Sequence record: NC_134264.1
DNA length: 64,000 nt
Strand: one strand, 5' to 3'
Source: Escherichia phage Lindwurm
Under the pieces are notes generated by a model. That model worked only from the letters and a program-made list of their open reading frames with translations, made no database searches and was not told where the DNA came from. Below, piece after piece: positions 1 through 64,000 of the stretch. Positions within the stretch are counted from its first letter, which is position 1; the number at the start of each line of letters is the position of its first letter. The translations under genes were made by a program, and so were the position numbers.

Positions 1-187
1 CATCTAGTAAATCCAGACGCGTAATAGGAATCCACTTAATCTCTTTGGCAACAACACCACTATTCTTATACATAATAGGGTATTTACTAGTCATTGTCTC
101 TATGTGATAAGTGGTTTGCTTACTACAATAATCCCAAAGTTCATCATCGGGCTTGAAATAGGCTTTATTAGATATAACAACCTTCAT
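1..187 (-). CDS. hypothetical protein, partial (runs off window start)
   Basis: ATG at 187-185 on minus overlaps the TGA stop of the upstream gene (ATGA); open frame to position 1. Confidence 0.4.
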   Translation of the reverse strand, partial: MKVVISNKAYFKPDDELWDYCSKQTTYHIETMTSKYPIMYKNSGVVAKEIKWIPITRLDLLD

Positions 188-681
188 AATTTTATTCTAA
201 GTCTAGGAATTTCAGGCTCCTCTTGATGGACTTGGTAAATAACAGGGCTATTATTTACCAGAATATAGCTTATATAAGCTGGAACATAGGATAATACAAA
301 TGGATATGGAACTTTAGCTACATAGCATTGGTATTTTCCGTTATAAATTCTAGCTGAATGCAAAACTTTAGAGGTGACAACATCATAGAACGTAGTTTTC
401 TTCCAGTTAATAAGATTTCCATCAGAATCTATAAATTGGCTACGTTTTGACCCAACTAGTTGAGACAACATTGATATTCTACCTCTAATAGGATAGAGCT
501 TGTATGGTAATTCTTTCCGTTTCTCAAATAGAATAAGTCTACGTTGAGAAAATGTGCCAGGCAACTTCCTGTTATCTAGCACATATTTATTATATCTTGT
601 TGTAATTACGGAATAATCACCTTCTTGCTCAATTGATACAAACGCCCGTAAAGCATATATGGGCAATTTGAAATCAAGCAC
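184..681 (-). CDS. hypothetical protein
   Basis: 165-aa ORF in track; GTG start; abuts end of polymerase gene. Confidence 0.45.
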   Translation of the reverse strand: MLDFKLPIYALRAFVSIEQEGDYSVITTRYNKYVLDNRKLPGTFSQRRLILFEKRKELPYKLYPIRGRISMLSQLVGSKRSQFIDSDGNLINWKKTTFYDVVTSKVLHSARIYNGKYQCYVAKVPYPFVLSYVPAYISYILVNNSPVIYQVHQEEPEIPRLRIKL

Positions 682-3241
682 CGAGAATCCTTCTCACGTT
701 ATCCAAATCTTTACATACAGCAATAAACTTATCATCCTTGTATTTGCTATGATCTGGATGCTCTTTATCCATTGCAGCTAGTTTCTTATACTCGAACTCT
801 GCATCAAGTAATACACCCTTGACATAACGAGTATATTCATCATCATCAATACAAGCGATTGATGGGTGCTGTTTCTTCATCTTACCACAAGAATAGTCAC
901 GAGAACCTCCAGCTTCAGAATCTGAATCAATACCAATCGGGCAACCAGGAATACTGATACCACGGTCTTTCTGAATATTACGAATCAGGATTTCATTGTA
1001 TTGGTCGATCAAATCCTCACGAACAATAGCAACTACGGAGTCGTGAACCAGCATAACAATCTTCATCTCTTGTTCTAGGCCAAGAGAAATGATCTCATTA
1101 TCTGCATCTACAGCACCTAAAAGGAGACTATCAGAAGAAGCAGACTGAATGATTGCGTTAAATCCAGAGCGGATTTCTTCACCCTGAACACCACGGTCTT
1201 CGGAATGGATATTATGCAGACGACGTTTACGCCCAAAGTGGCTATAGATAAATCCATGATTCTTGATCTGGTCGTGACACTTATCAATCCAACGCTTAAG
1301 CTGCGGGAACTGACCGAAGTAAGTTTCAATGTACTCTTTAGCATCTGCAACAGTACACTCTACAAACGGTTCACCTGTCTTAGCAGCTTGTTCCAGAAGA
1401 GCTTCGTTAACAGAATGAGCTACTTTAGCTGGGCCAGAACCATACAAAATACCGAAGGTAATTGCCTTAGCAGCCTGGCGCAGGGCTGGGAATAATTTTT
1501 TAACATCACGAGGTTCGCATTGTAGCTTAAATACCATATGTGCGATGTTAGAGTGGAAGTCAGGGTATTTATCAGGTTCATTTCTCATGTTGATAAATAC
1601 CTGTTGCATATTTCTATCACCAGATAGAACAGCAGCATAATAAACTTCCGCAGTTGTTAAGTCCCATGCGATTACACGATACCCGGGAGGGGCTACTACA
1701 CAACCCTTGATAATAGATTCATCACGAGGTAACTGTTGCAGGTTCAGTTTACCAGAAGAACTCAGACGACCAGAAGTAGTCATATGTTCATGGAAGCCAG
1801 TACGAATGCAACCATCAGCATCAATGCTCAGAAGAATCTTCTCAACGTAAGTAGAGATCAGCTTAGTCAGCTTACGAATCTCTAGTAGGGTCTTAGCAAT
1901 TGGATGCTGCGTAGACAATTCGTTCAGAGCTTCTGCATCTGTAGAGTCTGCTCCAGTATCCGTCAATTTACCTGTTGGAGTTAAGCCAACATAATCAAAC
2001 AGAAGAACACGGAGTTGTTTAACAGAGTTTGGGTTAAACGCTTCGTTCTGATCTTTCTCTAGCTGAACGACTTCTGGGTAAGTATACAGCTTCTCACGGG
2101 CTTTATTCAGATTATGAGTTAACTGATACTGAGCTTCTTTCAAGCGATCAATAGAAATTGGTACACCACGATCCTCAACACGCTGGAGAAATACACAACC
2201 AGGCATTAGAACATCATAATACAGACTGCAAAGTTTTTCATTCTTCTCAATTTTTGGTAAGAAGAAGTTGTGCAAACGTATGGTTGCATCGGTATCTTTC
2301 GCAGCGTAAGGCCACATAATATCAAACGGAATTAAATCATAGGTGAAATCTTCTTTCTTGATTTTATGTGCTTTGCAGTAATCCTCTTTGAACTTATCTA
2401 GTTCGAAGTCATAGTCACCCATATCGGTATACTTCATTGCTAGAGATTTCAAGCCATGAGTACCACGACGTTCATCTAGAACATAATGCTGCAACATAGT
2501 ATCATGGAGCCTGCGTTCTTTATGTGCTTTATCAAAAGTAAGTCCCAGATGGTACTTATAAAAGTGCATATCAAACTTCAAGTTGTGAAAAACAATAGTG
2601 TGGTTTTCACTATCCAGAATTTTCTGGAGATAATATACTGCAACCTCTGTGAGACAATCAGAATCGATATATACACCCTGATACTCTTGGTGAGACATAG
2701 AAACACCAAGCAGATAACCATCTCGACAGTATAGTGCTGAGGTTTCGGAGTCGAATGCGACAGGTCCGATAACCATATTATACACCATCTTGATATATTC
2801 TTCTGCCTCCTCAGGGTCAGTAATAGGACGATAATCACCAGCTTTTGCAACCTTCTCACGACCATTGATAATATCGTGGATATTTTCTACTGTTGCATCG
2901 AAAACTGGTTTCATTTCAGGTTTAAAGTGTAACTGGGCTGGGCTGATACTCGCAATCCAGTTAGCATATCCATTATACTCTACACGTTTACCAGTATAGT
3001 CACCAATGCCTTTCTTACCTGCGAAATACAGGAAAGGTTCAGCACCTACTAGTATAACAAAATCATAATCATTCGGATCAAATGGGTTTTCTGGTGTTCC
3101 AATAGTAATGTGCTTTTTAAGCAAACGACCAGATAACTTCTCGTTACACATATGGAATACATCAACTTCCTCGCCGTATAGCTGGAAATGTTTATCGTAA
3201 CGAGTGTTGTTTAGGGCTTTATCAACTACTGCGATTTTCAA
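674..3241 (-). CDS. DNA polymerase, family A, with 3'-5' exonuclease domain
   Basis: 855-aa ORF; Pol A motif B RQAAKAITFGILYGSG, motif C VHDSVV, DTGADSTD motif, N-terminal exo region; length matches my recollection of T5 polymerase. Confidence 0.9.
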   Translation of the reverse strand: MKIAVVDKALNNTRYDKHFQLYGEEVDVFHMCNEKLSGRLLKKHITIGTPENPFDPNDYDFVILVGAEPFLYFAGKKGIGDYTGKRVEYNGYANWIASISPAQLHFKPEMKPVFDATVENIHDIINGREKVAKAGDYRPITDPEEAEEYIKMVYNMVIGPVAFDSETSALYCRDGYLLGVSMSHQEYQGVYIDSDCLTEVAVYYLQKILDSENHTIVFHNLKFDMHFYKYHLGLTFDKAHKERRLHDTMLQHYVLDERRGTHGLKSLAMKYTDMGDYDFELDKFKEDYCKAHKIKKEDFTYDLIPFDIMWPYAAKDTDATIRLHNFFLPKIEKNEKLCSLYYDVLMPGCVFLQRVEDRGVPISIDRLKEAQYQLTHNLNKAREKLYTYPEVVQLEKDQNEAFNPNSVKQLRVLLFDYVGLTPTGKLTDTGADSTDAEALNELSTQHPIAKTLLEIRKLTKLISTYVEKILLSIDADGCIRTGFHEHMTTSGRLSSSGKLNLQQLPRDESIIKGCVVAPPGYRVIAWDLTTAEVYYAAVLSGDRNMQQVFINMRNEPDKYPDFHSNIAHMVFKLQCEPRDVKKLFPALRQAAKAITFGILYGSGPAKVAHSVNEALLEQAAKTGEPFVECTVADAKEYIETYFGQFPQLKRWIDKCHDQIKNHGFIYSHFGRKRRLHNIHSEDRGVQGEEIRSGFNAIIQSASSDSLLLGAVDADNEIISLGLEQEMKIVMLVHDSVVAIVREDLIDQYNEILIRNIQKDRGISIPGCPIGIDSDSEAGGSRDYSCGKMKKQHPSIACIDDDEYTRYVKGVLLDAEFEYKKLAAMDKEHPDHSKYKDDKFIAVCKDLDNVRRILGA

Positions 3242-3334
3242 ATTTAATCTCCTCTTGGTAAGTAAGTATAACTTCAGTGTTTCTTCTCTAACTTACCAAT
3301 ATATTATATCAAAATATTGGGATAATAGCAAATA

Positions 3335-3664
3335 CTATTTATAGGTGTGAAGTAATTTACGCATTTCATTGCGATGCTTTTCTAGTACCCGAAATTCTTC
3401 ATCTATACGCAGAAAAGCATCTAGCGCTTTCATAGATTGCTCAGTATTTTCTACAACAGCCCAATCATATGTTAGGTATACCTCTTGACCTGTATCTTTT
3501 ACTTTAAAGTAAATATAAGATGCAGGTAATTTAGGATCACCAAATAAATGGAAATTCTTTCGTTTATTAAGGGACTCCAGTGTTGTAAACCGCTCTAGTT
3601 TAACCTCTTTGTGTGTTACACTATCATACACTGGAACATCCGCATAAATATATACATATTCCAT
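3335..3664 (-). CDS. hypothetical protein
   Basis: 109-aa ORF in operon context. Confidence 0.45.
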   Translation of the reverse strand: MEYVYIYADVPVYDSVTHKEVKLERFTTLESLNKRKNFHLFGDPKLPASYIYFKVKDTGQEVYLTYDWAVVENTEQSMKALDAFLRIDEEFRVLEKHRNEMRKLLHTYK

Positions 3665-3690
3665 AGTAGCTCCTCAGTTATTTAGGACTA

Positions 3691-4581
3691 TTATACCAAA
3701 TCTTTAAGCGATTCAGCAACTAAAATTTCAATACGTTTTGCTAACATATCAATTTCATCTTTGTTTAAATCACCCGGATCTTTGCCTTCGGGCAGAAGAA
3801 AGTTAGCAACTACAGGTGTTAAACGCGTTTTTGTACGAATTAACTTGGCCAATGCTTGTGCAGCTTTATTACCAGAAGCATCATTATCTAGTAAGATAAC
3901 AACAACTTTTACACCAGCAATAATATAAGGACTGAACTTATCTGCAATGTTATCCGAAGTAAACTGATGTGTACCAAAGCAGCAAGAAGCATAGTCTATA
4001 CCATTATCCTCTAGGTTCAGCATATCAAAGATACCTTCAACTAGAATAAGAACTGGAGTATTATATCGTACAGGGAAAATCGGTGGTGAAACTTGTTTTG
4101 GTTTTACTAAGTATTTAGGAGGGGCAGAACTGTTTATAGAACGACCCAAAAATAGGATATTGCGTCCAACAGCATCTGTGATTGGAAATACAATTCTGCC
4201 TTCCCAGTCTGCTTGGTGTTGGAAAGCAAAATATTTCTTCAAGGTCTTAGAACTTATACCTCGGAAATCACCTTCGAAAAGGTAAGCAGATTCAGGAATT
4301 GCAAGATTCGTTGATCCATTCCTAATCTCTGAAATCTTTTTGCGTACTTGCGATAGCCTTGGGGACTGTAGGTACTGAGTCTCATTAAAATAATGGTAAA
4401 TGCTCGGTATACCTTTACCGAAGCCACAACTCAAGCAGTGCATAATACCTGTTTCAGGATCAATACGCAAACTTGGGTGTTTATCGTCATGATCTGGATT
4501 GAGACAACAGATGAGGATGTCCCCACCTGTGTCTTTATATTCAATGCCTTTCAGATCAAGTAGTTCTGTTATTCTACTCAT
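3691..4581 (-). CDS. DNA primase (zinc-binding plus Toprim-like)
   Basis: N-terminal CxxH..HCxSCG zinc motif (CLNPDHDDKHP...HCLSCGFGKG); acidic Toprim-like LVEGIFD / LLDNDASG. Confidence 0.75.
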   Translation of the reverse strand: MSRITELLDLKGIEYKDTGGDILICCLNPDHDDKHPSLRIDPETGIMHCLSCGFGKGIPSIYHYFNETQYLQSPRLSQVRKKISEIRNGSTNLAIPESAYLFEGDFRGISSKTLKKYFAFQHQADWEGRIVFPITDAVGRNILFLGRSINSSAPPKYLVKPKQVSPPIFPVRYNTPVLILVEGIFDMLNLEDNGIDYASCCFGTHQFTSDNIADKFSPYIIAGVKVVVILLDNDASGNKAAQALAKLIRTKTRLTPVVANFLLPEGKDPGDLNKDEIDMLAKRIEILVAESLKDLV

Positions 4582-6101
4582 ATATCGCTGGCCTGTTCAC
4601 CTGTTGAATTTTCAGCTTTGTCTTTCTTAGCACGTTTAGGTTGAGCCGGCTTATCCTTCTCAATAGGGATAACGAACTCAGCTTCCATTTGAGATATATC
4701 TTCCATTGCTAGGTTGGTAGTGTTATCCATTCGCAGAGTTTCCCAGTTCATTTTAGGCATAAACTTCACGCTATCAGAAGAACGAGTCTTAACGAAGTCA
4801 AACATAATAGCACCTTGACCATTATCAGCTTTTGCAGCGTTAAGATTAGCAGCCATGTCTGCGGAATCAAGAATCCCCTTTGACATACGTGTTCTACCAT
4901 CTTGATCGATCTGGTAAGGAGCTACACCAGCCACGTTATGTTTCTGGCAGATAGATTTGAAAGACGAGCTAACAACCATCTGTTCTTTCCAGTCATACAT
5001 ATCAATGGTTTTAGAGTCTGGAAGTCTGGTTTGGTTAATATAGTCCAGTAAAGCTACTGTAACTTTATCTCCATATCTAGCAACTAATTTATTTAATTCT
5101 ACGTCAACTGTTGTAATAGACAGCTCAGGGTCATAAACAATAATCATAGGAGTATGTAGCTCATACCCTTCTATTAGCTTACTTTCCATATCGTAGAAAT
5201 CACTCATCTTAGCCATTGTGTACTGTTTAACGAAGTTATCGAAAAGCTCTTCACCACCATTAAACATTCTAGCTCTAGTTCTGGCTAATCTCAACAGAGC
5301 TGCACCTTCTAGAGTATTATTACGCATTGCTAGTGCTGATACACCAGCTAACATGGCTAGATTACGCCTAAATACTTCATGTTCTTTCATCTCAATTGAG
5401 AAGTATGGAGCAATATCTCCATTCAAATATTGCTGAACCTGTATGTTTGAACAGATAATGGATTTACCAGTACCACGCCAACCACCAAGCAGTAACGTTT
5501 CTGTGCGAGCTAAACCAATTTGAGCGTCGAACTCATTACAAATACCAAGAGCGATTAAGTTCAGTTTGGTATCTTCTTCTCTCTGGAAAATACGCATGTT
5601 ATCTGCGTTGAATACTTTTCCAGTATTCGTTACTTTCTCTTCTAATTTTAAGTGAAGGGAGGCAACTCGGTTGAGAATTTCTCCCTGATCCAGCATTGTT
5701 AAATCTTGAAGCACGTCTGTTTCTAGAAGCTTCAGGAACAAATCCTGCGTATATTCGGCCTCTAGGACTTCAAGTGCCTGTTCCATGCTCACTTCTGGAA
5801 TTTGAGTGTTAGCTAAGACGACTAGAGCTTGAGAAAGGCGGGCGTTCCTATTAGCTTCAAGCATAAGTGCGTCAATGGACGGCATTGTGTTATATTTTTT
5901 ATAATAATTCTGGACGGCTTGGTAAATTGAGGAGAAAGCGTCATTAAAATGATCTTTATGCAGTTTTGAGAATGTTTCCAATGCTATTTGCTTCTGTTCG
6001 GAAGCTAGAAGCATCTTCAACACTACAGCTTGCACGTTAAACAAGGTCATTCTCCTTTGCACGCTTTCGTGCCTTCTAAATGCAAAAAGGGGAAGGAGCA
6101 T
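4578..6101 (-). CDS. replicative DNA helicase, DnaB/RecA-fold
   Basis: Walker A GGWRGTGKS; 507 aa; ATG at 6101 preceded by GGGGAGG RBS; overlaps primase stop. Confidence 0.7.
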   Translation of the reverse strand: MLLPLFAFRRHESVQRRMTLFNVQAVVLKMLLASEQKQIALETFSKLHKDHFNDAFSSIYQAVQNYYKKYNTMPSIDALMLEANRNARLSQALVVLANTQIPEVSMEQALEVLEAEYTQDLFLKLLETDVLQDLTMLDQGEILNRVASLHLKLEEKVTNTGKVFNADNMRIFQREEDTKLNLIALGICNEFDAQIGLARTETLLLGGWRGTGKSIICSNIQVQQYLNGDIAPYFSIEMKEHEVFRRNLAMLAGVSALAMRNNTLEGAALLRLARTRARMFNGGEELFDNFVKQYTMAKMSDFYDMESKLIEGYELHTPMIIVYDPELSITTVDVELNKLVARYGDKVTVALLDYINQTRLPDSKTIDMYDWKEQMVVSSSFKSICQKHNVAGVAPYQIDQDGRTRMSKGILDSADMAANLNAAKADNGQGAIMFDFVKTRSSDSVKFMPKMNWETLRMDNTTNLAMEDISQMEAEFVIPIEKDKPAQPKRAKKDKAENSTGEQASDI

Positions 6102-6132
6102 AGCCCCCTCCCCTTAGGTTTAATTTACCAGA

Positions 6133-6900
6133 TTATTCAGCAGCCGCAGCTTTTGCATCCAGTTTAGCACGCTTAGCGGCACCATCATAGTCCTTAGCAA
6201 CCAGACCACGACGAGACAGCATAGATTTAACACCCCGCTCAGACTTACCAGTTTTCTCAGCAATCTCAGCAACAGTCATGTTAACCAGATCCAGACCTTC
6301 TAACAGATCTTCACGAGTTTTAGCACTTGAAGTTTCCTGTACCGGCATAGCAGCAATACGACCTTCACGAAGCAGACTCAGAGCTTTACCACGGATCTGC
6401 TTAATATTGCGACCGAAGTGAGCAGCGATAGCTTCAATAGTAGCACCAGCAACAACCTGATTAACAAAATCAGTTTCTTCATCCGGAGTGAAGGAACGAA
6501 CAGCAGCAGCTTTTTCAGTTGGCTTAACAGAAGCAGTCATTTCCAGACTCAGAATCTTACCTTGTACCTGCTTAGCACCGAACTGACCACCAGCTACAGC
6601 AGCAGCGATTTCAGCATAGGTATACTGACCAGCATGAGCGTTCAGGAAATCAACCAGTTCAGCTTCCTGCTCAGGAGTCCACGGAGATTTCTGCACTTCG
6701 TTAGCTTTTTGTACTTCAAAACCTTCTTTACGCAGTTTAGAGCCAACAGAGCGAGCAGTAACATCTTTGCCGGTTTCCGCAGCCAGTTCAGCAGCGATAG
6801 CAGCTACTTGTTCTTGAGAGATTACAGCAACACCCAGAGCAGTGGCTTTTGCTTTCAGAGACTCGGTTACACCTTCTACGTTCCAGTTCAGTTTAGACAT
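6133..6900 (-). CDS. hypothetical Ala-rich protein with three internal helix-rich repeats
   Basis: 255-aa ORF; repeats of type TGKxxxxRSVGSKLRKEG; resembles 9626..10036 product. Confidence 0.5.
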   Translation of the reverse strand: MSKLNWNVEGVTESLKAKATALGVAVISQEQVAAIAAELAAETGKDVTARSVGSKLRKEGFEVQKANEVQKSPWTPEQEAELVDFLNAHAGQYTYAEIAAAVAGGQFGAKQVQGKILSLEMTASVKPTEKAAAVRSFTPDEETDFVNQVVAGATIEAIAAHFGRNIKQIRGKALSLLREGRIAAMPVQETSSAKTREDLLEGLDLVNMTVAEIAEKTGKSERGVKSMLSRRGLVAKDYDGAAKRAKLDAKAAAAE

Positions 6901-7675
6901 TATTATTTTTCTCCAATAGTTCTTTAATCGACAGGATTTCTATCCCATTCGTTTCGGCTTTCTTATAAGATGAGGAAGAACGCTTCGATTCATCCTCACA
7001 GATTAGGTATTTGACGTCTTTAGTAACGGATTTCTTAACCGTATATCCTAGACCTTCTAAATAGTTTGTTGCATCCGTTCGATTTGCAAAATCTTGCAAA
7101 GATCCGGTAATACATACCGCGATTCCATTTGGCTGGGCAATTAATTCATCTGTAATGATGACGTCAGCTTTAGTGCCCTTAATACCGGTTGAAAATTTCC
7201 ACGGTAGTTCGATAACATCCTTGCCTTGTGGGGAATTTAGCCAGGCTTTATAATTTTCTCCAGCCTTGCCGTCAGCCTTCACATCGTGGAAGCTAGTGCA
7301 ATTTTGGGATAATTTCTTTGCTGCAACCTCTCCAATTAGAGAGATTCCTAAAGAACCGAGAACTGAACCAAAGTCAATGTCTCCGCGAACTTTAGTATTT
7401 AATTCGCTAATTAGCTTAGCGGCAACCTTGCTACCCACGGCTCTAACCAAATCTTCTTCGGTTAGGTAAAATAGTTCTGAAATCTTCGTCAGCTCCAGCT
7501 TCTCAATAGTTTTTGGGCCAAAGCCCTTTAACTTCATTTTTGTACAGAAGTTCTCAATTAACTTACTTGATTGCGCTGGACAGTTGGACTTATTCCGACA
7601 GAATAATTGTCCGTTGACAAGATCTAGCTTAGAACCACAAGAGGGACATTGTGTTGGAATTTCGATTTTCATCAA
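6893..7675 (-). CDS. NAD-dependent DNA ligase, C-terminal half (Zn finger, HhH, BRCT-like)
   Basis: CPSCGSKLDLVNGQLFCRNKSNC zinc finger at N-terminus; follows ligase adenylation/OB ORF. Confidence 0.7.
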   Translation of the reverse strand: MMKIEIPTQCPSCGSKLDLVNGQLFCRNKSNCPAQSSKLIENFCTKMKLKGFGPKTIEKLELTKISELFYLTEEDLVRAVGSKVAAKLISELNTKVRGDIDFGSVLGSLGISLIGEVAAKKLSQNCTSFHDVKADGKAGENYKAWLNSPQGKDVIELPWKFSTGIKGTKADVIITDELIAQPNGIAVCITGSLQDFANRTDATNYLEGLGYTVKKSVTKDVKYLICEDESKRSSSSYKKAETNGIEILSIKELLEKNNNV

Positions 7676-7702
7676 ATTTCTTCCTTATCAATTTATATAA
7701 AT

Positions 7703-7731
7703 ATTATAGCAAGTATTTAAGCATTTAGCAA
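7703..7731 (-). promoter_or_regulatory. early-type sigma70 promoter (TTGCTA-17-TATAAT) inside the ligase split
   Basis: minus-strand TTGCTA and TATAAT with 17-nt spacer, followed by ATAAATTGATAAGGAAG box. Confidence 0.5.
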
Positions 7732-7874
7732 CTACAATTTTAACTAACTTTGCTTACCCTCGCCATAACTTTCTATCCCTCAACTGAATGATAATAGTAT
7801 ATACCTAAGCGGCGAAAATGTCAATAACCACTTTATAATTCCGATATGGTAGATGGGTAGCAAAGGGTTATGTA

Positions 7875-8846
7875 TTAATCGTATACTCGCTCTACTATGC
7901 ACGGGATTACACCACCAGCACGAATTACTCGAATCTGGCAACCGATCTCTAGATCGAGAGAGTTAATATAATCAACGTTATTAAGGGTCGCTTTAACAAT
8001 TGTAGCATCATCAATAATTACCGGCTCGAAATAACCAACTGGAGTTACTTTACCAGAAGCCCCTACCTGCCACTCAACTTTAGTAAGAGTTGTAATCTCG
8101 CCTTCTTCATCCTCTTTAATAGCGAATGCTCCACGAGGGAATTTATTAGTCCAGCCTTCACGGAAGAATTTGTTGTTGTCATTAATACGAACAACTTTAC
8201 CGTCCGTCGGAATCCATTTAAAGAAGGAACGCACATTAACAACTGTTAAGAAGTCCTCATTCTCTAGCCAAAGCATATCTTTTAAATATGCTTCTGTAAT
8301 ACCTACAGATTCAGCAGAACACTGGATACCGTATGCAACGAAGATTAGACCACCTTCTCCGATACGTTGTACGAAATCATCACTATCTTTGAGGTTAATA
8401 GCACCAGAGGCAAAGTTACGTTTATTTTCTACTTCTTTTGTAATTAGAACTTCACCAGTGATTTGAGTAGGTACTTTTTGGGAAATCTTTTTAGGAATAT
8501 TCAGCAATCTTACGTTGCTTGTGACATCATTCCCTAGAATACCATTACCACGAGTTAGTGCTTGAACAAATTCTCCATTAATATATAACAGAGAAATCGC
8601 ACAACCATCTAACTTATCAGTTTCTACTTGACCTAATGGGTTAAACGGAGGTTTATCCCCACGATTATAATAAACTTTCTGTAAAGAATACATACGATAC
8701 AGATGTGGGATATCTCCTTTAGGCCCAATCTCTTCCTCTATTGGGAATCTTTTAATAAGACGATCATATTCTTCATCAGAGATTAAAGACATTCCCTGGT
8801 AATACGCTTCTTGACAACGTTTAATAAAGTCTTTTACATTAGTCAT
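7875..8846 (-). CDS. NAD-dependent DNA ligase, N-terminal half (adenylation domain plus OB fold)
   Basis: KxDG adenylation motif in KLDGCAISLLY; C-terminus VIRAGGVIPCIVERV resembles OB-fold end of LigA. Confidence 0.75.
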   Translation of the reverse strand: MTNVKDFIKRCQEAYYQGMSLISDEEYDRLIKRFPIEEEIGPKGDIPHLYRMYSLQKVYYNRGDKPPFNPLGQVETDKLDGCAISLLYINGEFVQALTRGNGILGNDVTSNVRLLNIPKKISQKVPTQITGEVLITKEVENKRNFASGAINLKDSDDFVQRIGEGGLIFVAYGIQCSAESVGITEAYLKDMLWLENEDFLTVVNVRSFFKWIPTDGKVVRINDNNKFFREGWTNKFPRGAFAIKEDEEGEITTLTKVEWQVGASGKVTPVGYFEPVIIDDATIVKATLNNVDYINSLDLEIGCQIRVIRAGGVIPCIVERVYD

Positions 8847-8877
8847 TTATTTATATCTCTCATCAATTTATATAAAT

Positions 8878-8906
8878 ATTATATAACAAAACTGAGTTGA
8901 AAGCAA
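8878..8906 (-). promoter_or_regulatory. early-type promoter
   Basis: minus-strand TTGCTT-17-TATAAT followed by ATTTATATAAATTGATGAGAG. Confidence 0.5.
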
Positions 8907-8933
8907 ATACATTTATAAAGAAAAAGCCAAGAA

Positions 8934-9242
8934 CTAGGCATTCTTGGCTTTGAGTTCTTCAGCTCGTTTCTGTACTTCATGTAAAACCTCAGATTCGCTA
9001 AGAATCTGTGTAAACGCATAGAAAAGCTGTGATGTTGTTTCTAGGGTGTAAGGAAAAGAGAAGCCAGATTTCGTTGGAAACCACTCATCATTAATATCAA
9101 GAAGCCAGTAACGAATACCCATGTATAGATTCCCACGAAATTCAGATACTGTTAATCTTACTTGTTCTCCCTCCTTCTCCCAAAGTATGATGGACTGGTC
9201 ATCAACGTGTCCTTCATAGTTTTGATTTACCTGTTCGCTCAT
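8934..9242 (-). CDS. hypothetical protein
   Basis: 102-aa ORF. Confidence 0.5.
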   Translation of the reverse strand: MSEQVNQNYEGHVDDQSIILWEKEGEQVRLTVSEFRGNLYMGIRYWLLDINDEWFPTKSGFSFPYTLETTSQLFYAFTQILSESEVLHEVQKRAEELKAKNA

Positions 9243-9260
9243 TTACATATCCCAAATACA

Positions 9261-9282
9261 CAAAAAGCCCCATATAGGGGCT
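9261..9282 (-). terminator. hairpin terminator
   Basis: GCCCC-ATATA-GGGGC stem followed by U-run on minus strand. Confidence 0.45.
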
Positions 9283-9292
9283 AATTGGTTTC

Positions 9293-9589
9293 TTATCGGC
9301 CTACTGGAGAAGCACGATCTAACTCTGATTGGAGGCTAGTCACACGACGGACTTTCTCGACAGGAATAAAACGGAAGCTATCATTAGTACGAGAGAAGAC
9401 AAGGATTTCATCATCTTTCGCTTTACGAATACGTTCACGTTTAATACGCTCAGCCAGATATTTATCTTGGGCTGGATCAAATTCCATCGTACCCTGAAGG
9501 TACGTGGTTCCTTTCTGACGAAGTTTCTCGTAATGAAGATAAAACTCACCAAATTTTTCACATTGTGCGATAATTTCAGCTTTGGTCAT
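9293..9589 (-). CDS. hypothetical protein
   Basis: 98-aa ORF. Confidence 0.5.
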   Translation of the reverse strand: MTKAEIIAQCEKFGEFYLHYEKLRQKGTTYLQGTMEFDPAQDKYLAERIKRERIRKAKDDEILVFSRTNDSFRFIPVEKVRRVTSLQSELDRASPVGR

Positions 9590-9625
9590 AACTGTGTTCC
9601 TTTTGTTGGTGGATTTATCTAAAAA

Positions 9626-10036
9626 TTACTTAGTGATAGCTCGGATTGCTTCTGCCAGATGAGCGGCTGCTTTACCGGTCAGTTTGTCGATAATTGCATC
9701 ATCCAGAAAATCTGGTGCTAGGCCAGCATCAGAGAATGCTGAACGAAGATCGGCGTGGGCTTGGGCTTTGGAAGTACGAGAACCACCAGAAGCTTTTTCT
9801 CCAGTAGATGCGCTAGATTTAGAAGCGGAGCCCGCAGCTTTCTTGATATACAAACCTGCTTTAGTCAGCTTCATACGAAAACCGTTCGGAGTTACACCAT
9901 TTTCCTGGGCAATTTCGCTAACAATTTCCATGCTAACGCCTGGACGTTCATCCTCTGGAAATTGCTCCATACGAGCAACGTATTCGGAAGACATTTTTTC
10001 GAACAGTTCATCAGTCCACTGAGTTGGAGTAGTCAT
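9626..10036 (-). CDS. hypothetical protein
   Basis: 136-aa ORF; motif VTPNGFRMKLTKAGL similar to repeats in 6133..6900. Confidence 0.5.
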   Translation of the reverse strand: MTTPTQWTDELFEKMSSEYVARMEQFPEDERPGVSMEIVSEIAQENGVTPNGFRMKLTKAGLYIKKAAGSASKSSASTGEKASGGSRTSKAQAHADLRSAFSDAGLAPDFLDDAIIDKLTGKAAAHLAEAIRAITK

Positions 10037-10092
10037 ATTTTATATTTCCTTAATTAAGAATTAAACAGAATAGTTCTTTCAAACTATGAGAA

Positions 10093-10121
10093 TATTATAT
10101 CAAGAATTATAGGATTAAGCA
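10093..10121 (-). promoter_or_regulatory. early-type promoter
   Basis: minus-strand TTGCTT-17-TATAAT. Confidence 0.5.
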
Positions 10122-10139
10122 ACTGAAATTTTTAAGTAG

Positions 10140-10415
10140 TTACTCCACTAGGCCAACAGCGAGCATATCATCGATGCTGGCAACCTCCCAATCGTCCGCA
10201 ATAGCTTCGCATACTGTTAATGCGACAACCTCGCTATACGGATAGTTACCAGCTACCCAAGTATGCTGAGTAACTACATCTGAGTCAGCATCTAGAGTTA
10301 GTAATACTAAGCCATTATTATCATTATCCCAGCTTCTACGATACAGAGTTTTTACTTCCCCATCTTTAAGCAAATCTGTTAGCTTACTCACGGCGTTTTC
10401 CTTTTTCTTTATCAA
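10140..10415 (-). CDS. hypothetical protein
   Basis: 91-aa ORF. Confidence 0.45.
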   Translation of the reverse strand: MIKKKENAVSKLTDLLKDGEVKTLYRRSWDNDNNGLVLLTLDADSDVVTQHTWVAGNYPYSEVVALTVCEAIADDWEVASIDDMLAVGLVE

Positions 10416-11088
10416 GTTTCAGGGCAGCCTTAACAGCTTCGTTAATCAACGTAATAATTTCTTCACGAGTCCACTTATATCCTAGAGATTTTACGTCAAC
10501 CCCTAGCTTTTCCAGATGTTTAACAGAAGCCAGCTCGTAATTCATATAATGAACGTTCTGTTGTTTGCCTTCTGATAGAAGCCATACACGGTAACAACCA
10601 ACAGGATTATCCATTGCTTTTTTGATTTCACCGATACACTGGTATCCAGGAACCCAAACAAGCTCACCAACTGCAAATTCTTCTGCTACAGCATCATCAG
10701 GAATAATTGGAGGATTCAATGGATCTACAATATCGTTCAAACGAAGCAGAGCACCGTATCGTTCCAGAACAGATTTAACCATTGCTACAGAGCGATAATT
10801 ACGATCGGCAATTTCTTCGAAAGAATCACCAGATAAATACTGCTCAATAACGTTAGCTAACTCAATGCCTTCAATAAGTGTGCCGCGTTTCTTTTTCTTC
10901 ATTTCGGCAACTTGAATCTGACGGTCTTGCCATTCTTCAATCATCCTTTCCATAGTTGGATTGGATGATACGCCGAGCATTTCACATGCTGCTTTCTTAG
11001 TACCACCGTTCTCCAGATGCTCTATAACCTTTTTAAAGACTTCATCGGGGATTTCATGGATATGTTTCTTTCTACGAGAACCAGCCAT
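10384..11088 (-). CDS. hypothetical protein (possible DNA-binding N-terminus)
   Basis: 234-aa ORF; basic N-terminus; downstream of promoter. Confidence 0.5.
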   Translation of the reverse strand: MAGSRRKKHIHEIPDEVFKKVIEHLENGGTKKAACEMLGVSSNPTMERMIEEWQDRQIQVAEMKKKKRGTLIEGIELANVIEQYLSGDSFEEIADRNYRSVAMVKSVLERYGALLRLNDIVDPLNPPIIPDDAVAEEFAVGELVWVPGYQCIGEIKKAMDNPVGCYRVWLLSEGKQQNVHYMNYELASVKHLEKLGVDVKSLGYKWTREEIITLINEAVKAALKLDKEKGKRRE

Positions 11089-11119
11089 ATTTAAACTCCT
11101 CTCTCAAATTTATGAATCT

Positions 11120-11148
11120 ATTATACAGAAATTTTTTCCTGAAAGCAA
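11120..11148 (-). promoter_or_regulatory. early-type promoter
   Basis: minus-strand TTGCTT-17-TATAAT then ATAAATTTGAGAGAGGAG. Confidence 0.5.
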
Positions 11149-11156
11149 ATAAATTT

Positions 11157-11615
11157 TTAATTTGGATAGAGTTCGGACTTAAAATTAGCCCTAACTTTTT
11201 TAGCCTCTTCTATAGTATTGCACTGCTGGTACTTACGAATAGATCCTTTCTGCATTAGCACACAATATTTATCGCCCCTCATGTAAATATTAGGCTCGCC
11301 CAACTTATTGTCTTTACGTACATTAATATTGTGCATTTGCTTAGATCTATTGGAGTCTTCTAGATTCTCTATAAAGTTGCAATCTTTAATCCTGTTTTTG
11401 TGATCTATCTCTTCTGGTATATATCCCTTATGGTATAAGAATACCAACTGATGCTCTCCCCAGTGCCTACGCTTAAACCCTATTCTTATATACCCTTTAT
11501 GTTTACCACCGGCAAACTTACCTACTAGACCCTTCTGTCTTGTTTTCTTCCATTTAAGGTGGCCTGTTTCAGGATCATACTCAAAAGCCTCTCTAACCTC
11601 TTCCTGTGTTATCAT
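11157..11615 (-). CDS. HNH homing endonuclease
   Basis: IDHKNRIKDCNFIENLEDSNRSKQMHN HNH motif. Confidence 0.7.
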   Translation of the reverse strand: MITQEEVREAFEYDPETGHLKWKKTRQKGLVGKFAGGKHKGYIRIGFKRRHWGEHQLVFLYHKGYIPEEIDHKNRIKDCNFIENLEDSNRSKQMHNINVRKDNKLGEPNIYMRGDKYCVLMQKGSIRKYQQCNTIEEAKKVRANFKSELYPN

Positions 11616-11853
11616 TTTCTTTAATCAATTCTCCCAATTCTCTATAGATTTGATCTAACTCAAAAGATATACGTAGTGATACACTTTGCTTTCTCTGCTT
11701 TAGCAACCATGCGCCTATGCCATTTATGGATGCTAGTCTAGCAGGAACCACCCTACATAGCTTCTCCGTAGTATCATAAACAGGAACTTTACGTTCTTTT
11801 ACTGGGAACTTCCTTGTTTCCCATTTTTTATTCTTCACTGTCATTTCTAGCAC
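11593..11853 (-). CDS. hypothetical protein
   Basis: 86-aa ORF overlapping neighbours. Confidence 0.35.
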   Translation of the reverse strand: MLEMTVKNKKWETRKFPVKERKVPVYDTTEKLCRVVPARLASINGIGAWLLKQRKQSVSLRISFELDQIYRELGELIKENDNTGRG

Positions 11854-14695
11854 CTAGCTCTGCCATTGCTTCATCATGCATATGTTTTTCCTCATCAGTC
11901 ATAAACTTATACGGGATTGGCATACACTCGATTTTACAATAGGTTCTGTACCAGTCTACAATATTCTCCGTGTTCATATCCTTACCAATACCCATCATAC
12001 CAAGATACATTCTTGCATATTTTGGGTTAGCACTCTGACCTGTTTTAAGGAAGAAATCTTTCTTCTTACCTTTCAGGGCTTCTATGAATGGTTTGATAGT
12101 GACATTTGAACACTTCTTAATATCTTCCCAGAACATCTCGTGCATTTTATGGAAGAATGCCGCTCGATCATTCGGTTTATCCTTGATATATTGTTCGACA
12201 TGCTCAACTGTTACATCTTTAATAGACTCAAGATGATAGTAGCGAACAAGAAGTAGTTTAGCTTCATACGCATCTGCATGGCGTGGAGCACAATAATCAG
12301 GAGTTGAATACAAAATAGCTTTGATTCGCTCTTCCGTATATTCCTTACCAGCACCTTCGATAGTTCCCCAGCTTTCACTGAAAATATCAATAGTTGCACC
12401 CTGATCAAGCAAGTAATAACGTAAAGTACTAGTATAGTTTCTAGATTCCAGCTCTCTACGACGTGCGTATAATTGCTGTGCTAACTCTAGCCAACCTTCA
12501 TCAATGTTATATTGCTCAGAACCTGCGGAGAATCCACTCGTAGATTTATCAATAAAATAATAAATGTTCTGAGCGCCGCGGTCGCGCCTGATTGCTTGAA
12601 AACGCATGTTTGGCGCTTGGTTGCTGGTTCTAGTAATAACGAATACGTTATCAAAGTAGTTGAAGTCAACGCCACTCGTTACGGATGGACTACATAATAA
12701 GCAATCAATTTGTTGGTCAATCAGCTCATTAGTTGTGTAATCCAGAATACGTCGAATATCTACATCGGATGTAGAATTTGAGTGGATTTCCTTAACTAAC
12801 GCACCCGTATTACGACGCAATGCCATGCCCTTCTCATTCAGTTCATCCGGTCCACAGTCAGATACTAGGATAGATTTCTCACCCATCTCTAGAGAGGTCT
12901 GAAGTGCAACCCAAATACTAGATTCATCAGGGAACTCATAAGCATGGGCTTTTGACAGCATTTTACGGTGATGATTATAAAATGCAACCGGTTTATCAAA
13001 CTCAATCAAAGAACCATATGCTTCAATTGTTTCTGCACTAATATCCCCATCAGATAATATAATGATTTTTGCAGTTGCAAGAATATCCCGAAGAACCTGA
13101 ATACATTCACGACGTTGTTTAACAACCGGGGCGAATAATAGGTCATTCATTACAGCATCACATTCATCGATAAAGATTGCATCAATTTGACCAATAAAAC
13201 TCTTGAACTTATGCAAAGAGTGAATAGTTGTGGACATACGGTCAATAGCACCACGCTTAAAATTAAGCATATCTACAGACTTATCATATTGCCCTGCACT
13301 AAATTTCTTAGCATTTGAAGATACCAGTGCTCGAGTATTGGTAATTGCTAAGAAATTACCTTTAATAACTCCTGAATCTAACCAACGCACAACCGCCGTA
13401 GTTTTACCTGTACCTAGACTTGCTTTTACAAAAGTCATATAACCTTCTGGTGGTACAGTATTTAATTTCAAGAAGTTATCAGTTTCTAGAGAATTAGTTT
13501 CTAGCTTTTTAAGTGGAATACCTTTTAAAACATCAGGTATATCGCGTTTAGAATTATTAACAAACGCTTTCAGAGCCTGTTTACGACCGTTATTAAAGTA
13601 ATCTTGAATATTACGACTATTATCTTTAGTTGCAATATATTCTGATAAGGCTGGACGGATTTCTTTTTCTAGCCATGCAAAATCAACACCATCCTCTAAA
13701 GCTCTGTGATAGAGTTTAGGAATAATACGTAGATACACTCCATCCTCAGCTTCTTCTAGTTCGCTGATAGTTTCCTCTACTTTATCAGAGGCAGCTTTTT
13801 TACCTTTAATTTGGTCGAGTAAAGAGTAAAACTCCTCCTTAAACTCACCTCTAGTTGTTTCATAGTCAACCAGATTATTGGGTAAATTTACTTTAGAACC
13901 CTTAACAAATACCAGACGTGAAGCACCCTCCGCTTTAAACGGATCTACTATACCATCGGTAAATAACGGATCTGCAAAATAATGGAGCTGTACGGAAGAG
14001 TAATAAGCTAAGTCGGCAATATCAAAGCCATACTTTTGTCTACTACTTTCGTTGATAGATGTAAATAAGAATTTGATTTGACCCTGAGTTACTTTAACAT
14101 TAGATTCTAGTATTAAGTGCATTCGGATACCTGGTTTTAGCCCAGCCGAAGACGATGCATGAGCGATAAACCCTGCATCAAGGGGAAACATGTCCTCACT
14201 AATACTATTTAACATTCTAATAATATGTCGAGCCATGCCAACAAGATCAAACTTGTTACAACCACCTGTATCTACAATACCATCCACATCCATTGCAATT
14301 ATATGACTTGGGTTAGATACATTAAAGTTGCCCTTCTTACGTCGCACATTATTTTTAGGTGCAAGACATCGACCTCGTACCGCAACGATATGAGGGTCAG
14401 ACGTTAAACGTCTCATAAGAGGAAGCATTTCTACTAGGGTTTGAGGATCAACTTCATCAATTACATCAAACTTGAAGGGCATTGAAGCTGGTTTACCTTC
14501 AGGATGCTTTGAAGAAAATCTTTTAGCAAAAAGATAGTCTTCTGCTTTAACTTCTCGCCAATTGCCTGTGGCTAAATCGCGATGAAATCCTGCATGACCT
14601 TGTAGGATTGAGAACACAACAATACTCCTGTGTTGGAAATGAAATAAGTTTTCTTTAGGACTATTCAGAAAGAATAGAACAACTGTTACTGTCAA
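11828..14695 (-). CDS. P-loop NTPase / helicase-like replication protein; true start uncertain
   Basis: Walker A SLGTGKTT and Walker B-like FIDECDA; N-terminal 70 aa look non-coding, so start may be an internal Met. Confidence 0.6.
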   Translation of the reverse strand: MTVTVVLFFLNSPKENLFHFQHRSIVVFSILQGHAGFHRDLATGNWREVKAEDYLFAKRFSSKHPEGKPASMPFKFDVIDEVDPQTLVEMLPLMRRLTSDPHIVAVRGRCLAPKNNVRRKKGNFNVSNPSHIIAMDVDGIVDTGGCNKFDLVGMARHIIRMLNSISEDMFPLDAGFIAHASSSAGLKPGIRMHLILESNVKVTQGQIKFLFTSINESSRQKYGFDIADLAYYSSVQLHYFADPLFTDGIVDPFKAEGASRLVFVKGSKVNLPNNLVDYETTRGEFKEEFYSLLDQIKGKKAASDKVEETISELEEAEDGVYLRIIPKLYHRALEDGVDFAWLEKEIRPALSEYIATKDNSRNIQDYFNNGRKQALKAFVNNSKRDIPDVLKGIPLKKLETNSLETDNFLKLNTVPPEGYMTFVKASLGTGKTTAVVRWLDSGVIKGNFLAITNTRALVSSNAKKFSAGQYDKSVDMLNFKRGAIDRMSTTIHSLHKFKSFIGQIDAIFIDECDAVMNDLLFAPVVKQRRECIQVLRDILATAKIIILSDGDISAETIEAYGSLIEFDKPVAFYNHHRKMLSKAHAYEFPDESSIWVALQTSLEMGEKSILVSDCGPDELNEKGMALRRNTGALVKEIHSNSTSDVDIRRILDYTTNELIDQQIDCLLCSPSVTSGVDFNYFDNVFVITRTSNQAPNMRFQAIRRDRGAQNIYYFIDKSTSGFSAGSEQYNIDEGWLELAQQLYARRRELESRNYTSTLRYYLLDQGATIDIFSESWGTIEGAGKEYTEERIKAILYSTPDYCAPRHADAYEAKLLLVRYYHLESIKDVTVEHVEQYIKDKPNDRAAFFHKMHEMFWEDIKKCSNVTIKPFIEALKGKKKDFFLKTGQSANPKYARMYLGMMGIGKDMNTENIVDWYRTYCKIECMPIPYKFMTDEEKHMHDEAMAELGARNDSEE

Positions 14696-15116
14696 TTTCT
14701 CAACAAATTAATTGCAAATACTGAAGTGGGGTGGCAACTTCCACTTTCACGCTGCGCTGCTGCTTTGCTATACCGCACAAATCCTTGAGGATGGCCGCTA
14801 AGCCAGATTTGCTCACCTAATGCTTCATATACTAGCTCATACTAGATGCAATATAACTTACAGAATCACGTCTCGGAGTTTTTCACTCCTCCCGTCTCAC
14901 TTCACAACCACCTCTATCTAGGTTGCTTCGAGGCCTTACCAGGGTTCCTACGGGACGCAGATCGCTAAGTATTCTATTAACTATTTGTTTAAAAACTAAC
15001 ACGTAACAGTTAAAACAACCCTTAATGGGGCAGCCTAACTGTTCCGTATCGCGGATTGTAAACAAGAAAAATTAGCAAAATCAATTTTTACTAATGTCTC
15101 TCAATTCAATATAAAT

Positions 15117-15145
15117 ATTATATCAAGATTTTGGGCATCCTGCAA
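15117..15145 (-). promoter_or_regulatory. promoter-like element
   Basis: minus-strand TTGCAG-17-TATAAT followed by ATTTATATTGAATTGAGAGAC. Confidence 0.4.
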
Positions 15146-15236
15146 GTAAAATTTTCCGGATGGTGCTATCATTGGTCTTGAGTACGGATAAAACCGAGCC
15201 AAAATGACTCGGTAATCAGAGTTCAGCTAATAAAAA

Positions 15237-15629
15237 TCATTCATCATTTAATCCCGGAACATAGATCCCAACACGGTTTAATTGTTCTTTAGCTTCTTTG
15301 AGAATATCTGGAGTGTACTCCCAAATATCATCTTCCACCTGTAAAAGATGGGGCGAACAACCATCATCCGGCACACGACATATGGCCAAACCACGTGGAT
15401 GGAACAAAGAGAAGTTTAGGGCAACAATCAAGCCCATAGCAGACAATTCATTCCAATCCAATTCCCATTCCCCCGCGTAGCCGGATAGGAAAACACCAAC
15501 ACAGGGATCATCTGTTTGCTGCTCAGGAAAAGTGAAGGAGGCTTGTCTTACCCCCAACCAACGTTGTAGCAGCTTCTCCGCACGTTTCACCAAACTAGGG
15601 TCAATCTGACGCCAATATACTTGTTCCAT
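15237..15629 (-). CDS. hypothetical protein, paralog A
   Basis: 130 aa; shares W.ELDxMGL.xALN..LF.P and C-terminal G.Y.PGL with the adjacent ORF. Confidence 0.5.
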   Translation of the reverse strand: MEQVYWRQIDPSLVKRAEKLLQRWLGVRQASFTFPEQQTDDPCVGVFLSGYAGEWELDWNELSAMGLIVALNFSLFHPRGLAICRVPDDGCSPHLLQVEDDIWEYTPDILKEAKEQLNRVGIYVPGLNDE

Positions 15630-15638
15630 TATGCCTCC

Positions 15639-16067
15639 TTAGGCAGTTAAACCTGGGATCATATACCCGAAACGTCGAAGTTTCTGAATCCCCTCATTTA
15701 CTTCTTCCGGTGAGTAAGACCAACCATAACGTTCATTAATCTGAAAACCAGGAGATTCACTAGTTTTATAGTTAACAACTAGGCGATGCTTAGCAGGCAT
15801 AAACAGCTTATAGTTTAACGCAAAAACTAAGCCCATTTCGTCTAACTCTTTCCAGCCCACAATCTCTTCAAGATCCTCCTCTACCTGAACAATTAAACCA
15901 ATACAGGGAGCCTCATCAATATCATCTTTAAAAGCAAAGGAGATTTCGTTATTCTCACACCATATTTTCAAAGAGTTAATAGCCTCATTATACAGGCTAG
16001 CCGGGAGAGTACGCCAAAAGTTAACTAAAATTGGGTTAGCTTCTTTAGAGAATACATTATTGAACAT
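15639..16067 (-). CDS. hypothetical protein, paralog B
   Basis: 142 aa; tandem paralog of 15237..15629. Confidence 0.5.
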   Translation of the reverse strand: MFNNVFSKEANPILVNFWRTLPASLYNEAINSLKIWCENNEISFAFKDDIDEAPCIGLIVQVEEDLEEIVGWKELDEMGLVFALNYKLFMPAKHRLVVNYKTSESPGFQINERYGWSYSPEEVNEGIQKLRRFGYMIPGLTA

Positions 16068-16069
16068 AT

Positions 16070-16582
16070 TTACACCTTAAATTGTTGCAAGGATTTACAC
16101 ATTTCAAGATTTGGGCTAAATTCTAGCATATAGCTAACAGCTTTTAAATCTTGAAGATTTATCCCAGTCCTACCGTTGACTATAACCGTTGGATACTGAT
16201 ACATCATAGCACCCGCATCATCAAGCACACACCAATGTTTGAGCTTATGCTTTTCAACGAAGCGAAGAACAGAATTACCCCTAGATAATCCACCCCCAGT
16301 AAAATCCGTTGTACCAAGAAAACGATCGATAAGACCTAATCCGGTCATAATCTGAATGTTCTCCATCTCATTTCTGACAGAGAACCAAGATGATACTCCA
16401 ACAATCATTATTGGAGAAGGACGAATAAAGTCCTGAAAAGCCTTGAGAAGCGGTTTGAAAACCCAATCACTTCCAAAGAAAATCTTTTCATCATCAGGCG
16501 CATGATATTGGGAGATGCTCGAATTGAGCACCCCATCAATGTCTAGAAAAATAATTGGAGTATTACTTATTTCCTGACACAT
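16070..16582 (-). CDS. HAD-like hydrolase/phosphatase
   Basis: N-terminal IFLDIDGVLN (HAD motif I DxDG). Confidence 0.5.
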   Translation of the reverse strand: MCQEISNTPIIFLDIDGVLNSSISQYHAPDDEKIFFGSDWVFKPLLKAFQDFIRPSPIMIVGVSSWFSVRNEMENIQIMTGLGLIDRFLGTTDFTGGGLSRGNSVLRFVEKHKLKHWCVLDDAGAMMYQYPTVIVNGRTGINLQDLKAVSYMLEFSPNLEMCKSLQQFKV

Positions 16583-17378
16583 AAGGTCTACCCTCTAAAT
16601 GAGCTTCTACACGAGCAATAAAATCAGGATCACTGAAAGCATCTACCGCACCTTTACTCCAGTAAGGGATACCGCGTTCTTCCAGCTGGTACATCTCACT
16701 ACGAGTCATACCTTGATAGCTCGGTTCCGCCGCTAGGGCACTATCATAGTAGTTAACAACCATTAGCTTGGCAGCAGTCAAATTAAGAACAGGAAATAAT
16801 TCCCAGTAGAAGTTAATTACTTGGTTAGAGCAACCAACCACAACGATCATATCTTGACTGGTAATACCATCAAAAACATTGTACATTTCTGCGTACGCTG
16901 GAGCATGCTCCCCAAAAAAGATTACATTAGGTTTAACCCATTTATAATCGTCTGGATCAATAGAATTGTACCCTACATCAATAATCCGTTTATTGCTACT
17001 ATTGTAGCTATCAGCTACAACAACCTCTTTTAAATATCCGTGAATGTGCAGAATGTCACTATGTGGAACGCCAGCACGCTCAATAAGGTCATCAACGTTG
17101 GTAGTCAAGTTTACTACTTGGCCTGGATATTGTTTATACCATTCACCAATACGCAAATGCGCAAGATTGGGTTCAACAGTTTTTAGCTCTTCACGACGCT
17201 TGTTGTAAAACATATGGGTTTTATGATAAAAATTACCACGAAAGGCATGAATATTACATACCTCTTCTAGATCATAATCATCCCACAATGCTTTACCGCT
17301 AGCAGTATCAGTACGAAAAGCTCGTACACCACTTTCAACACTCAAACCTGCACCACTAATAATAATTAATCTACGCAT
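16563..17378 (-). CDS. Sir2-family (sirtuin-like) NAD-dependent protein
   Basis: GAGLSVESGVRAFR Rossmann/NAD motif, TTNVDDL, HIHG. Confidence 0.65.
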   Translation of the reverse strand: MRRLIIISGAGLSVESGVRAFRTDTASGKALWDDYDLEEVCNIHAFRGNFYHKTHMFYNKRREELKTVEPNLAHLRIGEWYKQYPGQVVNLTTNVDDLIERAGVPHSDILHIHGYLKEVVVADSYNSSNKRIIDVGYNSIDPDDYKWVKPNVIFFGEHAPAYAEMYNVFDGITSQDMIVVVGCSNQVINFYWELFPVLNLTAAKLMVVNYYDSALAAEPSYQGMTRSEMYQLEERGIPYWSKGAVDAFSDPDFIARVEAHLEGRPYVSGNK

Positions 17379-17592
17379 TTTTCACCTGTTCTCTGAAGTT
17401 TTGCCCAATACTGTCTAATAGCTCAGCTAATTCTTTATTGCCTTTCTCCATTAAGGTATTAGCAATAACTTCTAGCATAGTAGCACAGGATTCAACACCA
17501 TCCTTATAGCCAGTTTCCCACTGCTGCATTAATGCGTTTTCCAAAGCGTCGTTTAAACCCTTATCTGGTAGCATCGGCTTCGAGAATGCCAT
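17371..17592 (-). CDS. hypothetical protein
   Basis: 73-aa ORF. Confidence 0.4.
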   Translation of the reverse strand: MAFSKPMLPDKGLNDALENALMQQWETGYKDGVESCATMLEVIANTLMEKGNKELAELLDSIGQNFREQVKNA

Positions 17593-17785
17593 AAAGTTTC
17601 TCCTCTAGTTCCATAACACGATTTTCATAAGAGGCACGCAACTTTTCAATTGCCAGCGCACGCACTGTAACCTCATTAGAATTAATAGCTAATTGGGCCA
17701 GATCTTCTGTTTCCATACGTCCGTTGTAAATTAAGCGATATTTAAGGTGTTTCACATTCTTAGTCATTATTAAACTCCACTGCAA
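17561..17785 (-). CDS. hypothetical protein
   Basis: 74-aa ORF; start may be internal. Confidence 0.35.
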   Translation of the reverse strand: MQWSLIMTKNVKHLKYRLIYNGRMETEDLAQLAINSNEVTVRALAIEKLRASYENRVMELEEKLYGILEADATR

Positions 17786-18140
17786 CTGTTTCTAGGTCTT
17801 CATCAGAAAAATTAGAGTATACATCTTTAAGGTATTGTTTAATGTCTTCAGTAATATCTTCGTATCCCTCAGGAATACGTTGGTATACTTTTAGTACTCT
17901 ATTATAAACAAATTCAATATCATACTTTATTTCACCCTCATCCTCGTCAAACAAGCAATCTGAGTTATACGGTGATACATCTAGATTTGTTTCTACCCAA
18001 TCACCAATAATTGATGGATATCCAATACCCTCTAGATGGGAATAATCTCCAGTAGATGCAAAAATAGCTTCTCTAAGATCGTCTACGCCAAGATGGAAAC
18101 CACCACATGTAGACTCAACTATATAGGGCTTTAATTCCAT
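17760..18140 (-). CDS. hypothetical acidic protein
   Basis: 126-aa ORF downstream of promoter. Confidence 0.5.
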   Translation of the reverse strand: MELKPYIVESTCGGFHLGVDDLREAIFASTGDYSHLEGIGYPSIIGDWVETNLDVSPYNSDCLFDEDEGEIKYDIEFVYNRVLKVYQRIPEGYEDITEDIKQYLKDVYSNFSDEDLETVAVEFNND

Positions 18141-18169
18141 ACCTTTCTCCTCTCAAATTTATAAATCTA

Positions 18170-18197
18170 TTATATATAAATTTTTGGCTGAAAGCAA
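18170..18197 (-). promoter_or_regulatory. early-type promoter
   Basis: minus-strand TTGCTT-16-TATAAT then ATTTATAAATTTGAGAGGAG. Confidence 0.45.
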
Positions 18198-18199
18198 AT

Positions 18200-18236
18200 A
18201 AAATAAAAGCCAGGTCGACTAGCAACCCGGCTGATT
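18200..18236 (-). terminator. hairpin terminator after nrdD
   Basis: AGCCGGG...CCTGGCT stem followed by TTTTATTTT on minus strand. Confidence 0.45.
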
Positions 18237-18239
18237 AGC

Positions 18240-20114
18240 TTATTTAGCTCGAATATCCTGATGTTTCACTCTGCCCATCACCTCGTGCTGTTTACCGGGG
18301 TTAAATGGACGAGCACCCGGATTTCCAAGATACCCACAAACTCGACGAGTTACTTCAAGAGTTTCGGGGTCATGATTACCACAGATAGGGCACTTAAATC
18401 CATCTTCGGATGCTATTGTTTCACCTAAGAATCCACATTTACCACAAGAATCCACCGGAGTATTAATACCGAAGTAATGAACCTTACTAGCAGCATAATT
18501 AATAACCCATTCCAATGCATCTGGGAATCGTTTCATATCCGGTAATTCTACATAGGAAATACACCCACCAGAAGCAATCGGAGTAAAGTTAGATTCATAA
18601 TCAAATTTGACGTTAGGAGCAACTTTACGTTCCACATCAAGGTGGTGAGAGTTAGTGTAGTATCCTTTGGACAGAATATCTTCATGCTCCGGGAAATATT
18701 CACGGTCTAGACGACAAAAACGGTCACATAGGGATTCTGATGGTGTAGCATACAGGCTATAACCTAACTTAGTCTCTTCCTTCTTTTGATCGACCCTATC
18801 TCGCATGTACTGCAATACACGCTGAACAAACTTGATGCAGGTCTCGGACATTGTATCTACATCTTTGCCAAACATGAACTGTAGCATTTCATGGCAACCA
18901 ATATACCCTAGAGATACAGAAGCACGGTTATAGAAATGATCGAATACATATTCATCAGGCCCCAAGCGTAACCCAAAGGCTCCTGACATATAGAGGATGG
19001 GTGCAGCTTTAGCTTGAATGTATTTTAAGCGATCAACTCTCCACTCCAACGCTTTTAATGCTGTATCCACACGTAGCTCAAGCAAATCAAAGAATAGGTC
19101 AATATTTCCCTCAGCTTCGATAGCAATTCTAGGCAAGTTTACAGAAACAACACCTAAGTTATTACGACCGGCAGTTTCACCATCTTCTGTAGCAGCTAGG
19201 AATGAACGACAGCCCATAGAAACTTTATAGTCTCCAGTAACTTCTACAACCTTGTCATAACTGATATAATCTGGATACATACGTTCAGCAGTACATTTCA
19301 TAGCTAATTTCTTGATGTCATAATTAACATCTCCTGGTTTCATATTTACGCCATCACGAAGTACAAATACCAGTTTCGGGAAGATAGCTGTACGTTTATT
19401 GATACCTAAACCATCCATGCGTACTTTCAGTATTGCCCTCTGTACTAGACGTGCTTCCCAAGAAGTTCCTAGACCAAAACCAAAGGTAATAAATGGACTC
19501 TGACCATTAGAGTTGAACATGGTATTGATTTCATATTCTAAACCCTGACAAGCGTCATAGACTTCTTTTTCAGTCATCTCCGTAGCCATTACGGATGCTT
19601 TGGCTTCATCCTTAGTCCAACGTTTTGCAAACGCATGATTTTTATCATAGGATTTACGAACATAAGGGGCTAATACTTCATCAAGGCGATCTACAGAAGT
19701 ACCACCATACTGATGGGAGCTAACCTGAGTGATAATCTGAGCAGTAATAGCCGCCGCAGTAGTAATAGAGTTTGGAGTGCTAATTTCAGCATTACCAACC
19801 TTCATACCATTCTTCAACATATCTTCCAGAGCTACCAGACAACAGTTAGTCATGCCTAATGCAGCATAATCAGCATCATGGAAATGAATATCCCCAATCA
19901 TATGAGCATTTCGAATCTGAATTGGCATTTCTTCTAGAATCAGATACTTACTCAATTCACCTGCAAGCATATCCCTTTGTGTAGGGAAACGTTCTGAGGG
20001 TTTATTGGCATTATTAAATAGCAGCTCTTCATCTGCTGACCCTTCGATAATCTCTTTGCAGTTTCTAATTAACGCCTGCATTTCTTTATATTTTAGTTCT
20101 TCGTTACGATTCAT
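18240..20114 (-). CDS. nrdD: anaerobic ribonucleoside-triphosphate reductase (class III)
   Basis: 624 aa; C-terminal glycyl radical motif RVCGYLG; Zn ribbon CGKCGF...CPICG; GAAGGAGG RBS. Confidence 0.9.
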   Translation of the reverse strand: MNRNEELKYKEMQALIRNCKEIIEGSADEELLFNNANKPSERFPTQRDMLAGELSKYLILEEMPIQIRNAHMIGDIHFHDADYAALGMTNCCLVALEDMLKNGMKVGNAEISTPNSITTAAAITAQIITQVSSHQYGGTSVDRLDEVLAPYVRKSYDKNHAFAKRWTKDEAKASVMATEMTEKEVYDACQGLEYEINTMFNSNGQSPFITFGFGLGTSWEARLVQRAILKVRMDGLGINKRTAIFPKLVFVLRDGVNMKPGDVNYDIKKLAMKCTAERMYPDYISYDKVVEVTGDYKVSMGCRSFLAATEDGETAGRNNLGVVSVNLPRIAIEAEGNIDLFFDLLELRVDTALKALEWRVDRLKYIQAKAAPILYMSGAFGLRLGPDEYVFDHFYNRASVSLGYIGCHEMLQFMFGKDVDTMSETCIKFVQRVLQYMRDRVDQKKEETKLGYSLYATPSESLCDRFCRLDREYFPEHEDILSKGYYTNSHHLDVERKVAPNVKFDYESNFTPIASGGCISYVELPDMKRFPDALEWVINYAASKVHYFGINTPVDSCGKCGFLGETIASEDGFKCPICGNHDPETLEVTRRVCGYLGNPGARPFNPGKQHEVMGRVKHQDIRAK

Positions 20115-20143
20115 TACACCCTCCTTCTCTAACTAAGACTACT

Positions 20144-20172
20144 ATTATAACTCATTCGAGGGCGGATGTCAA
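20144..20172 (-). promoter_or_regulatory. consensus sigma70 promoter for nrdD
   Basis: minus-strand TTGACA-17-TATAAT. Confidence 0.6.
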
Positions 20173-20223
20173 CAATATTTTACTATAAAGTTCTGTAACA
20201 TGATCTGAGTCAAAAAATTTTAT

Positions 20224-20252
20224 TTGCCAACCTCTATTAAAAATTGTATAAT
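20224..20252 (+). promoter_or_regulatory. early-type promoter
   Basis: TTGCCA-17-TATAAT with TG extended -10 and A/T-rich upstream. Confidence 0.55.
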
Positions 20253-20364
20253 CACGCACTCGTGTATGCGATATAAAATGATTATCTAGTATCACACATC
20301 TCCCGTTAAAAGCAAGCAAATTTTTTATTTAAATGCAATATCATAGGCTTATTTAAAATTGTAG

Positions 20365-20393
20365 TTGCTTTTTACTGTATATATTGGTATAAT
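20365..20393 (+). promoter_or_regulatory. early-type promoter
   Basis: TTGCTT-17-TATAAT. Confidence 0.6.
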
Positions 20394-20466
20394 ATATTTG
20401 TAAGTTGATAAACAAGATCTTTTTGTTGATCCTCTGTTAGCGAAGTACACTATAGGAGTGTTATTT

Positions 20467-21219
20467 ATGGGAAAAGCACGTCAAAAAAGAGAGAACCGCA
20501 ATGGTTCAAGAAAGTGTGGCAACAAATATGAGAATAACGTAATTCAGGCTGATTTTTCTAATGATTACGCTAACCCAGTTGCTAAATCCCTAGTAGGTAA
20601 AAACCGCGAGCAAAAATCATATATCAATATGATCAAGAACAACACAGTGACTGTGGGTATCGGTGAGCCAGGTACTGGTAAAACCTTTATTCCGTCCGTT
20701 CTTGCAGCTCAGGAACTCGTAGACATTCACTCAGATATTGAGCAAGTGATCCTCGTACGTCCTAATGAACCTCTAGGTAAGTCTCTTGGTATGCTTCCTG
20801 GTGATCTAGCGGAAAAGCTAGAGCCTTGGTTGGAGCCAATAGCTGATGGTATGAAATGGGCCATCGGCGATCATGCATATAAGGGATATGTCGAACGTCA
20901 GAAAATTAAATTTTTGGCTATCGAACATGCTCGTGGCAGAACTTTCAACAACTCCTATGTAATTGTCGATGAAGCTCAGAATATTTCCGTTGAGGCAATG
21001 ATTTGTCTCCTAACTCGTGTAGGACAAGACTGCCGTTTAATTATCTGCGGAGATATAGCTCAGAAAGACATTAAAGGTGACTCAGGTCTAGCACTCCTTA
21101 TGGAAGTCTATGAGAAATACGAAAATGCCCCATTCTCAATGATCGAATTGATTGATAACGTTCGTTCTGTTGAGTCTAAAGCATTCTATGATATTTTTAA
21201 AGACATGGGGAAGGTGTAA
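20467..21219 (+). CDS. phoH: PhoH-like ATPase
   Basis: Walker A GEPGTGKTF; VIVDEAQN; ATG 20467 with AGGAG RBS (track ORF begins upstream at GTG). Confidence 0.85.
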   Translation: MGKARQKRENRNGSRKCGNKYENNVIQADFSNDYANPVAKSLVGKNREQKSYINMIKNNTVTVGIGEPGTGKTFIPSVLAAQELVDIHSDIEQVILVRPNEPLGKSLGMLPGDLAEKLEPWLEPIADGMKWAIGDHAYKGYVERQKIKFLAIEHARGRTFNNSYVIVDEAQNISVEAMICLLTRVGQDCRLIICGDIAQKDIKGDSGLALLMEVYEKYENAPFSMIELIDNVRSVESKAFYDIFKDMGKV

Positions 21220-21220
21220 T

Positions 21221-21442
21221 ATGGGAAACGTCGTTCATCTGAGCCGTAAAACTAAAATACATCGTACTTCACTGAGTGCTGCTAATATGATTACACGTAA
21301 GGAAGGGGAAGAAAGTCCTAAGACAACCCTAGCGTGGAAAATTGTAACCTCAAATCCAAATAAACCATTCAATTATAACGAGCTGAGCACCTCCATAGAT
21401 ATTCTATTAAAAGAAGTAGCTAGAGCTAAAGTAATTGAATAA
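21221..21442 (+). CDS. hypothetical protein
   Basis: 73 aa from ATG 21221 overlapping phoH stop. Confidence 0.45.
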   Translation: MGNVVHLSRKTKIHRTSLSAANMITRKEGEESPKTTLAWKIVTSNPNKPFNYNELSTSIDILLKEVARAKVIE

Positions 21443-21470
21443 GCTAAAAAGCTAGACTGGTAGTATACAG

Positions 21471-21500
21471 GGCCTGAGTATGAAAATACTCGGGCCTTTT
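21471..21500 (+). terminator. rho-independent terminator
   Basis: 11-bp stem GGCCTGAGTAT/ATACTCGGGCC, GAAA tetraloop, TTTT. Confidence 0.65.
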
Positions 21501-21517
21501 CTATCAGAAAATTTTAT

Positions 21518-21546
21518 TTGCCTAATGACCGATAATAAAGTAGAAT
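21518..21546 (+). promoter_or_regulatory. promoter upstream of nrdA
   Basis: TTGCCT-17-TAGAAT. Confidence 0.5.
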
Positions 21547-21585
21547 ATTCCTTAAATCCTGATAACTATAAAAAGGAAAGCCAAA

Positions 21586-23915
21586 TGAGCCATCGCATTG
21601 AAAAAGTAATTAAACGTGACGGTACTGTAGAAGACTTTGCTCCTGAAAAACTCAATGGTTGGGCAGAGTATGGTTGCAAAACAGTTGATGTAAGTTGGTC
21701 AGCCATTACTATGGCTGCTCAAAAAACTCTGCCTAAAGGGGTTGTAGATTCCGACACTCTGATGGATGCATTAATTAAAGCTGCTGAAAGTCTTATCAAA
21801 GATAACCCAGCATACGATGTACCAGCAAAGGAATTACGTCTTGCGCAAATGCGTAAACGCCTTTATGACTCTTTCGAACCACCTTCTCTACGCTTCTTCC
21901 ATGACCATATGGTTAGCGTAGGTGCATGGGAAGACATGAGTGCATGGATTACAGATGAGCAATTTGAAGCTCTGAATCAGGTTATCGACCATGATCGTGA
22001 CCGTCTTTTTACTAGTGGTGGACTGAAGCAGTTCTTTGATAAGTATTCCCGTCGTAACATAGCCACTGGTGAAATTTACGAAACTCCGCAGTTTGCCTAC
22101 ATGGGTATGGCAATGGCGATGCTATCTCAACCTAACTGGACAATTCTAGATGCAATCGATCTCTACAACGCAATGTCACTCCACAAAATCAACGTTCCTA
22201 CGCCGCCACTGGTTGGTCTGCGCTCTAGTGACCGTGGATTTGCTAGTTGCTGCCTCGTGGATTCCACTGACACGTTGGATTCAATCGACACCGCCGAGCA
22301 CATCGTCTTCAAAATGGTCGCAGCCAGAGCGGGAATCGGGTATCATCTTGAAAGCCGATCAATTGCTGATCCGGTGCGAAATGGGGCATTCCCGCATTCC
22401 GGAAAACTGCCATATTATCGACACATTGACCGCTCAGTAAAGGCCAATACTCAGCAAACTCGTGGTGGTTCTGCTACAGTGTCTTATCCATACTTCGACC
22501 CTGAAATCATTCAATTGATGCAGGTTAAGCAACAACGTGCTACAGATGAGAATAAAATCGATAAGATGGATTATTCTCTGAGCTTTAACAATCTTTTGTT
22601 AAAACGTTATCTTAAAAACGAAGATATTACGCTAATGTCATACTTCTATGCTCCAGAAGTTCATGAAGCGTTTTATAGTGATGACGAGGCTAAATTTGAA
22701 GAAATCTACGTGGCAGCGGAGAAACGTGTGGCATCTCTTACAAAGATCGACCACGAAGGAAGAACAGTTCCTGCAGCTCCTAAAGTCTCTGCAAAAGAAA
22801 TCCTAGATACTTGGCTACGTATCCGAATGGAAACAGGACGTATGTATGCTCATCACATCGGGGAATCTAACCGTCACGGTAACTTCCTTGATCCGATCCG
22901 TATGACAAACCTTTGTGTTGAAATTACTCAGCCTACACGCCCGTTCCATCATATCACGGAACTGTATAAGACAAAAGAGCAGCTTGATCAAATGAAGCCG
23001 GAGGATATCGGTGAAGTATCTCTGTGTAACTTAGGTGGTGTTGTACTTGGACGCATGGAATCTCTGGCTGAGTGGGAAAAAACTTGCTACATCCTTCTGA
23101 AATTCGTTGATACAATTATTGAAATTCAGGATTATCCATTCCCAACTATGGAGTATACGGCTAAGAAACGTCGTAATGTTGGTATTGGCCTGATGAACGC
23201 AGCAGGTGCAATGGCAGCAGAAGGTCTGGCTTACGAAGGTATTGAAGCTCGTAACTGGATCCACCGTGAGGCTGAAAAACTGTCTTACTTCCTGCATAAA
23301 GCCTCTGTACGCCTAGCTAAAGAACAGGGCGCATGTGAGTGGTTTGATCGTACTAAACCGTCTAAAGGAATTCTGGTAATCGACACGTACAAGAAAACTG
23401 TTGATGAACTGGTATCCGTAGGTCTAGAAATGGATTGGGAGTCTCTGCGTGCAGATATTCTGAAATATGGTATGCGTAACTCTGTTCTGACTGCTCAGAT
23501 GCCAGGAGAAAGTTCTTCTGTTCTGTTAGGTGTTACTAACTCTATCGAACCACCTCGTAAGATTGTATCTATCAAGGGTAGTGCAGTAAATAAAGTAATT
23601 GCAATTGCTCCGGGTGCAACCGATTGGGAAACGTTAATGAGCTATAAACTGGCTTATGATGTAGATCGTATCGAGTGGATCAAGTGGGTAGCAACTATGC
23701 AGAAATTCTTCAGTCAGTCTATCAGTACGAATATGTATTATGACTACACCAAGTTTGAGAATGAAATCATTCCTGGCCCAGTAGTAGTTCGTGATTTCAT
23801 GACTGCTGTTAAGTATGGGTGGAAAACTTGGTATTATGCTAACTTCAATACCGCAAATGGTGGAGGTGCTGGAGAAGAAGCAGCCGGTTGTGCATCCGGT
23901 GGTTGTACTATTTAA
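21586..23915 (+). CDS. nrdA: ribonucleotide reductase class Ia large subunit
   Basis: ATP-cone VIKRDGTVEDF, active-site NLCVEI, C-terminal Cys pair; start ATG 21586 with AAAGGAAAG RBS (track ORF is an upstream extension). Confidence 0.9.
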
Positions 23916-23923
23916 TAAAAACA

Positions 23924-23950
23924 AGGAGATCTTCGGGTCTCCTTTTTCTT
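23924..23950 (+). terminator. rho-independent terminator
   Basis: AGGAGATC-TTCG-GGTCTCCT hairpin followed by TTTTTCTTT. Confidence 0.65.
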
Positions 23951-24021
23951 TGAAATTTTACTTGCTAATCGCTACCAGATTTGCTATAATATTCCTGAAA
24001 TAGTGAGAAAGAGGAAAATCA

Positions 24022-25167
24022 ATGACTACTTTACTAAACCTGAATTGGGATCATACTAACGCTGACCTTTTCCTGGGAGATTCTCTCGGTATCGCAGATT
24101 ATGTACGTGTAGCACATCCAGAACTAGAGCGTCTGGCACTTCTGCAACGCTCTCAATTTTGGACTGAAACTGAAATCAGTCTGGAAGCAGATAAGAAACA
24201 ATGGCCTAATCTCCCACGGGAAATTCAGGAAATTACACTCCTGAACTTAGCCTGGCAGACTCAAACAGATTCCTTTATCAGTCGTGCTCCTGAAGCAGCT
24301 ATTATGCCGCTTGTAAGTCGTCCAGAATTGGAAGGTATGCTCAAGCAGTGGAGCTACTTCGAAGATCTGCATAGTCGTGCTTATAGCAATATTATTCGTA
24401 ATGTGCTAACTGATCCAGCAGAATTTATTGATTCTGTAACCAAAAACCAAGAAGCATTCGCACGCATCGCTGATTCTGTTGAACTATTCGATGAACTGTA
24501 CCAGTTAGGTCAGTATTTCATCGCAGTACGCGATCATCGTGGCGACAATACATATCCAGAAACTGAGTTCCCTGAAGTTAAACGTGAAACTCAGGCTAAG
24601 CTATTAGATGCTTACTTTGCGATCTACGGTCTGGAAGCAATGCAGTTTTACGCATCCTTTGCATGTACCTTTGCACTAGCAGAGAACGATATTCTGCAAG
24701 GTATTGCTAAAAATCTGCAATTAATCGCTAAAGATGAAGCTCTGCACACTCAGATGTCCAAAGCAATCATCCAGATTATGTTCCAGCAGTTTGACAAAGA
24801 TCTGGTGGATGAAGCAGTGGCTAAAGCACCAGCACAGCTCCTGAAAACTCTGAAAACTGAAATTGAATGGGGTCATTTCATTTTCAAAGGTCGTAGTCTG
24901 ATTGGCTTGAATGCAGAACTTCTAGAAGAATATCTGTACTTTGTGGGGCGTAATGCGTTTATGCACATTGGTGTAGAATGGCCTAGTCATTTACCAGTAA
25001 TCACCAAAAACCCTATTCCGTGGATCATGAACTGGTTGGATACCACTTCTTTACAGCCTGCTCCACAAGAAATCCAGATTGGTGCAGCCTACCGTGTAGG
25101 TCAGGTAACTGAGACCTCTACGGATACTCTAAAAGATCTGGGCAATGAATTTGGAGATTTCTTATGA
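24022..25167 (+). CDS. nrdB: ribonucleotide reductase small subunit
   Basis: 381 aa; di-iron ligand region EALHT; follows nrdA. Confidence 0.85.
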   Translation: MTTLLNLNWDHTNADLFLGDSLGIADYVRVAHPELERLALLQRSQFWTETEISLEADKKQWPNLPREIQEITLLNLAWQTQTDSFISRAPEAAIMPLVSRPELEGMLKQWSYFEDLHSRAYSNIIRNVLTDPAEFIDSVTKNQEAFARIADSVELFDELYQLGQYFIAVRDHRGDNTYPETEFPEVKRETQAKLLDAYFAIYGLEAMQFYASFACTFALAENDILQGIAKNLQLIAKDEALHTQMSKAIIQIMFQQFDKDLVDEAVAKAPAQLLKTLKTEIEWGHFIFKGRSLIGLNAELLEEYLYFVGRNAFMHIGVEWPSHLPVITKNPIPWIMNWLDTTSLQPAPQEIQIGAAYRVGQVTETSTDTLKDLGNEFGDFL

Positions 25168-25697
25168 TAACGGCATTATATGCAGTTGGGCCGAATGGGG
25201 AGTTCGGCCTCCGAGGTAAACTCCCCTGGGGTTCCTTCAGAGAAGAACTAGATGCTTTCTACTCTCAACTGGACGTGTTGAACCCAGATAACATCATCAT
25301 TGGTGCGGGTACTTATTTAGCACTTCCAGAAGTTGTTCGGCAACGTATGATTGGAGAATCTGACCTCTTTATTCGTGCGGATCGTCCTCTGCCTGATGAT
25401 ATTAAACATGGTATCTATACCCCAATTTCAAAGATTGGGGATACATTACCTACGTTCTTAAAAGATCAGCAGACAGTGGTTTTAGGTGGTGCAACATTAC
25501 TGTACGAAATGTATATTCATGGACATATTGAAAGTGCTTTTGTATCCACAATCTTTAGTACTCAAAAACTAGAGGCAGATGTATATCTGGATAATACGAT
25601 TCTAGATTACAACTATGAATCTACTCGTTTAGTTTACGCAACTGGCGCAAACAGTGATAACAGCCTGCGATTTGTACAGGAATTGGTTACTTATTAA
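25164..25697 (+). CDS. dihydrofolate reductase
   Basis: N-terminal ITALYAVGPNGEFGLRGKLPW, DHFR-like; sits between nrdB and thyA. Confidence 0.7.
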   Translation: MITALYAVGPNGEFGLRGKLPWGSFREELDAFYSQLDVLNPDNIIIGAGTYLALPEVVRQRMIGESDLFIRADRPLPDDIKHGIYTPISKIGDTLPTFLKDQQTVVLGGATLLYEMYIHGHIESAFVSTIFSTQKLEADVYLDNTILDYNYESTRLVYATGANSDNSLRFVQELVTY

Positions 25698-26536
25698 TGC
25701 AACAATATTTAAAAATTCTAACAGATGTAATTTTACTGGGTGAACCACGTAACGATCGTACAGGGACAGGCACGGTTTCAATTTTTGATTCCTATGCTAA
25801 GTTCGACCTACGTGAAGGATTTCCCGCCGTAACCACTAAACGTCTAGCTTGGAAATCAGTAGTTGGAGAACTCCTATGGTTTTTATCTGGATCTACAAAT
25901 CTCCATGATCTGCGAGTATTCACATTTGGGCGTGACGAAGGACAGTGGACTATCTGGACTCCAAATTATGAAGACCAAGCTATAAGTATGGGCTATGACA
26001 ACGGTAATCTAGGACCAGTATATGGTAAACAGTGGCGTAACTTTGGCGGACGAGATCAGATTCTAGAACTCATTGAGGGTCTCAAGAATAATCCACATGG
26101 TCGTAGACACCTAGTATCTGCATGGAACGTAGCTGAACTGGATAAGATGGCATTACCACCATGTCACTATGGTTTCCAATGTTACGTAAGTAATGATGGA
26201 TACTTAGACCTTAAATGGACACAACGTTCTGTAGACTGTTTTCTAGGCCTACCTTTCAATATTGCTAGTTATGCTTTATTAACACATATCCTAGCAAAAT
26301 TGACTGGATTAAAACCTCGTTATCTCATCTTTAGTGGTGGAGATACACATATCTACAGTGATCATATAGAGCAAGTAGAGGAGCAAATGAAACGTAAACC
26401 ACGTCCTTTGCCAACTCTAGTAATGCCAGAGTTTGTAGATCTCTATGATTTATTAGAGAATAATACTGCGGCTTGGTCTTTCAAGCTGGAAGGGTATGAT
26501 CCGCATCCAGCTCTTAAAGCTAAAATGTCCTCTTAA
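25697..26536 (+). CDS. thyA: thymidylate synthase
   Basis: RNDRTGTGT, active-site LPPCH. Confidence 0.9.
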   Translation: MQQYLKILTDVILLGEPRNDRTGTGTVSIFDSYAKFDLREGFPAVTTKRLAWKSVVGELLWFLSGSTNLHDLRVFTFGRDEGQWTIWTPNYEDQAISMGYDNGNLGPVYGKQWRNFGGRDQILELIEGLKNNPHGRRHLVSAWNVAELDKMALPPCHYGFQCYVSNDGYLDLKWTQRSVDCFLGLPFNIASYALLTHILAKLTGLKPRYLIFSGGDTHIYSDHIEQVEEQMKRKPRPLPTLVMPEFVDLYDLLENNTAAWSFKLEGYDPHPALKAKMSS

Positions 26537-26542
26537 CTTAAG

Positions 26543-26566
26543 TAGCCCTTCGGGGCTATTATATTT
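26543..26566 (+). terminator. rho-independent terminator
   Basis: TAGCCC-TTCG-GGGCTA hairpin followed by U-rich tract. Confidence 0.6.
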
Positions 26567-26687
26567 GAAATTGTACTTGCTTATTAAGTACAATTTCAAA
26601 TATAATATACTCAATAAGTACAAAAGGATAATAAAATGAGTAGAGAAATTGAATTAGAACAAGCCCTTCTGAATTTACTCCAATTAC

Positions 26688-27020
26688 TTGCAGGGTGATA
26701 AAGAAACTATTACTAAGGAACAGGTATTATTAATACTAGACTCTATCACTTCTAAATTCAGGACTTTAGAAGACTACTACTCTGTAGGCAATGGAGATGA
26801 GAAGGTAGAGTTATGTCTAAATCTCCTAGAAGATATGGGTTGGGATGAGGAAGATCAAGTAGGATATTTAGGTATATCTACAGAAATTCTAGAAAATACA
26901 GAGCATGAAAATATACTTGAAGTAAAGAGCAGAAGTGCTATTCGGTATAATACTTATGGTACAGGTATTACAGGAATAAAAGCATTACTTAGTATAGATA
27001 TAGGATGGTTAGATGAATAA
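26688..27020 (+). CDS. hypothetical protein; start unresolved (possible frameshift from the 26636 ATG)
   Basis: track ORF starts at TTG; a 20-codon ORF with good RBS at 26636 ends in TGA at 26696-26698 in the -1 frame. Confidence 0.4.
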   Translation: MQGDKETITKEQVLLILDSITSKFRTLEDYYSVGNGDEKVELCLNLLEDMGWDEEDQVGYLGISTEILENTEHENILEVKSRSAIRYNTYGTGITGIKALLSIDIGWLDE

Positions 27021-27561
27021 AAAGTTACCTAGCCAAGAAAGATTAAAAGAATTATTAATCTATGATCCAGATACCGGTATATTTACTAATAAGGTAAGTC
27101 GTGGTAGGGGAGGAAAAGCAGGTTCACCCGCTGGATACCTAAGAAAAGATGGCTATATAACTATTAAGATAGATAAAATAGATTATTTAGCACATAGACT
27201 AGCCTTTCTATACATGACAGGATCAATACCAGATTTAATAGACCACAAAAATAGGATTAGGTCAGATAATAGGTGGATAAACCTAAGAGAAGCTACAAGC
27301 CAGTCTAATAATAGAAACTGTACCGCATCGAGTAAATCTGGATATCTAGGTGTACACTGGAACAAACAATTACAGAAATGGCAAGTACAGGTGATTGATA
27401 ATAAAGGTAAAAATATTTATGGGGGTGTTTTTGACTACTTAGACCTAGAAAGTGCGGTCATAAAGGCTAATGAACTGAGAAAAACACTTCATGGTAGCGA
27501 AGCAGTTATAGAAGATTTCTATACTAACTATTACCCACCAGTAGAGGAACTTAATAAGTGA
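27013..27561 (+). CDS. HNH homing endonuclease
   Basis: IDHKNRIRSDNRWINLREATSQSNNRN. Confidence 0.75.
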   Translation: MNKKLPSQERLKELLIYDPDTGIFTNKVSRGRGGKAGSPAGYLRKDGYITIKIDKIDYLAHRLAFLYMTGSIPDLIDHKNRIRSDNRWINLREATSQSNNRNCTASSKSGYLGVHWNKQLQKWQVQVIDNKGKNIYGGVFDYLDLESAVIKANELRKTLHGSEAVIEDFYTNYYPPVEELNK

Positions 27562-28034
27562 GCGTTTTCCACATTTACACAGATGGTGCTTGTAAGTCTA
27601 ACCCAGGTCCAGGTGCTTGGGGTTTTATTGTCTATGATGATAACGACGATCGTTTAGGTTCTAAATCTGGTTATAATCCTAAAACTACAAATAATGAGAT
27701 GGAACTCACAGCTATTGTAGAAGCTCTACGTTGGTCTGTTAAAAAAGATAATAGACCAATTGCTATCTATACTGACTCTGCTTATTGCAAAAACGGCATG
27801 GAAAGTTGGATGTTTTCTTGGCAAAGGAAAGGCTGGAAGAAAGCAGATGGTGAAGTTCCTCTTAATCTAGAACTTTGGCAGGAAGCATTTAAATTAACAC
27901 AGCAGTATATCAACTTTCATAATACTAATCCTACCTTTATTAAGGTTAAAGGACATTCTGGTATTAGTGGTAATGAAGCTGTAGATGCATTGTGTAATAC
28001 TGTTATTACTGAGCAAGAACTTGCCGAGATGTGA
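27558..28034 (+). CDS. rnhA: ribonuclease H
   Basis: IYTDGACKSNPGPGAWG ... ELTAI ... YTDSAY RNase H1 motifs. Confidence 0.85.
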   Translation: MSVFHIYTDGACKSNPGPGAWGFIVYDDNDDRLGSKSGYNPKTTNNEMELTAIVEALRWSVKKDNRPIAIYTDSAYCKNGMESWMFSWQRKGWKKADGEVPLNLELWQEAFKLTQQYINFHNTNPTFIKVKGHSGISGNEAVDALCNTVITEQELAEM

Positions 28035-28110
28035 TAAATAAATTAAAAATTTTCTTGCTTAAAGCCCTCTAATTTAGTATAATATTCGTATTGAAAGTGA
28101 GGAGGGCTTT

Positions 28111-28395
28111 ATGCGGATTTATAACTCAAATTCATTAGGATTTAAACCATTGAGAAAACGTGCACAATCACCTCGTCAAATAAGAAAGGCTAATATTGGT
28201 GAGCCAGAGACACGACTTCCACCTCCTCCAGAACAACGTTTAGTTTATCTGGACGAAGAATTAGCGGAACGCGAAAGAAAAGCTCAAGAAGAGATTGAGC
28301 GTAAGAAAATGTGTACTGCTCCAGCCTACTCCAAAGGGGCTTATCAGTATATCTATACAGCCGAGGAGGCTAAAGATGCGGGGCGTAAAAAATGA
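28111..28395 (+). CDS. hypothetical protein
   Basis: 94-aa ORF. Confidence 0.5.
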   Translation: MRIYNSNSLGFKPLRKRAQSPRQIRKANIGEPETRLPPPPEQRLVYLDEELAERERKAQEEIERKKMCTAPAYSKGAYQYIYTAEEAKDAGRKK

Positions 28396-28841
28396 AGATT
28401 ACCGAATTTAAAGGTACTTATAGTTTCTTATCTAACTTTTATTTATCACCAATCACTTTCGAATACCTAAACGAGATATGGCATGCTGATACTGTAGAAC
28501 ATGCTTTTCAGGCTATGAAATCCGACCAAAAAGATGATGTAGCTCATGTACTGCGCTCCCTAAATGCAGGAGTTGCCAAACGTAGAGGACGTAAATTAAC
28601 TCTACGCTCTGACTGGGATAAGGTAAAAGATGATGTAATGCTAGAGCTTTTACGGTTAAAGTTTGCAATACCTGATTTGAGAGACAAACTGTTAGCAACA
28701 AAAAATGCAACTTTGATCGAAGGAAATACCTGGGGAGATACATATTGGGGTGTTTGTCGAGGCATCGGGGATAATACTCTAGGTGTTCTTTTGATGCAGG
28801 TAAGGTCTGAAATTAAAAGAAGCTTACAGTTAATAAATTAA
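28392..28841 (+). CDS. NADAR (YbiA-like) domain protein
   Basis: YSFLSNFYLSPITFE...WHADTVEHAFQAMK...TWGDTYWG typical of NADAR/DUF1768. Confidence 0.65.
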   Translation: MKITEFKGTYSFLSNFYLSPITFEYLNEIWHADTVEHAFQAMKSDQKDDVAHVLRSLNAGVAKRRGRKLTLRSDWDKVKDDVMLELLRLKFAIPDLRDKLLATKNATLIEGNTWGDTYWGVCRGIGDNTLGVLLMQVRSEIKRSLQLIN

Positions 28842-28849
28842 AAATTCAT

Positions 28850-28878
28850 TTGCTAAACGCTTCAAATTCTCGTATAAT
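28850..28878 (+). promoter_or_regulatory. early-type promoter
   Basis: TTGCTA-17-TATAAT then CATAAATTGATAAACAAAAAGGAAAA. Confidence 0.6.
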
Positions 28879-28916
28879 ATACTTCATAAATTGATAAACA
28901 AAAAGGAAAACAAATA

Positions 28917-29432
28917 ATGGCTAAGCAGAAAAACGCAAAAACTCAAGCAGCTCCGGCAGTTAAAACTTTCCCGCAGACCGAGGCTAATCGCAAAGCTCGC
29001 CTGGAACGTCACCTGCGTAAGCATCCTACCGATACCCAGGCTGCGCAAGCACTGAATAATCCGGCTCCGATTCGTAAGAAGCCTAAAGCTAAAAATGCCG
29101 CCCGTAAATCCTACAAAATGGTTATGTATGTAGAAAATTACGGACACAAATCTGTCCCAGTTTCCCTGAGCTTCAACGCTGGGGCTGAATTGTTCTCTCG
29201 TAATGGTATGTCTATGAAAGACTATGAGAAGGCAGTTAACCAGAAGCGTAAACCAACAGCAGATGTATTGCGTGATACTCGTGGACAGTTTGGTTCTGTT
29301 AAGCCAAATATCCTTGGCGTAGAGTATAGTAAAGATAATGTTCGTGCTCTGTGTTACGGTGTAGGCATTAAATTCACTGGTGATTCTGCTCGTAAATCTG
29401 CTAAACCAGCTCGCAAGCGTAAAGCGAAGTAA
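28917..29432 (+). CDS. hypothetical basic protein
   Basis: 171 aa, Lys/Arg-rich ends. Confidence 0.55.
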   Translation: MAKQKNAKTQAAPAVKTFPQTEANRKARLERHLRKHPTDTQAAQALNNPAPIRKKPKAKNAARKSYKMVMYVENYGHKSVPVSLSFNAGAELFSRNGMSMKDYEKAVNQKRKPTADVLRDTRGQFGSVKPNILGVEYSKDNVRALCYGVGIKFTGDSARKSAKPARKRKAK

Positions 29433-29495
29433 CAGGTAAATAGGGGCGAAAGCCCCTACAATCGACTAATTCTCTAACTAATCAAGGATATTTTT

Positions 29496-29711
29496 ATGTT
29501 CTCTAAGAAACCACGTTCTGTTACTGAAATCGTTGCTTCCTTTACCACTATCACTGATGAGCTTCAAGCTCGTATTGAGGCTGATCAAAAAATCGCTGCT
29601 GATATTCAGAAACAGCAGGAAGAACTCGCTTTAAAGTTGGCTGAAACCAACAAGAGTGAAAAATCTGCCCAAACTATTAAGGAAAATATCCTTAAACTGC
29701 TGGGCAAGTGA
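29496..29711 (+). CDS. hypothetical protein
   Basis: 71 aa, coiled-coil-like. Confidence 0.5.
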   Translation: MFSKKPRSVTEIVASFTTITDELQARIEADQKIAADIQKQQEELALKLAETNKSEKSAQTIKENILKLLGK

Positions 29712-29752
29712 TTTAGATCAGGGGGCGAAAGCCTCTCTTATTTGGAGAAACT

Positions 29753-29974
29753 ATGCGTAATTTTGTAGCAAAGAATGATTTTAACCGTGCTAGCACCCAT
29801 AAGTCAGCTAGGGATTATACACGACTTTCTAGTCATGAGGTAATGGATCTAGCAGTGGATGAGTTAGACTTAGATGACCTCTATATGGAAGAAAACTGGG
29901 ATGTCAGTGAGGATATGCTTCCTGGTTTTAAAGACCCCAAGAAGTGGGAGTCTATTAAAGAGACAGCTCTTTAA
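29753..29974 (+). CDS. hypothetical protein
   Basis: 73 aa. Confidence 0.5.
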   Translation: MRNFVAKNDFNRASTHKSARDYTRLSSHEVMDLAVDELDLDDLYMEENWDVSEDMLPGFKDPKKWESIKETAL

Positions 29975-30002
29975 TAGTTTTCTACACAATAAAGGATAAG
30001 TT

Positions 30003-30704
30003 ATGAAAGTAAAACCATTTGGTATGCTAGATATTGAATCTCTAGGAACTCCAGGAGATTGTGGTACTACTCATATCGCAATGCCTTCTTTCGCTTTTGT
30101 GGCTATGCATGGAATTGATAAAGACCCTGACTTAGTATTTGTTACTTTGGATGTGCAGGATCAGCTTAATTCTGGTGCCAAAGTTACAGCATCTACTCTA
30201 GCATTCTGGATGGATCAGGCTAAACATAGCCCGTCTGCTATCCACATTATGGAAGCTATGAATGAGCGTAATCCAAAACTGATTGCCTTCCAAAATGGTA
30301 AACATCATTGCACTAATAAACTTGGCTCTAACCATGCTGCCTTCTCTATGGCTCAAAATATTATGGAGTTGGCTCTAGGCGAAAATGCTTTGTATTATGG
30401 CAATGGCCCAGAGTTTGATATGACTATCTACTCTGCAAACACTTTCCATGCTGGAACCAATGAAGAAATAGTTCCGTGGAAATTCTGGAACTTGGGTAAT
30501 GTTAGATCTCTTCGTAATCTCTGGATGCAAACTGGCTATAGTTATAAAGCTCTAGAAACCGAAGGTATTAGCTGGGCAATAGCTAAAATGGAGAAGATGG
30601 ACACCATTCGTTATGGGATCTATCCGGTTAAGCACGATCCAGCATTCGATGCCCTAGTTGAGAGCTATTGTGTTGCAGCTATGATCGAAAAAGTGAAAAT
30701 TTGA
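30003..30704 (+). CDS. putative DEDD-type 3'-5' exonuclease
   Basis: LDIESLG (Exo I D-x-E), YGNGPEFD, HDPAFD (H-x4-D). Confidence 0.55.
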   Translation: MKVKPFGMLDIESLGTPGDCGTTHIAMPSFAFVAMHGIDKDPDLVFVTLDVQDQLNSGAKVTASTLAFWMDQAKHSPSAIHIMEAMNERNPKLIAFQNGKHHCTNKLGSNHAAFSMAQNIMELALGENALYYGNGPEFDMTIYSANTFHAGTNEEIVPWKFWNLGNVRSLRNLWMQTGYSYKALETEGISWAIAKMEKMDTIRYGIYPVKHDPAFDALVESYCVAAMIEKVKI

Positions 30705-30733
30705 TTTGCTTCCGGCTCCAAAATTCTGTATAA
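30705..30733 (+). promoter_or_regulatory. early-type promoter
   Basis: TTGCTT-17-TATAAT. Confidence 0.6.
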
Positions 30734-30774
30734 TATATTCATAAATTTGAGAAAACAATAAAAGGAAAACAAAT

Positions 30775-30957
30775 ATGCCAGTATCTAAAAATGTTCGTAA
30801 AAATGGTAAGAAAGCTACTCGTAATCTGGGTATCCGTCGTATGGCTGAACGTCAATCAGGTATCCAGAAAATCTTTGATCTGCTAAATCGTGCTAATCCT
30901 AAAATTGATAACAGTAACGATACTGTTCTGCGCACTCTGCTGGCAATTGGTCTGTAA
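30775..30957 (+). CDS. hypothetical protein
   Basis: 60 aa, basic. Confidence 0.5.
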   Translation: MPVSKNVRKNGKKATRNLGIRRMAERQSGIQKIFDLLNRANPKIDNSNDTVLRTLLAIGL

Positions 30958-31010
30958 TAGACCAAATTTAAACAAATTCAAATCTCAAACTTCATATAAG
31001 GAAGCAAATA

Positions 31011-31649
31011 ATGACTACTCGTATCTCTAAAACTCGCGCTCTGGCAACTATCAAATCTCTGGAAGCTAAAATCCGTAAAGCTACTGAACAGCAGCTTCTG
31101 ATTGCTGTTGGTGAAGGTAAGGATAAAAACCAGGTTGTAGTTGGCGCTGCAATCGAAGTAGCTGATCTGTCTACCCGTATTAAGACTGATTTCCAATCTC
31201 TACTGGATATGATGTCTCAGCGTGATCGTATCAAATCTGCTCTGATTAAGAGCAATGCAGAAACAATCGTTAAGATTGGTTCTCGTAAAATGACTGTTGC
31301 GGAAGCAATTGAAGCTAAGCGTTCTATGGAGCTTAAAGCTCAACTGCTGGCTAACATGCGTAAGCAGTTCCATGCCGCTACGGTTAAATTTAATACGCAG
31401 AAAGCACAGTTTGATGCTAAATATGAGCGTTTACAGGATAGCATGGCTACCCGCGATAAGAAAACTTCCGAAGATGAAGTTAAAATGCAGCTCAACCTGC
31501 TGGAACTCAAGAATACTCCATTCTTGATTGATCCGCTGGAACTGGAGAAGCTGATTAAGCAGCATGACGAGGAATACCAGGACTTTGCAACAAATGTTGA
31601 CTTTGTTCTGTCCGAGTCTAACGCTTCTACCTTCATTGAAGTAGAGTAA
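31011..31649 (+). CDS. hypothetical protein
   Basis: 212 aa. Confidence 0.55.
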   Translation: MTTRISKTRALATIKSLEAKIRKATEQQLLIAVGEGKDKNQVVVGAAIEVADLSTRIKTDFQSLLDMMSQRDRIKSALIKSNAETIVKIGSRKMTVAEAIEAKRSMELKAQLLANMRKQFHAATVKFNTQKAQFDAKYERLQDSMATRDKKTSEDEVKMQLNLLELKNTPFLIDPLELEKLIKQHDEEYQDFATNVDFVLSESNASTFIEVE

Positions 31650-32032
31650 TAATTTAAAAGCTAGTAAATCGGTAGACGAAAGCCCAAGCATCTTACCTCG
31701 CACCAGTGGTTGAAATACGAGGTTAAATAAGACCGCTGACCATACTATAAAGTATAATCTATTGGAGATTATGTTTATTACACCAGCCTTTTAAGCTGAC
31801 ACGTAAAAACAAAGCGTCGTTGATATTACCGACACAACTTCAAAGATCAACATTTAAGTATGAAAGCTGAAAAGTTTAAAGAACTCAAACTTCTAAACTT
31901 CTAAAGCTAAAAGATGCAAAGTATTCGTTGATGATTCAAACCCTAGATCAAAGGTACATGGCTCATAAGATATGGCCTGTGGCGCCTCTAGGCTGTTTAT
32001 CGGTTTACTAGTTTCACAATTTAAAAATGTAT

Positions 32033-32061
32033 TTGCTAATCTACTAAATTATATGTATAAT
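32033..32061 (+). promoter_or_regulatory. early-type promoter
   Basis: TTGCTA-17-TATAAT. Confidence 0.6.
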
Positions 32062-32091
32062 ATATTTTTAAATTGATGAAACGAGGCTATT

Positions 32092-32409
32092 ATGACTTTT
32101 CATATTTTGATTGATGATGTGCGTAATCTTCATGGAATGGACATTATCATTCGAACCCCAGAAGCCGCTGTAGAGTTTCTGAATAAAACTGATACCACAG
32201 GCCATTTCGTTTATATGGATAATGACTTGGCTGTAGATGGTATGGAAGGTTATCAAATTCTTCGTTTACTCTTAGAATTTGGGCAGAGACCAAAGAAAGT
32301 GGTACTAGTAACCTCGAACCCAGTAGCTAAGCAAAATATGCGTAATGATTTGCTTGACTTAGGGTATAAAGAAAATCCCAATCGTGTTGAATATGATTGG
32401 CAGGAGTAA
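32092..32409 (+). CDS. hypothetical protein
   Basis: 105 aa. Confidence 0.5.
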   Translation: MTFHILIDDVRNLHGMDIIIRTPEAAVEFLNKTDTTGHFVYMDNDLAVDGMEGYQILRLLLEFGQRPKKVVLVTSNPVAKQNMRNDLLDLGYKENPNRVEYDWQE

Positions 32410-32414
32410 AAAGA

Positions 32415-32864
32415 ATGAAGGCAGCTTTGCTTTTAGTAGCTGCCCTTACCTTCAGCTTTAGTAGTCAGGCATCGCACGATGCAAAAGAAATAGATTGCAT
32501 TGCTAAAAATATCTATTTCGAGAGTCGTGGTGAGGGCATAAAGGGAATGACGGCGATTGCACATGTTACTAAAAACCGTGTAAACTCCGGTAAATTCCCA
32601 GATTCCTACTGTAAAGTAGTATATCAGTCTAACCAGTTCTCTTGGGTATCTAAGAGACCAAAAGTTGATAAAACTGATGAGGCTTGGCAAACCGCTAAGA
32701 ATTTAGCTAGAGTGATATACTACGTTGATTTACCACAAGATCCTACATATGGAGCACTATACTTCCATAGTGGTAAAGATAAACCTTACTGGACAAAGAA
32801 GTTTAAGAAAACAACTAAGATTAAGGGACATACGTTTTATAAACCTGTTGTCACTAAAACTTAA
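32415..32864 (+). CDS. secreted SleB/CwlJ-like cell wall hydrolase
   Basis: signal peptide MKAALLLVAALTFSFSSQA; NIYFESRGEG...AHVTKNRV hydrolase_2-like motif; ATG 32415 with GGAG RBS. Confidence 0.65.
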   Translation: MKAALLLVAALTFSFSSQASHDAKEIDCIAKNIYFESRGEGIKGMTAIAHVTKNRVNSGKFPDSYCKVVYQSNQFSWVSKRPKVDKTDEAWQTAKNLARVIYYVDLPQDPTYGALYFHSGKDKPYWTKKFKKTTKIKGHTFYKPVVTKT

Positions 32865-32872
32865 AAATTTAC

Positions 32873-32901
32873 TTGCTTAAATACTTAAATTTCCGTATAA
32901 T
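32873..32901 (+). promoter_or_regulatory. early-type promoter
   Basis: TTGCTT-17-TATAAT. Confidence 0.6.
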
Positions 32902-33102
32902 ACTTCCATAAATTAATGAGAGGAAGCGAAATATGAAATCAGTTGTAATTATTGGTGTTAACACTCGCGGTATTCGTACTACGAAAACTGTTAAAACTTC
33001 TAACGTTGCTGAAATCACTACGAACCCTAAAAAGTTTGATTTCGCCAAAGTCTCAGCAGTTATGACAGAACAATCTTTTAACCAAGCGTTAGGAATGAAA
33101 TA

Positions 33103-33657
33103 ATGGAAGAGAATATTTTAGATGTTTTGCGTAGAGCTTTGCAGGATTCTAAGTTTAATGGTTCTGATAAAGAAGTCGCTAAAAGCTATCAGACCATAGT
33201 TGGGGATCTTCAGCGTATTGATAAAGACTTCATCACTTCAGAACAATTTGTGTCTTATCTCAAAGCTCAACTAAAAAGCATTAACCAGATGAAAGCTAAA
33301 CTTCATGGTCAAGATCTTGATAGTTATAGCTTGCAGTCTGCTCAGTATGAATACATTCTAAATAAGTGGTTGCAGGAGTATCTGCCCCCTCAGTTGTCTG
33401 ATACTGAGATTCGTAAATACTTTGCAGAATTAGTTAAGCTAAACCCCGGAATTACAAAGGGTATGCTGATGAAAGCGATTAAGGAAGAATTTCCTGGGCG
33501 TTATGATGGTGGTACTGCTGCTCAGATTGCTGGCGAATTTAACCAAGCAGATAGTTTAGTAAACTTAATAAAAGTTGCTAAACAGGATATTTCAGAAGGT
33601 AAATCATATACGCAAGAAGAAGCACTTGCTAAATTAAAGTCCGATAGATTAAACTAA
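33103..33657 (+). CDS. GatB/YqeY-domain protein
   Basis: EYLPPQLSDTEIRKYFAELV...MLMKAIKEEFPGRYDGGTAAQIAGEF closely resembles YqeY C-terminal domain (from memory). Confidence 0.6.
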   Translation: MEENILDVLRRALQDSKFNGSDKEVAKSYQTIVGDLQRIDKDFITSEQFVSYLKAQLKSINQMKAKLHGQDLDSYSLQSAQYEYILNKWLQEYLPPQLSDTEIRKYFAELVKLNPGITKGMLMKAIKEEFPGRYDGGTAAQIAGEFNQADSLVNLIKVAKQDISEGKSYTQEEALAKLKSDRLN

Positions 33658-33665
33658 AAATTTAT

Positions 33666-33694
33666 TTGCTAAATGCCTTTAAATTCTGTATAAT
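33666..33694 (+). promoter_or_regulatory. early-type promoter
   Basis: TTGCTA-17-TATAAT. Confidence 0.6.
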
Positions 33695-33719
33695 ATATTC
33701 ATAAATTAGAGAACAGCGA

Positions 33720-34490
33720 GCCGATTACGCTGAGTGCAGAATCCCAACCGGAGCGCATTGAATAGAGTCGGTGGGTTAGTTGTAAAACTAGTACACAGGG
33801 GGCGGCAATCCCGGTTAGTGGCTAGAACGTGTAAAATGAGGCGTCTGAAACCTCTCCCCTAAACTCTTCTCTAATTTATAAATAGTGGGGTGTGGAAATC
33901 ACTTATGTAGTAACACTGCCGTACTAGTATAATTGGTATTATCAAGCCGTAACTGGTGGAAGATGTAGGTTCGAATCCTACGGTCGGTAAGAACTGGATA
34001 ACTGGTGCTTTTAATGTAAAAGCTTCCGAGGTTAGTTGCGCACTGCCTAAACCACGCGGTAGTTGGTTCCAGACTAACCAACCAGTCTGCTGAATAGTTT
34101 TATTACGATTTAACTATGTCCAGGCTAAAGAAGAACTTTAGAAGGTATTCTAGGATAGTGAAGTTCTTTCTCCATATCGGAGTAGTTTTTCAAGCTATCC
34201 CCAAAGTGGGAAATGCTGACATGAGAGATGTCACTAATGGTGCACAATAGCACAGGTAATTCGCGATAACTCCTGTTGAGTAGCAGCAAAAGGCGGGAAG
34301 TCATGACCCCAAGCCTAACCGAGTCCTCAATATACCGCAGGACATAACCACTAAGTCACCCTGACTTAAACTGGAAAATAATAGACGTTACCGTATTTTG
34401 TCTTGAAATACTTAATGAGTGAGACTTATGACTCTCCCGGTATCGTCTGTATTTTTAAGAGTTTTTACAAGAGTTCTTAAAAATACTTAA
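33720..34490 (+). ncRNA. structured non-coding leader/RNA region of unknown function
   Basis: about 770 nt without credible ORF, downstream of a promoter; orphan T-arm GTAGG-TTCGAAT-CCTAC at 33965-33981; mutually exclusive hairpins at 34050-34090. Confidence 0.35.
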
Positions 34491-34491
34491 A

Positions 34492-34566
34492 CGGGGTGTA
34501 GTCTAAGGGAGAGGCAGGAGTCTTCTAAATTCCTTTATGCAGGTTCGAATCCTGTCACCTCGGCCA
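34492..34566 (+). tRNA. tRNA-Arg (anticodon UCU)
   Basis: acceptor CGGGGTG/CACCTCG, D-stem GTCT/AGGC, anticodon loop CTTCTAA, T-arm GCAGG-TTCGAAT-CCTGT, encoded CCA. Confidence 0.7.
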
Positions 34567-34600
34567 ATTTTATTAACTGTAACTAAAACAAAGGAAACAT

Positions 34601-35548
34601 ATGTTTAATACTAAAAATATGAAAGAACTGACTTCTGAGCAGAAAGTAATTCGTACTATTAAACGTTGGGGTATTGGTGCTGTAGTTGGTTTAGCAGGCT
34701 TGATTCTAGCTTTTAATTCGTATACCATTGTTTCTGATGGTACGGTTAAAACCCAGACTTTCCTGGGTAAAGTAGACCCTAATCCAGTATTACCTGGTTT
34801 CCATCTTGTAAACCCGTTTGCATCTTTCGATACTTTTAGTACAAAAGATATTGCTGTAAAATTAGATAAACTTCAGGTTCCTAGTCAGGATAAGTTTAAA
34901 TCCACTGTTGACCTGACTGTTATGTTGCAGTTTGATGGTTCTAAGGCACCGATTAACCGTATTAACGCAGGTACTCAGGATCAGGCACTAGACAAGTATG
35001 TAACTGAAAAATTACTGTCTACTATTCGTGAGTTTGGTAAGTCTGTACCTAAAGCACAAGATTTGTTTGATGCTAAAATTCAGGCTCAATTGCAAACTGC
35101 AATTCAACAAGAAGTTGAAGAGTATGCACGCCCATATGGTTATACAGTTAAGCAGGTATTCCTTCAGGATATTACTTTGCCACCGGTAATCATGGAACAG
35201 GTACAGAATACCAAAGTTCGTGAAGAGCAAGTTAATGCTGCGAAAGCTGAACTGGCTCGTGTTGAACAAGAAGCACAGCAGAAGGTTAAACAAGCAGAAG
35301 CAGATCGTGAAGCTCGCAACAACCAAGCTATTGCTAATGAACGTGACGCAGATGCTAAACTGTACGCAGCTAAGAAAGAAGCTGAAGCTAACGCCGCATT
35401 GCAACGTACCATTACTCCTGAGATGATTCGTTGGAAACAACTGGAAGTTGAGATGATTCGTGCTCAGAAATATCAAGGTGGTGTACCTCAGACTGTGGTA
35501 GGTACTGGCTACGATGGTCAAATGATCATGGATATGCGTAACAAATAA
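34601..35548 (+). CDS. SPFH/band-7 (prohibitin-like) membrane protein
   Basis: N-terminal TM GIGAVVGLAGLILAF; SPFH-like core; Ala/Gln/Glu-rich coiled-coil C-terminus. Confidence 0.6.
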   Translation: MFNTKNMKELTSEQKVIRTIKRWGIGAVVGLAGLILAFNSYTIVSDGTVKTQTFLGKVDPNPVLPGFHLVNPFASFDTFSTKDIAVKLDKLQVPSQDKFKSTVDLTVMLQFDGSKAPINRINAGTQDQALDKYVTEKLLSTIREFGKSVPKAQDLFDAKIQAQLQTAIQQEVEEYARPYGYTVKQVFLQDITLPPVIMEQVQNTKVREEQVNAAKAELARVEQEAQQKVKQAEADREARNNQAIANERDADAKLYAAKKEAEANAALQRTITPEMIRWKQLEVEMIRAQKYQGGVPQTVVGTGYDGQMIMDMRNK

Positions 35549-35571
35549 TAGTTACACGTAATCTTCGAACC

Positions 35572-35610
35572 AAGCCCGCGTTTCCTCCGAGAGCGCAGGC
35601 TTTTCTGTAT
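35572..35610 (+). terminator. hairpin terminator
   Basis: AAGCCCGCG...GCGCAGGCTT stem followed by TTTTCTGTATTT. Confidence 0.5.
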
Positions 35611-35620
35611 TTAAGGCAAA

Positions 35621-35660
35621 ATAAAAAGCCCCTAAGTCTTTCGACTAGGGGCTTTATTGT
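35621..35660. terminator. bidirectional terminator between convergent genes
   Basis: AGCCCCTA...TAGGGGCT stem flanked by A-run upstream and T-run downstream. Confidence 0.6.
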
Positions 35661-35872
35661 TTGGTTCCTTAGAACCATATACTCTTGTTACAGCAACCAC
35701 CCATACGGGAGGCCAATCTTGACTGAAAATCTACTCTAGGGGGCAGGATAAGAGTAGGCTTAAAGGCAAACGGATTGAACGCCGGTATTTGCGTAAACAT
35801 TGCTGGAGAGCAACAACGTGCTACAGGCATTGGGCAGCACGAAACAGGTTTTCTGCAACACATAATTTCTCC

Positions 35873-36289
35873 TTAGGAGTTATTACCACCATTTTGAGCT
35901 TTTGCAATTTGGCTTTGGCAGAAGCTATTAAACTTACCCATAAGTGATACAAGCTGTTTCCCATCCTCTGTCTTTGCGAAGTCTTCGAAAAGGGCTAGTA
36001 CTGCCTGTCCTTCCGCGGAAACCTGTGGTTGTTGGGTTTGTTGCTGAACTTGCTGCTGAGGCACCTGTTGCTGCATTTGTTGGGGCATTTGCGACTGCCC
36101 GCTCATTTGCTGCATCATTTGCATAGGACTCACACTTCCAGGGTTTTGCTGGAGTTGTTGCTGCATCTGTTGCGCTTCTGCTAAACGCTGTTGCAATTGT
36201 TGTAAGTAGGGGTTATCCAGACCCGGAATGGGCTGCTGGGAGCCCATACTTTGATTAAGTCCGTTATTTACAAAACCATATTTACTCAT
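35873..36289 (-). CDS. Gln-rich hypothetical protein
   Basis: 138 aa; low-complexity Q/P-rich core. Confidence 0.5.
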   Translation of the reverse strand: MSKYGFVNNGLNQSMGSQQPIPGLDNPYLQQLQQRLAEAQQMQQQLQQNPGSVSPMQMMQQMSGQSQMPQQMQQQVPQQQVQQQTQQPQVSAEGQAVLALFEDFAKTEDGKQLVSLMGKFNSFCQSQIAKAQNGGNNS

Positions 36290-36310
36290 AATGGGCTCCT
36301 CCCCTTAATA

Positions 36311-37297
36311 TTAAGCCGGCAGTTTAGCCTGCAGACCAGCCAGAGTCTGAGTGATAGTACCAAGACTTAAAGCGATTTGATTAATTACCTGACCGTTAGC
36401 ACCGCTACCCGCAGCGATTGCTTCACGTAGGCGACACGCATCTAACTCATCCTGGATACGCGCAGTAGTTACACCGGCGATCGCAGTCTGAAGTTCACAG
36501 CAACATTCAGCAATCTGACGTTCCAGAGAGTTCTGGTTAGCACACATCTGAGCCTGAACAGCGGCAAACTGGTTATTAGTTTGTAAAGTCTGCTGGAAAG
36601 CGATCTGTGCAGAATCAAACTTATCTTGTGCACGAGCTATCTGATTAGCTGCGAAAGATTGATCAATCTGGCGAGAAAGATCGAACTGGCCCTGAATAAC
36701 GTTGCGAGTTTCCTGGCAGATCTGATTAGACAGATTAGCACCTGTACCATAGATCGTAGTTAGTACAGACTGAGTATCACGGCTCTGGTTTTGGGATGTC
36801 TGGCTAAAACCATTGTTAACTGCGCTTAAAACAGCTCCAGTGCCCTGGTTAGCTTCTGTACGAGTAGTGTTAATAGCTGCTAGAATACTAGCGGTATCTT
36901 GGTTCTGAAGTACTGCATCAACTGCGGTACCTTCACCAACTACACCACGCCCACCGAATCCACCGAAACCACCGAATCCGCCTGTTAATAGAGCACCGAT
37001 TAGGATAGCTCCGAATAGTCCCATACCTTCACCACCGAAAGCACCTGCGTTTGCTGGGTAACCACCCAGTAGGCCAGGAAAGCCACTAGTGAATACGTTT
37101 ACTGGTTCTTGCATTTTATGTTTTCCATATTTATGACAATGTTCATCATCGTCATCTTCTTCATCGTCGTGTTCGCGATGTTTCTCTTCGTAGGCTCTGA
37201 CCTTCTCCCACTTTTTCTTATCTGATTCCTCGTGACGGTGCAGTTCTGCTGCAACGCTAGCGACGGTCTCAGGACTCTTAGCTACTTCTTCTGTCAT
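36311..37297 (-). CDS. glycine-zipper membrane-like protein with acidic N-terminus and Q/N/A-rich C-terminus
   Basis: AGGAGG RBS 9 nt before ATG at 37297; GGFGGFGGFGG repeats; CCC cluster. Confidence 0.5.
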   Translation of the reverse strand: MTEEVAKSPETVASVAAELHRHEESDKKKWEKVRAYEEKHREHDDEEDDDDEHCHKYGKHKMQEPVNVFTSGFPGLLGGYPANAGAFGGEGMGLFGAILIGALLTGGFGGFGGFGGRGVVGEGTAVDAVLQNQDTASILAAINTTRTEANQGTGAVLSAVNNGFSQTSQNQSRDTQSVLTTIYGTGANLSNQICQETRNVIQGQFDLSRQIDQSFAANQIARAQDKFDSAQIAFQQTLQTNNQFAAVQAQMCANQNSLERQIAECCCELQTAIAGVTTARIQDELDACRLREAIAAGSGANGQVINQIALSLGTITQTLAGLQAKLPA

Positions 37298-37503
37298 TTT
37301 TTGACACCTCCTAGTATATAGAAAATGTGTGTCTCTTTGATCACTCATCCATAACATATACTTTACACTACCCCAGCGAAAATGTCAAGGGGTCTTTAAA
37401 AATTGCCCCCGGATTTTTAGTGGGGTCACAAATTTTGGTCCTCACTACTTATCTGCTACCCTTAAATGCCCTATGATTTTCCTCTAAAAAGTTAAAAAAT
37501 TTA

Positions 37504-37532
37504 ATTGCTTGAATGCTATATTCTCTGTATAA
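37504..37532 (+). promoter_or_regulatory. early-type promoter
   Basis: TTGCTT-17-TATAAT then CTATAAATTTGAGAGAGG. Confidence 0.6.
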
Positions 37533-37562
37533 TATATCTATAAATTTGAGAGAGGAACCAAA

Positions 37563-38082
37563 TATGAATGTTGATGAGCTAACACAGCACCTCTTATCTA
37601 GAGGATTTGATACAGATAAATATCATTGCTGGTTAAGTACGGAAGGATGGCTAACAGTCCCGTTGTATGACTTCTCTGGGATGTTGAGGGGCTATCAAAC
37701 TTATAATCCTTCTGCTCCAAAAGGTCATGGTAAGTGCCCCTTTGAAGCTAAATACTTTACTTATTCTACTACCCAGTGTGTATGGGGACTAGAAACTCTC
37801 AATGGAGATGAAAAAGTAGTATTGATTGCTGAATCTGTATTTAAGGCAGTTGCGTTACATAACGCTGGTTATCCAGCCCTAGCAATGTTGGGTTCTTCTC
37901 CAGGAAAAGCGTTATTAAAGCAACTGAAATTACTACCTTTTAAATTGATAGCTGTCGGGGACAATGATCCTGCGGGTGAAAAATTTGCTAGAAAATTAAA
38001 CGGCTTTGTTTCTCCTGTAGATGTAGATGAGATGTCTACCGAAAACTTGAAAAATTTTCTTGCTATGAAGCTAAATTTCTAA
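37563..38082 (+). CDS. Toprim-domain protein
   Basis: VVLIAESVFKA ... KLIAVGDNDPAGEKFARKL (conserved Glu plus DxD); ATG 37563. Confidence 0.55.
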
Positions 38083-38088
38083 TATAAT
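38060..38088 (+). promoter_or_regulatory. early-type promoter embedded in 3' end of preceding CDS
   Basis: TTGCTA-17-TATAAT immediately upstream of tRNA-Ser. Confidence 0.5.
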
Positions 38089-38103
38089 ATATCTTATAAA
38101 TTC

Positions 38104-38192
38104 GGAAGAATAGCATAACGGTATTGCAGCAGATTGCTAATCTGTCGGTTTGAAATATAGCCTTGTGGGTTCGATTCCCACTTCTTCCGCCA
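38104..38192 (+). tRNA. tRNA-Ser (anticodon GCU), class II
   Basis: acceptor GGAAGAA/TTCTTCC, anticodon loop TTGCTAA, long variable arm, T-arm GTGGG-TTCGATT-CCCAC, CCA. Confidence 0.75.
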
Positions 38193-38198
38193 GATTTT

Positions 38199-38276
38199 GG
38201 TTCTCAAGCTCATATGGTATGAGCACCCAGCTCATAACTGGAAGGTACGTAGGTTCGAATCCTCGGGGAGCCACCA
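38199..38276 (+). tRNA. tRNA with CAU anticodon (Met/fMet/Ile2)
   Basis: acceptor GGTTCTC/GGGAGCC with G-U pairs, D-arm GCTC-ATATGGTAT-GAGC, anticodon loop CTCATAA; T-stem poorly paired. Confidence 0.55.
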
Positions 38277-38294
38277 ATTAAATAGAGGTCACAA

Positions 38295-38483
38295 ATGGAT
38301 CTATATATAGTTTATGTTGTGTTTATTCAAGATAGAGAATACCCGGATGAATATAAAAAAGGATATAGGTTAGCCAGAGCTACCTCTGAAGCCCAAGCTA
38401 TGGATAAAGTGGCAGATTATATGATTACGGTAGAAAACGTACACTATATCGACTACCTTGAAGCCTCAAAAGTAATTGACTAA
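38295..38483 (+). CDS. hypothetical protein
   Basis: 62 aa. Confidence 0.45.
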   Translation: MDLYIVYVVFIQDREYPDEYKKGYRLARATSEAQAMDKVADYMITVENVHYIDYLEASKVID

Positions 38484-38492
38484 GGAGACTAT

Positions 38493-38678
38493 ATGTCCAA
38501 GTTTCAAGAACTCAAGCAAGAGCTAGAAGAGTGTGCCTGCCCTGAGTGTAGGGGAATTGGTGAAAGTTCTGATGCAGAAGCAGGAGATACTTTTTGCAAT
38601 ATCTGGGTTTGCCCAAATTGCAATGGTACAGGTATTAATCCTAACTGTGGTATTTCCCTAGATATTGAACGAGGATAA
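38493..38678 (+). CDS. hypothetical Cys-rich zinc-ribbon protein
   Basis: CACPECRG...CNIWVCPNCNGTG. Confidence 0.5.
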   Translation: MSKFQELKQELEECACPECRGIGESSDAEAGDTFCNIWVCPNCNGTGINPNCGISLDIERG

Positions 38679-38779
38679 TACCTGTGAAACTAAAAGATTA
38701 CTATATTGGTTGGTTTGTGGGACTAGTAGTAGGATTTTCACTAGGCTATAATATGTATCAACTAATAAACTGATTACAT

Positions 38780-38856
38780 GGGGGTGTAATCGAATTGGCA
38801 TAGGTACTGGACTTAAAATTCAGGTTTTGTGGGTTCGAATCCCACCACCCCTACCA
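38780..38856 (+). tRNA. class I tRNA with UAA anticodon (Leu-decoding by anticodon)
   Basis: acceptor GGGGGTG/CACCCCT, D-stem ATC/GGT, anticodon stem CTGGA/TTCAG loop CTTAAAA, 5-nt variable loop, T-arm GTGGG-TTCGAAT-CCCAC, A73, CCA. Confidence 0.6.
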
Positions 38857-39031
38857 AATTAAGGAAATAAGATGTATAGACATCCACCTCCGCCAACACG
38901 TCGTTCTAGAGAAGTTATTCTCATGGAGTTGACTAAAAACTTCAAGGCAACTCTTGAAGATAGAGATCTAGGCACGGATGAAGACATTGATTTTATTTGT
39001 AGACTATTAAAGATGAAACTGGAGAAACAAC

Positions 39032-39238
39032 ATGGCTAATCCTGAAATTACCGCACAACGTTTCATGCTTAAAGGTATGATTGCTGAGGCGGGTTTAACT
39101 CAAGAGGTTGCAGATTTTCATAAGCAATTTCTTGATATTATAACTCTAGCTAAAGAAACTGGAGAAAAAGAACATGGAGCGGCAATTATGGCTATATCTC
39201 TTATTAGTCTAGACTTGGCTGAAGAATCTGGAGTTTAG
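39032..39238 (+). CDS. hypothetical protein
   Basis: 68 aa. Confidence 0.45.
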   Translation: MANPEITAQRFMLKGMIAEAGLTQEVADFHKQFLDIITLAKETGEKEHGAAIMAISLISLDLAEESGV

Positions 39239-39268
39239 ATCCTCCAAACAGAATTTTTAAAAATGTAC

Positions 39269-39298
39269 TTGCCTTTTGCTTTAAATTTCTGGTATAAT
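39269..39298 (+). promoter_or_regulatory. early-type promoter
   Basis: TTGCCT-18-TATAAT. Confidence 0.5.
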
Positions 39299-39328
39299 AG
39301 TTATATAAATTGATGAAGGAGTTAACGA

Positions 39329-39604
39329 ATGCAAAATCGTGTTATAGCAGCTGGTATTGAAAGTGCAATCTGTAAATCCTGGGAAGGCTGGGAAGGTGAG
39401 ATTGAATGGCTTTATTTCTACGATGTAGAGCTTCTGCCGGAAATTAAAGCTAAATGTGTTGAAGCTGGCATGTCTCCAGATGCAAGAGCTGATATTGATA
39501 TTTCAATGTCTGAACTTAAAGGTCGTGTAATCACTGTTAGTGATGAGGGCGAAGAAGTTTTTGAACTTCCGTTCTCCTTAACTGTCACTCCTAAGTTCGA
39601 CTAA
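39329..39604 (+). CDS. hypothetical protein
   Basis: 91 aa. Confidence 0.5.
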   Translation: MQNRVIAAGIESAICKSWEGWEGEIEWLYFYDVELLPEIKAKCVEAGMSPDARADIDISMSELKGRVITVSDEGEEVFELPFSLTVTPKFD

Positions 39605-39640
39605 CTAATACAGCATTGGGCAAGTTCTTTAAAATTTGAC

Positions 39641-39669
39641 TTGCCCAATACTATAAAACTTGGTATAAT
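39641..39669 (+). promoter_or_regulatory. early-type promoter
   Basis: TTGCCC-17-TATAAT. Confidence 0.55.
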
Positions 39670-39802
39670 ATTTATCTAATTTGGAAAGTTCTTTTTAAGG
39701 TAGTTCTTACTTTAGCAGAGTAAATTTTTGGCAGATGGCCCCCACCATTTTACCGATAACTCCTAGTCAGTGCGGTAACACTGGCTACCTTAAAGAGAAT
39801 TT

Positions 39803-39890
39803 GGGCGTTTATTCCGTAAGTGGTAGCGGAGGGGACTGTAAATCCCTGGTCATTGCGACTCGAGTGGTTCGACTCCATTAACGCCCACCA
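39803..39890 (+). tRNA. tRNA-Tyr (anticodon GUA), class II
   Basis: acceptor GGGCGTT/AACGCCC, anticodon loop CTGTAAA, long variable arm, T-loop TTCGACT, CCA. Confidence 0.7.
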
Positions 39891-39897
39891 ATTTAAT

Positions 39898-39972
39898 GCA
39901 CCTATCGTCTAGCGGTTAGGACACCACTCTTTCACAGTGGGAACACGAGTTCGATCCTCGTTGGGTGTGCCA
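39898..39972 (+). tRNA. tRNA-Glu (anticodon UUC)
   Basis: acceptor GCACCTA/TGGGTGT, anticodon stem CCACT/AGTGG loop CTTTCAC, T-arm ACGAG-TTCGATC-CTCGT, CCA. Confidence 0.7.
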
Positions 39973-39981
39973 ATTAATAAT

Positions 39982-40052
39982 TGGGGTACGCATAGGTTGC
40001 AAATGGGCCTCCAAAACCCATGAAAAGGTTTCGAATACCTTTACCCCTGCCA
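39982..40052 (+). tRNA. tRNA-Trp (anticodon CCA), tentative
   Basis: T-arm AAGGT-TTCGAAT-ACCTT, acceptor 3' TACCCCT + G + CCA, anticodon loop CTCCAAA; 1-72 mismatch and weak D-stem. Confidence 0.5.
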
Positions 40053-40058
40053 AAATTT

Positions 40059-40133
40059 GCACCTTTAGCTGAGATGGATTAGCGCTTGCCTGAAGAGCTT
40101 GAGAGGTTCGTTCGATTCGAACAGGGTGCACCA
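40059..40133 (+). tRNA. tRNA-Phe (anticodon GAA)
   Basis: acceptor GCACCTT/AGGGTGC, D-arm GCTG...TAGC, anticodon loop CTGAAGA, T-arm GTTCG-TTCGATT-CGAAC, CCA; anticodon stem has two U-U mismatches. Confidence 0.6.
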
Positions 40134-40150
40134 ATTTGAGGGAGCTGCTG

Positions 40151-40423
40151 ATGCATCCTGAAAACTTCTTTATTTACTGCGCTGATAAGTCGCTGAAACG
40201 TAGAATTAACAAAGTCTATCATTATCGTGCTAGTCAACAGCCTTATGTATATGCTTTTGATGATGATCACATTCCACTAGAACAATTATCTTGTGATTAC
40301 ATGATATTGAAGAACTTTGACGAGACAAAGATCTCAAGCGTTCATAATCGACAGAATCCATTAACGTGGAAATATAAGAAGAAAAAGAAAGGCATCAAAT
40401 TTTTAAAAAATGTAGTTGCTTAG
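40151..40423 (+). CDS. hypothetical protein
   Basis: ATG 40151 with GAGGGAG RBS (track ORF begins inside tRNA-Phe). Confidence 0.45.
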   Translation: MHPENFFIYCADKSLKRRINKVYHYRASQQPYVYAFDDDHIPLEQLSCDYMILKNFDETKISSVHNRQNPLTWKYKKKKKGIKFLKNVVA

Positions 40424-40444
40424 TTTCCAAAAGTTCTGTATAAT
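40416..40444 (+). promoter_or_regulatory. early-type promoter
   Basis: TTGCTT-17-TATAAT. Confidence 0.6.
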
Positions 40445-40492
40445 AATTACATAAATTGAACTGGAGAAGCAACATGATAGAATAAGATAAAT

Positions 40493-40568
40493 CGACCGTT
40501 GGCTGAATGGCTTAGGCGAAGGATTGCAAATCCTTTTTATGTGAGTTCAAATCTCATGCGGTCGTCCA
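40493..40568 (+). tRNA. tRNA-Cys (anticodon GCA)
   Basis: acceptor CGACCGT/GCGGTCG, anticodon stem AAGGA/TCCTT loop TTGCAAA, T-arm GTGAG-TTCAAAT-CTCAT, CCA. Confidence 0.7.
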
Positions 40569-40576
40569 AATTTTTA

Positions 40577-40659
40577 GGGTCGTTAGCCAAGTGGTTTGGC
40601 GGCGGATTGTTAATCCGTGTCGAAAGACAACGTAGGTTCGAATCCTACACGGCCCGCCA
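40577..40659 (+). tRNA. tRNA-Asn (anticodon GUU) with 13-nt extra arm
   Basis: acceptor GGGTCGT/ACGGCCC, D-arm GCCA-AGTGGTT-TGGC, anticodon stem GCGGA/TCCGT loop TTGTTAA, variable region GTCGAAAGACAAC, T-arm GTAGG-TTCGAAT-CCTAC, CCA. Confidence 0.65.
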
Positions 40660-40761
40660 AATTCTGTGTAGAGTTAAGTAAACCGGTAGCCAACCAGCTA
40701 TCATTGCTGATATCGAATTCAGCCACAGATACCGTTTTCATTAATAACTGAGGAAACAAGC

Positions 40762-40947
40762 ATGTCCAAGAATGTAATTGCGCAGCTAGAAGTTCATCGT
40801 GATAGCACTATCAACAATATTGAAGTTGAGAAGAAATACATCGAAGAACTTAAACATGATATACTGGTAAGTCTCAACCGTCTTAACGTACGAAAAGAGT
40901 TTCTTAAGGAACTTAATGCAGCTATTGAAAAACTCAAAGCTGAGTAA
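40762..40947 (+). CDS. hypothetical protein
   Basis: 61 aa. Confidence 0.45.
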   Translation: MSKNVIAQLEVHRDSTINNIEVEKKYIEELKHDILVSLNRLNVRKEFLKELNAAIEKLKAE

Positions 40948-40956
40948 ATGAATTAT

Positions 40957-41033
40957 GCGACCGGGGCTGGCTTGGTAATGGTACTCCCCTGTCACGGGAG
41001 GGAATGTGGGTTCAAATCCCATCGGTCGCGCCA
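40957..41033 (+). tRNA. tRNA-Asp (anticodon GUC)
   Basis: acceptor GCGACCG/CGGTCGC, anticodon stem CTCCC/GGGAG loop CTGTCAC, T-arm GTGGG-TTCAAAT-CCCAT, CCA. Confidence 0.75.
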
Positions 41034-41059
41034 AACTAAACTAGCACGAGAAATATGCT

Positions 41060-41407
41060 ATGATTAATGCTAAAGAAGAATTGTTACTTGCCCTAAAGAA
41101 TACTAATTCTGAAGTTAAGTGTATTAAGATAGAATTCGGTTATTATGGTGACAAAGAAGTTTGGGTATTGCCCGTAGGTTATACAGAAAAAGATATTGAA
41201 GATTTTCTAAATAATCTAGACTTTAAATATGATTCTGGTTATGGTGGGCAATTGCTTTATGGTAACGTGTGGTTTACTGATGGAACTTGGTTAGAACGTG
41301 GTGAATACGACGGTTCTGAGTGGTGGGAATATAAGGCTACGCCAGCAATCCCAGAAGAATGCCGAACAATTAATGGTGAAGTAGATCGTACTTTACTATT
41401 AAATTAA
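41060..41407 (+). CDS. hypothetical protein
   Basis: 115 aa. Confidence 0.5.
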   Translation: MINAKEELLLALKNTNSEVKCIKIEFGYYGDKEVWVLPVGYTEKDIEDFLNNLDFKYDSGYGGQLLYGNVWFTDGTWLERGEYDGSEWWEYKATPAIPEECRTINGEVDRTLLLN

Positions 41408-41527
41408 CAAAATTTCAGTGCAGAACACGGAGCTAGCAATTCGGAAGTGCTGACTCATGATAAGCTGCCTATGTACTTGCGAAGCGGTCGTGTCCAAGAC
41501 TCGGACTCTTGCACTGAAAACAATCAA

Positions 41528-41650
41528 ACATTCTAGCGTGGTTGATGGGGAAACCAGCTTGGCGAGGGCAGAAGCTCGTTCGATTCGAGTGAAAGAATGG
41601 TTCTCGTAAGTCCGCACAAGTGATAACAGGTTCGAGTCCTGTCTAGAATG
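41528..41650 (+). ncRNA. tRNA-like element with large internal insertion (non-canonical)
   Basis: 7-bp acceptor ATTCTAG(41529-35)/CTAGAAT(41642-48), D-arm GGTT-GATGGGGA-AACC, two T-arm-like hairpins (GCTCG-TTCGATT-CGAGT and ACAGG-TTCGAGT-CCTGT), about 121 nt, no CCA. Confidence 0.4.
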
Positions 41651-41798
41651 ACACTATAAAGTTTACTTATTATGTAGGTTCCGGTAGACCGGCGGGTCTA
41701 TTCTGGCATTTAAGAGAGGTCTCGCAAGCCTCTTTGTCAGCAGTGGGGTTGGTAGCCTCCAGGTGGCCTACACAATAAGTAAATTTATTAAAAATTCA

Positions 41799-41827
41799 TT
41801 TGCTATTCTGCTTAATTCTCTGTATAA
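41799..41827 (+). promoter_or_regulatory. early-type promoter
   Basis: TTGCTA-17-TATAAT. Confidence 0.6.
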
Positions 41828-41860
41828 TATATCTTATAAAGTGAAGAGAAGGAAAGCTAA

Positions 41861-42058
41861 ATGAAGAAAGTTTTATTACTATCCGTATTCCTACTTACTG
41901 GTTGTTTTAAATTTGACTCAACCATTAATAAAGAGTATGAATTTGCTAAAAATTTCTGTGGCGGAGAGAGTAATATAAAGAATTTCTACATATATAGTAC
42001 GATTCCTAGTACCGTTTATTGTGTAGACGGACGAATTATTAATATTCCTCCACAATAA
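41861..42058 (+). CDS. putative small lipoprotein
   Basis: signal peptide with lipobox LLTGC. Confidence 0.5.
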   Translation: MKKVLLLSVFLLTGCFKFDSTINKEYEFAKNFCGGESNIKNFYIYSTIPSTVYCVDGRIINIPPQ

Positions 42059-42067
42059 AAGAATTAA

Positions 42068-42143
42068 CAGTGCGTAGCGCAGTTGGTAGCGTGGGAGCCT
42101 TGGATGCTTCGGGTCGCAGGTTCGAGTCCTGCCGCACTGACCA
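42068..42143 (+). tRNA. tRNA-Pro (anticodon UGG)
   Basis: acceptor CAGTGCG/CGCACTG, D-arm GCGC-AGTTGGTA-GCGT, anticodon loop CTTGGAT, T-arm GCAGG-TTCGAGT-CCTGC, CCA. Confidence 0.75.
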
Positions 42144-42149
42144 AACAAT

Positions 42150-42227
42150 TGCGGGTTAGATCTCTGGTAGAGATCACTAGTCTCATAAGCTAGAAAGAGG
42201 TAGGTTCGATTCCTGCACCCGCTTCCA
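42150..42227 (+). tRNA. tRNA with CAU anticodon (1-72 mismatch, initiator-like?)
   Basis: acceptor TGCGGGT/ACCCGCT with T1-T72 mismatch, D-arm GATC...GATC, anticodon stem CTAGT/GCTAG loop CTCATAA, T-loop TTCGATT, CCA. Confidence 0.6.
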
Positions 42228-42247
42228 TTTTAATAGAGGATTTCGAA

Positions 42248-42415
42248 ATGAAAGTATTTCGATTAGTAGTAAGTGACAAACGTTCAGGTAAGAATACATC
42301 AAAATCCTTACTTGCTCATTACGGTAAAAATTGGGATGAAGTAATGGTAGAGTTTAGTACTAATCACCCTTACTTAAAAGTCCACTCTATTAAAGAAGTG
42401 TATAATGGTTACTAA
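42248..42415 (+). CDS. hypothetical small protein (55 aa)
   Basis: ATG 42248 with AGAGGA RBS; fits exactly between two tRNAs; below 60-aa track cutoff. Confidence 0.45.
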   Translation: MKVFRLVVSDKRSGKNTSKSLLAHYGKNWDEVMVEFSTNHPYLKVHSIKEVYNGY

Positions 42416-42416
42416 T

Positions 42417-42495
42417 AGATCGCTAGCTCAATAGGTTTAGTAGCATCCGACTTTTAATCGGAAGGTTCTGGGTTCGAGTCCCAGGCGATCTACCA
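42417..42495 (+). tRNA. tRNA-Lys (anticodon UUU)
   Basis: acceptor AGATCGC/GCGATCT, anticodon stem TCCGA/TCGGA loop CTTTTAA, T-arm CTGGG-TTCGAGT-CCCAG, CCA. Confidence 0.7.
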
Positions 42496-42513
42496 ATTTC
42501 AAGAAAAATGCAG

Positions 42514-42542
42514 TTGCTTAATGCTTAATTTCTTGTTATAAT
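42514..42542 (+). promoter_or_regulatory. early-type promoter
   Basis: TTGCTT-17-TATAAT. Confidence 0.6.
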
Positions 42543-42559
42543 ATTTATATAAATTGATG

Positions 42560-42870
42560 CGAAAATAGCTGCCTAGATATCAGGTGTATGACGTCTACAC
42601 TAGCAGAGCTACCGAAAAAGAGATCCTCAGGATAAACGTCGTAGCAAAATTAGTCTGATATCCATCAATTTAGTTCACTAAGGTATTAGCTTGACCTAGG
42701 ACTGGCTGCCAAAAAGCACGATCCCTACGATTCGGGAGAAGTTCTAGATTAGTCCACTAGATTCAGCGGCAACTGAATAGTGTATCGGGTTTGCGAGATG
42801 ACGCGGTTCCTTCCGCTCGAAGCGAAGGTGCTGTAGTTACGCCGAGCTAATAGCCTTAGTAAACTAAAGA
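42560..42870 (+). ncRNA. structured non-coding region of unknown function
   Basis: about 310 nt, promoter-proximal, no credible ORF; hairpins e.g. CCTTCCGCT-CGA-AGCGAAGG at 42808-42830. Confidence 0.3.
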
Positions 42871-42874
42871 ATTT

Positions 42875-42948
42875 GGGGATATAGTTTAATGGTAGAACAT
42901 CTGCTTTGCACGCAGAAGACGAGGGTTCAACTCCCTCTTTCTCCACCA
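42875..42948 (+). tRNA. tRNA-Ala (anticodon UGC)
   Basis: acceptor GGGGATA/TTTCTCC, D-arm GTTT-AATGGTA-GAAC, anticodon stem TCTGC/GCAGA loop TTTGCAC, T-arm GAGGG-TTCAACT-CCCTC, CCA. Confidence 0.7.
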
Positions 42949-42953
42949 AATTT

Positions 42954-43038
42954 GGGGCTATGCTGGAACTGGTAGACAATACGGCCTTAGATTCCGTAGC
43001 TTAAATGCGTGGGAGTTCGAGTCTCCCTAGCCCCACCA
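42954..43038 (+). tRNA. tRNA-Leu (anticodon UAG), class II
   Basis: acceptor GGGGCTA/TAGCCCC, anticodon loop CTTAGAT, 13-nt variable arm, T-arm GGGAG-TTCGAGT-CTCCC, A73, CCA. Confidence 0.7.
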
Positions 43039-43054
43039 ACTTATAGGGTAATGT

Positions 43055-43639
43055 ATGCAGTTTGTACCAATAAAAGATGCACCAGGGTATTTAGTAAATG
43101 AAACAGGGGATGTGTTATCTACATTTACTAATAAAATTTTATCAAGATATATAGTTGATGGATACCCTGCTGTAAAATTACAGATAAATGGTAAGCAAAC
43201 TTCGGTACTTATACACCGAATTATTTCTCATGTATTTGGGGACTTATATAATCTATTTGACCCTGAATTAGAAGTAGATCACAAGGATAGAGATAGGCTG
43301 AATCTATCTAAAGATAATCTTCAAGTTTTGTCAAAAATAGAACATCAGAAGAAAACTAATAAAGATAATGGATGGTCTGATAGTAGAGTACCTTGCCCCT
43401 TATGTGGAAATCTAATGCTTCAGAGATCAGTAACATGTACAAATTGTAAGCCAAAACCTACAGGAAAGTTAATAAAACCAGAATTGTCCTTAGAAGACAT
43501 AACTGAAAAGGTTTTATTAATGGGGTGGGTTAAGGCAGCTAAAGATCTAGAAGTATCAGAGTCCACTTTACGTAGACGATATACTAAACTAACCGGATTA
43601 AGCCCAAAAGTATTAACAGAACAACGGAAAAGCAAATAG
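43055..43639 (+). CDS. HNH homing endonuclease
   Basis: EVDHKDRDRLNLSKDNLQVLSKIEHQKK HNH motif; C-terminal Cys cluster and HTH-like tail; sits inside tRNA island. Confidence 0.75.
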   Translation: MQFVPIKDAPGYLVNETGDVLSTFTNKILSRYIVDGYPAVKLQINGKQTSVLIHRIISHVFGDLYNLFDPELEVDHKDRDRLNLSKDNLQVLSKIEHQKKTNKDNGWSDSRVPCPLCGNLMLQRSVTCTNCKPKPTGKLIKPELSLEDITEKVLLMGWVKAAKDLEVSESTLRRRYTKLTGLSPKVLTEQRKSK

Positions 43640-43719
43640 ACTGGTGACTAAACCCGATTGGAAATCGGTTGAGTGGTAGCAATACCGCCTTATGGGTTCA
43701 ACTCCCATCTTTTCCGCCA
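43626..43719 (+). tRNA. tRNA-Ser (anticodon GGA), class II
   Basis: acceptor GGAAAAG/CTTTTCC, anticodon stem CCGA/TCGG loop TTGGAAA, long variable arm, T-arm ATGGG-TTCAACT-CCCAT, CCA; 5' end overlaps HNH stop by about 14 nt. Confidence 0.55.
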
Positions 43720-43731
43720 AACAATTTATAC

Positions 43732-43826
43732 GGTAGGTCAATCCAACGGCTGGCGCTGGACTCCGACTTGAAATCGGTTGATCGTAGTGATACGGTGTAA
43801 GGGTTCGATCCCCTTACCTACCTCCA
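43732..43826 (+). tRNA. tRNA-Ser (anticodon UGA), class II
   Basis: acceptor GGTAGGT/ACCTACC, anticodon stem CCGA/TCGG loop CTTGAAA, long variable arm, T-arm AAGGG-TTCGATC-CCCTT, CCA. Confidence 0.6.
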
Positions 43827-44192
43827 AATCTTGAAGTATGCCGGAATCGGTAGACGGGGCTGCCTAAAAGGTTTATAGAGAACATCCACTCTCTACAACA
43901 TACCTCATAAAGCGGCTGAGATAAATGGTCTATCTCGTGAAGGTTCAAGTCCTTCTGCTTCTTGATACACCTATGGCTCAAAGTGTAACGGTGCTATTTG
44001 ATACTCTTAGTAAGACTTTCCCGACATGCGTTCGGGAGTAAGCTGCTAAGGCTAGAGTAGAAGAGTTTCGGAGAGCCGCCACAATTGAAAATTCGTACTC
44101 GTCTTGAGCTGCGTGCAATAGGAGATAACTTGATTAGTATTCTAGAACATGCTAATTGAGGAAGGTTTCGCTAACCCTGCGAGTTTTCAATT
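43827..44192 (+). ncRNA. structured non-coding region with orphan T-arm and 14-bp inverted repeat
   Basis: T-arm-like GAAGG-TTCAAGT-CCTTC at 43939-43955 with no matching acceptor; stem-loop CCCGA-CATGCGT-TCGGG; IR GCCACAATTGAAAA (44078-44091) / TTTTCAATTGTGGC (44184-44197). Confidence 0.35.
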
Positions 44193-44269
44193 GTGGCTAT
44201 ATCATAATTGGTTAATGATCCTGATTGTGAATCAGGCCTATGTGGATTCGAATTCCACTAGCCACCCCA
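44193..44269 (+). tRNA. tRNA-His (anticodon GUG)
   Basis: acceptor GTGGCTA/TAGCCAC, D-arm TCAT...ATGA, anticodon stem CCTGA/TCAGG loop TTGTGAA, T-arm GTGGA-TTCGAAT-TCCAC, C73, CCA. Confidence 0.75.
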
Positions 44270-44484
44270 AATTAACTTAAATAGGGAATAAAATATAGCT
44301 GATTTCTGCAAACAATGCTCCGTTGATATGTGGGGTAGAGATACTGGTGATCTTTCTGGTTTGATTACAGAAGCTGAGGTCAAAGAAGGTTATGGTGCAG
44401 TTGTGATTTGCGAAGGATGCGGAGTTATTCGAGTAGATCATGAAGGCAAACGTTTAGAAGAACAGGAAAACTTAGGAGAAACAA

Positions 44485-44721
44485 ATGAGTAATGCTTTAA
44501 TTAGTGAAATTATGTTAACACGTCTTGCAGAACTGCAAACTCTTCGAGATGAATCTCAGAATAACTTAGCGTACCATAAACAAATGGTAGATACTCTTAC
44601 TACTCGTATTGATACTTACGAGCGTGATATTGCAGCATTACAAGCTCTATTCTCTGTACCAGCACCAGATACGTTAGAACAGCCTGCTGTTTCTCAGCCA
44701 GTAGAAACAGCATCTAGTTAA
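44485..44721 (+). CDS. hypothetical protein
   Basis: 78 aa with GGAG RBS. Confidence 0.5.
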   Translation: MSNALISEIMLTRLAELQTLRDESQNNLAYHKQMVDTLTTRIDTYERDIAALQALFSVPAPDTLEQPAVSQPVETASS

Positions 44722-44730
44722 TAGCATTCT

Positions 44731-44806
44731 TGGGATGTAGATCAATTGGCAGATCGTCGGCCTCTGACTCCGAAGGTTCCACGTTCGATCCGTGGCATCC
44801 CAGCCA
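44731..44806 (+). tRNA. tRNA-Gln (anticodon CUG)
   Basis: acceptor TGGGATG/CATCCCA, D-arm GATC-AATTGGCA-GATC, anticodon loop CTCTGAC, T-arm CCACG-TTCGATC-CGTGG, CCA. Confidence 0.7.
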
Positions 44807-44812
44807 AACAAT

Positions 44813-44888
44813 TGGAGAGTAGTGTAACGGTTAGCACAACGGCCTTTGACTCCGTTAATGGTAGGTTCGATTCCTCCTTCTCCAGCCA
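44813..44888 (+). tRNA. tRNA-Gln (anticodon UUG)
   Basis: acceptor TGGAGAG/TTCTCCA, D-arm GTGT-AACGGTTA-GCAC, anticodon loop CTTTGAC, T-loop TTCGATT, CCA. Confidence 0.7.
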
Positions 44889-44896
44889 AGTAATAA

Positions 44897-44972
44897 GCGG
44901 TTAAGCACACGGGTTGTGTCGCAGGCCTTCCAAGCCTAGCTGAGTAGGGTTCGATTCCCTCTAGCCGCTCCA
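44897..44972 (+). tRNA. tRNA-Gly (anticodon UCC)
   Basis: acceptor GCGGTTA/TAGCCGC, anticodon stem AGGC/GCCT loop CTTCCAA, T-loop TTCGATT, CCA. Confidence 0.65.
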
Positions 44973-44988
44973 ACTTTAAGGAAACATT

Positions 44989-45240
44989 ATGCACGTTTTT
45001 GAGTTTCGTAATAAAAGTACCGATAAACGAGTTATTGTTATTGGAGAAACATACCGAGCATACGAACAAACTGACGGATCTGTTATACTGAATGATGAGA
45101 AAGGGGGTTTTAGCTTTTATCCAGAAGAACCTTATGAAGAGTTTCGAAAACAATTTAACCTAGACTGGAGAAAGCATTTAAACACTGTTGCTTCATCTGT
45201 AGTATTGCCAACTACCAGTACTGTGCTCTCTAATGGCTGA
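44989..45240 (+). CDS. hypothetical protein
   Basis: 83 aa. Confidence 0.5.
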   Translation: MHVFEFRNKSTDKRVIVIGETYRAYEQTDGSVILNDEKGGFSFYPEEPYEEFRKQFNLDWRKHLNTVASSVVLPTTSTVLSNG

Positions 45241-45397
45241 TAACCTAAAAGTCAAGATCGATAAACAAAAGAAACGTGTAGAAGTAGAGATTGGTGAAGA
45301 ACGTGTAGCCTTCACCTTTGAATTTCTACAACAAATGGCAATGACAGTTATGACTGATAAGTCTCCTGTTATTGAAAAAGAAATCCCGTTGAAATAA
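45233..45397 (+). CDS. hypothetical small protein (54 aa)
   Basis: ATG 45233 overlaps upstream stop (ATGGCTGA); lysine-rich; below track cutoff. Confidence 0.4.
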   Translation: MADNLKVKIDKQKKRVEVEIGEERVAFTFEFLQQMAMTVMTDKSPVIEKEIPLK

Positions 45398-45405
45398 CGG
45401 GTTCT

Positions 45406-45492
45406 GCTGGGTTGGCAGAATGGTTGAATGCACCTGATTTGTAATCAGGAGGAGTAATCCCACTGCAGGTTCGAATCCTGTGCCCAGCACCA
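45406..45492 (+). tRNA. tRNA-Thr (anticodon UGU) with 15-nt extra arm
   Basis: acceptor GCTGGGT/GCCCAGC, D-stem GCA/TGC, anticodon stem CCTGA/TCAGG loop TTTGTAA, variable region AGGAGTAATCCCACT (GGA-GTAA-TCC hairpin), T-arm GCAGG-TTCGAAT-CCTGT, CCA. Confidence 0.65.
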
Positions 45493-45674
45493 ATTTAAGG
45501 ACTAGTATGTTTAAACTACTAGTAGTTATCTGGTATAGTCAATCAAACAGAGCTAATACCTCCCACGTTATAGACTTTAATACTAAAAACGAAGCTGAAA
45601 AAGCATACGCTAATTTAATAGAACGTAATAAAGAATCTCGTAGTATAGTTTATGAAGTGACTAAACTCTATTAA
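45480..45674 (+). CDS. hypothetical protein
   Basis: 64 aa; 5' end overlaps tRNA-Thr 3' end. Confidence 0.4.
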   Translation: MPSTNLRTSMFKLLVVIWYSQSNRANTSHVIDFNTKNEAEKAYANLIERNKESRSIVYEVTKLY

Positions 45675-45682
45675 AAATTCAT

Positions 45683-45711
45683 TTGCTTTCTCTCTTATTT
45701 CTTGTTATAAT
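45683..45711 (+). promoter_or_regulatory. early-type promoter
   Basis: TTGCTT-17-TATAAT. Confidence 0.6.
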
Positions 45712-45741
45712 ATTTATATAAATTAATGAGAGGGAAACCAA

Positions 45742-46035
45742 ATGAAACGTTATCTTTCTGTTGTGTTCCAAACTGGTGGTCAACGCTATACCTATGAATT
45801 TCCTAGCTCTTGGAAGATCAAAGAAGGTGATCAAGTAGTAGTGTTAACACCGCGTGAGGGTTTCAAGGTAGTAACGGTTAAGCAAGTATTTCCAAAAGAG
45901 CATGAACCAGCTAAAGGCATTCGCTATAAGATGATTCATGGTGTAGTTCGTCAAGTACCACGAGCGGAAGTCGAAATCAAAGTAGATAAAGATGGTAAAC
46001 TTAAATATACCTCTTGCTTAGACGAGTTGCTATAA
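45742..46035 (+). CDS. hypothetical protein
   Basis: 97 aa. Confidence 0.55.
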   Translation: MKRYLSVVFQTGGQRYTYEFPSSWKIKEGDQVVVLTPREGFKVVTVKQVFPKEHEPAKGIRYKMIHGVVRQVPRAEVEIKVDKDGKLKYTSCLDELL

Positions 46036-46241
46036 TGAGGATTACTTTCACAGAAAAGATCATGAGTAATGGTGTTATGATCATTACCGCATGGGATGGT
46101 AGTCAGTGGTGTAGTGTTTCAGGTATTAAGCCTGAAAAACAAACACTAGAAAATATCTCAAAGATTAAGCGAATAATGGCAGAACGTGCACGACTTCCAG
46201 GTGCGCCTAGAAATGGCAAACGTTCTGCTGTAAAATGTTAA
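46014..46241 (+). CDS. hypothetical protein
   Basis: 75 aa. Confidence 0.45.
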   Translation: MLRRVAIMRITFTEKIMSNGVMIITAWDGSQWCSVSGIKPEKQTLENISKIKRIMAERARLPGAPRNGKRSAVKC

Positions 46242-46242
46242 T

Positions 46243-46319
46243 ACTTCGGTAGCTTAGCGATCTAAAGCACTCGGCTGATAACCGAGAGATCGGGGGTTTA
46301 AATCCCTCCCGGAGTACCA
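46243..46319 (+). tRNA. tRNA-Ile (anticodon GAU)
   Basis: acceptor ACTTCGG/CCGGAGT, D-arm GCTT-AGCGATCT-AAGC, anticodon stem CTCGG/CCGAG loop CTGATAA, T-arm GGGGG-TTTAAAT-CCCTC, CCA. Confidence 0.7.
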
Positions 46320-46415
46320 AATTTAGGAATTAAGACTATGCGTCCAGGAAAGTTTAAAAAAGCTAATTGGACTAAAGAGTATAAAGAATACTTACTTAGT
46401 CTAGTAAAACATAAT

Positions 46416-46491
46416 AGTTAGTTGGCAGAGCGGTTATGCACCTCCTTCATACGGAGCGATTACAGTGGTTCAAATCCACTACTAACTACCA
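46416..46491 (+). tRNA. tRNA with CAU anticodon (third copy)
   Basis: acceptor AGTTAGT/ACTAACT, anticodon stem CCTCC/GGAGC loop TTCATAC, T-arm AGTGG-TTCAAAT-CCACT, CCA. Confidence 0.65.
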
Positions 46492-46528
46492 TTAAAATAG
46501 CTAGAGATAGCTAAATTTAGGAGCAGCT

Positions 46529-46723
46529 ATGTTAACAATTAAAATAATGTCAGCCAAGAATGGGGAACAGATTCATACAGGCAAAAGTGTAAGCTTTAAT
46601 CCTAGAAATAAAAGATTGGCTATAGTTGGAGTAGACCAAGCCATCTTTTTAAAAGAAGATGAAGTAGCATATGTCATGAACCAAACTGGTAAGACAGTTT
46701 CCGTATACTATGGAAAAGTATAA
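46529..46723 (+). CDS. hypothetical protein
   Basis: 64 aa with AGGAG RBS. Confidence 0.5.
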   Translation: MLTIKIMSAKNGEQIHTGKSVSFNPRNKRLAIVGVDQAIFLKEDEVAYVMNQTGKTVSVYYGKV

Positions 46724-46765
46724 AGAATAAAAAGCTGAGCCAAATTCTAACATCGGGGAGATCTA

Positions 46766-47134
46766 ATGAAAGCATATCAAAATCTTAAATCTGGCGTAAT
46801 TAACCTTGTTCATGAAAATCAGATTATTCAGCTATACTCCGACAACGGTGAACTTAAACAGAAAGTTCTAGTTGAAGATCTAGAAGGTATCACACCGCAA
46901 TTCGATCCTGAATCCTTCCGTGAAGTTAAGGTGGAAGTCGTCCCTCAAATCGAAGGTGGTCAGCACCTAAATGTCAATGTGTTAAGCCGTGATCAGCTTT
47001 TGGATGCGCAGAAACATCCTGAAAAATATCCTCAGTTGACCATCCGTGTCTCTGGCTACGCTGTTCGATTTAATGCACTGACTCGTGAACAACAGAACGA
47101 CGTTATTAGTCGTACATTTACTCAGGCAATGTAA
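46766..47134 (+). CDS. grcA: autonomous glycyl radical cofactor (GrcA/YfiD-like)
   Basis: C-terminal half [56 protein letters not shown] nearly matches E. coli GrcA (from memory), including glycyl radical motif RVSGY. Confidence 0.8.
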
Positions 47135-47215
47135 TGGGGTTTGGATACGATTTCTCCCAGCTACGCAAGGTAGTCGAGCAAACTCCGTTTATCTCCCAAG
47201 TTTTAGGAGAAATGT

Positions 47216-47521
47216 GTGGATCGAGCATTAAGACGCCATCACCGGCAACGTGTGAAGAACAACCGTAAGAAGTATTGGACAGTCTTTCCACATGAAGAAA
47301 GCCCTAAGCGGTTAGGTATTATCACTACTACTCCTTGCATCTGTTCTTGTTGGATGTGTGGGAACCCTCGCAAATATTATAAGAATAGTAAAGCAGGTAT
47401 GAAAACCTCGGAGATCAGGAAAATGGAAGCGATGATTGCGGACATCACCTATACTGGTGGTATTTCAAATGATGAATTTGATGGCTTCGTAGCGTTCGAA
47501 GATGAACGCCCCGATCTGTAA
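47216..47521 (+). CDS. hypothetical protein
   Basis: 101 aa; GTG start with AGGAG RBS; Cys cluster CICSCWMC. Confidence 0.45.
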   Translation: MDRALRRHHRQRVKNNRKKYWTVFPHEESPKRLGIITTTPCICSCWMCGNPRKYYKNSKAGMKTSEIRKMEAMIADITYTGGISNDEFDGFVAFEDERPDL

Positions 47522-47529
47522 TTAATAAC

Positions 47530-47566
47530 AAACCCCAGCTATTGAATAAGTAGTCTGGGGTTTTTC
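47530..47566 (+). terminator. rho-independent terminator
   Basis: ACCCCAG...CTGGGGT stem followed by TTTTT. Confidence 0.65.
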
Positions 47567-47642
47567 TGTATAAAGGTACATAATATATGTATAATAAAAT
47601 TCATCCACATTAGGTTAATTTAAAAGACTTAATGGAGGTAAT

Positions 47643-47990
47643 ATGAGCCGTACTTATCGTAAACAATCTGGTGATCAGTGGTGGAAGTCTAAAGAACAAT
47701 TCTCTCAAGAATATTCTTTCCTCAAAGAAAATGGCTACTGGATTCGTGTTATTTATGCCAAATCCTGGGACGACATCAAAAAAGAAATGAAGGAAGCAAC
47801 CATTCGTAATGAGAAAAAGGATGGTTATAACTGGAATTCTATTAGTAAGAATGTTAAGTGGCATTCTAATAAAATGGTTCGTCAAGGGAATCGTCAAGAA
47901 CTCCACCGCGTGATGAAAGATCCAGAAAATTATGATTATAATCGCGATCATGACATGCGTAAACGTGGGTTATGGTGGTGCTATGACTAA
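47643..47990 (+). CDS. hypothetical protein
   Basis: 115 aa, Trp-rich. Confidence 0.5.
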   Translation: MSRTYRKQSGDQWWKSKEQFSQEYSFLKENGYWIRVIYAKSWDDIKKEMKEATIRNEKKDGYNWNSISKNVKWHSNKMVRQGNRQELHRVMKDPENYDYNRDHDMRKRGLWWCYD

Positions 47991-48007
47991 ATTCTGAAAT
48001 AATTCAT

Positions 48008-48036
48008 TTGCTAAACCTCTCTTTTCTTGCTATAAT
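48008..48036 (+). promoter_or_regulatory. early-type promoter
   Basis: TTGCTA-17-TATAAT. Confidence 0.6.
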
Positions 48037-48066
48037 ATGTTTATAAATTGATGAGAGAGGTTTGAA

Positions 48067-48348
48067 ATGAAAACTCGTCTAGACTGTGCTGTTCATGTTC
48101 TTGAACATGATGTTGCGGGAACCTGTATGTCTTACCACGAAGCAGGTCGTTTAATTAAAGAACGTGTGGCAGATGTGTGCGGATTGAAGATTACTGCTGA
48201 GGAAGCTGATGATCTTTTAGGTCAAGCACTGGAGAAAACCGAAATGTTTCTCTGTGATTCTTGTTCTTGGTGGTGTGAAGCCCACGAACGTTCTTTCAAC
48301 GATTATGATGTATGTCGTGATTGTAGTGGGGAGGATGAAGATGAATAA
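48067..48348 (+). CDS. hypothetical Cys-rich acidic protein
   Basis: 93 aa; CDSCSWWC...CRDCSGEDEDE. Confidence 0.5.
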   Translation: MKTRLDCAVHVLEHDVAGTCMSYHEAGRLIKERVADVCGLKITAEEADDLLGQALEKTEMFLCDSCSWWCEAHERSFNDYDVCRDCSGEDEDE

Positions 48349-48640
48349 GTTTATTATTGCACTGATGATATCCGCAGTTAGTTTCGGTTCTCTGGCGTCT
48401 ACCAAAGTTTCTATGAAAAATGGTAATGTTAAAGTCCAACAGAACGGCATTATTACCGAGTATGGTAAAGTTCGTGATGTTAAGGAACGTAATGGTAAAG
48501 TAGAAATATATACTAATAAAAACTTCTCTACTCCAGCCGTTACTATTAGCAAACGCGGTGAAATAACCACTCAACGTACTAATAGTTCTGATTCTTTTAC
48601 TTGTCGTTATGATTGCGACTTTGAAGGTGAAGATGAATAA
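48341..48640 (+). CDS. hypothetical secreted protein
   Basis: ATG 48341 overlaps upstream stop; signal peptide MNKFIIALMISAVSFGSLAS; ends CRYDCDFEGEDE. Confidence 0.5.
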   Translation: MNKFIIALMISAVSFGSLASTKVSMKNGNVKVQQNGIITEYGKVRDVKERNGKVEIYTNKNFSTPAVTISKRGEITTQRTNSSDSFTCRYDCDFEGEDE

Positions 48641-49052
48641 TTTAGACCCTAGAATTAAATTTGCAATTACAGAAATCCAAGATCAAATTGATGAGGACTT
48701 CACTGTTTGGTCAAGGTCTGGTAATGGAGAATATTGCCAGCTTTATAGCATGAAAATGGGTATTTCAATTGAGCTTAACATCAACTCTGAAGGTAGAGTA
48801 GAAGCCCAACCCATGTTCAGTATTCCAGGCTTCTCAGGATTTGTTGCAGGTATAAAATTGTGTCTACCAAATAACCATCTTCATCGAGTTATTTGTCAGT
48901 TAGAGACTATTAAGCATTTCTTGCCAGAAGGTAACATTAATGACTACTACCATGAAGTTGTAGCAGCTCATATGATGAAAGAAAGTAAACGTCGGAGAGA
49001 AGAACGTGAAAAGACTAAACATCAACAGCACAGTGCAGATCCCAGCAACTAA
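48633..49052 (+). CDS. hypothetical protein
   Basis: ATG 48633 overlaps upstream stop (GATGAATAA), same junction as previous gene. Confidence 0.5.
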   Translation: MNNLDPRIKFAITEIQDQIDEDFTVWSRSGNGEYCQLYSMKMGISIELNINSEGRVEAQPMFSIPGFSGFVAGIKLCLPNNHLHRVICQLETIKHFLPEGNINDYYHEVVAAHMMKESKRRREEREKTKHQQHSADPSN

Positions 49053-49398
49053 GGATGTTTTAACATTCCTACGTAGTGAGAATACTCAGTTTTGGCATGA
49101 CTATATTCAGGAAAATAAAAATAACCCAGATGTAGTTGCCTTTGCCAAAAAACGTATTGGTGAATATAAAGATCCAGAGATTAAAGATGGGATGATTACC
49201 ATGCAGTTATGGGTAGCTATGAAAACCTTTGGACCCACTATGAGTCTAGGATTTACTCCACTGTTTACTAATATTCTAATTAATGAAAAGGATCTGAAAT
49301 TATTATCTCTCCATTTGCTCTTTGGTTCGTCATTGGATCTGTGGTTGCTATTTACAGCTTGGTTGATGATCTGTATATTTCTAAGAATAAAGATGTAA
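49006..49398 (+). CDS. hypothetical protein
   Basis: 130 aa. Confidence 0.45.
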   Translation: MKRLNINSTVQIPATKDVLTFLRSENTQFWHDYIQENKNNPDVVAFAKKRIGEYKDPEIKDGMITMQLWVAMKTFGPTMSLGFTPLFTNILINEKDLKLLSLHLLFGSSLDLWLLFTAWLMICIFLRIKM

Positions 49399-49693
49399 TA
49401 TTATACGTTATACATAAAACTCGACCGTTAGATCTGCCCCCTCTTGATGATAAAACATTACTCAGATGTGCTAGATCTATGATATTTATTGTGGATATTC
49501 TTCTAGGCCCAACATCTGTGTTTTTCTTTTATAGAAAGACTCGTAATATGAAAAAATTTAAAGCTGAAATGCAGAATACCTAAAGAACTCGCGTAGGACC
49601 GAGTTGCGTCACCTGCAACTGTTACGGATAAGGGAGTCGTGCCCCTTAGTGCGGTAAGTGGTGAGTTGGTCGCTGACCTTAACTGGAGATTAT

Positions 49694-50038
49694 ATGACTA
49701 TAGTACTAATTCTTGTTACCACCTGGTTTTTAATCGGCGCTGTGTATGCAGTAGCTATACTTAGACACTTAGATGAATATTCTGCTGAATGGTTCATTAA
49801 ACACCTTCGTATAGACAACAAAGAGCACGAGTTTGAAAACGAAAAACAAAGAAAAGCAGTTGAAGAAATGACAGGCGAAGAATGTTTATTCTACATGCGT
49901 GCAATAGGATTCTTAGGATTATTTGGTGCTGGCCCACTAGGTTTTACCATAGCCCCTTATAAAGAAACAGTAGACGATATTAAGTTATGGAGAAATGCAG
50001 GGGTACTACGCAAAGCTAGAGAAACCAATATTACATAA
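49694..50038 (+). CDS. hypothetical membrane protein
   Basis: ATG 49694 with GGAG RBS; N-terminal TM IVLILVTTWFLIGAVYAVAIL. Confidence 0.5.
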   Translation: MTIVLILVTTWFLIGAVYAVAILRHLDEYSAEWFIKHLRIDNKEHEFENEKQRKAVEEMTGEECLFYMRAIGFLGLFGAGPLGFTIAPYKETVDDIKLWRNAGVLRKARETNIT

Positions 50039-50082
50039 GATTGATACTAAATCAACTTACTAGCAAAAGCAAATAATGACAA

Positions 50083-50118
50083 AGCCCAGCCTGCACTTTT
50101 GCGACTGGGCTATTTTTA
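50083..50118 (+). terminator. rho-independent terminator
   Basis: AGCCCAG...CTGGGCT stem followed by ATTTTTAT. Confidence 0.65.
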
Positions 50119-50132
50119 TAATAAAATTTTAG

Positions 50133-50161
50133 TTGCTTAGATGCCCAAACTTTTGTATAAT
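50133..50161 (+). promoter_or_regulatory. early-type promoter
   Basis: TTGCTT-17-TATAAT. Confidence 0.6.
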
Positions 50162-50192
50162 ATGTTTATAGATTGAGGCAAGAGGATTAAAT

Positions 50193-50891
50193 ATGAGGAT
50201 TATTTCTAAGTTCGCCGATGTGTATGATTTGCAGAACAGTTTGTTCGACCCAGATCGTGTGTGGGAACGTAAAACTGAGGAGTTACTGGTTAAAGTAACT
50301 GATGATGCAGAAAAGAACATTGTGCATACTCGCCAGGTATTTCGTGATGGTTCGCTATCTTTTCGTGGTGATTTCGAATATTTTGTAAACCCACTATTTG
50401 TTGCAGGTGAAGTTTACTGGTTACACGAGCTGTACTGCTGGCATCCAGCGTTTAGCTTCAAAACGTTCAACCTCGACACTATGTTCGATAAAATGGAAGA
50501 GATGGGATTGCATGCTCGCTCTTACTTAATGGATAAGAGTCGTGGAGATGTTCGTGAAACAATGCGTGATTTGCTCGCTGAAGCAAAACCTAAAGCAGAA
50601 CGTATCTTATCCGAACTGCGTGTACCGATTGCATATGTGAAAGGTATTAAAAAGAACGATAACGATGATGTTCGTAACTTCGTGATTCAGACTAACATTC
50701 GTTTCCATCAGTCAGGTATTCCGTGGCAGGAAATTGAAAGTAACTTATACCGTTTACACCAAGTTCTCGAACAGTATATCTTCGGTGTACTAGGAACTGG
50801 TGAGCCTGATATGATTAAAGTATCAGATAAAGACAGGTTAGCAGCGCATGGATTTGATACAAAAACTTCTTTCAGGAATATGGCACGGTAA
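50193..50891 (+). CDS. hypothetical protein
   Basis: 232 aa. Confidence 0.55.
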   Translation: MRIISKFADVYDLQNSLFDPDRVWERKTEELLVKVTDDAEKNIVHTRQVFRDGSLSFRGDFEYFVNPLFVAGEVYWLHELYCWHPAFSFKTFNLDTMFDKMEEMGLHARSYLMDKSRGDVRETMRDLLAEAKPKAERILSELRVPIAYVKGIKKNDNDDVRNFVIQTNIRFHQSGIPWQEIESNLYRLHQVLEQYIFGVLGTGEPDMIKVSDKDRLAAHGFDTKTSFRNMAR

Positions 50892-51297
50892 GTGGTATAT
50901 CCTGGGAGCAGGTCTAGCGATAGGCATCGGGTTCGGTGCTTATCACTTAGTAGATAAAGTGGAGACTTTAGCGGGAGATCTTGCAGTAGCTACTAAAAAG
51001 ATTTCTTCTCTAGAGACTTCCCTTAATAATGTGAAAGCTGAAAGCGAACTTCGTGAGACTAGAATGAATCAGTATTTCACGATGAATAATATTTCTCAAG
51101 CAGACTTAGATAAGAAAATTGGTCAGCTTGATAAAGCACTTAACCGCCAAGATATTATAGCTGCAAAGCCTGGATTGGTAACATTAATTGCTAAAAAGCA
51201 GAGTAAGGAGTTCGAGGAAAGATTAGCATGTTTAACTGGAAACTTGGAATACTGCTCGCAGCCGCAATCACAATCACAGGCTGTGCACAAGAAATAG
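50848..51297 (+). CDS. putative inner-membrane spanin-like protein (TM plus coiled coil)
   Basis: N-terminal TM YILGAGLAIGIGFGAY then coiled-coil; overlaps upstream gene. Confidence 0.4.
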   Translation: MDLIQKLLSGIWHGKWYILGAGLAIGIGFGAYHLVDKVETLAGDLAVATKKISSLETSLNNVKAESELRETRMNQYFTMNNISQADLDKKIGQLDKALNRQDIIAAKPGLVTLIAKKQSKEFEERLACLTGNLEYCSQPQSQSQAVHKK

Positions 51298-51581
51298 AGC
51301 CAGAACCCACACACGAGTTACCAACAGCTCATGTAGATTGGCCTAAAGGACTTCAACCTTGTAGCTTTGACTTTAAGTTTGAAAAGAAATTAGCTACAAA
51401 TGGAGAAGATGGCGTAGTAGTTGTTGTACCATATAAAGATTGGAATATGTTGGCAAAATGCCGTGAGGCAGAATATTCATATATTTCACGACTGACAAGT
51501 ATGGTTTGCTTCTATCGTCAAGATTTGCAAGAAAAACGTTGTTTAGTATATTATCCACCAATTAACAATAGGAAAGATTAA
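51228..51581 (+). CDS. putative lipoprotein (outer-membrane spanin-like?)
   Basis: lipobox AITITGC; start embedded in 3' end of preceding gene. Confidence 0.4.
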   Translation: MFNWKLGILLAAAITITGCAQEIEPEPTHELPTAHVDWPKGLQPCSFDFKFEKKLATNGEDGVVVVVPYKDWNMLAKCREAEYSYISRLTSMVCFYRQDLQEKRCLVYYPPINNRKD

Positions 51582-52333
51582 TGTCAGTATTAGTCGGTTT
51601 ACATGGTGAAGCTGGTTCGGGAAAAGATACAGTTGCAAAATTAATTATCGATTGGTGTAATGACACGTATCCAACGTGTTTATCCCGTCGTTATAGTTTT
51701 GCTAAGCCCGTTTATGAACTTGCATCCGTAATCCTCGGTGTAACTCCAGAGTTTCTAGGAGAGCGCAGAGGAAAAGAGATTGACCAATGGTTTACGGTCA
51801 CACAATCTCAATTGGAGCGAGCCAGAGATGTGTGGTTTAAGTACGGTATCGATAAGTTTGAAGACTTCTCGTACGTTTGGCCTATTTTTGAGGAAAAATA
51901 TCTTAATCCTCAACAACTTATCTCAGAGAGTAAAGAAGATGGACTTTATAGTTTATTTATTTCTCCGAGAAAAATGTTACAGCTCGTAGGAACAGAGCTA
52001 GGAAGGCAGCTGGTGCATGAACGCATTTGGCTCATAATTCTGGAGCAATCCATCGCTAAAGACGACCCAGACGTCGCCGTAATAACAGATGTTAGATTCC
52101 CCAATGAAGGAGAGTTACTCAGAGAAACAAACCATTTAGATATGGATTCTTTGATAGTAAATGTAGTACCCGCTGAGCAGAAGTTCACTATTAAATCAGA
52201 TCATCCATCTGAAAGTGGTATTCCTGCAAAATATATTACTCACGAATTAGTTAATAAATTCGATGGTATCAATAACCTTAAACTAGAAGTTTATAACTTC
52301 TGTGACTTAGAGCTAGAACCACTAGTTGGATAA
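51581..52333 (+). CDS. deoxynucleoside monophosphate kinase-like P-loop kinase
   Basis: Walker A GLHGEAGSGKDTVAKLI. Confidence 0.6.
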   Translation: MSVLVGLHGEAGSGKDTVAKLIIDWCNDTYPTCLSRRYSFAKPVYELASVILGVTPEFLGERRGKEIDQWFTVTQSQLERARDVWFKYGIDKFEDFSYVWPIFEEKYLNPQQLISESKEDGLYSLFISPRKMLQLVGTELGRQLVHERIWLIILEQSIAKDDPDVAVITDVRFPNEGELLRETNHLDMDSLIVNVVPAEQKFTIKSDHPSESGIPAKYITHELVNKFDGINNLKLEVYNFCDLELEPLVG

Positions 52334-52345
52334 TCAAGGATCGCT

Positions 52346-52945
52346 ATGACTAATAAAAAAGAAGAAAAGACTAACCTGTTTCACTCCATTCGCCAATCTA
52401 ACGAGTATACCTTTTTCTTTGATGAAGAATTAGGCCCGCCGGATGAATACCGTGATTTATCAATGGTACTTATGCAGGCACATGAGGATGACGAAATTAA
52501 TCTGATGATTAATGGCCCGGGTGGTTATGTTGATACTGCTGCACAGTTATCTAACTTAATTGCTAATTGCCGTGGAACAGTTATAGGACATCTGGTTGGT
52601 CCTAGTGCTTCTGCTTACTGCACAATTTTCCTATCCTGCCATGGGTGGGTAGTACATCCACATGCTACGCTAATGGGACACACGTTCTCTGGCGGATTCT
52701 GTGAGAAGGGTCAAGAAATCAAGAAAGCCTATGAATCTTACAACAAGTTCGTAGAAGATATGATGCTAGATGTCTACTATCCGTTCTTCTCAATAGACGA
52801 AATCGACGAGATGGTAAAAGACAACAAAAATATCTATCTAGATAGCAAAGAAATTCATAAGCGTATTGAAATCTTGGCAAAATATCGATCTGAGCAATAT
52901 AATAAAGCCCAGTTACCTCAATCAGAAGAGCATAACGAAGAGTAA
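52346..52945 (+). CDS. ClpP-like serine peptidase (S14 family-like)
   Basis: MINGPGGYVDTAAQLSNLI ... GPSASAY ... H resembles ClpP catalytic core. Confidence 0.5.
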   Translation: MTNKKEEKTNLFHSIRQSNEYTFFFDEELGPPDEYRDLSMVLMQAHEDDEINLMINGPGGYVDTAAQLSNLIANCRGTVIGHLVGPSASAYCTIFLSCHGWVVHPHATLMGHTFSGGFCEKGQEIKKAYESYNKFVEDMMLDVYYPFFSIDEIDEMVKDNKNIYLDSKEIHKRIEILAKYRSEQYNKAQLPQSEEHNEE

Positions 52946-52953
52946 GTAATTTT

Positions 52954-52987
52954 AAGCCAGGGTTTAACGACCCTGGCTTTTCTTTTA
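52954..52987 (+). terminator. rho-independent terminator
   Basis: AAGCCAGGG...CCCTGGCTT stem followed by TTTTCTTTTAT. Confidence 0.7.
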
Positions 52988-53048
52988 TCTAAAATTCTTC
53001 TTGACAACGACAAAATTTTATGCTCCAGAAGTGATCTTTAAAAACACA

Positions 53049-53077
53049 TTGTAATTTTCCTCCAAAATTAGTATAAT
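53049..53077 (+). promoter_or_regulatory. sigma70 promoter
   Basis: TTGTAA-17-TATAAT; upstream TCTTCTTGACAAC box at 52996-53008. Confidence 0.5.
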
Positions 53078-53101
53078 GGTACTGGTTAGAGGAGGTTACA
53101 A

Positions 53102-53758
53102 TTGGAAAAGTTCTTACAATTATTAACGGTACTGCTCCAAGAAGCGAAAGATCCAGCATCGCTTCTTAAACGTCTGCTAACTATCTTAGTTGCTGTCATT
53201 ATTTTCTTATTTGTTAGTAATACTAGCGAGGTGATGTCATTCTTAAAGACTTTCTCCACGTCTGCGGTTCTACAGGATGTTCAAACTCAAAGGATAGATA
53301 ACTTTCCTAATGTAGCTAGAGAGAAGAGCATGGTACTCTTTTCTCAAACGGGTGCGGATGCTGTTTTTGTCGTCAAGTATAAACCCGATGCCATTAATGA
53401 TTATTCTAACATTATTGCATGGGAAAGCAATGCGCAATTAGATAGGGCTGACTTGGCCGATAAAGCGGTAAATAAAACGTCTGAGCTATATAGACGTCAC
53501 TTGGAAGGCTTTAACTACGCATCGGATTTAAGTGTAAAAGTAAATAAATACATGGGGTTAAATATACCTGCGTTTAAGAACGTTACTTTTAATTACATAT
53601 ACACTTGTCCGTATTTCAATCTAAACAATATCTATGCTGGATATATTGGTATTGCTTGGAAAGATAATCCTGTAGATGCAGCCGATTCTGAGAAATTTAA
53701 CGAGTATTTAACAAAGCTCTGTTCCCCACAACAGAGATCTTTAGGTAGATCAATATGA
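53102..53758 (+). CDS. holin-like membrane protein
   Basis: TTG start with GAGGAGG RBS; N-terminal TM LTILVAVIIFLFV; directly upstream of endolysin; 218 aa. Confidence 0.55.
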   Translation: MEKFLQLLTVLLQEAKDPASLLKRLLTILVAVIIFLFVSNTSEVMSFLKTFSTSAVLQDVQTQRIDNFPNVAREKSMVLFSQTGADAVFVVKYKPDAINDYSNIIAWESNAQLDRADLADKAVNKTSELYRRHLEGFNYASDLSVKVNKYMGLNIPAFKNVTFNYIYTCPYFNLNNIYAGYIGIAWKDNPVDAADSEKFNEYLTKLCSPQQRSLGRSI

Positions 53759-54168
53759 GTTTTAAATTTGGTAAAAATAGCGAAAAACAATTAGCTACTG
53801 TTAAGCCAGAGCTACAAAAAGTAGCTCGTAGAGCTTTAGAATTATCTCCATATGATTTCACGATCGTACAGGGTATTCGTACAGTAGCACAAAGTGCCCA
53901 GAATATTGCTAATGGTACTTCATTTTTAAAAGATCCTAGTAAAAGCAAGCATATTACTGGGGATGCCCTTGATTTTGCTCCATACATTAATGGCAAAATT
54001 GATTGGAATGATTTAGAAGCATTTTGGGCAGTTAAAAAGGCTTTTGAACAAGCTGGTAAAGAACTGGGCATTAAACTTCGCTTTGGTGCTGATTGGAATG
54101 CTTCGGGAGATTATCACGATGAAATAAAACGTGGTACCTATGATGGCGGTCATGTCGAACTAGTTTAA
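53755..54168 (+). CDS. endolysin, M15-family peptidoglycan peptidase (L-alanyl-D-glutamate peptidase-like)
   Basis: 137 aa; KHITGDALDF and DGGHVE zinc-ligand motifs. Confidence 0.7.
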   Translation: MSFKFGKNSEKQLATVKPELQKVARRALELSPYDFTIVQGIRTVAQSAQNIANGTSFLKDPSKSKHITGDALDFAPYINGKIDWNDLEAFWAVKKAFEQAGKELGIKLRFGADWNASGDYHDEIKRGTYDGGHVELV

Positions 54169-54179
54169 TTAATAACTGA

Positions 54180-54202
54180 GGCGGGAATATTCCCGCCTTT
54201 TT
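54180..54202 (+). terminator. rho-independent terminator
   Basis: GGCGGGAA-TA-TTCCCGCC followed by TTTTT. Confidence 0.7.
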
Positions 54203-54245
54203 AGGCAAAGGGGGCTTTAATAATTTTTGAAGATAGGAGAAAGCC

Positions 54246-54662
54246 ATGTTTGCAGAACTATTCACTATGATGCTGCTAGGTATCTGGAAAATAAGTCTAG
54301 TAGTATTCGTTTTAATGATAGTCTTTACTATCCTTGCATTAACTACCCGAAATAGCTTATTAATAAAGGTTATTCACGGACTAGAGTATATAATTATGGG
54401 TTCATTCGGCGTTTGTAAATGCAATTGCCATAGAGATACGAAATATTGTTGGTTATGGATGGAACTAGAGAATCCTATATCCATAGCTTTGGCTGTTTCA
54501 TTCGGTATGATTCTTATGGCCCTTACTCTAGCATTAATACCTTTGATGTTAGCTGGGGGAGTTACAGCGTATTTCACCCTTTTCTCCCCGATACTTATGT
54601 ACTCAATTTACCCAATAACTATGTATCTAGTTAGGAAAAGATTTATACATGTAGTAGATTAA
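54246..54662 (+). CDS. hypothetical multi-pass membrane protein
   Basis: 138 aa, several hydrophobic segments. Confidence 0.5.
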   Translation: MFAELFTMMLLGIWKISLVVFVLMIVFTILALTTRNSLLIKVIHGLEYIIMGSFGVCKCNCHRDTKYCWLWMELENPISIALAVSFGMILMALTLALIPLMLAGGVTAYFTLFSPILMYSIYPITMYLVRKRFIHVVD

Positions 54663-54675
54663 GATAAAAAAGTAG

Positions 54676-54704
54676 TTGACTTTTAGCCCTAGTTATTATA
54701 TAAT
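54676..54704 (+). promoter_or_regulatory. sigma70 promoter
   Basis: TTGACT-17-TATAAT. Confidence 0.55.
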
Positions 54705-54737
54705 ATATACATAAATTAGTTAAGAGAGGTATATATT

Positions 54738-55169
54738 ATGTCTGATCGCTTCTATACTCAAATGGCGGAACATTTTCGTATACCACATTACGAGCTAAAC
54801 ATTGCACTCCGTGATCATGACTCTCCTGAGTACAAAAAGCTCGAAAAGAAAGCGGAAAAATCTATTGATACAAAGGTAGGTGCATCTATGTCTAAGGGCA
54901 AAAAGTTAACTCGTCTTGATCTTAATAAAATTTTAACTGAACTTTTGGGTACTGATATTGAAGGTGCTAAATTACCACTTCTTGTACTAGAGACTATGAT
55001 TAAAAAGGTCAAAAATAAAGAATATAAGAAGGTAGAAGTCCCGGAAGGCAGATTAAAGGCTCCTTATCAGGAAGCATTAACCGAGTGTTTGGGTGTAAAT
55101 CTTGATCTGAGCACCGCAACCGTAAAAACTATGAAAAACTTCTTAGAGGCCATTAATAACTATGAGTAA
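54738..55169 (+). CDS. hypothetical protein
   Basis: 143 aa. Confidence 0.55.
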   Translation: MSDRFYTQMAEHFRIPHYELNIALRDHDSPEYKKLEKKAEKSIDTKVGASMSKGKKLTRLDLNKILTELLGTDIEGAKLPLLVLETMIKKVKNKEYKKVEVPEGRLKAPYQEALTECLGVNLDLSTATVKTMKNFLEAINNYE

Positions 55170-55452
55170 ATTAGTATATCTATTGAAAGGTTCCACTTGC
55201 AATCCTTGCAAAATGTTTGAGCCAGTATTTGATAAAGTAGTCAATGACTATAATTTGGAAATCCATAAAGAGACTGATAATACAGAATTAATGCAGAAAT
55301 TTGGTGTGCGCCAAGTTCCTGTAGTAGTTCTGGCGGATCGCTTACCTAATGGTCGAGTAGAAGCCAATCATATTCTGATTGGACGTCAGCTTCGTAAAGA
55401 AACTATGCACGAAGCTATTAAAAATTTCCTGGATGATAATCCAGAGGACTAA
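55162..55452 (+). CDS. thioredoxin/glutaredoxin-like protein
   Basis: CxxC redox motif CNPC near N-terminus. Confidence 0.5.
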   Translation: MSKLVYLLKGSTCNPCKMFEPVFDKVVNDYNLEIHKETDNTELMQKFGVRQVPVVVLADRLPNGRVEANHILIGRQLRKETMHEAIKNFLDDNPED

Positions 55453-55459
55453 TAAACAA

Positions 55460-55490
55460 AGCCTGATCTTAGCTGATCAGGCTTTTATTT
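55460..55490 (+). terminator. rho-independent terminator
   Basis: AGCCTGATC...GATCAGGCT followed by TTTATTTT. Confidence 0.7.
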
Positions 55491-55493
55491 TAC

Positions 55494-55522
55494 TTGCTTT
55501 TTGCTAAAAATTTTGGTATAAT
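55494..55522 (+). promoter_or_regulatory. early-type promoter
   Basis: TTGCTT-17-TATAAT. Confidence 0.6.
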
Positions 55523-55549
55523 ACTTATATAAATTGATCGGAGGATTAA

Positions 55550-55795
55550 ATGTTAGCGGAACAAGCAAAGCGTTTAGCCAGGATAAATAGAGCTGCACTT
55601 CTTAAGAGCAGAAAGAAACCATATAAGTATGTTAAAAAGAGAATAGTTTCTTCTGTGGAGATTGGAGGTTCTTTTGTACAGTTTAATCGTGATGAAATTA
55701 GTTATGAAGCTATAAAAGCCCTCTATAAGGAGGGTTATACTCTCCAACTATCTAATGATTATGGCACAACTATTTTAACTGTTATTTGGGAATAA
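55550..55795 (+). CDS. hypothetical protein
   Basis: 81 aa. Confidence 0.5.
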   Translation: MLAEQAKRLARINRAALLKSRKKPYKYVKKRIVSSVEIGGSFVQFNRDEISYEAIKALYKEGYTLQLSNDYGTTILTVIWE

Positions 55796-55797
55796 TT

Positions 55798-56661
55798 ATG
55801 AAAAAAGAATTTAATGTACATAAAACTCTAGTAGTGCCTGATGATGCCAACCTGTTTTTCGTTGGTGATATTCATGGATGCAATGATTTGCTAGAAGATG
55901 CGTTGAAATTAGCAGGGTATAATGGCAAAAAAGATTGCTTAGTATGTGTTGGTGACTTAATTGACCGAGGCACACAAAACCTACAAGTTTTAGCCAAATT
56001 CCTGTATAATCCACATTTTATCAGTGTCCGTGGTAATCATGACCAATTTATGATTGCAGGAGATTGGGCTAATTGGATGTATAATGGTGGTCTGTGGGCC
56101 ATGAATGAGCTGGATGCAGACACCATTAAAAATATTGCCGAAGATATGGCTGAAAAAATGCCAGTATTCCTAACTGTTAGACATCGTGGTAAGAAGTATG
56201 GTGTTGTTCACGGTGGCGTACCTTTTACGTACAAAGAATGTGGTAATGAAGTAGAAACCCCAGTATGGGATAATCTTATTGCACAAGTAGAAGCAGCTAA
56301 GGAAGACCCACATGACCACCCTGGATACCATGTTGAACCATATTTATGGGATCGAGATGTAATCCAAGAAATAGGCTTCCACTTGTCCAAAAATGGCGAG
56401 GAACACCCATATTTCCAGCGTTACGCAGGATTTAAAGAAAAATACACGGTAGAAGTACCAGAAGTTAAGGGGGTAGATTTCGTATTTCACGGACATACTG
56501 GAGTTCCTTACCCACTTCTTTATAAAAACCGTGTCTATCTTGATACCGGCGGTGTTTTCAACGGGCAGTTGACGGTTGCGCAAGTTAATGATGAAACGGG
56601 CAAAATCACCACATTTACTACACTCCGGGAAGATAGCTGTGGTGTACAGAGGATTCTATAA
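55798..56661 (+). CDS. Ser/Thr protein phosphatase (calcineurin-like metallophosphoesterase)
   Basis: GDIHGC, GDLIDRG, GNHD motifs; ATG 55798. Confidence 0.75.
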   Translation: MKKEFNVHKTLVVPDDANLFFVGDIHGCNDLLEDALKLAGYNGKKDCLVCVGDLIDRGTQNLQVLAKFLYNPHFISVRGNHDQFMIAGDWANWMYNGGLWAMNELDADTIKNIAEDMAEKMPVFLTVRHRGKKYGVVHGGVPFTYKECGNEVETPVWDNLIAQVEAAKEDPHDHPGYHVEPYLWDRDVIQEIGFHLSKNGEEHPYFQRYAGFKEKYTVEVPEVKGVDFVFHGHTGVPYPLLYKNRVYLDTGGVFNGQLTVAQVNDETGKITTFTTLREDSCGVQRIL

Positions 56662-56903
56662 TGGAACGTGAAGAACGTTATGTAGTTATAAAGCTGTCTG
56701 ATATTGAGAAAGCCATAGAATTAGGGCATATCACTCAAAGCAACTTTACCACTTTGGAACATATCCTATCTAAACTACAGTATAGTCGAGCGCAACGTGG
56801 TAAGGAGGATCTCAAAACCGTCGTGGTAGAGCATGATTGGCCAGAGTACGAAGAAGTCTGGAAGATGCTGGAGAATCGTGTTGAATTTGAACAAGCACGA
56901 TAG
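56661..56903 (+). CDS. hypothetical protein
   Basis: 80 aa. Confidence 0.5.
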   Translation: MEREERYVVIKLSDIEKAIELGHITQSNFTTLEHILSKLQYSRAQRGKEDLKTVVVEHDWPEYEEVWKMLENRVEFEQAR

Positions 56904-57136
56904 GAAGAGATTAACAAAGGCTACCAAGAAGCGAAAGAGCACTATGAGGTTTATGATGAAATATTCAAACTTCGTGGTATTAGTAGTTATTGTCAGGGTT
57001 GGAATAAATATGCGGAGGAAGTTCTGTAATGAGAAGGACACGCTAAGAAATTGATGCCGAAGTTCTTCATGGCATTGCAGTTTGTGTTGGGCTAGCTTTG
57101 TTGATGGCCTTACCGTTTATTTTATAAGGATTAAAT

Positions 57137-57727
57137 ATGAAAGTTAAATTCTGGTCAGACTTGCATCTAGACCACCCTGGAGCGTTACGTTTCCGTCCGT
57201 GGTTTAAGAACATGAAAGAGCACGATGAGTATATTCTAGACACTTTGTCCAAGCATATTGGTAAACGAACAAAACTTATTTTGCTAGGAGATATTGCAGT
57301 AGGCCGTGAGGGACTGGCTAAATTAAAGTCAGTTATCCACAATGTTCCTAATCAACTCATTATGGGTAATCATGATGCGGAACGTCAAGGACTGAGCATT
57401 AGGGACTTAGCAGAAGTTTATGATGATATTCAGGCTCTAGGTAAACAGACTGGAGGTGGCAAAAAGTTTTGGCTATCTCACTGCCCTTTGCATCCTAATG
57501 AACTTCGTGGCAAACTAAATATCCACGGACACGTACATACTACTTCTTTACGTGATCCACGTTATATCAATGTCTCATTTGAAATGAGTAAAACTCCAAT
57601 TCCACTAGAGGATATTGTGTCTGGTAAGTTTACTAGCTATGATAGAGTAGTTAATTGTACTACCGGCGAAGTATTACAAATAGGGGAAGATGTAGCTGCT
57701 GTATTACGTGGTGATATAAATGTCTGA
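57137..57727 (+). CDS. metallophosphoesterase
   Basis: GDIAVGRE, GNHD, GHVH motifs. Confidence 0.6.
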   Translation: MKVKFWSDLHLDHPGALRFRPWFKNMKEHDEYILDTLSKHIGKRTKLILLGDIAVGREGLAKLKSVIHNVPNQLIMGNHDAERQGLSIRDLAEVYDDIQALGKQTGGGKKFWLSHCPLHPNELRGKLNIHGHVHTTSLRDPRYINVSFEMSKTPIPLEDIVSGKFTSYDRVVNCTTGEVLQIGEDVAAVLRGDINV

Positions 57728-57835
57728 GTATATAGCTGAGGCTATTATTAAACGAATCATACAAGCGATAGCAATACTTATAATCATTTGTATTGCTGTT
57801 GGCGCAGGATTAGGCATTTTAATTAAAAGTTTTAT

Positions 57836-57864
57836 TTGCTAAAATGCTTAAGTTTCTGTATAAT
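57836..57864 (+). promoter_or_regulatory. early-type promoter
   Basis: TTGCTA-17-TATAAT. Confidence 0.6.
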
Positions 57865-57894
57865 TACTTTATAAATTGATGAGAAGGAATCAAA

Positions 57895-58326
57895 ATGAAC
57901 AAAGTTGATAAAGCTCTAGTTTTCGCAGCAGCAGATAAGTTTGAACAAGTTAAGGCAACTTTCCGAACCTTGTTCCAGTCTTACGTTCAGGATAAGTCTA
58001 ATCCTATCTCTGAACGTTTGATGGTCTGGGAATGTCATGCTTGCAATGCCCTATTAATTGCGGATTATCGTAGCGATATAGATAAAGATCTGTGCGAAAT
58101 CCTTATCGCTGAGGAGGCAGAACGTTATCAGTTAATATCTTTCCAAGATTTGGCGGACCATATCATTCCTGATGATCTTTGGGATAAATACTACGGTGAT
58201 CCTGAAGATGAAGGAATGACTCCAGAAGCCTGTATTGAGCTGATCTGCAAAGATCATCCTGAAATTGCAGAGAAATTTGAAAAAGTTTTTGCTTCTGAGT
58301 TCTCCGGCGTTGTTAACGATTGGTAA
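57895..58326 (+). CDS. hypothetical protein
   Basis: 143 aa. Confidence 0.55.
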   Translation: MNKVDKALVFAAADKFEQVKATFRTLFQSYVQDKSNPISERLMVWECHACNALLIADYRSDIDKDLCEILIAEEAERYQLISFQDLADHIIPDDLWDKYYGDPEDEGMTPEACIELICKDHPEIAEKFEKVFASEFSGVVNDW

Positions 58327-58343
58327 GTAATTAAAAAATTCAG

Positions 58344-58372
58344 TTGCTTTAAGCCTTAAAATTCTGTATAAT
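58344..58372 (+). promoter_or_regulatory. early-type promoter
   Basis: TTGCTT-17-TATAAT. Confidence 0.6.
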
Positions 58373-58404
58373 AAGTTTATAAATTAATGAGAGAGGAAAT
58401 TCTA

Positions 58405-58656
58405 ATGGAAAACATGACTAAAAATGAAATGGCTAACGTTCTGGCAATTCTCCTCGACATGCAGGGTTTTGAGGGTCAGCTCATGAAGATGTCTATTCCG
58501 GCAATGAAAAAGATGTATGATTCTCTGAATAAGAATGCTATGGCGTTCAACCTTGCAAAACAGGAAGCACGTTTTGCGAAAGAACATCAGGCAACTGCTG
58601 AACGTCGTGCAGCATCTTTTGAGCGTGAAGTTAAGCAACTGAAAGGTAAGAAATAA
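58405..58656 (+). CDS. hypothetical protein
   Basis: ATG 58405 (track start lies inside the promoter-associated box). Confidence 0.5.
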   Translation: MENMTKNEMANVLAILLDMQGFEGQLMKMSIPAMKKMYDSLNKNAMAFNLAKQEARFAKEHQATAERRAASFEREVKQLKGKK

Positions 58657-58817
58657 TGGAGAATAAACTAGCATTAGTAGCAATAATGGTAGTTTTTCAG
58701 GCGATATTTTTGGGACTTATTCACAATAAAGTTTCTAAACTAGAAAACTCAGCAAAAGAACTGAAAGTAGAAATGTGTAAATTAGTCCCGGATAACGAAA
58801 AATGTAGGGGTATTTAA
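58656..58817 (+). CDS. hypothetical small membrane protein (53 aa)
   Basis: ATG 58656 overlapping upstream stop; hydrophobic core; below track cutoff. Confidence 0.4.
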   Translation: MENKLALVAIMVVFQAIFLGLIHNKVSKLENSAKELKVEMCKLVPDNEKCRGI

Positions 58818-59098
58818 TGTTAACTGAAATTCTCATTGGACTACTAGTTCTTATGACACTAGTAGCGATTGGTGGGGTTATTGGTATTGTAAGCATACGA
58901 AAAAACATGGAGAGTATGCTTACTACTAATAGTGGACTTCACTGCCGCTTAATAGAACAAGAACAGGATATTGAACTAGCACAAAGACGCTCAGATATTC
59001 TAAAAGAAAAACTAAACAATATTGAAGCAATAGCTGGGAATACAAAATTACCTAATAAAGTAATGCGTGCACAGATAATTACGGAGATTAAAAAATGA
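58817..59098 (+). CDS. hypothetical membrane protein
   Basis: 93 aa, N-terminal TM. Confidence 0.5.
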   Translation: MLTEILIGLLVLMTLVAIGGVIGIVSIRKNMESMLTTNSGLHCRLIEQEQDIELAQRRSDILKEKLNNIEAIAGNTKLPNKVMRAQIITEIKK

Positions 59099-59340
59099 TG
59101 ATGTTTATTCTAGCGTTTTATCTAATTGTGGTTGGCGTACTGGTTACTAAATACCACACATGGACGCCAAAGAATGTTGTTAAGGTAGCTTTATTTGTTA
59201 TTCCAGTTCCACTTATTATCTTTTCTATGTTACTGGTGATGTTAGTTGGTAAAGTAACAAAAACCGATATTAAACGTATTGCCGATGAATTGCAACAGTC
59301 TTGTGACATGGTAGAGGACATTCTTAAAGATGAAGCTTAA
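59095..59340 (+). CDS. hypothetical membrane protein
   Basis: 81 aa, two hydrophobic segments. Confidence 0.5.
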   Translation: MMMFILAFYLIVVGVLVTKYHTWTPKNVVKVALFVIPVPLIIFSMLLVMLVGKVTKTDIKRIADELQQSCDMVEDILKDEA

Positions 59341-59656
59341 TTTTAATGAATTAAATACCTTACATGAGATATTACAGTTTGTGAATAATAATATTAGTAT
59401 TCCAGATGATACACTAGAAGTTCTCATGTTAATCGAGAAAAAGGTAGGGATTGAAATTGAGGACTCTTGGAAACCACTTTCTGTATTAACACCTCTTAAT
59501 ATGAAAGTGATAGTTAAAAATATTGATACTGGTGAAGAGTGTGAAATGATTCGTAAAGAACTAGCTGATAGCTATTCACCAAAGTCTGTAGTAATGTATC
59601 ATAATGACATACCTAAGATCCTACAGACAGCTAATTACGTATGGCGTCTCCCATGA
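59330..59656 (+). CDS. hypothetical protein
   Basis: 108 aa. Confidence 0.5.
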   Translation: MKLNFNELNTLHEILQFVNNNISIPDDTLEVLMLIEKKVGIEIEDSWKPLSVLTPLNMKVIVKNIDTGEECEMIRKELADSYSPKSVVMYHNDIPKILQTANYVWRLP

Positions 59657-59755
59657 TTGATTTAGTACCAATTACTGCAGGGCTAATAGCACTATTAGTG
59701 CTTGCAGTTTTTATTATTGTGGAGCAGGCCAAAGTAATAAGGAGACTTAAAAACA

Positions 59756-59956
59756 ATGATAAAACGTCTTGTTTATCAGGCACCAAAGATTGTAACTGAG
59801 TATTTTGTATTACTGCCTCAGATTGTATTTCTAACAGCATTATTTAATATACTTTTTCGACATCTAGGAATAACGGAAAATATCTTCTACACTTCTGAAC
59901 TACTTCCTTTTATGTACGAAGGCATTATCGTGGCAATTAACGGAGTTCGTAAATGA
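59756..59956 (+). CDS. hypothetical membrane protein
   Basis: 66 aa with AAGGAGA RBS. Confidence 0.45.
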   Translation: MIKRLVYQAPKIVTEYFVLLPQIVFLTALFNILFRHLGITENIFYTSELLPFMYEGIIVAINGVRK

Positions 59957-60414
59957 CAGCATTACAACAACTACAGAATTACTGGTTTGATAATCAATTT
60001 AACGATCTCTTCATCCAGTTGTTTGTCGAAACGAACGGACGCTTCAACTACCGATTCTTTAATAAGTTTCACGAAACAAAATTCTCGCATACAGAAATTA
60101 ATGCAGCAATCCAAGACCTAACTGGTTCTAAAGTAATTCAATATCGTGAAGTAGACTTCACACCAGATTGTTTTGGATTTGAATTGTTTAAGAAAGCATA
60201 TAAATTTGGTAAGTTTGAGGATGCTCGTCAATGGGTTCATGATTTCTGGTACAACACTGATATTGTTCCTAGTCGTGTACTGATTCTTAACTGGATTGCT
60301 AAACAACATCCACCTAAAGCTCAATCGTCCTTCTTACCAACTGACACAGGAAACCTCTACCATGACAGAAAAGAAAAATCCATTGCTGGAGCAGATGAAG
60401 GAATGGGAGAGTAA
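59953..60414 (+). CDS. hypothetical protein
   Basis: 153 aa. Confidence 0.5.
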   Translation: MTALQQLQNYWFDNQFNDLFIQLFVETNGRFNYRFFNKFHETKFSHTEINAAIQDLTGSKVIQYREVDFTPDCFGFELFKKAYKFGKFEDARQWVHDFWYNTDIVPSRVLILNWIAKQHPPKAQSSFLPTDTGNLYHDRKEKSIAGADEGMGE

Positions 60415-60733
60415 TATTGAATCTGGTCTAGTAGACGGTGAAGATATTGTTAACTCCATGTTAGAAGTAACAATAGATAATGTTAACCCTATTTTGGCTG
60501 GGGAAGCTTCTGATCTTATAGGACTTTCTAGTACTTTCGATTCTTTGGCTAGATTAGCTTTAGATGATGAAGAGATAACCAAAGAAGATCTCGCCTCAGC
60601 TATGAATATGGCTATTAACGCTTACATTGGCAAACGTACCGATGAACTCGACAAACAAATCAAAAAGCGTGATACAACATTAAATCTTATGGAAACGGCC
60701 ACTATTTTAAGAAGTGGTAAACAACTTCATTAA
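60362..60733 (+). CDS. hypothetical protein
   Basis: ATG 60362 (track ORF extended upstream into previous gene). Confidence 0.45.
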   Translation: MTEKKNPLLEQMKEWESNIESGLVDGEDIVNSMLEVTIDNVNPILAGEASDLIGLSSTFDSLARLALDDEEITKEDLASAMNMAINAYIGKRTDELDKQIKKRDTTLNLMETATILRSGKQLH

Positions 60734-60740
60734 TTCTAGG

Positions 60741-60768
60741 GGCCAGGACTTAATTGTTCTGGCCTTTT
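60741..60768 (+). terminator. rho-independent terminator
   Basis: GGCCAGGAC...GTTCTGGCC followed by TTTT. Confidence 0.65.
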
Positions 60769-60787
60769 GTGTATCAAGGAATATAAT

Positions 60788-60985
60788 ATGAAAGCACTAG
60801 ATAATTACTTAAAGGCTAAATATAGTCCTATAGAAGATCAATCTGCTGTAACTTGTGAAATAAGTCGAGATAATACAGTACGATTAGCTCAAAAAGGCGG
60901 AGGAACATCTGCCAGTATTATTTGGCTATCCGAAGAACAAGCAAAAGACTTGTACCATAAACTAGACAAGTTATTTAACAAGTAG
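60788..60985 (+). CDS. hypothetical protein
   Basis: ATG 60788 with AAGGA RBS. Confidence 0.5.
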   Translation: MKALDNYLKAKYSPIEDQSAVTCEISRDNTVRLAQKGGGTSASIIWLSEEQAKDLYHKLDKLFNK

Positions 60986-60986
60986 T

Positions 60987-61433
60987 ATGAGAGAAAAAGT
61001 AAATGAATTACTAATCGAGGAAGCTAACAACTTCCCAATAAATAGGTTCATCAAATCTGATGGATCTATTAATAGAACTAAGATTAAGCAGCTACATCCC
61101 GACTTTCAGCAAGAAGCACTAAACCTTATATTTATCAAGAAAGCTGTTGCAGTTCATGGAGCTTTCTTTGGGTATGAGCGTGTAAATTATAAAACAATGC
61201 AACAGCAAGTCGAGATCTACTGTCCAGATCATGAAGGGTATTATTGGCAAACTGCTAGATCTCATTTAGAAGGGCATGGTTGTAGACTGTGTGCACACAA
61301 GGTTGTGCAGCGTGTCACGGATTATGGAACTTATACCGTGCCAGCATGTTATCATAAATTTGTAATTGACGATAATCATATAGTTTGGTATAATAAGTTT
61401 TCAAAGTTAAGAATGGAGATAAATAGTGAGTAG
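60987..61433 (+). CDS. hypothetical protein
   Basis: 148 aa. Confidence 0.5.
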   Translation: MREKVNELLIEEANNFPINRFIKSDGSINRTKIKQLHPDFQQEALNLIFIKKAVAVHGAFFGYERVNYKTMQQQVEIYCPDHEGYYWQTARSHLEGHGCRLCAHKVVQRVTDYGTYTVPACYHKFVIDDNHIVWYNKFSKLRMEINSE

Positions 61434-61707
61434 CTATATTATATGGTCAAATCCATTGGCAGCACTTAGTAACAAACTATTTAAAACAACGTGGGGCTAT
61501 AATGAAATAGAATTAAGCAGTCGCCCAATACCAAATACATGCTCTCTAGTCCCAGATCTGTATAAAGTAGTAATAAATAACGTAGAATATTTGGTTGACG
61601 AATTTGATAGAAGGTATATACTAGAGAGTATTTATGATAACAATACATCAATGAATGAACTGATAGATCATGCCCAAATGTGTGATAAAAGCTGGATGTT
61701 AATATGA
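61426..61707 (+). CDS. hypothetical protein
   Basis: 93 aa. Confidence 0.5.
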   Translation: MSSYIIWSNPLAALSNKLFKTTWGYNEIELSSRPIPNTCSLVPDLYKVVINNVEYLVDEFDRRYILESIYDNNTSMNELIDHAQMCDKSWMLI

Positions 61708-61937
61708 AAATCATAGCAATTATTTTAGTAGTTATGTTATTCATCGTAGTACTTGTATCTTTTGCTATTATGCGTAGAGCTAGAGAACTAGCAGAAGATC
61801 TAATAAAATTACGTGGTGAGTTAGCTGCTCTTAAACTACAACGAGAGAGCTTAAAAGTATTCGTAGCTCAAGGTAGCGTAGAGCATACAGCGGAAGACTT
61901 CATCGTATATCTTAAACGTTACATTGGAATTAAATAA
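61704..61937 (+). CDS. hypothetical membrane protein
   Basis: 77 aa, N-terminal TM. Confidence 0.5.
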   Translation: MKIIAIILVVMLFIVVLVSFAIMRRARELAEDLIKLRGELAALKLQRESLKVFVAQGSVEHTAEDFIVYLKRYIGIK

Positions 61938-62122
61938 TGGAAACTCTTTTTCTTTTAATGCTCGTAGGTTCCTTGCTGGTTATACTAGCACTTCTACTAA
62001 TCTGCAATATCCTTAATAATAAGAATCTAGAGCTAAAGTGTGAGAACCAAATCCTTAATCGTGAACTTAAACAATATAATCTAGCAGCCCATAAACTGTT
62101 AGACAAACTGGAGAATATATAA
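61937..62122 (+). CDS. hypothetical membrane protein
   Basis: 61 aa, N-terminal TM. Confidence 0.45.
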   Translation: METLFLLMLVGSLLVILALLLICNILNNKNLELKCENQILNRELKQYNLAAHKLLDKLENI

Positions 62123-62736
62123 TGTTTACACAACAACCTATTCAAGTAGTACTAGACCATGAACTGAACACATGGGATTATAGCTTTAAAGATTTAACTG
62201 CTACTGTACAATTCAAATCTATGAAGCTAACATTTGCGCACACTGACCTTAGAGCCTGTAAAGATCTTGAGGATAAGCTCGAAGATGCTCGTAAGATTTT
62301 TGGTAAGGCTCGCATCCCAGCTGATAATCTAATTAACGCATTAATCGATGCAGGGTACAAACTTGTGAAGACTGAGGTGAACCGCCCTAGTACTCCAGTA
62401 ACTATTAGAGATCCGTGGCAGTCAGGGACAATCTCAATGCTGAATAACTCGGATAAAAGATTAATGTCGGATATGCACAATGTTCCCTGTGGGGGTGTGG
62501 TAAGTAGTACGCAGTCATATAAGTTTGTGGAAGATTACGGCCCTTCTGTGCAGTTGAAACATACTCAAGAAGCCTTTGAATCTGATATGCGGAGCGTAGC
62601 ACCTGTGGATGCTGGAGTTTCTAGAAGTTCTGTTTGTACTATTCATTTTAATAATCCTAGTAAACATGGAAGTCTAGAAGATGCTATTATGGAGGCGTTG
62701 GGAGCTGCTATTAATGAAGATAAGAGGGATAATTAA
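62122..62736 (+). CDS. hypothetical protein
   Basis: 204 aa. Confidence 0.55.
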   Translation: MFTQQPIQVVLDHELNTWDYSFKDLTATVQFKSMKLTFAHTDLRACKDLEDKLEDARKIFGKARIPADNLINALIDAGYKLVKTEVNRPSTPVTIRDPWQSGTISMLNNSDKRLMSDMHNVPCGGVVSSTQSYKFVEDYGPSVQLKHTQEAFESDMRSVAPVDAGVSRSSVCTIHFNNPSKHGSLEDAIMEALGAAINEDKRDN

Positions 62737-63467
62737 TGAAAGATTTGGCTGTAAAGTTTAAGAATATTCTAGCCCTCGCTAAGGGGGCTGATCATCGCTG
62801 TTTCTCTGATTTAACCACTGAAGAGAAACATGCAGTAATGTTTGTTTGCGAAATGTTCCCAGCTAGATGGGAGGGTGGTAAGATTAAGTATGATAACAAA
62901 GCAGCAAAAGCTGACCTTGCTTATTCTTACGTTGATATGAATAAACTCCTCAAGTCTTTAGACCCCACTGCTAAAGGTCACATGGGAAACTATATTCATG
63001 TTATCATTGATGAACCTCTCCCGGCTTATAGAGAAACATCCGCTAGAGAAGCATTAGAAGCATATCCAGAACAATTATACATCCCACCTAAGAAATGTAA
63101 GTTCGATTATCTTCCGGCGTTAGCATTTGAAACTAGTATCACGTTTGAAGATATTTATAGAACGATTGGAGCTGTAGTAGCACGGATTGCAGTGGCACAT
63201 CATCGTGGCATAGAACTTACTACAGCGGAAGATTATATCCTATACGCTATCCATGATGAAAAGGACTCCTTCAAACGTCTAATGGATGCTCTAGGATTAG
63301 GCAGTCTCACTGCGCTTGTGCTTAACCAGGCTCCTAGAACCAAGCGTTATGCAAAGGGATCTATTACTCTTGAAGAAACAGGATCTACATCTTCATTCCT
63401 TGCTACATATATTTATTTAGCATCTAAAGGAATCTATCTAAAGGCTAGAAAGAATGTCACTATATAA
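62736..63467 (+). CDS. hypothetical protein
   Basis: 243 aa. Confidence 0.55.
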   Translation: MKDLAVKFKNILALAKGADHRCFSDLTTEEKHAVMFVCEMFPARWEGGKIKYDNKAAKADLAYSYVDMNKLLKSLDPTAKGHMGNYIHVIIDEPLPAYRETSAREALEAYPEQLYIPPKKCKFDYLPALAFETSITFEDIYRTIGAVVARIAVAHHRGIELTTAEDYILYAIHDEKDSFKRLMDALGLGSLTALVLNQAPRTKRYAKGSITLEETGSTSSFLATYIYLASKGIYLKARKNVTI

Positions 63468-63810
63468 AGTATATATTCTTGCGAACAGGGATCTGACAAA
63501 GATCCCTAAGAGAACAAAGATCGGTATTAGCATGAATCCACATAATAGGATTCAAACTCTAAACTTAGATAAGATAGTCTATCGAGGTTTTGACGATTTA
63601 TACGTATATGGGATCTATGAAACCCATAACCCTAGAGATCTAGAAGCCGCTGCTCATATCTACTTTAAGAAATACCGCTGTAATTTAAAGGGATTCGAAG
63701 GATGTACAGAGTTCTTTGATATTCACCCACAACTTGCAGAACGATTCCTATTAAATACAGGAGCCAAAAAGATTTACGATCCCAATACCAATCTCGAAGG
63801 AGATGTATAA
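63454..63810 (+). CDS. hypothetical protein
   Basis: 118 aa. Confidence 0.5.
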   Translation: MSLYKVYILANRDLTKIPKRTKIGISMNPHNRIQTLNLDKIVYRGFDDLYVYGIYETHNPRDLEAAAHIYFKKYRCNLKGFEGCTEFFDIHPQLAERFLLNTGAKKIYDPNTNLEGDV

Positions 63811-63827
63811 ACATTAACAAAATCTTC

Positions 63828-63857
63828 TTGACAACTCATTGCGGCACATGTTATAAT
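63828..63857 (+). promoter_or_regulatory. consensus sigma70 promoter
   Basis: TTGACA-18-TATAAT inside TCTTCTTGACAAC box. Confidence 0.5.
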
Positions 63858-64000
63858 AATCTCATAGATTAAAAACAACTCTTGTTTTGAACTCTAGGGG
63901 CGATGATTATTACACTTAGTATTACGTCTATACGTTGCGACAGCATGAGTATAGATCTAATTACTAAGTCTTCAGTAATACTCACGCGCCCCACGAGTAA

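What the first reader, a model, noticed from the sequence alone, without database searches (positions are those of the whole stretch)
6893..8846. NAD-dependent DNA ligase encoded as two ORFs separated by a 199-nt promoter-containing spacer
The adenylation/OB-fold part (7875-8846) and the Zn-finger/HhH/BRCT part (6893-7675) are separate ORFs split exactly at a domain boundary. The spacer carries a full early-type promoter on the coding strand. The enzyme is either made as two polypeptides or the split is the scar of an inserted element.
Basis: partly seen in the sequence, partly recalled or inferred. Interest (0 to 1): 0.45.

Follow-up and report, generated by a model that had tools for sequence, protein, structure and literature searches.

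The report
Split two-subunit DNA ligase of T5-like phage
This T5-like phage encodes its NAD-dependent DNA ligase as two separate genes (ligA and ligB) with a promoter-bearing gap between them, a real but already described and annotated feature of phage T5 and its whole family, so nothing here is new.

Summary
The window is a Tequintavirus (96.5% identical to T5 here). ORF 7875-8846(-) carries domain Ia, the adenylation domain and the OB fold. ORF 6893-7672(-) carries the 4-Cys Zn finger, HhH and BRCT. Together they tile full-length LigA profiles with no domain missing. The break falls in the short variable OB/Zn linker.

The gap is 202 nt, because ligB starts at ATG 7672, not TTG 7675. It has stops in all frames, no RNA-family hit and no unusual fold. 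It holds two tandem sigma70 promoters, not one. T5's record labels them P-K28b and P-K28a.

This is T5 ligA/ligB (T5.116/T5.117). [quoted passage not shown] Each half has its own PHROG. A Providencia-phage homologue with both chains is in the PDB (9HU3/9I5I).

The split, at the same residue, and the tandem promoters upstream of ligB are conserved across Demerecviridae. In Vibrio phages whole genes sit between the halves. Fused ~560-aa relatives exist in metagenomes.

Best reading: two polypeptides form one ligase, and ligB heads its own ligB-D5 transcription unit. Already known; low interest.

The parts
7875..8846 (-). ligA (subunit A): compact domain Ia, nucleotidyltransferase (adenylation) domain with KLDG (K78, codon 8615-8613), and OB fold. 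323 aa; ends ...RAGGVIPCIVERVYD*.
   Evidence: Pfam aden and OB above cut-off. phrog_3359 E 8e-176, full length. PDB 9HU3_A E 5e-104. T5.116 ligA. Motif positions.
7673..7874 (-). 202-nt non-coding spacer (GC 31%) between ligA stop and ligB ATG. Stops in all three frames. The 3' ~170 nt are almost invariant among Tequintavirus and Epseptimavirus.
   Evidence: 13 variable columns of 202, 11 of them in the first 31 nt; identity >=99% in 211 records, against 1 record for the 2.4-kb region. No Rfam hit. RNA fold z = -0.78.
7796..7824 (-). Upstream spacer promoter, TTGACA-17-TATACT; equivalent to T5 'promoter P-K 28b'.
   Evidence: 11/12. T5 annotation at the homologous position of an identical spacer. 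TTGAC-17-TATACT (TATAAT in Vibrio phage 70E37.6) conserved in Klebsiella, Pectobacterium, Aeromonas and Vibrio phages.
7703..7731 (-). Downstream spacer promoter, TTGCTA-17-TATAAT with TG extended -10; equivalent to T5 'promoter P-K 28a'.
   Evidence: 10/12, TG present.. Conserved family-wide as TTGCT...TTG(c/a)TATA(A/C)T.
7687..7708 (-). -10 plus initial-transcribed module TATAATATTTATATAAATTGAT. One of 9 copies of the early-promoter cassette in the window.
   Evidence: 9 matches, 0 expected. (each copy sits shortly upstream of an RBS and an apparent ATG start). It contains the ATATT that Klimuk et al. 2020 (PMC7472727) place in the discriminator region of all T5 early promoters; here it overlaps the last two bases of the -10.
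7680..7686 (-). Shine-Dalgarno AAGGAAG for ligB, 7 nt upstream of ATG 7672.
   Evidence: Read from the sequence. Invariant in the close relatives.
6893..7672 (-). ligB (subunit B): 4-Cys Zn finger (C9, C12, C25, C31; 7648-7580), HhH domain and BRCT. 259 aa. Its stop overlaps the D5 start (ATGTCTAA, 6893-6900).
   Evidence: Pfam BRCT above cut-off. phrog_3498 E 3.5e-136. TIGR00575 positions 388-651. PDB 9HU3_B E 3e-79 and 2OWO 402-529 / 585-666. T5.117 ligB. Overlap.
8878..8906 (-). ligA's own promoter of the same cassette family: TTGCTT-17-TATAAT followed by ATTTATATAAATTGAT, then GAGAG.
   Evidence: Sequence. Identical 22-nt module at 8862-8883. T5 annotates a promoter here. Conserved in relatives.
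8923..8951 (-). Terminator-like hairpin plus T-run ending the preceding gene, upstream of the ligA promoter. No such site lies in the ligA-ligB spacer.

Best explanation
This is the known two-subunit NAD+-dependent DNA ligase of T5-like phages.

Shown:
- Subunit A (Ia-NTase-OB) and subunit B (Zn-HhH-BRCT) are separate genes.
- Together they contain every LigA domain.
- The cut lies in the short, variable OB/Zn linker.

Inferred mechanism:
- LigA reacts with NAD+ to form the lysyl-AMP intermediate at K78.
- LigB associates with it non-covalently and supplies the Zn/HhH DNA clamp needed for the nick-binding and sealing steps.
- This is the same chemistry as bacterial LigA with one peptide bond missing.

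The 202-nt gap is not debris. It is a tandem pair of strong sigma70 early promoters (P-K28b, P-K28a) plus an RBS. It makes ligB the first gene of its own transcription unit. ligB is probably translationally coupled to the replication/late-transcription factor D5, because its stop overlaps the D5 start. ligB is probably also read through from the ligA promoter, since no terminator-like site lies in the gap.

Inferred origin: a compact fused ~560-aa ligase was fissioned once, in an ancestor of Demerecviridae, by acquisition of a promoter + RBS + ATG cassette in the linker-coding region.
For: Domains and tiling.

Identity with the annotated T5 genes and promoters. Subunit A/B annotations appear across the 442 matching phage records.

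Literature:
[quoted passage not shown] 2005.
- The same paper shows that an Ia-NTase-OB fragment of LigN adenylates normally but cannot ligate.
- Subunits A and B are named in PMC3632103 and PMC4319617.

Solved structure: PDB 9HU3 and 9I5I hold both chains. Chain B is 100% identical to Providencia phage vB_PreS_PR1/PSTCR5 ligB.

Purifying selection on both halves.

Family-wide conservation:
- Same cut site in Sugarlandvirus, Hongcheonvirus, Shenzhenvirus, Vipunavirus and other Vibrio phages.
- One or two whole genes lie between the halves in Vibrio phages.

Tandem promoters are conserved immediately upstream of ligB in all these lineages. The downstream promoter belongs to a 9-copy early-promoter cassette family.

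Fused relatives of 555-586 aa (up to 46% identity) are colinear with LigA+LigB, and the break falls in a 5-14-aa variable linker.
Against: - No biochemical data on the T5 enzyme or on this phage were found in the searchable library.
- The paper behind 9HU3/9I5I could not be located. It is therefore not known from here whether the complex is stable without DNA or what its activity is.
- Neither subunit shows an added interaction module at the cut, so how the halves are held together is inferred.
- Promoter activity in this phage is inferred from sequence identity with T5 and from T5's annotation.
- The direction of evolution (fission versus fusion) was not tested with a tree.
- Each half alone, and their summed score (173.7 + 104.8 bits), falls below the NCBIfam LigA equivalog cut-off of 444 bits.
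Confidence: 0.9

Rival explanations
1. The ligase gene is a pseudogene, broken by an insertion. The two ORFs are decaying remnants and the phage relies on host LigA.
For: The gap is extra DNA relative to fused relatives. One relative, GSW6, has a frameshifted ligB annotated as two CDS.
Against: - Differences concentrate at third codon positions in both halves.
- Both ORFs are intact in most relatives examined, from Tequintavirus to Vibrio and Aeromonas phages at ~43-50% amino-acid identity.
- Catalytic and Zn-binding residues are retained.
- A homologous two-chain enzyme was purified and solved.
Confidence: 0.02
2. A single polypeptide is still made, through a sequencing frameshift, an intron, an intein (cis or trans) or translational bypass of the gap.
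For: The halves abut almost perfectly. Only about 6-9 profile positions are unaccounted for.
Against: - Multiple stops in all three frames over 202 nt.
- An identical or near-identical gap in hundreds of independently sequenced genomes.
- No Rfam family (no group I or II intron) and no unusual RNA fold, z = -0.78.
- No intein-sized extra sequence at the LigA C-terminus or the LigB N-terminus.
- ligB has its own RBS, ATG and promoters.
- The PDB entries list two separate chains of 339 and 248 aa.
- Vibrio phages have whole genes in the gap.
Confidence: 0.02
3. The halves have partly independent jobs. LigB is expressed from its own strong tandem promoters together with D5. It would act mainly as a DNA-binding/BRCT scaffold or regulator, and ligase activity would be gated by subunit availability, for example to leave T5's characteristic single-strand nicks unsealed late in infection.
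For: - Separate, stronger-looking promoter input for ligB than for ligA.
- ligB stop overlaps the D5 start.
- The two genes can be separated by other genes.
- T5-like genomes are presumed to be nicked (PMC4319617).
Against: - No evidence of LigB without LigA in any genome examined. The two are always neighbours on the same strand.
- All LigA-type residues are retained in both halves.
- No data on expression ratios.
- The promoter cassette in front of ligB is an ordinary member of a family placed before many early genes, so it needs no special explanation.
Confidence: 0.06

Closest known systems
Bacteriophage T5 ligA/ligB (T5.116/T5.117, NC_005859; Wang et al. 2005, as cited in PMC1684257)
   Same: - Same genes in the same order.
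- 202-nt spacer 100% identical. ligA 94.9% and ligB 96.8% nucleotide identity.
- Same annotated promoters, P-K28b and P-K28a.
- ligB is followed by D5.
   Different: Only allelic differences: 4 amino-acid changes in ligA and 8 in ligB. This is the same thing in a sister phage.
Providencia phage vB_PreS_PR1/PSTCR5 two-chain NAD+ DNA ligase, PDB 9HU3 and 9I5I
   Same: Same two-subunit architecture. Chain A aligns over residues 4-323 (E 5e-104) and chain B over 2-256 (E 3e-79), with the same C-terminal and N-terminal ends at the cut.
   Different: A diverged orthologue. In the HMMER alignments it has small insertions in the NTase region and a shorter HhH-BRCT linker. Its publication and functional data were not retrievable here.
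Bacterial LigA (E. coli 2OWO; Thermus 1DGS/1V9P), TIGR00575
   Same: Same domain order Ia-NTase-OB-Zn-HhH-BRCT. KxDG lysine and four Zn cysteines are retained, and the profile is tiled end to end.
   Different: - Bacterial LigA is a single ~670-aa chain. Here there are two chains totalling 582 aa.
- Ia/NTase is about 50 aa more compact.
- Motif 'DGKVVR' stands where the Thermus chain 1V9P has 'DGVVVK' in the HMMER alignment.
- Scores fall below the equivalog cut-off.
- T5 'ligB' is not the E. coli LigB paralogue. NF005987 matches only the A half, and more weakly than the two best-scoring LigA models.
Fused compact ~555-586-aa NAD+ ligases from metagenomes (P0034, P0044, P0054, P0056, P0061, P0063)
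   Same: Same compact subfamily, 39-46% identity to the A half. They are colinear with LigA+LigB over the full length.
   Different: - Single polypeptide with a 5-14-aa linker where T5 has stop + 202 nt + start.
- Source organisms are unknown.
- They are not present at high identity in the annotated phage collection.
C-terminally truncated LigA-type enzymes (Haloferax LigN-deltaC in PMC1684257; other truncations cited there)
   Same: An Ia-NTase-OB fragment equivalent to T5 LigA self-adenylates with NAD+.
   Different: Those fragments cannot ligate alone. In T5-like phages the missing Zn/HhH/BRCT part is supplied by a second gene.

Membership tests
NAD+-dependent DNA ligase (LigA type, EC 6.5.1.2) | Nucleotidyltransferase domain with motif I KxDG lysine | tested here: met
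   PF01653 scores 82.8 bits against a cut-off of 27. KLDG at K78 aligns to KVDG of 1V9P.
NAD+-dependent DNA ligase (LigA type, EC 6.5.1.2) | N-terminal domain Ia that confers NAD+ specificity | tested here: inconclusive
   'YYQG..SDEEYDRL' (residues 15-30) aligns to 'YYVLADPEISDAEYDRL' of 1V9P, but as a weak stretch of 2.9 bits. phrog_3869 coverage begins at profile position 9. Cofactor use is not testable here.
NAD+-dependent DNA ligase (LigA type, EC 6.5.1.2) | OB fold following the NTase domain | tested here: met
   PF03120 scores 78.5 bits against a cut-off of 32.9, residues 252-321.
NAD+-dependent DNA ligase (LigA type, EC 6.5.1.2) | Four-cysteine Zn finger, HhH domain and BRCT domain C-terminal to the OB fold | tested here: met
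   - C9, C12, C25 and C31 lie in the stretch aligned to 2OWO 402-529.
- BRCT scores 32.7 bits against a cut-off of 21.3.
- HhH: the Pfam HHH_2 hit is sub-threshold (20.9 vs 27), but TIGR00575 positions 388-651 are covered continuously.
NAD+-dependent DNA ligase (LigA type, EC 6.5.1.2) | All domains on a single polypeptide; NCBIfam equivalog score reached | tested here: not met
   Two ORFs separated by 202 nt with stops in all frames. The halves score 173.7 and 104.8 bits against a cut-off of 444.45. It works like LigA but is not a canonical single-chain member.
T5-type two-subunit NAD+ ligase (phrog_3359 + phrog_3498; T5 ligA/ligB; PDB 9HU3) | Separate A (Ia-NTase-OB) and B (Zn-HhH-BRCT) genes, same strand, A upstream of B, cut in the OB/Zn linker | tested here: met
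   Full-length matches to phrog_3359 (E 8e-176) and phrog_3498 (E 3.5e-136). Matches to 9HU3 chains A and B.
T5-type two-subunit NAD+ ligase (phrog_3359 + phrog_3498; T5 ligA/ligB; PDB 9HU3) | Physical A-B complex with nick-sealing activity | not testable with these tools
   Only indirect evidence: both chains co-occur in PDB entries 9HU3 and 9I5I for the Providencia orthologue. The primary paper was not found.
T5 early sigma70 promoters (P-K28a/P-K28b class) | -35/-10 hexamers at 17-nt spacing, ATATT in the discriminator region, and a conserved initial transcribed region followed by an RBS | tested here: met
   (hexamers). (9-copy cassette). (the ATATT rule of Klimuk et al. 2020). T5 annotates P-K28b and P-K28a on an identical spacer. 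The upstream promoter has CTATT (one mismatch) after its TATACT.
T5 early sigma70 promoters (P-K28a/P-K28b class) | Demonstrated transcription initiation in vivo or in vitro at these sites | not testable with these tools
   Rests on T5's record annotation. From my own recollection, unverified here, P-K28a and P-K28b come from the 1980s Bujard-laboratory promoter collection.

The most novel reading that the evidence does not exclude
The split may be regulatory rather than a neutral frozen accident. ligB sits behind its own hyper-conserved tandem promoters and its stop overlaps the D5 start. The phage could therefore set LigB (and so holo-ligase) levels independently of LigA. That might time nick sealing so that the site-specific nicks of T5-type virion DNA escape ligation, or it might let LigB's BRCT/HhH module serve as a separate replisome scaffold. 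A weaker variant is that the conserved, AT-rich tandem-promoter gap doubles as a transcription-activated replication origin. No skew signal supports that: the cumulative GC-skew minimum lies near 20 kb, not at 7.7 kb.
Probability: 0.07. Interest if true: 0.5.

Novelty: already known. Interest (0 to 1): 0.12.

Why it matters
The finding adds little. The split T5 ligase has been in the literature since the 2005 genome paper. It is annotated as subunits A and B in hundreds of genomes, each half has its own PHROG family, and an orthologous two-chain enzyme is in the PDB.

The small added value of this check:
1. A clear statement that the cut site and the tandem promoter pair upstream of ligB are conserved across all Demerecviridae lineages examined.
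2. Fused compact relatives exist, which gives a natural comparison for studying how a multi-domain nick-encircling ligase tolerates loss of one peptide bond.
3. The gap is built from the phage's standard early-promoter cassette. This suggests a simple route for gene fission, namely a promoter + RBS + ATG cassette landing in a linker.

Tried and rejected
- **Continuous ORF by frameshift:** rejected. All three frames have stops across the gap.
- **Intron, ribozyme or riboswitch in the gap:** no Rfam match at E <= 1. RNA fold z = -0.78.
- **Mobile-element scar:** no terminal inverted or direct repeats flank the gap. The only repeat is the 25-nt promoter module shared with the ligA promoter.
- **Insertions in relatives as remnants of an element in the gap:** the extra 170-460 nt in many relatives lie upstream of ligA, not in the gap.
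- **Mini-ORF in the gap:** the sequence ATGGCGAGGGTAAGCAAAGTTAGTTAA (MARVSKVS), preceded by GAGGGA, is invariant in six of the seven close relatives aligned; Tennessee has one substitution, G to A, in the seventh codon. The ATG and frame are not kept in Klebsiella, Pectobacterium or Aeromonas phages. Rejected as a conserved peptide.
- **Is the gap uniquely hyper-conserved?** No. The ligA promoter region is similarly conserved, so this is a general property of the promoter cassettes.
- **Replication-origin idea:** no GC-skew inflection at the gap.
- **Literature searches for the 9HU3/9I5I paper or any biochemical study of the two-subunit ligase:** nothing found. The '9HU3' hits were unrelated accession strings.
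- **Source of the fused relatives:** tblastn of P0034 against annotated phages returned only split Demerecviridae at under 40% identity, so their source stays unknown.
Full report
**What is there**

On the minus strand, ORF 7875-8846 (323 aa) and ORF 6893-7675 (260 aa from TTG, 259 aa from the adjacent ATG 7672) are separated by about 200 nt.

The upstream product matches the Pfam NAD-ligase adenylation domain (82.8 bits) and OB domain (78.5 bits). The downstream product matches BRCT (32.7 bits) and, below threshold, HhH.

Against solved structures:
- The A half aligns to Thermus and E. coli LigA through the NTase and OB domains. KLDG aligns to KVDG, and a weak domain-Ia stretch 'YY..SDEEYDRL' is present.
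- The B half aligns to E. coli LigA (2OWO) residues 402-529 and 585-666. Its four cysteines (C9, C12, C25, C31) fall in the first of these stretches.

The halves tile full-length profiles with almost nothing missing. On TIGR00575, A ends at position 378 and B covers 388-651 of 652. On phrog_3869, A covers 9-381 and B covers 388-654 of 656.

**The gap**

Taking the ATG at 7672 as the ligB start, the gap is 202 nt (7673-7874) with GC 31%. That ATG is T5's annotated start, it aligns with the starts in relatives, and AAGGAAG lies 7 nt upstream.

- Every frame has several stops, so no frameshift correction gives one ORF.
- No Rfam family matches.
- The RNA fold is unremarkable, z = -0.78.
- No terminal repeats suggest a transposon scar.

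The two best sigma70-like sites in 6600-9400 both lie in the gap on the coding strand. They are TTGACA-17-TATACT (7824..7796) and TTGCTA-17-TATAAT with an extended -10 TG (7731..7703). The scan's overall count is no higher than in shuffles, so the argument rests on other evidence. T5's RefSeq record annotates 'promoter P-K 28b' and 'promoter P-K 28a' at exactly these positions, and the T5 spacer is 100% identical to this one.

**It is T5 ligA/ligB**

The 2.4-kb region matches 442 phage records, nearly all Tequintavirus or Epseptimavirus. Identity is 96.5% to T5 and 97.9% to Klebsiella phage KPP2018. [quoted passage not shown] In T5 they are ligA (T5.116) and ligB (T5.117), followed by D5 and the DnaB-like D6.

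The literature states this explicitly:
- Other papers list subunits A and B as a matter of course.
- Each half has its own PHROG, phrog_3359 and phrog_3498, matched end to end.
- PDB entries 9HU3 and 9I5I contain a 339-aa 'DNA ligase (NAD(+))' chain and a 248-aa 'DNA ligase subunit B' chain, matching the two products at E 5e-104 and 3e-79.
- Chain B is 100% identical to ligB of Providencia phage vB_PreS_PR1/PSTCR5.

I could not find the associated paper.

**Evidence that two polypeptides are the functional state**

- Differences between this phage and relatives concentrate at third codon positions in both halves. Against misterkot the counts at positions 1/2/3 are 16/7/72 for ligA and 13/1/32 for ligB, with 14 and 11 amino-acid changes.
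- The split occurs at the same residue (…IP-x-I-V/I-…* then M-K/Q-I-x-I-P-x-x-CPxCG) in Sugarlandvirus (Klebsiella), Hongcheonvirus (Pectobacterium), Shenzhenvirus (Aeromonas), Vipunavirus and other Vibrio phages. ligB amino-acid identity falls to about 43% across these.
- In the enterobacterial and Aeromonas lineages the gap is 178-202 nt of non-coding DNA.
- In Vibrio phage pVp-1 it is 1135 nt and holds a hypothetical gene plus a DprA-like gene. In Vibrio phage 70E37.6 it is 443 nt and holds one small gene.

Halves that stay intact while other genes come and go between them must be expressed and selected as separate proteins.

A functional analogy comes from an Ia-NTase-OB fragment of Haloferax LigN. 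It adenylates normally but cannot ligate without the Zn/HhH/BRCT region. The inferred division of labour is that LigA does step 1, and LigB supplies the DNA clamp for the later steps.

**What the gap does**

The gap is far better conserved than the coding DNA around it.
- It is 100% identical to T5, KPP2018 and oldekolle, whose ligA genes are 94.5-97.4% identical.
- Only 13 of 202 columns vary among eight genomes, and 11 of those lie in the first 31 nt.
- 211 records are >=99% identical to the gap, against 1 for the whole 2.4-kb region.

Aligning the distant relatives shows both promoters conserved immediately upstream of ligB in every lineage. This includes the Vibrio phages, where the promoters stay with ligB rather than with the end of ligA. 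The tandem promoter therefore belongs to the ligB transcription unit.

The downstream promoter is an ordinary member of a cassette family with 9 copies in this window against 0 expected. The cassette reads TTGCTn-17-TATAAT-ATTTATATAAATTGAT-gaGAGg…ATG, and each copy sits just upstream of an RBS and an apparent start codon. One copy drives ligA itself (8862-8906). The module contains the ATATT that Klimuk et al. 2020 place in the discriminator region of all T5 early promoters; here it overlaps the end of the -10 hexamer. The ligA promoter region is similarly conserved, so the gap's conservation is a general property of these cassettes rather than something unique.

No terminator-like site lies in the gap, so read-through from the ligA promoter is likely. 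The ligB stop overlaps the D5 start (ATGTCTAA, 6893-6900), which suggests translational coupling.

**Origin**

A search of 1.84 billion cluster representatives found about 55 clusters of 305-340-aa A-type proteins. Interleaved with them were 555-586-aa proteins at 39-46% identity. Six of these were fetched. They contain both halves and are colinear with LigA+LigB. Where T5 has stop + gap + start, they have a variable 5-14-residue linker.

The compact Ia/NTase region is shared by fused and split forms, so compactness is a subfamily trait unrelated to the split. The simplest inference, not tested with a tree, is a single fission in a Demerecviridae ancestor. It would have been caused by a promoter + RBS + ATG cassette landing in the linker-coding region. 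The fused forms are not in the annotated phage collection at useful identity.

**Verdict**

The feature is already known and annotated, so interest is low.

The only less ordinary possibility left open is that separate promoter control of LigB has a regulatory purpose, such as gating nick sealing or giving LigB an independent scaffold role. I give this about 7%. An origin-of-replication role for the gap finds no support in GC skew.

Noticed in passing
window 7687-7708(-), 8862-8883(-), 32056, 39293, 40439, 42537, 45706, 48031, 55517 (+): A nine-copy family of a near-identical early-promoter cassette: aaaaatgtAnTTGCTn-17-TATAAT-ATTTATATAAATTGAT-gaGAGg…ATG. Each copy lies just upstream of an RBS and an apparent start codon, and 0 matches are expected by chance. 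It resembles the classic T5 P-N25-type promoter as I recall it.
   Followed up: partly
L002 753-941; L003 754-1227; L004 754-1026; L011 552-740; L012 551-751 (upstream of ligA; equivalent to window ~8847-8860): Many relatives carry one or two extra small ORFs (62-90 aa, hypothetical). They are inserted right after the ligA promoter/RBS cassette, at the '...GAGAGg' point, and so share that promoter. This window and T5 lack them. It is a moron-like variable slot.
   Followed up: partly
L007 865-1844 (Vibrio phage pVp-1); L009 1551-1847 (Vibrio phage 70E37.6): In Vibrio Demerecviridae whole genes lie between ligA and ligB: a hypothetical gene plus a DprA-like recombination-mediator gene in pVp-1, and a 98-aa hypothetical in 70E37.6. 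The tandem promoters remain directly upstream of ligB.
   Followed up: partly
L011 1910-2690 (Salmonella phage GSW6): ligB is 781 nt and is annotated as two overlapping CDS, consistent with a 1-nt indel. This is either a sequencing error or a genuine ligB frameshift in that phage.
   Followed up: no
L012 1918-2721, repeat_region 2209-2240 (Salmonella phage rokbiter): ligB is 24 nt longer (804 vs 780), and a 32-nt repeat_region is annotated inside the gene.
   Followed up: no
window 7741-7767(-): A mini-ORF ATG-GCG-AGG-GTA-AGC-AAA-GTT-AGT-TAA (MARVSKVS) with GAGGGA 9 nt upstream lies between the two spacer promoters. It is invariant in six of the seven close relatives aligned and has one base change in phage Tennessee. 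The start and frame are not conserved in Sugarlandvirus, Pectobacterium or Aeromonas phages.
   Followed up: yes
window 6893-6900(-): The ligB stop codon and the D5 start codon overlap (ATGTCTAA), which suggests translational coupling of ligB with the D5 DNA-binding/late-transcription factor.
   Followed up: partly
hits H40, H106 (Listeria phage LM 4-11-1 / 4-14-1), H61 (Campylobacter phage A148), H72 (Klebsiella phage vB_Kpn_AM_K6, 261 kb): GenBank records labelled as Listeria or Campylobacter phages carry 95-100% T5-like ligase-region sequence. A 261-kb 'Klebsiella phage' record carries a Sugarlandvirus ligB. These are likely mislabelled hosts, contaminant fragments or chimeric assemblies.
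   Followed up: no
window ~20000: The cumulative GC-skew minimum lies near 20 kb: skew is negative from 1 to 20 kb and positive after. This probably reflects a switch in transcription direction, since ligA, ligB and neighbouring genes read on the minus strand and the promoter cassettes at 32-56 kb are on the plus strand.
   Followed up: no

What the first reader, a model, noticed from the sequence alone, without database searches (positions are those of the whole stretch)
15237..17378. Sir2-like protein with HAD-like hydrolase and tandem paralogous small proteins
The Sir2-family ORF (GAGLSVESGVRAFR, HG) overlaps a HAD-like (FLDIDGVL) ORF and is followed by two tandemly duplicated ORFs sharing W.ELDxMGL..ALN and C-terminal PGL motifs. 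Sirtuin-like domains in phage could modify host or phage proteins or manipulate NAD pools. The linked paralogs are uncharacterised.
Basis: partly seen in the sequence, partly recalled or inferred. Interest (0 to 1): 0.5.

Follow-up and report, generated by a model that had tools for sequence, protein, structure and literature searches.

The report
T5-phage sirtuin–phosphatase early operon
This is the well-conserved early operon of a T5-like phage that encodes a zinc-less sirtuin, a small HAD phosphatase and two duplicated small proteins of unknown function; the genes are real, but they are already annotated in hundreds of phages and the sirtuin–phosphatase pairing has already been published as a predicted NAD-dependent RNA-repair module.

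Summary
Four tightly packed minus-strand genes encode:
- a Sir2-family protein (Pfam SIR2, E 1e-24);
- a HAD phosphatase (Pfam HAD_SAK_2, E 1e-19) whose start overlaps the Sir2 stop by 20 nt;
- two paralogs (31% identity, E 5e-20), both in Pfam DUF7415.

The window is a Tequintavirus (T5-like) genome, 95–97% identical to many sequenced phages in which the Sir2 gene is routinely annotated. Iyer et al. 2022 (PMC9503650) already describe this sirtuin plus 'Swiss-army-knife' HAD neighbourhood in T5-like phage SP15. They predict NAD-dependent RNA-end repair, with the sirtuin acting like KptA/Tpt1. No experiment has tested this.

- The four genes are the distal part of a seven-gene unit bracketed by hairpin terminators.
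- The whole phage sirtuin clade has lost the zinc ribbon and changed TQNID to TTNVD.
- Close Sir2 relatives sit in RNA-ligase operons.
- The acidic first gene of the unit (ORF126) is a conserved Sir2 neighbour.
- HAD relatives also abut NARP1-like NAD-rebuilding genes.
- Each DUF7415 protein is itself an internal duplication. The domain is widespread (T4-like and P2/186-like phages) and not specific to Sir2.

Verdict: already known, function untested, modest interest.

The parts
18208..18232 (-). Hairpin plus T-run directly after the nrdD stop codon; upstream boundary of the unit
   Evidence: The terminator scan found it. RNA fold gives -18.5 kcal/mol, z -4.7, and 0 of 200 shuffles fold as well.
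18169..18197 (-). Promoter-like element TTGCTT-17 nt-TATAAT (perfect -10, weak -35), followed by a GAGGAG ribosome-binding site before ORF126
   Evidence: Read by eye from the sequence. It was not listed by the consensus scan because the -35 matches only 3 of 6, so this is an inference.
17760..18140 (-). ORF126: very acidic 126-aa protein (pI 4.05); first gene of the unit and a conserved neighbour of the phage sirtuin
   Evidence: It belongs to PHROG 11748, function unknown, and has no Pfam or NCBIfam hit. A homolog lies between HAD and Sir2 in Erwinia phage KEY (32% identity, E 7e-14) and in contig L105. Another lies upstream of Sir2 in Pectobacterium phage DU_PP_V (E 2e-6). It is not a cREC domain (hhalign E 0.41).
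17561..17785 (-). Small ORF (74 aa from TTG; probably 68 aa from the internal ATG), function unknown
   Evidence: PHROG 5236, matching from query residue 8. It overlaps its neighbours.
17371..17592 (-). Small ORF (73 aa), function unknown; overlaps the Sir2 start by 8 nt
   Evidence: PHROG 5827.
16563..17378 (-). Zinc-less phage-clade sirtuin (Sir2 family), 271 aa
   Evidence: Family and structure matches:
- Pfam SIR2, E 1.2e-24, covering profile positions 1-178 of 180.
- PHROG 2162.
- Best solved relative is E. coli CobB 1s5p, E 2e-17.

In 121 clade members:
- GAGxSxxSG, F21/R22, Y58, R61, N94, D96, H113-G114, FFxE, VGxS and N209 are invariant.
- T93 replaces the Gln of TQNID.
- There are no conserved Cys residues in positions 114-148.

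It scores below the NCBIfam CobB cut-offs and has no PADLOC hit.
16070..16582 (-). Small HAD-superfamily phosphatase of the HAD_SAK_2 family, 170 aa; its start overlaps the Sir2 stop by 20 nt
   Evidence: Pfam PF18143, E 1e-19. All four catalytic motifs are invariant: D14/D16, S64/S65, R101 in GGGxxRG, and D121/D122. The AlphaFold model has pLDDT 95.6. Foldseek against PDB gives only weak matches to small cap-less HADs (MDP-1, KdsC-like, T4 Pnkp), with TM 0.4-0.5.
15639..16067 (-). DUF7415 paralog B (142 aa, acidic); two DUF7415 repeats plus a C-terminal helix; the family's HP.GLA motif is degenerate
15237..15629 (-). DUF7415 paralog A (130 aa, acidic); two DUF7415 repeats; its C-terminal repeat keeps the family consensus (DWNELS..GL..ALN..FHPRGLA)
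   Evidence: Pfam at 108 bits. The halves score 8.1e-16 and 1.9e-14. It is 31% identical to B.
15188..15213 (-). Hairpin (9-bp stem) followed by TTTTA, 24 nt after the stop of paralog A; probable end of the transcription unit
   Evidence: Sequence. RNA fold gives -13.2 kcal/mol, z -2.5, and 1 of 200 shuffles folds as well. The scan missed it, so support is moderate.

Best explanation
The finding is the distal part of a roughly 3-kb, seven-gene early transcription unit of a T5-like phage: ORF126, two small ORFs, Sir2, HAD, DUF7415-B and DUF7415-A.

Shown here:
- The sirtuin keeps every NAD-binding and catalytic residue, but it belongs to a phage-only clade that has lost the zinc ribbon.
- The HAD enzyme keeps all four phosphatase motifs.
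- The genes are translationally coupled or abutting.

Inferred, following Iyer et al. 2022. The sirtuin does not deacylate proteins. It uses NAD+ to ADP-ribosylate a phosphate group, most likely a 2'-phosphate left on a cleaved tRNA or RNA end, as Tpt1/KptA does. This releases nicotinamide and a phospho-ADP-ribose by-product. The HAD phosphatase then either removes the remaining terminal phosphate from the RNA end or dephosphorylates that by-product. Together they would form a minimal 3'-end-healing module that protects the phage's and host's tRNAs from nuclease-based defence, with sealing left to a host ligase.

ORF126 is probably a third partner of the sirtuin. The two DUF7415 proteins are co-transcribed passengers: a widespread small early-phage domain that has been duplicated four-fold here. 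They are not part of the sirtuin chemistry.
For: Family assignments and intact active sites.

Operon structure: overlapping junctions and flanking hairpins.

Linkage of Sir2 and HAD:
- It survives a change of gene order in divergent T5 relatives: HAD-ORF126like-Sir2 in Erwinia phage KEY and contig L105.
- Adjacent genes have discordant histories. In Salmonella phage ende, HAD is 87% identical to the window's but Sir2 only 52%.

RNA-repair context:
- Sir2 proteins 50-60% identical to this one lie in co-directional operons with T4-type RNA ligase 1, a cREC cyclic-phosphate domain, an AAA_33 kinase and a Metallophos phosphoesterase in rV5, Raoultella phage Ro1 and Erwinia phage pEa_SNUABM_55.
- The HAD belongs to the Pfam family defined from 'Swiss Army Knife' RNA-repair proteins.
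- The window carries 21 tRNA genes.

Signs of a changed substrate:
- The zinc ribbon is lost and Q is replaced by T in TQNID across the clade.
- Scores fall far below the CobB equivalog cut-offs.

No Macro domain and no defence-type Sir2 similarity were found in the unit.

The same neighbourhood and mechanism are proposed in PMC9503650, section 3.7.3.
Against: - No sirtuin has been shown to act on an RNA 2'-phosphate, and no experimental paper was found.
- The T5-like genome phiP4, whose Sir2 is 100% identical, has no annotated RNA ligase or polynucleotide kinase in the 95% of the record examined. The module would therefore depend on a host ligase. E. coli RtcB needs neither 2'-phosphate removal nor a 3'-phosphatase (my own knowledge).
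- The class-III sirtuin Y-x-x-R pair and the FGE loop are retained. This is equally compatible with a desuccinylase-type protein deacylase.
- HAD is missing from the Klebsiella and Pectobacterium T5-like clusters that keep Sir2.
- In some Tequintaviruses two small ORFs separate Sir2 from HAD.
- HAD relatives also sit next to NARP1-like NAD-reconstitution genes. This points to a small-molecule substrate rather than RNA ends.
Confidence: 0.4

Rival explanations
1. The sirtuin is a CobB-like NAD-dependent protein lysine deacylase (deacetylase or desuccinylase). It would reprogramme host or phage proteins early in infection, for example by activating acetyl-CoA synthetase. The HAD phosphatase and the small proteins would be unrelated neighbours.
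For: - The best solved-structure and NCBIfam matches are CobB-type deacylases.
- The catalytic His, the NAD motifs, the FGE loop and the class-III Y58-x-x-R61 pair are invariant.
- The small-domain segment keeps its length although the Cys ligands are gone.
- This is the interpretation given for the Vibrio-phage homologs in PMC5107563 and in most GenBank annotations.
Against: - Scores are far below every CobB equivalog cut-off: 100 against 243, and 89.5 against 320.
- The zinc ribbon is lost and the TQNID glutamine replaced across the clade.
- Close relatives are embedded in RNA-ligase/kinase/phosphoesterase operons, which a protein deacylase does not explain.
- Linkage to HAD persists through a rearrangement.
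Confidence: 0.25
2. Sir2 and HAD act on small NAD-derived molecules as a counter-defence or metabolic module. The HAD enzyme would dephosphorylate a phospho-ADP-ribose such as ADPR-1''-phosphate. That would make it a non-homologous analogue of the Macro-domain phosphatase Adpp of NARP1-AP. The sirtuin would make or consume the corresponding ADPR derivative.
For: - HAD_SAK_2 homologs (35-40% identical) overlap by 4 nt, or sit one small gene upstream of, a Prs-like plus NAPRTase-family gene pair. That pair is the operational signature of NARP1. This is seen in Serratia phage ChuuTotoro, Acinetobacter phage ABPH49 and a 152-kb metagenomic phage.
- A phosphatase joined to NARP1 is known to defeat the aRES defence by converting ADPR-1P to ADPR (bioRxiv 10.64898/2026.01.28.702374).
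- T5-like phages carry other NAD-related functions. The closely related phiP4 annotates an NAD-dependent DNA ligase and a NADAR/YbiA-like gene. Some other T5-likes carry NARP3.
Against: - The three NARP1-linked examples are one phage lineage, so this is one independent observation.
- The known Adpp is a Macro domain, not a HAD.
- The part of the closely related T5-like genome phiP4 that was examined has no annotated Prs/NAPRTase pair to use ADPR.
- An NAD-consuming sirtuin is an odd partner for NAD restoration.
- This reading does not explain the RNA-ligase contexts of the Sir2 clade.
Confidence: 0.2
3. There is no functional unit. The genes are independent accessory early genes that happen to be syntenic in a densely packed, co-oriented region of T5-like genomes.
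For: - Every component except Sir2 is dispensable in some T5 relative. HAD is absent in Klebsiella and Pectobacterium phages, and DUF7415 is absent in KEY.
- Small ORFs are inserted between Sir2 and HAD in slur09.
- Neighbouring genes show mosaic identity levels.
- Nearly all genes in this half of the window are on the same strand.
Against: - Sir2, HAD and ORF126 stay together after a change of gene order in KEY-like phages.
- Stop and start codons overlap.
- Hairpins bracket exactly these seven genes.
Confidence: 0.15

Closest known systems
Sirtuin + 'Swiss-army-knife-like' HAD neighbourhood of Escherichia phage SP15 (type 3 phage sirtuin RNA-repair context of Iyer, Burroughs, Anantharaman & Aravind 2022, PMC9503650)
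   Same: It is the same gene pair in the same phage group. The SP15 ortholog of DUF7415-B is 90% identical to the window's (P0005). The Pfam families are the same, there is no adjacent Macro domain, and the published prediction is NAD-dependent RNA-end repair.
   Different: Nothing material differs for Sir2 and HAD. In the passages of the paper that were read, it does not discuss the ORF126 partner, the DUF7415 pair, the operon boundaries or the NARP1-linked HAD relatives. The function remains a prediction.
E. coli CobB (PDB 1S5P), a class III sirtuin protein deacylase
   Same: The Rossmann core, the GAGxSxxSG..FR motif, the catalytic His-Gly, the FGE loop, the GxS motif and the Y-x-x-R pair all align.
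   Different: The similarity is modest (E 2e-17). All four zinc-ligand cysteines are absent. TQNID has become TTNVD. There is a C-terminal extension of about 50 aa. Scores are far below the NCBIfam equivalog cut-offs.
Tpt1/KptA RNA 2'-phosphotransferase
   Same: The proposed chemistry is the same: a phosphate oxygen attacks C1'' of NAD+, releasing nicotinamide. The genomic company is also comparable, with RNA ligase, kinase and cyclic-phosphate enzymes found beside close Sir2 relatives.
   Different: The fold is unrelated, since Tpt1 is an ADP-ribosyltransferase-fold enzyme. The activity has never been shown for a sirtuin. This is an analogy only, not membership.
T4 polynucleotide kinase-phosphatase (Pnkp), HAD phosphatase domain
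   Same: Both are small HAD phosphatases with a DxDGT/V nucleophile motif and a phage RNA-end-healing context. T4 Pnkp is among the Foldseek matches (rank 12, TM 0.41).
   Different: There is no detectable sequence similarity to any PDB chain, and the structural match is weak. The window's HAD has no fused kinase, and no RNA ligase is annotated in the closely related phage phiP4.
Adpp, the ADPR-1''-phosphate phosphatase of the extended NARP1-AP pathway (Osterman et al. 2026 preprint)
   Same: Both are phosphatase genes attached to an NAD/ADPR-handling gene set in phages. HAD_SAK_2 relatives occupy the position next to a NARP1-like pair.
   Different: Adpp is a Macro-domain protein, whereas this is a HAD. 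No biochemical link has been shown, and no NARP1 pair is annotated in the examined part of the closely related phage phiP4.
Pfam DUF7415 (PF24187) / PHROG 2502 small phage proteins
   Same: Both small proteins are clear members.
   Different: Most family members carry a single domain and are 60-110 aa long. The T5-like proteins carry two repeats each and occur as a tandem gene pair, giving four repeats. Only one of the four keeps the family's HP.GLA consensus.

Membership tests
Sir2/sirtuin superfamily (Pfam PF02146) | Profile score above the curated gathering threshold over the full domain | tested here: met
   87.6 bits against a cut-off of 24, covering profile positions 1-178 of 180.
Sir2/sirtuin superfamily (Pfam PF02146) | NAD-binding GAGxSxxxG..FR motif, catalytic His, and the Asn/Asp of the TQNID motif | tested here: met
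   G9-A10-G11, S13, S16-G17, F21-R22, N94, D96 and H113-G114 are invariant in 121 clade members. The Gln of TQNID is replaced by an invariant Thr93.
Sir2/sirtuin superfamily (Pfam PF02146) | Four-cysteine zinc-binding small domain | tested here: not met
   No Cys aligns with the CobB zinc ligands, and there is no conserved Cys column between residues 114 and 148 in 121 sequences. The same loss was noted for Vibrio-phage homologs in PMC5107563.
CobB-type NAD-dependent protein deacylase (NCBIfam equivalogs NF040867, NF001755 and the related subfamily model NF001753) | Score at or above the curated equivalog/subfamily cut-off | tested here: not met
   100.4 against 243, 89.5 against 320, and 76.7 against 318.
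CobB-type NAD-dependent protein deacylase | Class III Tyr-x-x-Arg pair that recognises acidic acyl groups | tested here: met
   FYNKRR aligns with CobB FYNARR, and Y58 and R61 are invariant in the clade. That these residues bind succinyl or malonyl groups is from my own knowledge.
CobB-type NAD-dependent protein deacylase | Deacylase activity on acyl-lysine substrates | not testable with these tools
   This needs an enzyme assay.
Defence-type Sir2 NADases (ThsA, DSR1/2, SIR2-HerA and similar) | Similarity to defence Sir2 profile models | tested here: not met
   No PADLOC hit at E up to 0.01.
Phage 'RNA-repair' sirtuin clade (Iyer et al. 2022) | Sirtuin gene in a conserved neighbourhood with a SAK-like HAD phosphatase and no adjacent Macro domain | tested here: met
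   The Sir2 stop overlaps the HAD_SAK_2 start, and no Macro domain is found in the seven-gene unit. The pairing is kept in KEY-like phages.
Phage 'RNA-repair' sirtuin clade (Iyer et al. 2022) | Close homology to sirtuins encoded beside RNA ligase, cREC and kinase genes | tested here: met
   56% identity to rV5 gp080, 60% to Ro1 and 50% to pEa_SNUABM_55. Those contexts are shown.
Phage 'RNA-repair' sirtuin clade (Iyer et al. 2022) | NAD-dependent removal of an RNA 2'-phosphate | not testable with these tools
   No experiment was found in the literature. This needs a biochemical assay.
HAD superfamily, HAD_SAK_2 family (PF18143) | Profile score above threshold and the four HAD catalytic motifs | tested here: met
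   71.8 bits against 27.5. Motif I is D14-x-D16, II is S64/S65, III is R101, and IV is D121-D122, all invariant.
HAD superfamily, HAD_SAK_2 family (PF18143) | Phosphatase acting on RNA terminal phosphates | not testable with these tools
   The fold search gives only weak matches to small cap-less HADs, including T4 Pnkp. The substrate is not inferable.
NARP1-AP phosphatase Adpp | Macro domain homologous to yeast Poa1p | tested here: not met
   The protein is a HAD and has no Macro hit. Adpp is defined. Only a functional analogy is possible.
DUF7415 (PF24187) | Profile score above threshold | tested here: met
   121 and 108 bits against 27. Each half of each protein scores on its own, with E from 6e-20 to 3e-14.

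The most novel reading that the evidence does not exclude
The zinc-less phage sirtuin is not a protein deacylase. It is an NAD-dependent phosphate ADP-ribosyltransferase, a sirtuin-fold analogue of Tpt1/KptA. It works with the acidic ORF126 protein as an obligatory partner. The HAD_SAK_2 enzyme is a phospho-ADP-ribose phosphatase, a non-homologous counterpart of the Macro-domain Adpp. That one assignment would explain why this HAD is attached to a sirtuin in T5-like phages and to a NARP1-like NAD-rebuilding pair in ChuuTotoro-like phages.
Probability: 0.2. Interest if true: 0.7.

Novelty: already known. Interest (0 to 1): 0.3.

Why it matters
If the published prediction holds, this clade would be the first sirtuins shown to act on nucleic-acid phosphate groups rather than on acyl-lysines. 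T5-like phages would then carry a minimal NAD-dependent end-healing module against RNA-cleaving defence systems.

T5 is a genetically tractable model phage, and E. coli defence systems that cut tRNA or deplete NAD are available. The question is therefore directly testable.

As it stands, the locus is an ordinary, well-conserved and already annotated part of T5-like genomes. The finding adds no new kind of system. The session's small increments are leads rather than discoveries:
- the conserved ORF126 partner;
- the NARP1-linked relatives of the HAD;
- the internal duplication and wide distribution of DUF7415.

Tried and rejected
1. DUF7415 fold.
- BFVD returned only family members.
- The afdb50 library was unavailable.
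- Sequence search of PDB found nothing.

2. Internal repeat of DUF7415. My own hhalign of the N-half against the C-half was not significant (E 0.12). The repeat claim therefore rests on the Pfam model hitting each half separately.

3. A specific link between DUF7415 and anaerobic ribonucleotide reductase.
- Evidence suggesting it: the domain sits between nrdD and nrdG in two T4-like genera. It lies downstream of nrdD in three T5-like lineages. It is absent, together with nrdD, from the KEY locus.
- Why I downgraded it: an IMG/VR scan found 43 of 80 loci in P2/186-like prophages beside replication gene A. Other T4-likes place it near a Nudix gene.

4. ORF126 as a divergent cREC domain. This was rejected (hhalign E 0.41; BLASTP found nothing).

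5. Sir2 as a defence-type NADase. There were no PADLOC hits.

6. HAD relatives in the PDB by sequence. None were found, and the structural matches were weak.

7. A first attempt to scan viral contigs with a broad DUF7415 alignment failed because no stretch was conserved enough.

8. A reverse-phosphorolysis role for the sirtuin, rebuilding NAD+ from ADPR-1''P plus nicotinamide. I set this aside as thermodynamically unlikely, on my own reasoning and without a test.

9. The GenBank labels 'tail tube protein' and 'exonuclease' on the DUF7415 genes, and 'Sir2' on the HAD gene. No profile supports them, so I treated them as annotation artefacts.
Full report
**What is there**

Between 15237 and 17378 the minus strand carries four consecutive ORFs:
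- a 271-aa protein at 16563-17378;
- a 170-aa protein at 16070-16582;
- a 142-aa protein at 15639-16067;
- a 130-aa protein at 15237-15629.

The first protein is Pfam SIR2 (E 1.2e-24, full-length domain). The second is HAD_SAK_2, 'HAD domain in Swiss Army Knife RNA repair proteins' (E 1e-19). Both small proteins are DUF7415 (121 and 108 bits against a cut-off of 27). The two small proteins are 31% identical over their whole length (E 5e-20). The Sir2 stop overlaps the HAD start by 20 nt, and the other junctions are 2 and 9 nt.

**Where the window comes from**

The region is 95-97% identical to many Tequintavirus (T5-like) phages of Escherichia, Salmonella and Klebsiella. It matches 529 phage records by megablast. 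In those records the first gene is routinely annotated as a Sir2-like or NAD-dependent deacetylase. The rV5 genome record already cites 'phage T5 putative Sir2-like protein YP_006930'. The surrounding genes are the T5 early region:
- PhoH on the opposite strand;
- anaerobic ribonucleotide reductase NrdD (18240-20114) upstream;
- the origin-binding helicase (from about 14695) downstream;
- a block of 21 tRNA genes at 33.9-46.5 kb.

**Anatomy of the unit**

Directly after the nrdD stop there is a strong hairpin with a T-run (18232-18208; -18.5 kcal/mol, z -4.7). Next comes a perfect -10 TATAAT with a weak -35 (18197-18169, read by eye) and a GAGGAG ribosome-binding site. Seven co-oriented genes follow with overlapping or abutting junctions: ORF126 (17760-18140), two ORFs of about 70 aa, Sir2, HAD, DUF7415-B and DUF7415-A. 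Twenty-four nucleotides after the last stop there is a second hairpin followed by TTTTA (15213-15188; z -2.5). After that lies an extended -10 promoter-like site for the helicase gene. The finding is therefore the distal four genes of what looks like one early operon. Transcription itself was not tested.

**The sirtuin**

Its best solved relative is E. coli CobB (1S5P, E 2e-17). I aligned it with 120 database relatives of at least 50% identity, all apparently from phage-sized contigs.
- The NAD-binding GAGxSxxSG..FR motif is invariant, as are Y58/R61 (the class III Y-x-x-R pair), N94, D96, the catalytic H113-G114, the FFxE loop, VGxS and N209.
- No cysteine column is conserved where CobB has its four zinc ligands.
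- The Gln of the TQNID motif is an invariant Thr.

The enzyme therefore looks catalytically competent for NAD cleavage, but it belongs to a distinct, zinc-less phage clade. It scores far below NCBI's cut-offs for CobB deacylase equivalogs (100 against 243; 89.5 against 320). It has no similarity to defence-type Sir2 NADases. Zinc loss had already been noted for the Vibrio-phage homologs (PMC5107563).

**The HAD enzyme**

All four HAD motifs are invariant across 24-36 relatives down to 28% identity: D14-x-D16, S64/S65, R101 within GGGxxRG, and D121-D122. The AlphaFold model is very confident (pLDDT 95.6). It matches solved structures only weakly, and the best matches are small cap-less HADs (an Aquifex KdsC-like protein, MDP-1, T4 Pnkp; TM 0.4-0.5). 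The substrate cannot be read from the fold.

**What the literature already says**

Iyer, Burroughs, Anantharaman and Aravind (Viruses 2022, PMC9503650, section 3.7.3) describe a distinct clade of phage sirtuins in three neighbourhood types. [quoted passage not shown] SP15 is a T5-like phage, and its DUF7415-B ortholog is 90% identical to the window's. The authors propose that the sirtuin acts like KptA/Tpt1, using NAD+ to remove RNA 2'-phosphates. The associated phosphoesterases would either prepare the RNA end or process the ADP-ribose cyclic-phosphate by-product. I found no experimental test of this. The core of the finding is therefore already published as a prediction.

**Evidence gathered here for and against that prediction**

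For:
- Sir2 proteins 50-60% identical to the window's lie in co-directional operons with RNA-repair genes. In rV5 the operon holds T4-type RNA ligase 1, a cREC cyclic-phosphate domain and a MazG-like pyrophosphatase. In Raoultella phage Ro1 it holds Metallophos, RNA ligase, cREC and an AAA_33 kinase. In Erwinia phage pEa_SNUABM_55 it holds Metallophos, RNA ligase and AAA_33.
- The Sir2-HAD link survives a rearrangement. In Erwinia phage KEY and a related metagenomic contig the order is HAD, a gene of about 117 aa, then Sir2.

Against:
- The T5-like genome phiP4, whose Sir2 is identical to the window's, has no annotated RNA ligase or polynucleotide kinase in the 95% of the record I inspected.
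- HAD is missing from the Klebsiella and Pectobacterium T5-like clusters.
- The retained Y-x-x-R and FGE features are what a desuccinylase-type deacylase would also have.

I put the RNA-end/ADPR-phosphate processing model at about 0.4, a CobB-like protein deacylase at about 0.25, a small-molecule NAD/ADPR counter-defence role at about 0.2, and 'no functional unit' at about 0.15.

**Two new leads**

First lead: ORF126. This very acidic protein (pI 4.05) is the first gene of the unit, and it is homologous to the gene that sits between HAD and Sir2 in KEY-like phages (32% identity, E 7e-14). It is also homologous to the gene upstream of Sir2 in Pectobacterium phage DU_PP_V (E 2e-6). Among the T5-like (Demerecviridae) lineages examined, this family is the most frequent Sir2 neighbour: it was found in three of the four, but not detected in the Klebsiella cluster. 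It has no Pfam, NCBIfam or cREC similarity.

Second lead: HAD next to NAD-rebuilding genes. HAD_SAK_2 relatives (35-40% identical) in Serratia phage ChuuTotoro, Acinetobacter phage ABPH49 and a 152-kb metagenomic phage lie immediately upstream of a Prs-like plus NAPRTase-family pair, overlapping it by 4 nt in two cases. Osterman et al. define that gene signature as NARP1. A phosphatase added to NARP1 is known to defeat the aRES defence by converting ADPR-1''-phosphate to ADPR. That enzyme, however, is a Macro domain. The HAD could be a non-homologous equivalent, which would favour a phospho-ADP-ribose substrate in T5-like phages too. The three genomes are one lineage, so this counts as a single observation.

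**The DUF7415 pair**

Structure of the proteins:
- Each half of each protein matches the 53-residue Pfam model on its own (E 6e-20, 3e-14, 8e-16, 2e-14). Each protein is therefore an internal duplication and the gene pair holds four repeats. My own hhalign of the halves was not significant.

Size and shape of the family:
- The family is small: 70 representatives at E up to 1e-3 among 1.84 billion.
- Most members are single-domain proteins of 60-110 aa with the consensus DWNELS..GLI.RIN.EILHP.GLA..R.P.TG.S.
- Of the four repeats in the window, only the C-terminal repeat of paralog A keeps the HP.GLA core.

Distribution:
- The A/B duplication predates the split from the Klebsiella T5-likes, since both copies are present there.
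- The domain is not tied to Sir2. It is absent from the KEY Sir2-HAD cluster.
- It sits between nrdD and nrdG in Jiaodavirus and Bragavirus T4-likes, and near a Nudix gene in others.
- In 43 of 80 IMG/VR loci it lies in P2/186-like prophages beside replication gene A, sometimes fused to DUF5405, the phage 186 Orf83 family.

I conclude that it is a widespread small early-phage domain of unknown function that is co-transcribed with, but not part of, the sirtuin module. The GenBank labels 'tail tube protein' and 'exonuclease' have no profile support.

**Verdict**

The proposed protein-modification role is not the best-supported reading, and the paralogs are not specifically linked to Sir2. The locus is already annotated in hundreds of genomes, and its Sir2-HAD logic is already in the literature. 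I rate it 'already known' with interest 0.3. The most novel reading still open is a sirtuin-fold Tpt1 analogue working with ORF126 and a HAD phospho-ADPR phosphatase. I give that a probability of about 0.2, and it would be worth about 0.7 if true.

Noticed in passing
L009:5001-8217, L010:5001-8222, L013:5001-8569: HAD_SAK_2 homologs (35-40% identical to the window's HAD) sit immediately upstream of a Prs-like plus NAPRTase-family gene pair, overlapping it by 4 nt in two cases. This is seen in Serratia phage ChuuTotoro, Acinetobacter phage ABPH49 and a 152-kb metagenomic phage. The pair is the NARP1 signature, so the HAD may be a non-Macro counterpart of the NARP1-AP phosphatase.
   Followed up: partly
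window 17760-18140; L019:3652-4008; L105:743-1093; L024:7484-7849: The acidic ORF126 protein (PHROG 11748, no known domain) has homologs directly next to the sirtuin gene in three other T5-related lineages. In KEY-like phages the homolog lies between HAD and Sir2.
   Followed up: partly
L002:4995-5237; L007:3959-4225: In T4-like Klebsiella (Jiaodavirus) and Proteus (Bragavirus) phages, a single-domain DUF7415 protein of 80-88 aa lies between nrdD and nrdG. In T5-like phages the DUF7415 genes are also within about 2.2 kb downstream of nrdD. They are absent, together with nrdD, from the Erwinia phage KEY locus.
   Followed up: partly
L025-L104 (for example L079:4825-5298, L038:6559-9330): Single-domain DUF7415 genes are common in P2/186-like prophages of 30-37 kb beside replication gene A (43 of 80 loci). 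In enterobacterial examples the domain is fused to the C-terminus of a DUF5405 (phage 186 Orf83-like) protein of 157 aa.
   Followed up: partly
(Salmonella phage ende and other Epseptimavirus-like records): Adjacent genes have very different histories. The HAD is about 87% identical to the window's, but the neighbouring Sir2 is only about 52% identical. That is less than the Sir2 of the unrelated rV5-like or Mydo-like phages (56-60%). This suggests gene replacement or horizontal exchange of the sirtuin.
   Followed up: no
L001:5567-5925 (slur09) versus window 16563-16582: Some Tequintaviruses carry an insertion of about 340 bp, with two ORFs of about 60 aa, between Sir2 and HAD. The Sir2/HAD overlap seen in the window is therefore not universal.
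   Followed up: no
window 14696-15236: There is a 540-bp intergenic region between DUF7415-A and the origin-binding helicase gene. It contains a terminator-like hairpin (15213-15188) and an extended -10 promoter-like site (TTGCAG-17-TGaTATAAT, 15145-15117). The listed 955-aa ORF starts at a TTG about 25 codons upstream of the start annotated in relatives (2790 bp).
   Followed up: partly
window 33918-46491: ARAGORN finds 21 tRNA genes, and Rfam adds two further tRNA matches (38199-38273 and 33918-33989). This is the T5-type tRNA block, relevant to any tRNA-repair hypothesis.
   Followed up: no
(GenBank/PHROG labels): There are systematic mis-annotations in public records. DUF7415 proteins are labelled 'tail tube protein' or 'Phage exonuclease (ACLAME 70)'. 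The HAD protein is labelled 'Sir2 (NAD-dependent deacetylase)'. PHROG 18062, which is the C-terminal half of the HAD, carries the Sir2 name.
   Followed up: yes
L005 and L108 (phage phiP4 annotation): The same T5-like genome also encodes a split NAD-dependent DNA ligase, a YbiA/NADAR-like protein, a GrcA-like autonomous glycyl-radical cofactor and a Ser/Thr phosphatase. These NAD-, ADP-ribose- and NrdD-related accessory functions may bear on the roles of Sir2 and DUF7415.
   Followed up: no

Follow-up and report, generated by a model that had tools for sequence, protein, structure and literature searches.

It is known that a stop codon standing in the A site of the ribosome is the classic context of +1 frameshifts, as in the case of prfB and antizyme. 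In prfB (RF2), where the shift occurs at the sequence CUU UGA C, the arrangement is conserved across bacteria, is autoregulatory, and is provided with a Shine-Dalgarno-like stimulator located 3 nt upstream. It is also documented that low-level frameshifting may compensate for indels, e.g., in the herpesvirus thymidine kinase (review PMC5009743); the G runs of the herpes simplex thymidine kinase "savior indel" mutants are long and slippery themselves, and the restored product gives a selective benefit (PMC5009743). A third term of comparison is represented by the intact genes of the phrog_26840 family harbored by T5-like phages, such as BF23_00110, SSP1_137, and ACSA001_0850. The locus described here, in which a short frame ending with TGA is followed by a longer one in the +1 frame, represents a conserved hypothetical gene with a frameshift of the ordinary, one-base type.

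Organization of the Locus

The window, i.e., the whole stretch of DNA that was analysed (64,000 nt from Escherichia phage Lindwurm, NC_134264.1), belongs to a T5-like phage (Demerecviridae, Tequintavirus), whose closest relatives are SA001, Stp1, SSP1, fp01, and HMD-P5, with an identity of 97-98%. The local gene order is nrdB, frd, thy, a hairpin followed by a promoter, a 127-codon gene, an HNH endonuclease gene, and rnh. The features of this region are the following:

26543..26558, plus strand: GC-rich hairpin TAGCCC-TTCG-GGGCTA, directly 3' of the thy stop codon
26577..26606, plus strand: putative early promoter (TTGCTT, 18-nt spacer, TATAAT)
26624..26628, plus strand: Shine-Dalgarno sequence AAGGA, 7 nt before the ATG at 26636, invariant in the relatives
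26636..26698, plus strand: 5' fragment (ORF1), starting from ATG, 20 codons (MSREIELEQALLNLLQLLAG), ending with GCA GGG TGA, with the stop at 26696-26698
26674..26676, plus strand: frameshift site, a TTT run with one T more than in the relatives (TT), in the Tyr14 codon
26688..27020, plus strand: 3' fragment (ORF2), starting from TTG, 110 aa, in the +1 frame, corresponding to codons 18-127 of the family
27013..27561, plus strand: HNH homing-endonuclease gene (Pfam HNH_3, E = 1e-13; phrog_99)

The hairpin looks like the terminator of the upstream thy transcript; it is kept in all five aligned relatives, and a terminator is predicted at the homologous position in the annotation of BF23. Owing to its weak T-tail, it was missed by a simple terminator scan. 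The sequence located at 26577..26606 is probably, on the basis of its motifs, the early promoter of the 127-codon gene, and the BF23 annotation includes a predicted early promoter at the homologous position.

A perfect inverted repeat, with arms of 22 nt and a 7-nt spacer (26557-26578, TATTATATTTGAAATTGTACTT, and 26586-26607, AAGTACAATTTCAAATATAATA), follows the thy terminator hairpin and precedes the gene; the putative early promoter is embedded in it, and promoter-like sites arranged as mirror images on the two strands also overlap it. The arms are both changed in BF23, and their complementarity is largely kept: a G to A change is paired with a C to T one, and a second change, GTAC to TCAT, stands against GTAC to GTGA. 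The AAGTACAA stretch of the repeat is found again at 26616-26623, immediately 5' of the ribosome binding site. The whole element (26557-26607) may represent an operator or a structured terminator/promoter element.

At the other end of the locus, the HNH gene starts inside the broken gene and shares its last 8 nt, the relatives being arranged likewise. Despite the presence of its own AGGA (27002-27005), the expression of the HNH gene may be lowered by polarity from the early stop.

Two Overlapping Frames Derived from a Single Gene

The original prediction described an ATG at 26636, preceded by AAGGA, opening a 20-codon frame that ends with GCA GGG TGA, and a long ORF starting from the TTG at 26688 in the +1 frame, with an overlap of 11 nt. 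Both descriptions were confirmed by rereading the sequence: the distance between the two starts (26688 - 26636 = 52, with 52 mod 3 = 1) places ORF2 in the +1 frame of ORF1, and the overlap extends from 26688 to 26698. Since a TGA is located at 26670-26672, the frame of ORF2 is open only from 26673, and therefore any frame change must fall between 26673 and 26698.

The first 13 codons of ORF1 (MSREIELEQALLN) are native and correspond to the N-terminus of a family of 127-aa proteins; they are followed by seven out-of-frame codons (LLQLLAG) and by the TGA. ORF2 matches positions 18-127 of the 127 positions of the phrog_26840 profile (E = 9e-73). The arrangement cannot be ascribed to chance, since both pieces are homologous to one and the same 127-aa protein family.

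The nucleotide alignment allowed the frame break to be located precisely: the window reads AATTTAC where the relatives read AATTAC (CTGAATTTACTCC vs. CTGAATTACTCC), and the extra T at 26674-26676 is also present in the blastn indel lists. Thus, the GGG-TGA sequence, which had been proposed as the site of the frame change, is not where the frame is lost; this happens in codon 14, where the insertion turns TAC, encoding the invariant Tyr14, into TTAC, 20 nt upstream of GGG-TGA. The latter is just the first out-of-frame stop, and the same bases are read in frame in the relatives as CAG GGT GAT (Gln19 Gly20 Asp21), residue 20 being variable in the family (G, S, D, or N).

The deletion of one T gives a 384-nt ORF of 127 codons, and the sequence repaired in this way matches phrog_26840 from position 1 to position 127 of 127. 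As it stands in the window, the gene is not the single uninterrupted ORF expected of a phrog_26840 member, because the one-base insertion splits it. Hence, the two overlapping frames are the halves of one ordinary 127-codon gene separated by an extra T. Among the explanations originally put forward, the one invoking a sequencing error or a pseudogene frameshift fits these data, in that the orthologs are intact and the removal of the T restores the ORF.

Comparison with Orthologous Genes

The comparison with orthologs, which had been suggested as a check, showed a simple ATG-initiated gene in SA001, SSP1, and BF23: in each of them, the gene is annotated as a single CDS of 384 nt, encoding 127 aa and starting from the homologous ATG. 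The SA001 ortholog matches the phrog_26840 profile with E = 7e-84. The extra T is absent in all the 31 close phage records (representing about 22 distinct phages), each of which spans the 121-nt query minus one base. The TT sequence is found in 21 out of the 21 fetched loci carrying the gene, at least nine of which come from independent Logan assemblies of public read sets. No exact match to a 25-mer embedding the TTT was retrieved from IMG/VR, the JGI metagenomes, or the GTDB genomes; the 25-mer with TT matched five IMG/VR contigs.

The same picture emerges at the protein level. The search of 5.8 billion protein clusters disclosed 35 homolog clusters, all of them 127-128 aa long and with 100% query coverage, and the 36 homologous proteins that were aligned have a length of 127-130 aa, with only in-frame indels in the family; the 130-aa length of one cluster member is the outcome of an in-frame duplication of three residues. 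The exact product of the TTT allele, either of 110 aa or of 61 aa, is not on record among 15 billion proteins. The two-frame arrangement was found in no other genome (31 phage records, 21 gene-carrying loci, and 35 protein clusters), which deprives of comparative support both the programmed +1 frameshift and the TTG-initiated gene with an upstream peptide that had been envisaged for this locus.

Constraint and Possible Function of the 127-Codon Gene

The substitution pattern indicates that the 127-codon gene is real and constrained, with purifying selection acting in the relatives: the comparison with the divergent DaisyDussoix homolog gave a pS of 0.70 and a pN of 0.14 (pN/pS of about 0.2). 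The first 18 residues are strongly conserved across the family, and M1, S2, I5, E6, L7, E8, A10, Y14, Y17, and L18 are invariant in 37 sequences. The AlphaFold2 model, built on 37 sequences, is of low confidence (mean pLDDT 63); its best-predicted segment is the helix spanning residues 3-18, with a pLDDT of 81 over the first ten residues. The 127-aa protein has no match in Pfam, its sole match in PHROGs is phrog_26840, a family of unknown function, and the Foldseek search of its model against BFVD gave no structural neighbour below E = 0.001.

A Variable Slot Between thy and rnh

The 127-codon gene is present in 35 of the 125 records matching a thy-proximal query; therefore, it is accessory, and this makes a tolerated loss-of-function allele plausible. 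In T5-like phages, the thy-rnh interval (26537-27561 in the window) acts as a slot for variable cassettes (loci L026-L045), in which the following occupants were found:

an unrelated 93-aa gene
the 127-aa gene plus the HNH endonuclease
the HNH endonuclease alone
a GIY-YIG/NUMOD3 endonuclease plus a 169-aa gene
DUF3307 plus the 93-aa gene
a 67-aa gene plus the 93-aa gene

This cargo hot spot is consistent with a homing-endonuclease-driven exchange of cassettes. The alternative 93-aa gene was also considered as a homolog of the 127-aa gene, and it was rejected on comparison.

Origin of the Extra T

The arrangement is due either to a frameshift mutation or to a sequencing error, and not to programmed recoding. 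It has about an even chance of being a genuine and recent loss-of-function mutation of this isolate, the T being actually present in the DNA. If so, a T would have entered codon 14 of a conserved and accessory 127-codon gene of the phrog_26840 family that is intact in all other respects, and the ribosomes starting from the native ATG at 26636 would translate 13 correct codons and seven wrong ones before stopping at the TGA at 26696. The resulting allele would be null or, at most, weakly hypomorphic, and any residual product of it would be adventitious. It might be synthesized through termination and reinitiation at the TTG at 26688, which has no Shine-Dalgarno sequence, giving a protein without the conserved N-terminal helix, or through rare +1 slippage. 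Only the very recent date of the change would explain why the remaining 110 codons are still open in the +1 frame.

An intact allele very close to that of the window does exist. The protein obtained after the deletion of the T is 100% identical, residue for residue, to P0036, a protein from the Logan assembly of SRR23581745, and the contig encoding P0036 coincides with the window over 26543-27593 (1,051 nt) except for the extra T. The two sequences show 26 differences at 25816-26542, in thy and just past its stop codon. The downstream part of the broken gene is free of secondary decay, and therefore the change is either very recent or absent from the DNA itself.

The comparison between the window and this SRR23581745 contig also disclosed a sharp mosaic boundary, located at the terminator hairpin, which suggests a recent event of recombination or co-conversion around the HNH gene.

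The absence of the change from the DNA would mean that the phage carries TT, with the 127-codon gene intact, and that the extra T is a sequencing or assembly artefact confined to the deposited consensus; the chances of this explanation can be regarded as somewhat below even. A lone indel, hitting a gene whose other copies are all intact, has, in fact, the typical look of a consensus error. The insertion is a singleton among all the sequences examined, the deletion of the T restores exactly a protein known from another sample, and the 1,051 nt at 26543-27593 are otherwise identical to the intact allele; moreover, purifying selection acts on the gene in all the relatives, and neither the 110-aa nor the 61-aa product of the allele occurs among the 15 billion proteins. 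However, the transition from a run of two to a run of three bases is unusual for a consensus error at normal phage coverage, and about 57 kb of the window (about 33 kb compared with SA001 plus about 24 kb compared with HK6) contain no other indel clearly breaking a coding frame, unlike what is seen with error-prone homopolymer sequencing. Thus, the consensus does not abound in homopolymer errors, and a general proneness of the assembly to errors was rejected on this basis. Such a clean consensus, together with a change (TT to TTT) at a site atypical for errors, mildly favours the genuine mutation, which is also supported by the fact that the gene occupies a variable and dispensable cassette slot.

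As regards the other indels detected against SA001 and HK6, the isolated non-triplet ones at 11106 and 29458 are both intergenic, one more lies in the G-run of a tRNA-Ile gene, a 1-nt indel at 61929 is located where two genes join and on the border of an alignment block, and the remaining ones are compensated within a few bases.

Some of the length differences observed along the window deserve a description. The one at 11106 consists of 2 nt (TC) relative to SA001 in a CTCTCTC run, and lies between the minus-strand ORFs 10384..11088 and 11157..11615. At 29850-29880, five small deletions relative to SA001 (5 + 1 + 3 + 2 + 4 = 15 nt, net in frame) mark a locally divergent coding segment inside a stretch otherwise 97% identical. 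Two tRNA genes are also involved: the tRNA-Ile gene (46243-46319) has GGGGG where HK6 has GGGGGG (46292), this G-run varying between relatives, and the tRNA-Ser(gga) gene (43626-43719), called as 94 nt, has a 4-nt insertion relative to SA001 at 43682.

Public read sets were also found to contain sequences matching the window. The Logan contig SRR16324082_74, retrieved through a look-up with thy, is 100% identical to positions 24223-26545 of the window over 2,323 nt and ends 129 nt before the site; over the same positions, the named phages all differ from the window by 2-5%. It is probable that SRR16324082 contains the same or a near-identical phage. The Logan look-ups carried out with the HNH, NADAR, and RNase H sequences gave, among the matches listed, only long contigs of other phages.

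Slippage and Reinitiation

It is very improbable that the extra T is real and that the protein is nevertheless produced from the broken gene in a useful amount, be it through +1 slippage at GGG-UGA or through reinitiation at the TTG devoid of a Shine-Dalgarno sequence. If true, this would be a natural case in which a phage gene broken by a fresh indel is adventitiously rescued at the level of translation. Slippage and reinitiation are possible side effects of the indel, and neither is an evolved mechanism.

Concerning slippage, a near-full-length protein might be obtained from a gene with a real insertion if an adventitious or compensatory +1 shift occurred at the "shifty stop" GGG UGA U, with the peptidyl-tRNA-Gly re-pairing from GGG to GGU while UGA occupies the A site; the likelihood of this is very slight. 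The GGG UGA U sequence is present at 26693-26699, and the same bases form ordinary in-frame codons in the relatives. Two of the three pairs would re-form on GGU, likewise a codon for Gly (two G-C pairs being kept), and the stop in the A site matches the classic +1 shift context. The computed product would have exactly the native length of 127 aa, with YSNYLQ replaced by LLQLLA (junction peptide ...LLQLLAGDKETITK), and the compensatory frameshifting over indels has a precedent (PMC5009743). Nevertheless, this product would lose the invariant Y14 and Y17, and the GGG-TGA is an accident of the frame, falling on the variable residue 20. Furthermore, no relative shows the two-frame arrangement, and therefore nothing has selected for it.

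The elements that might assist such a shift were also searched for in the window. The 15 nt upstream of GGG-TGA (26678-26692, CCAATTACTTGCA) contain no Shine-Dalgarno-like stimulator, and the RNA fold of the region 26660-26760 is no more stable than those of shuffled sequences (z = +0.9). The Rfam scan revealed no family at threshold and no recoding element, giving only sub-threshold chance matches to miRNA hairpins because of the upstream palindrome. Lastly, no tRNA-Gly and no suppressor-like or unusual tRNA is included among the 21 tRNA genes of the window. All these results speak against slippage.

The least probable explanation, to which hardly any credit can be given, is that the 110-aa frame is a true gene starting from TTG, downstream of a leader peptide of 20 codons whose termination is coupled to reinitiation at the TTG at 26688: the TTG lies 8 nt before the stop of ORF1, a geometry compatible with termination-reinitiation, and ORF1 has an excellent Shine-Dalgarno sequence and an ATG, but the TTG itself has no Shine-Dalgarno sequence (no GGAG, GAGG, or AGGA in the preceding 20 nt) and so would be usable only by termination-reinitiation from the 20-codon ORF, the leader is the native N-terminus plus frameshifted codons, a leader with a short gene occurs in no other genome (all the homologs being 127-130 aa long), and the 110-aa product would be deprived of the conserved residues 1-17, which the low-confidence AlphaFold2 model assigns to the helix 3-18.

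Implications and Comparison with Known Systems

As far as the annotation is concerned, the locus should be reported as one frameshifted gene (or corrected), and not as a TTG-initiated 110-aa gene or as a recoding event. A short ORF ending with GGG-TGA and followed by a long ORF in the +1 frame is no evidence of programmed frameshifting, unless the orthologs share the same arrangement. If the mutation is real, it would only show that an accessory gene of T5-like phages is dispensable under the conditions of isolation and propagation of the phage.

The likeness to prfB consists in a short 5' ORF ending with UGA and followed by a long 3' ORF in the +1 frame, and in a P-site codon able to re-pair in that frame (here, GGG to GGU). 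Unlike the prfB arrangement, the one in the window is unique to a single genome and lacks a stimulator, and its true frame discontinuity is located 20 nt upstream of the stop. With the thymidine kinase mutants of herpes simplex virus (PMC5009743), the locus shares a gene broken by an indel, in which slippage might restore a little product; in the window, however, the long and slippery G runs are replaced by a TTT run, which is not known to confer any benefit, and slippage is hypothetical. The locus also resembles BF23_00110 (Escherichia phage Bf23), SSP1_137, and ACSA001_0850, which have the same locus, ATG, and Shine-Dalgarno sequence as the window, belong to phrog_26840, and encode proteins 94-98% identical to that obtained after the deletion of the T; the window differs from these intact orthologs in that the extra T has split the gene into a 20-codon and a 110-codon fragment.
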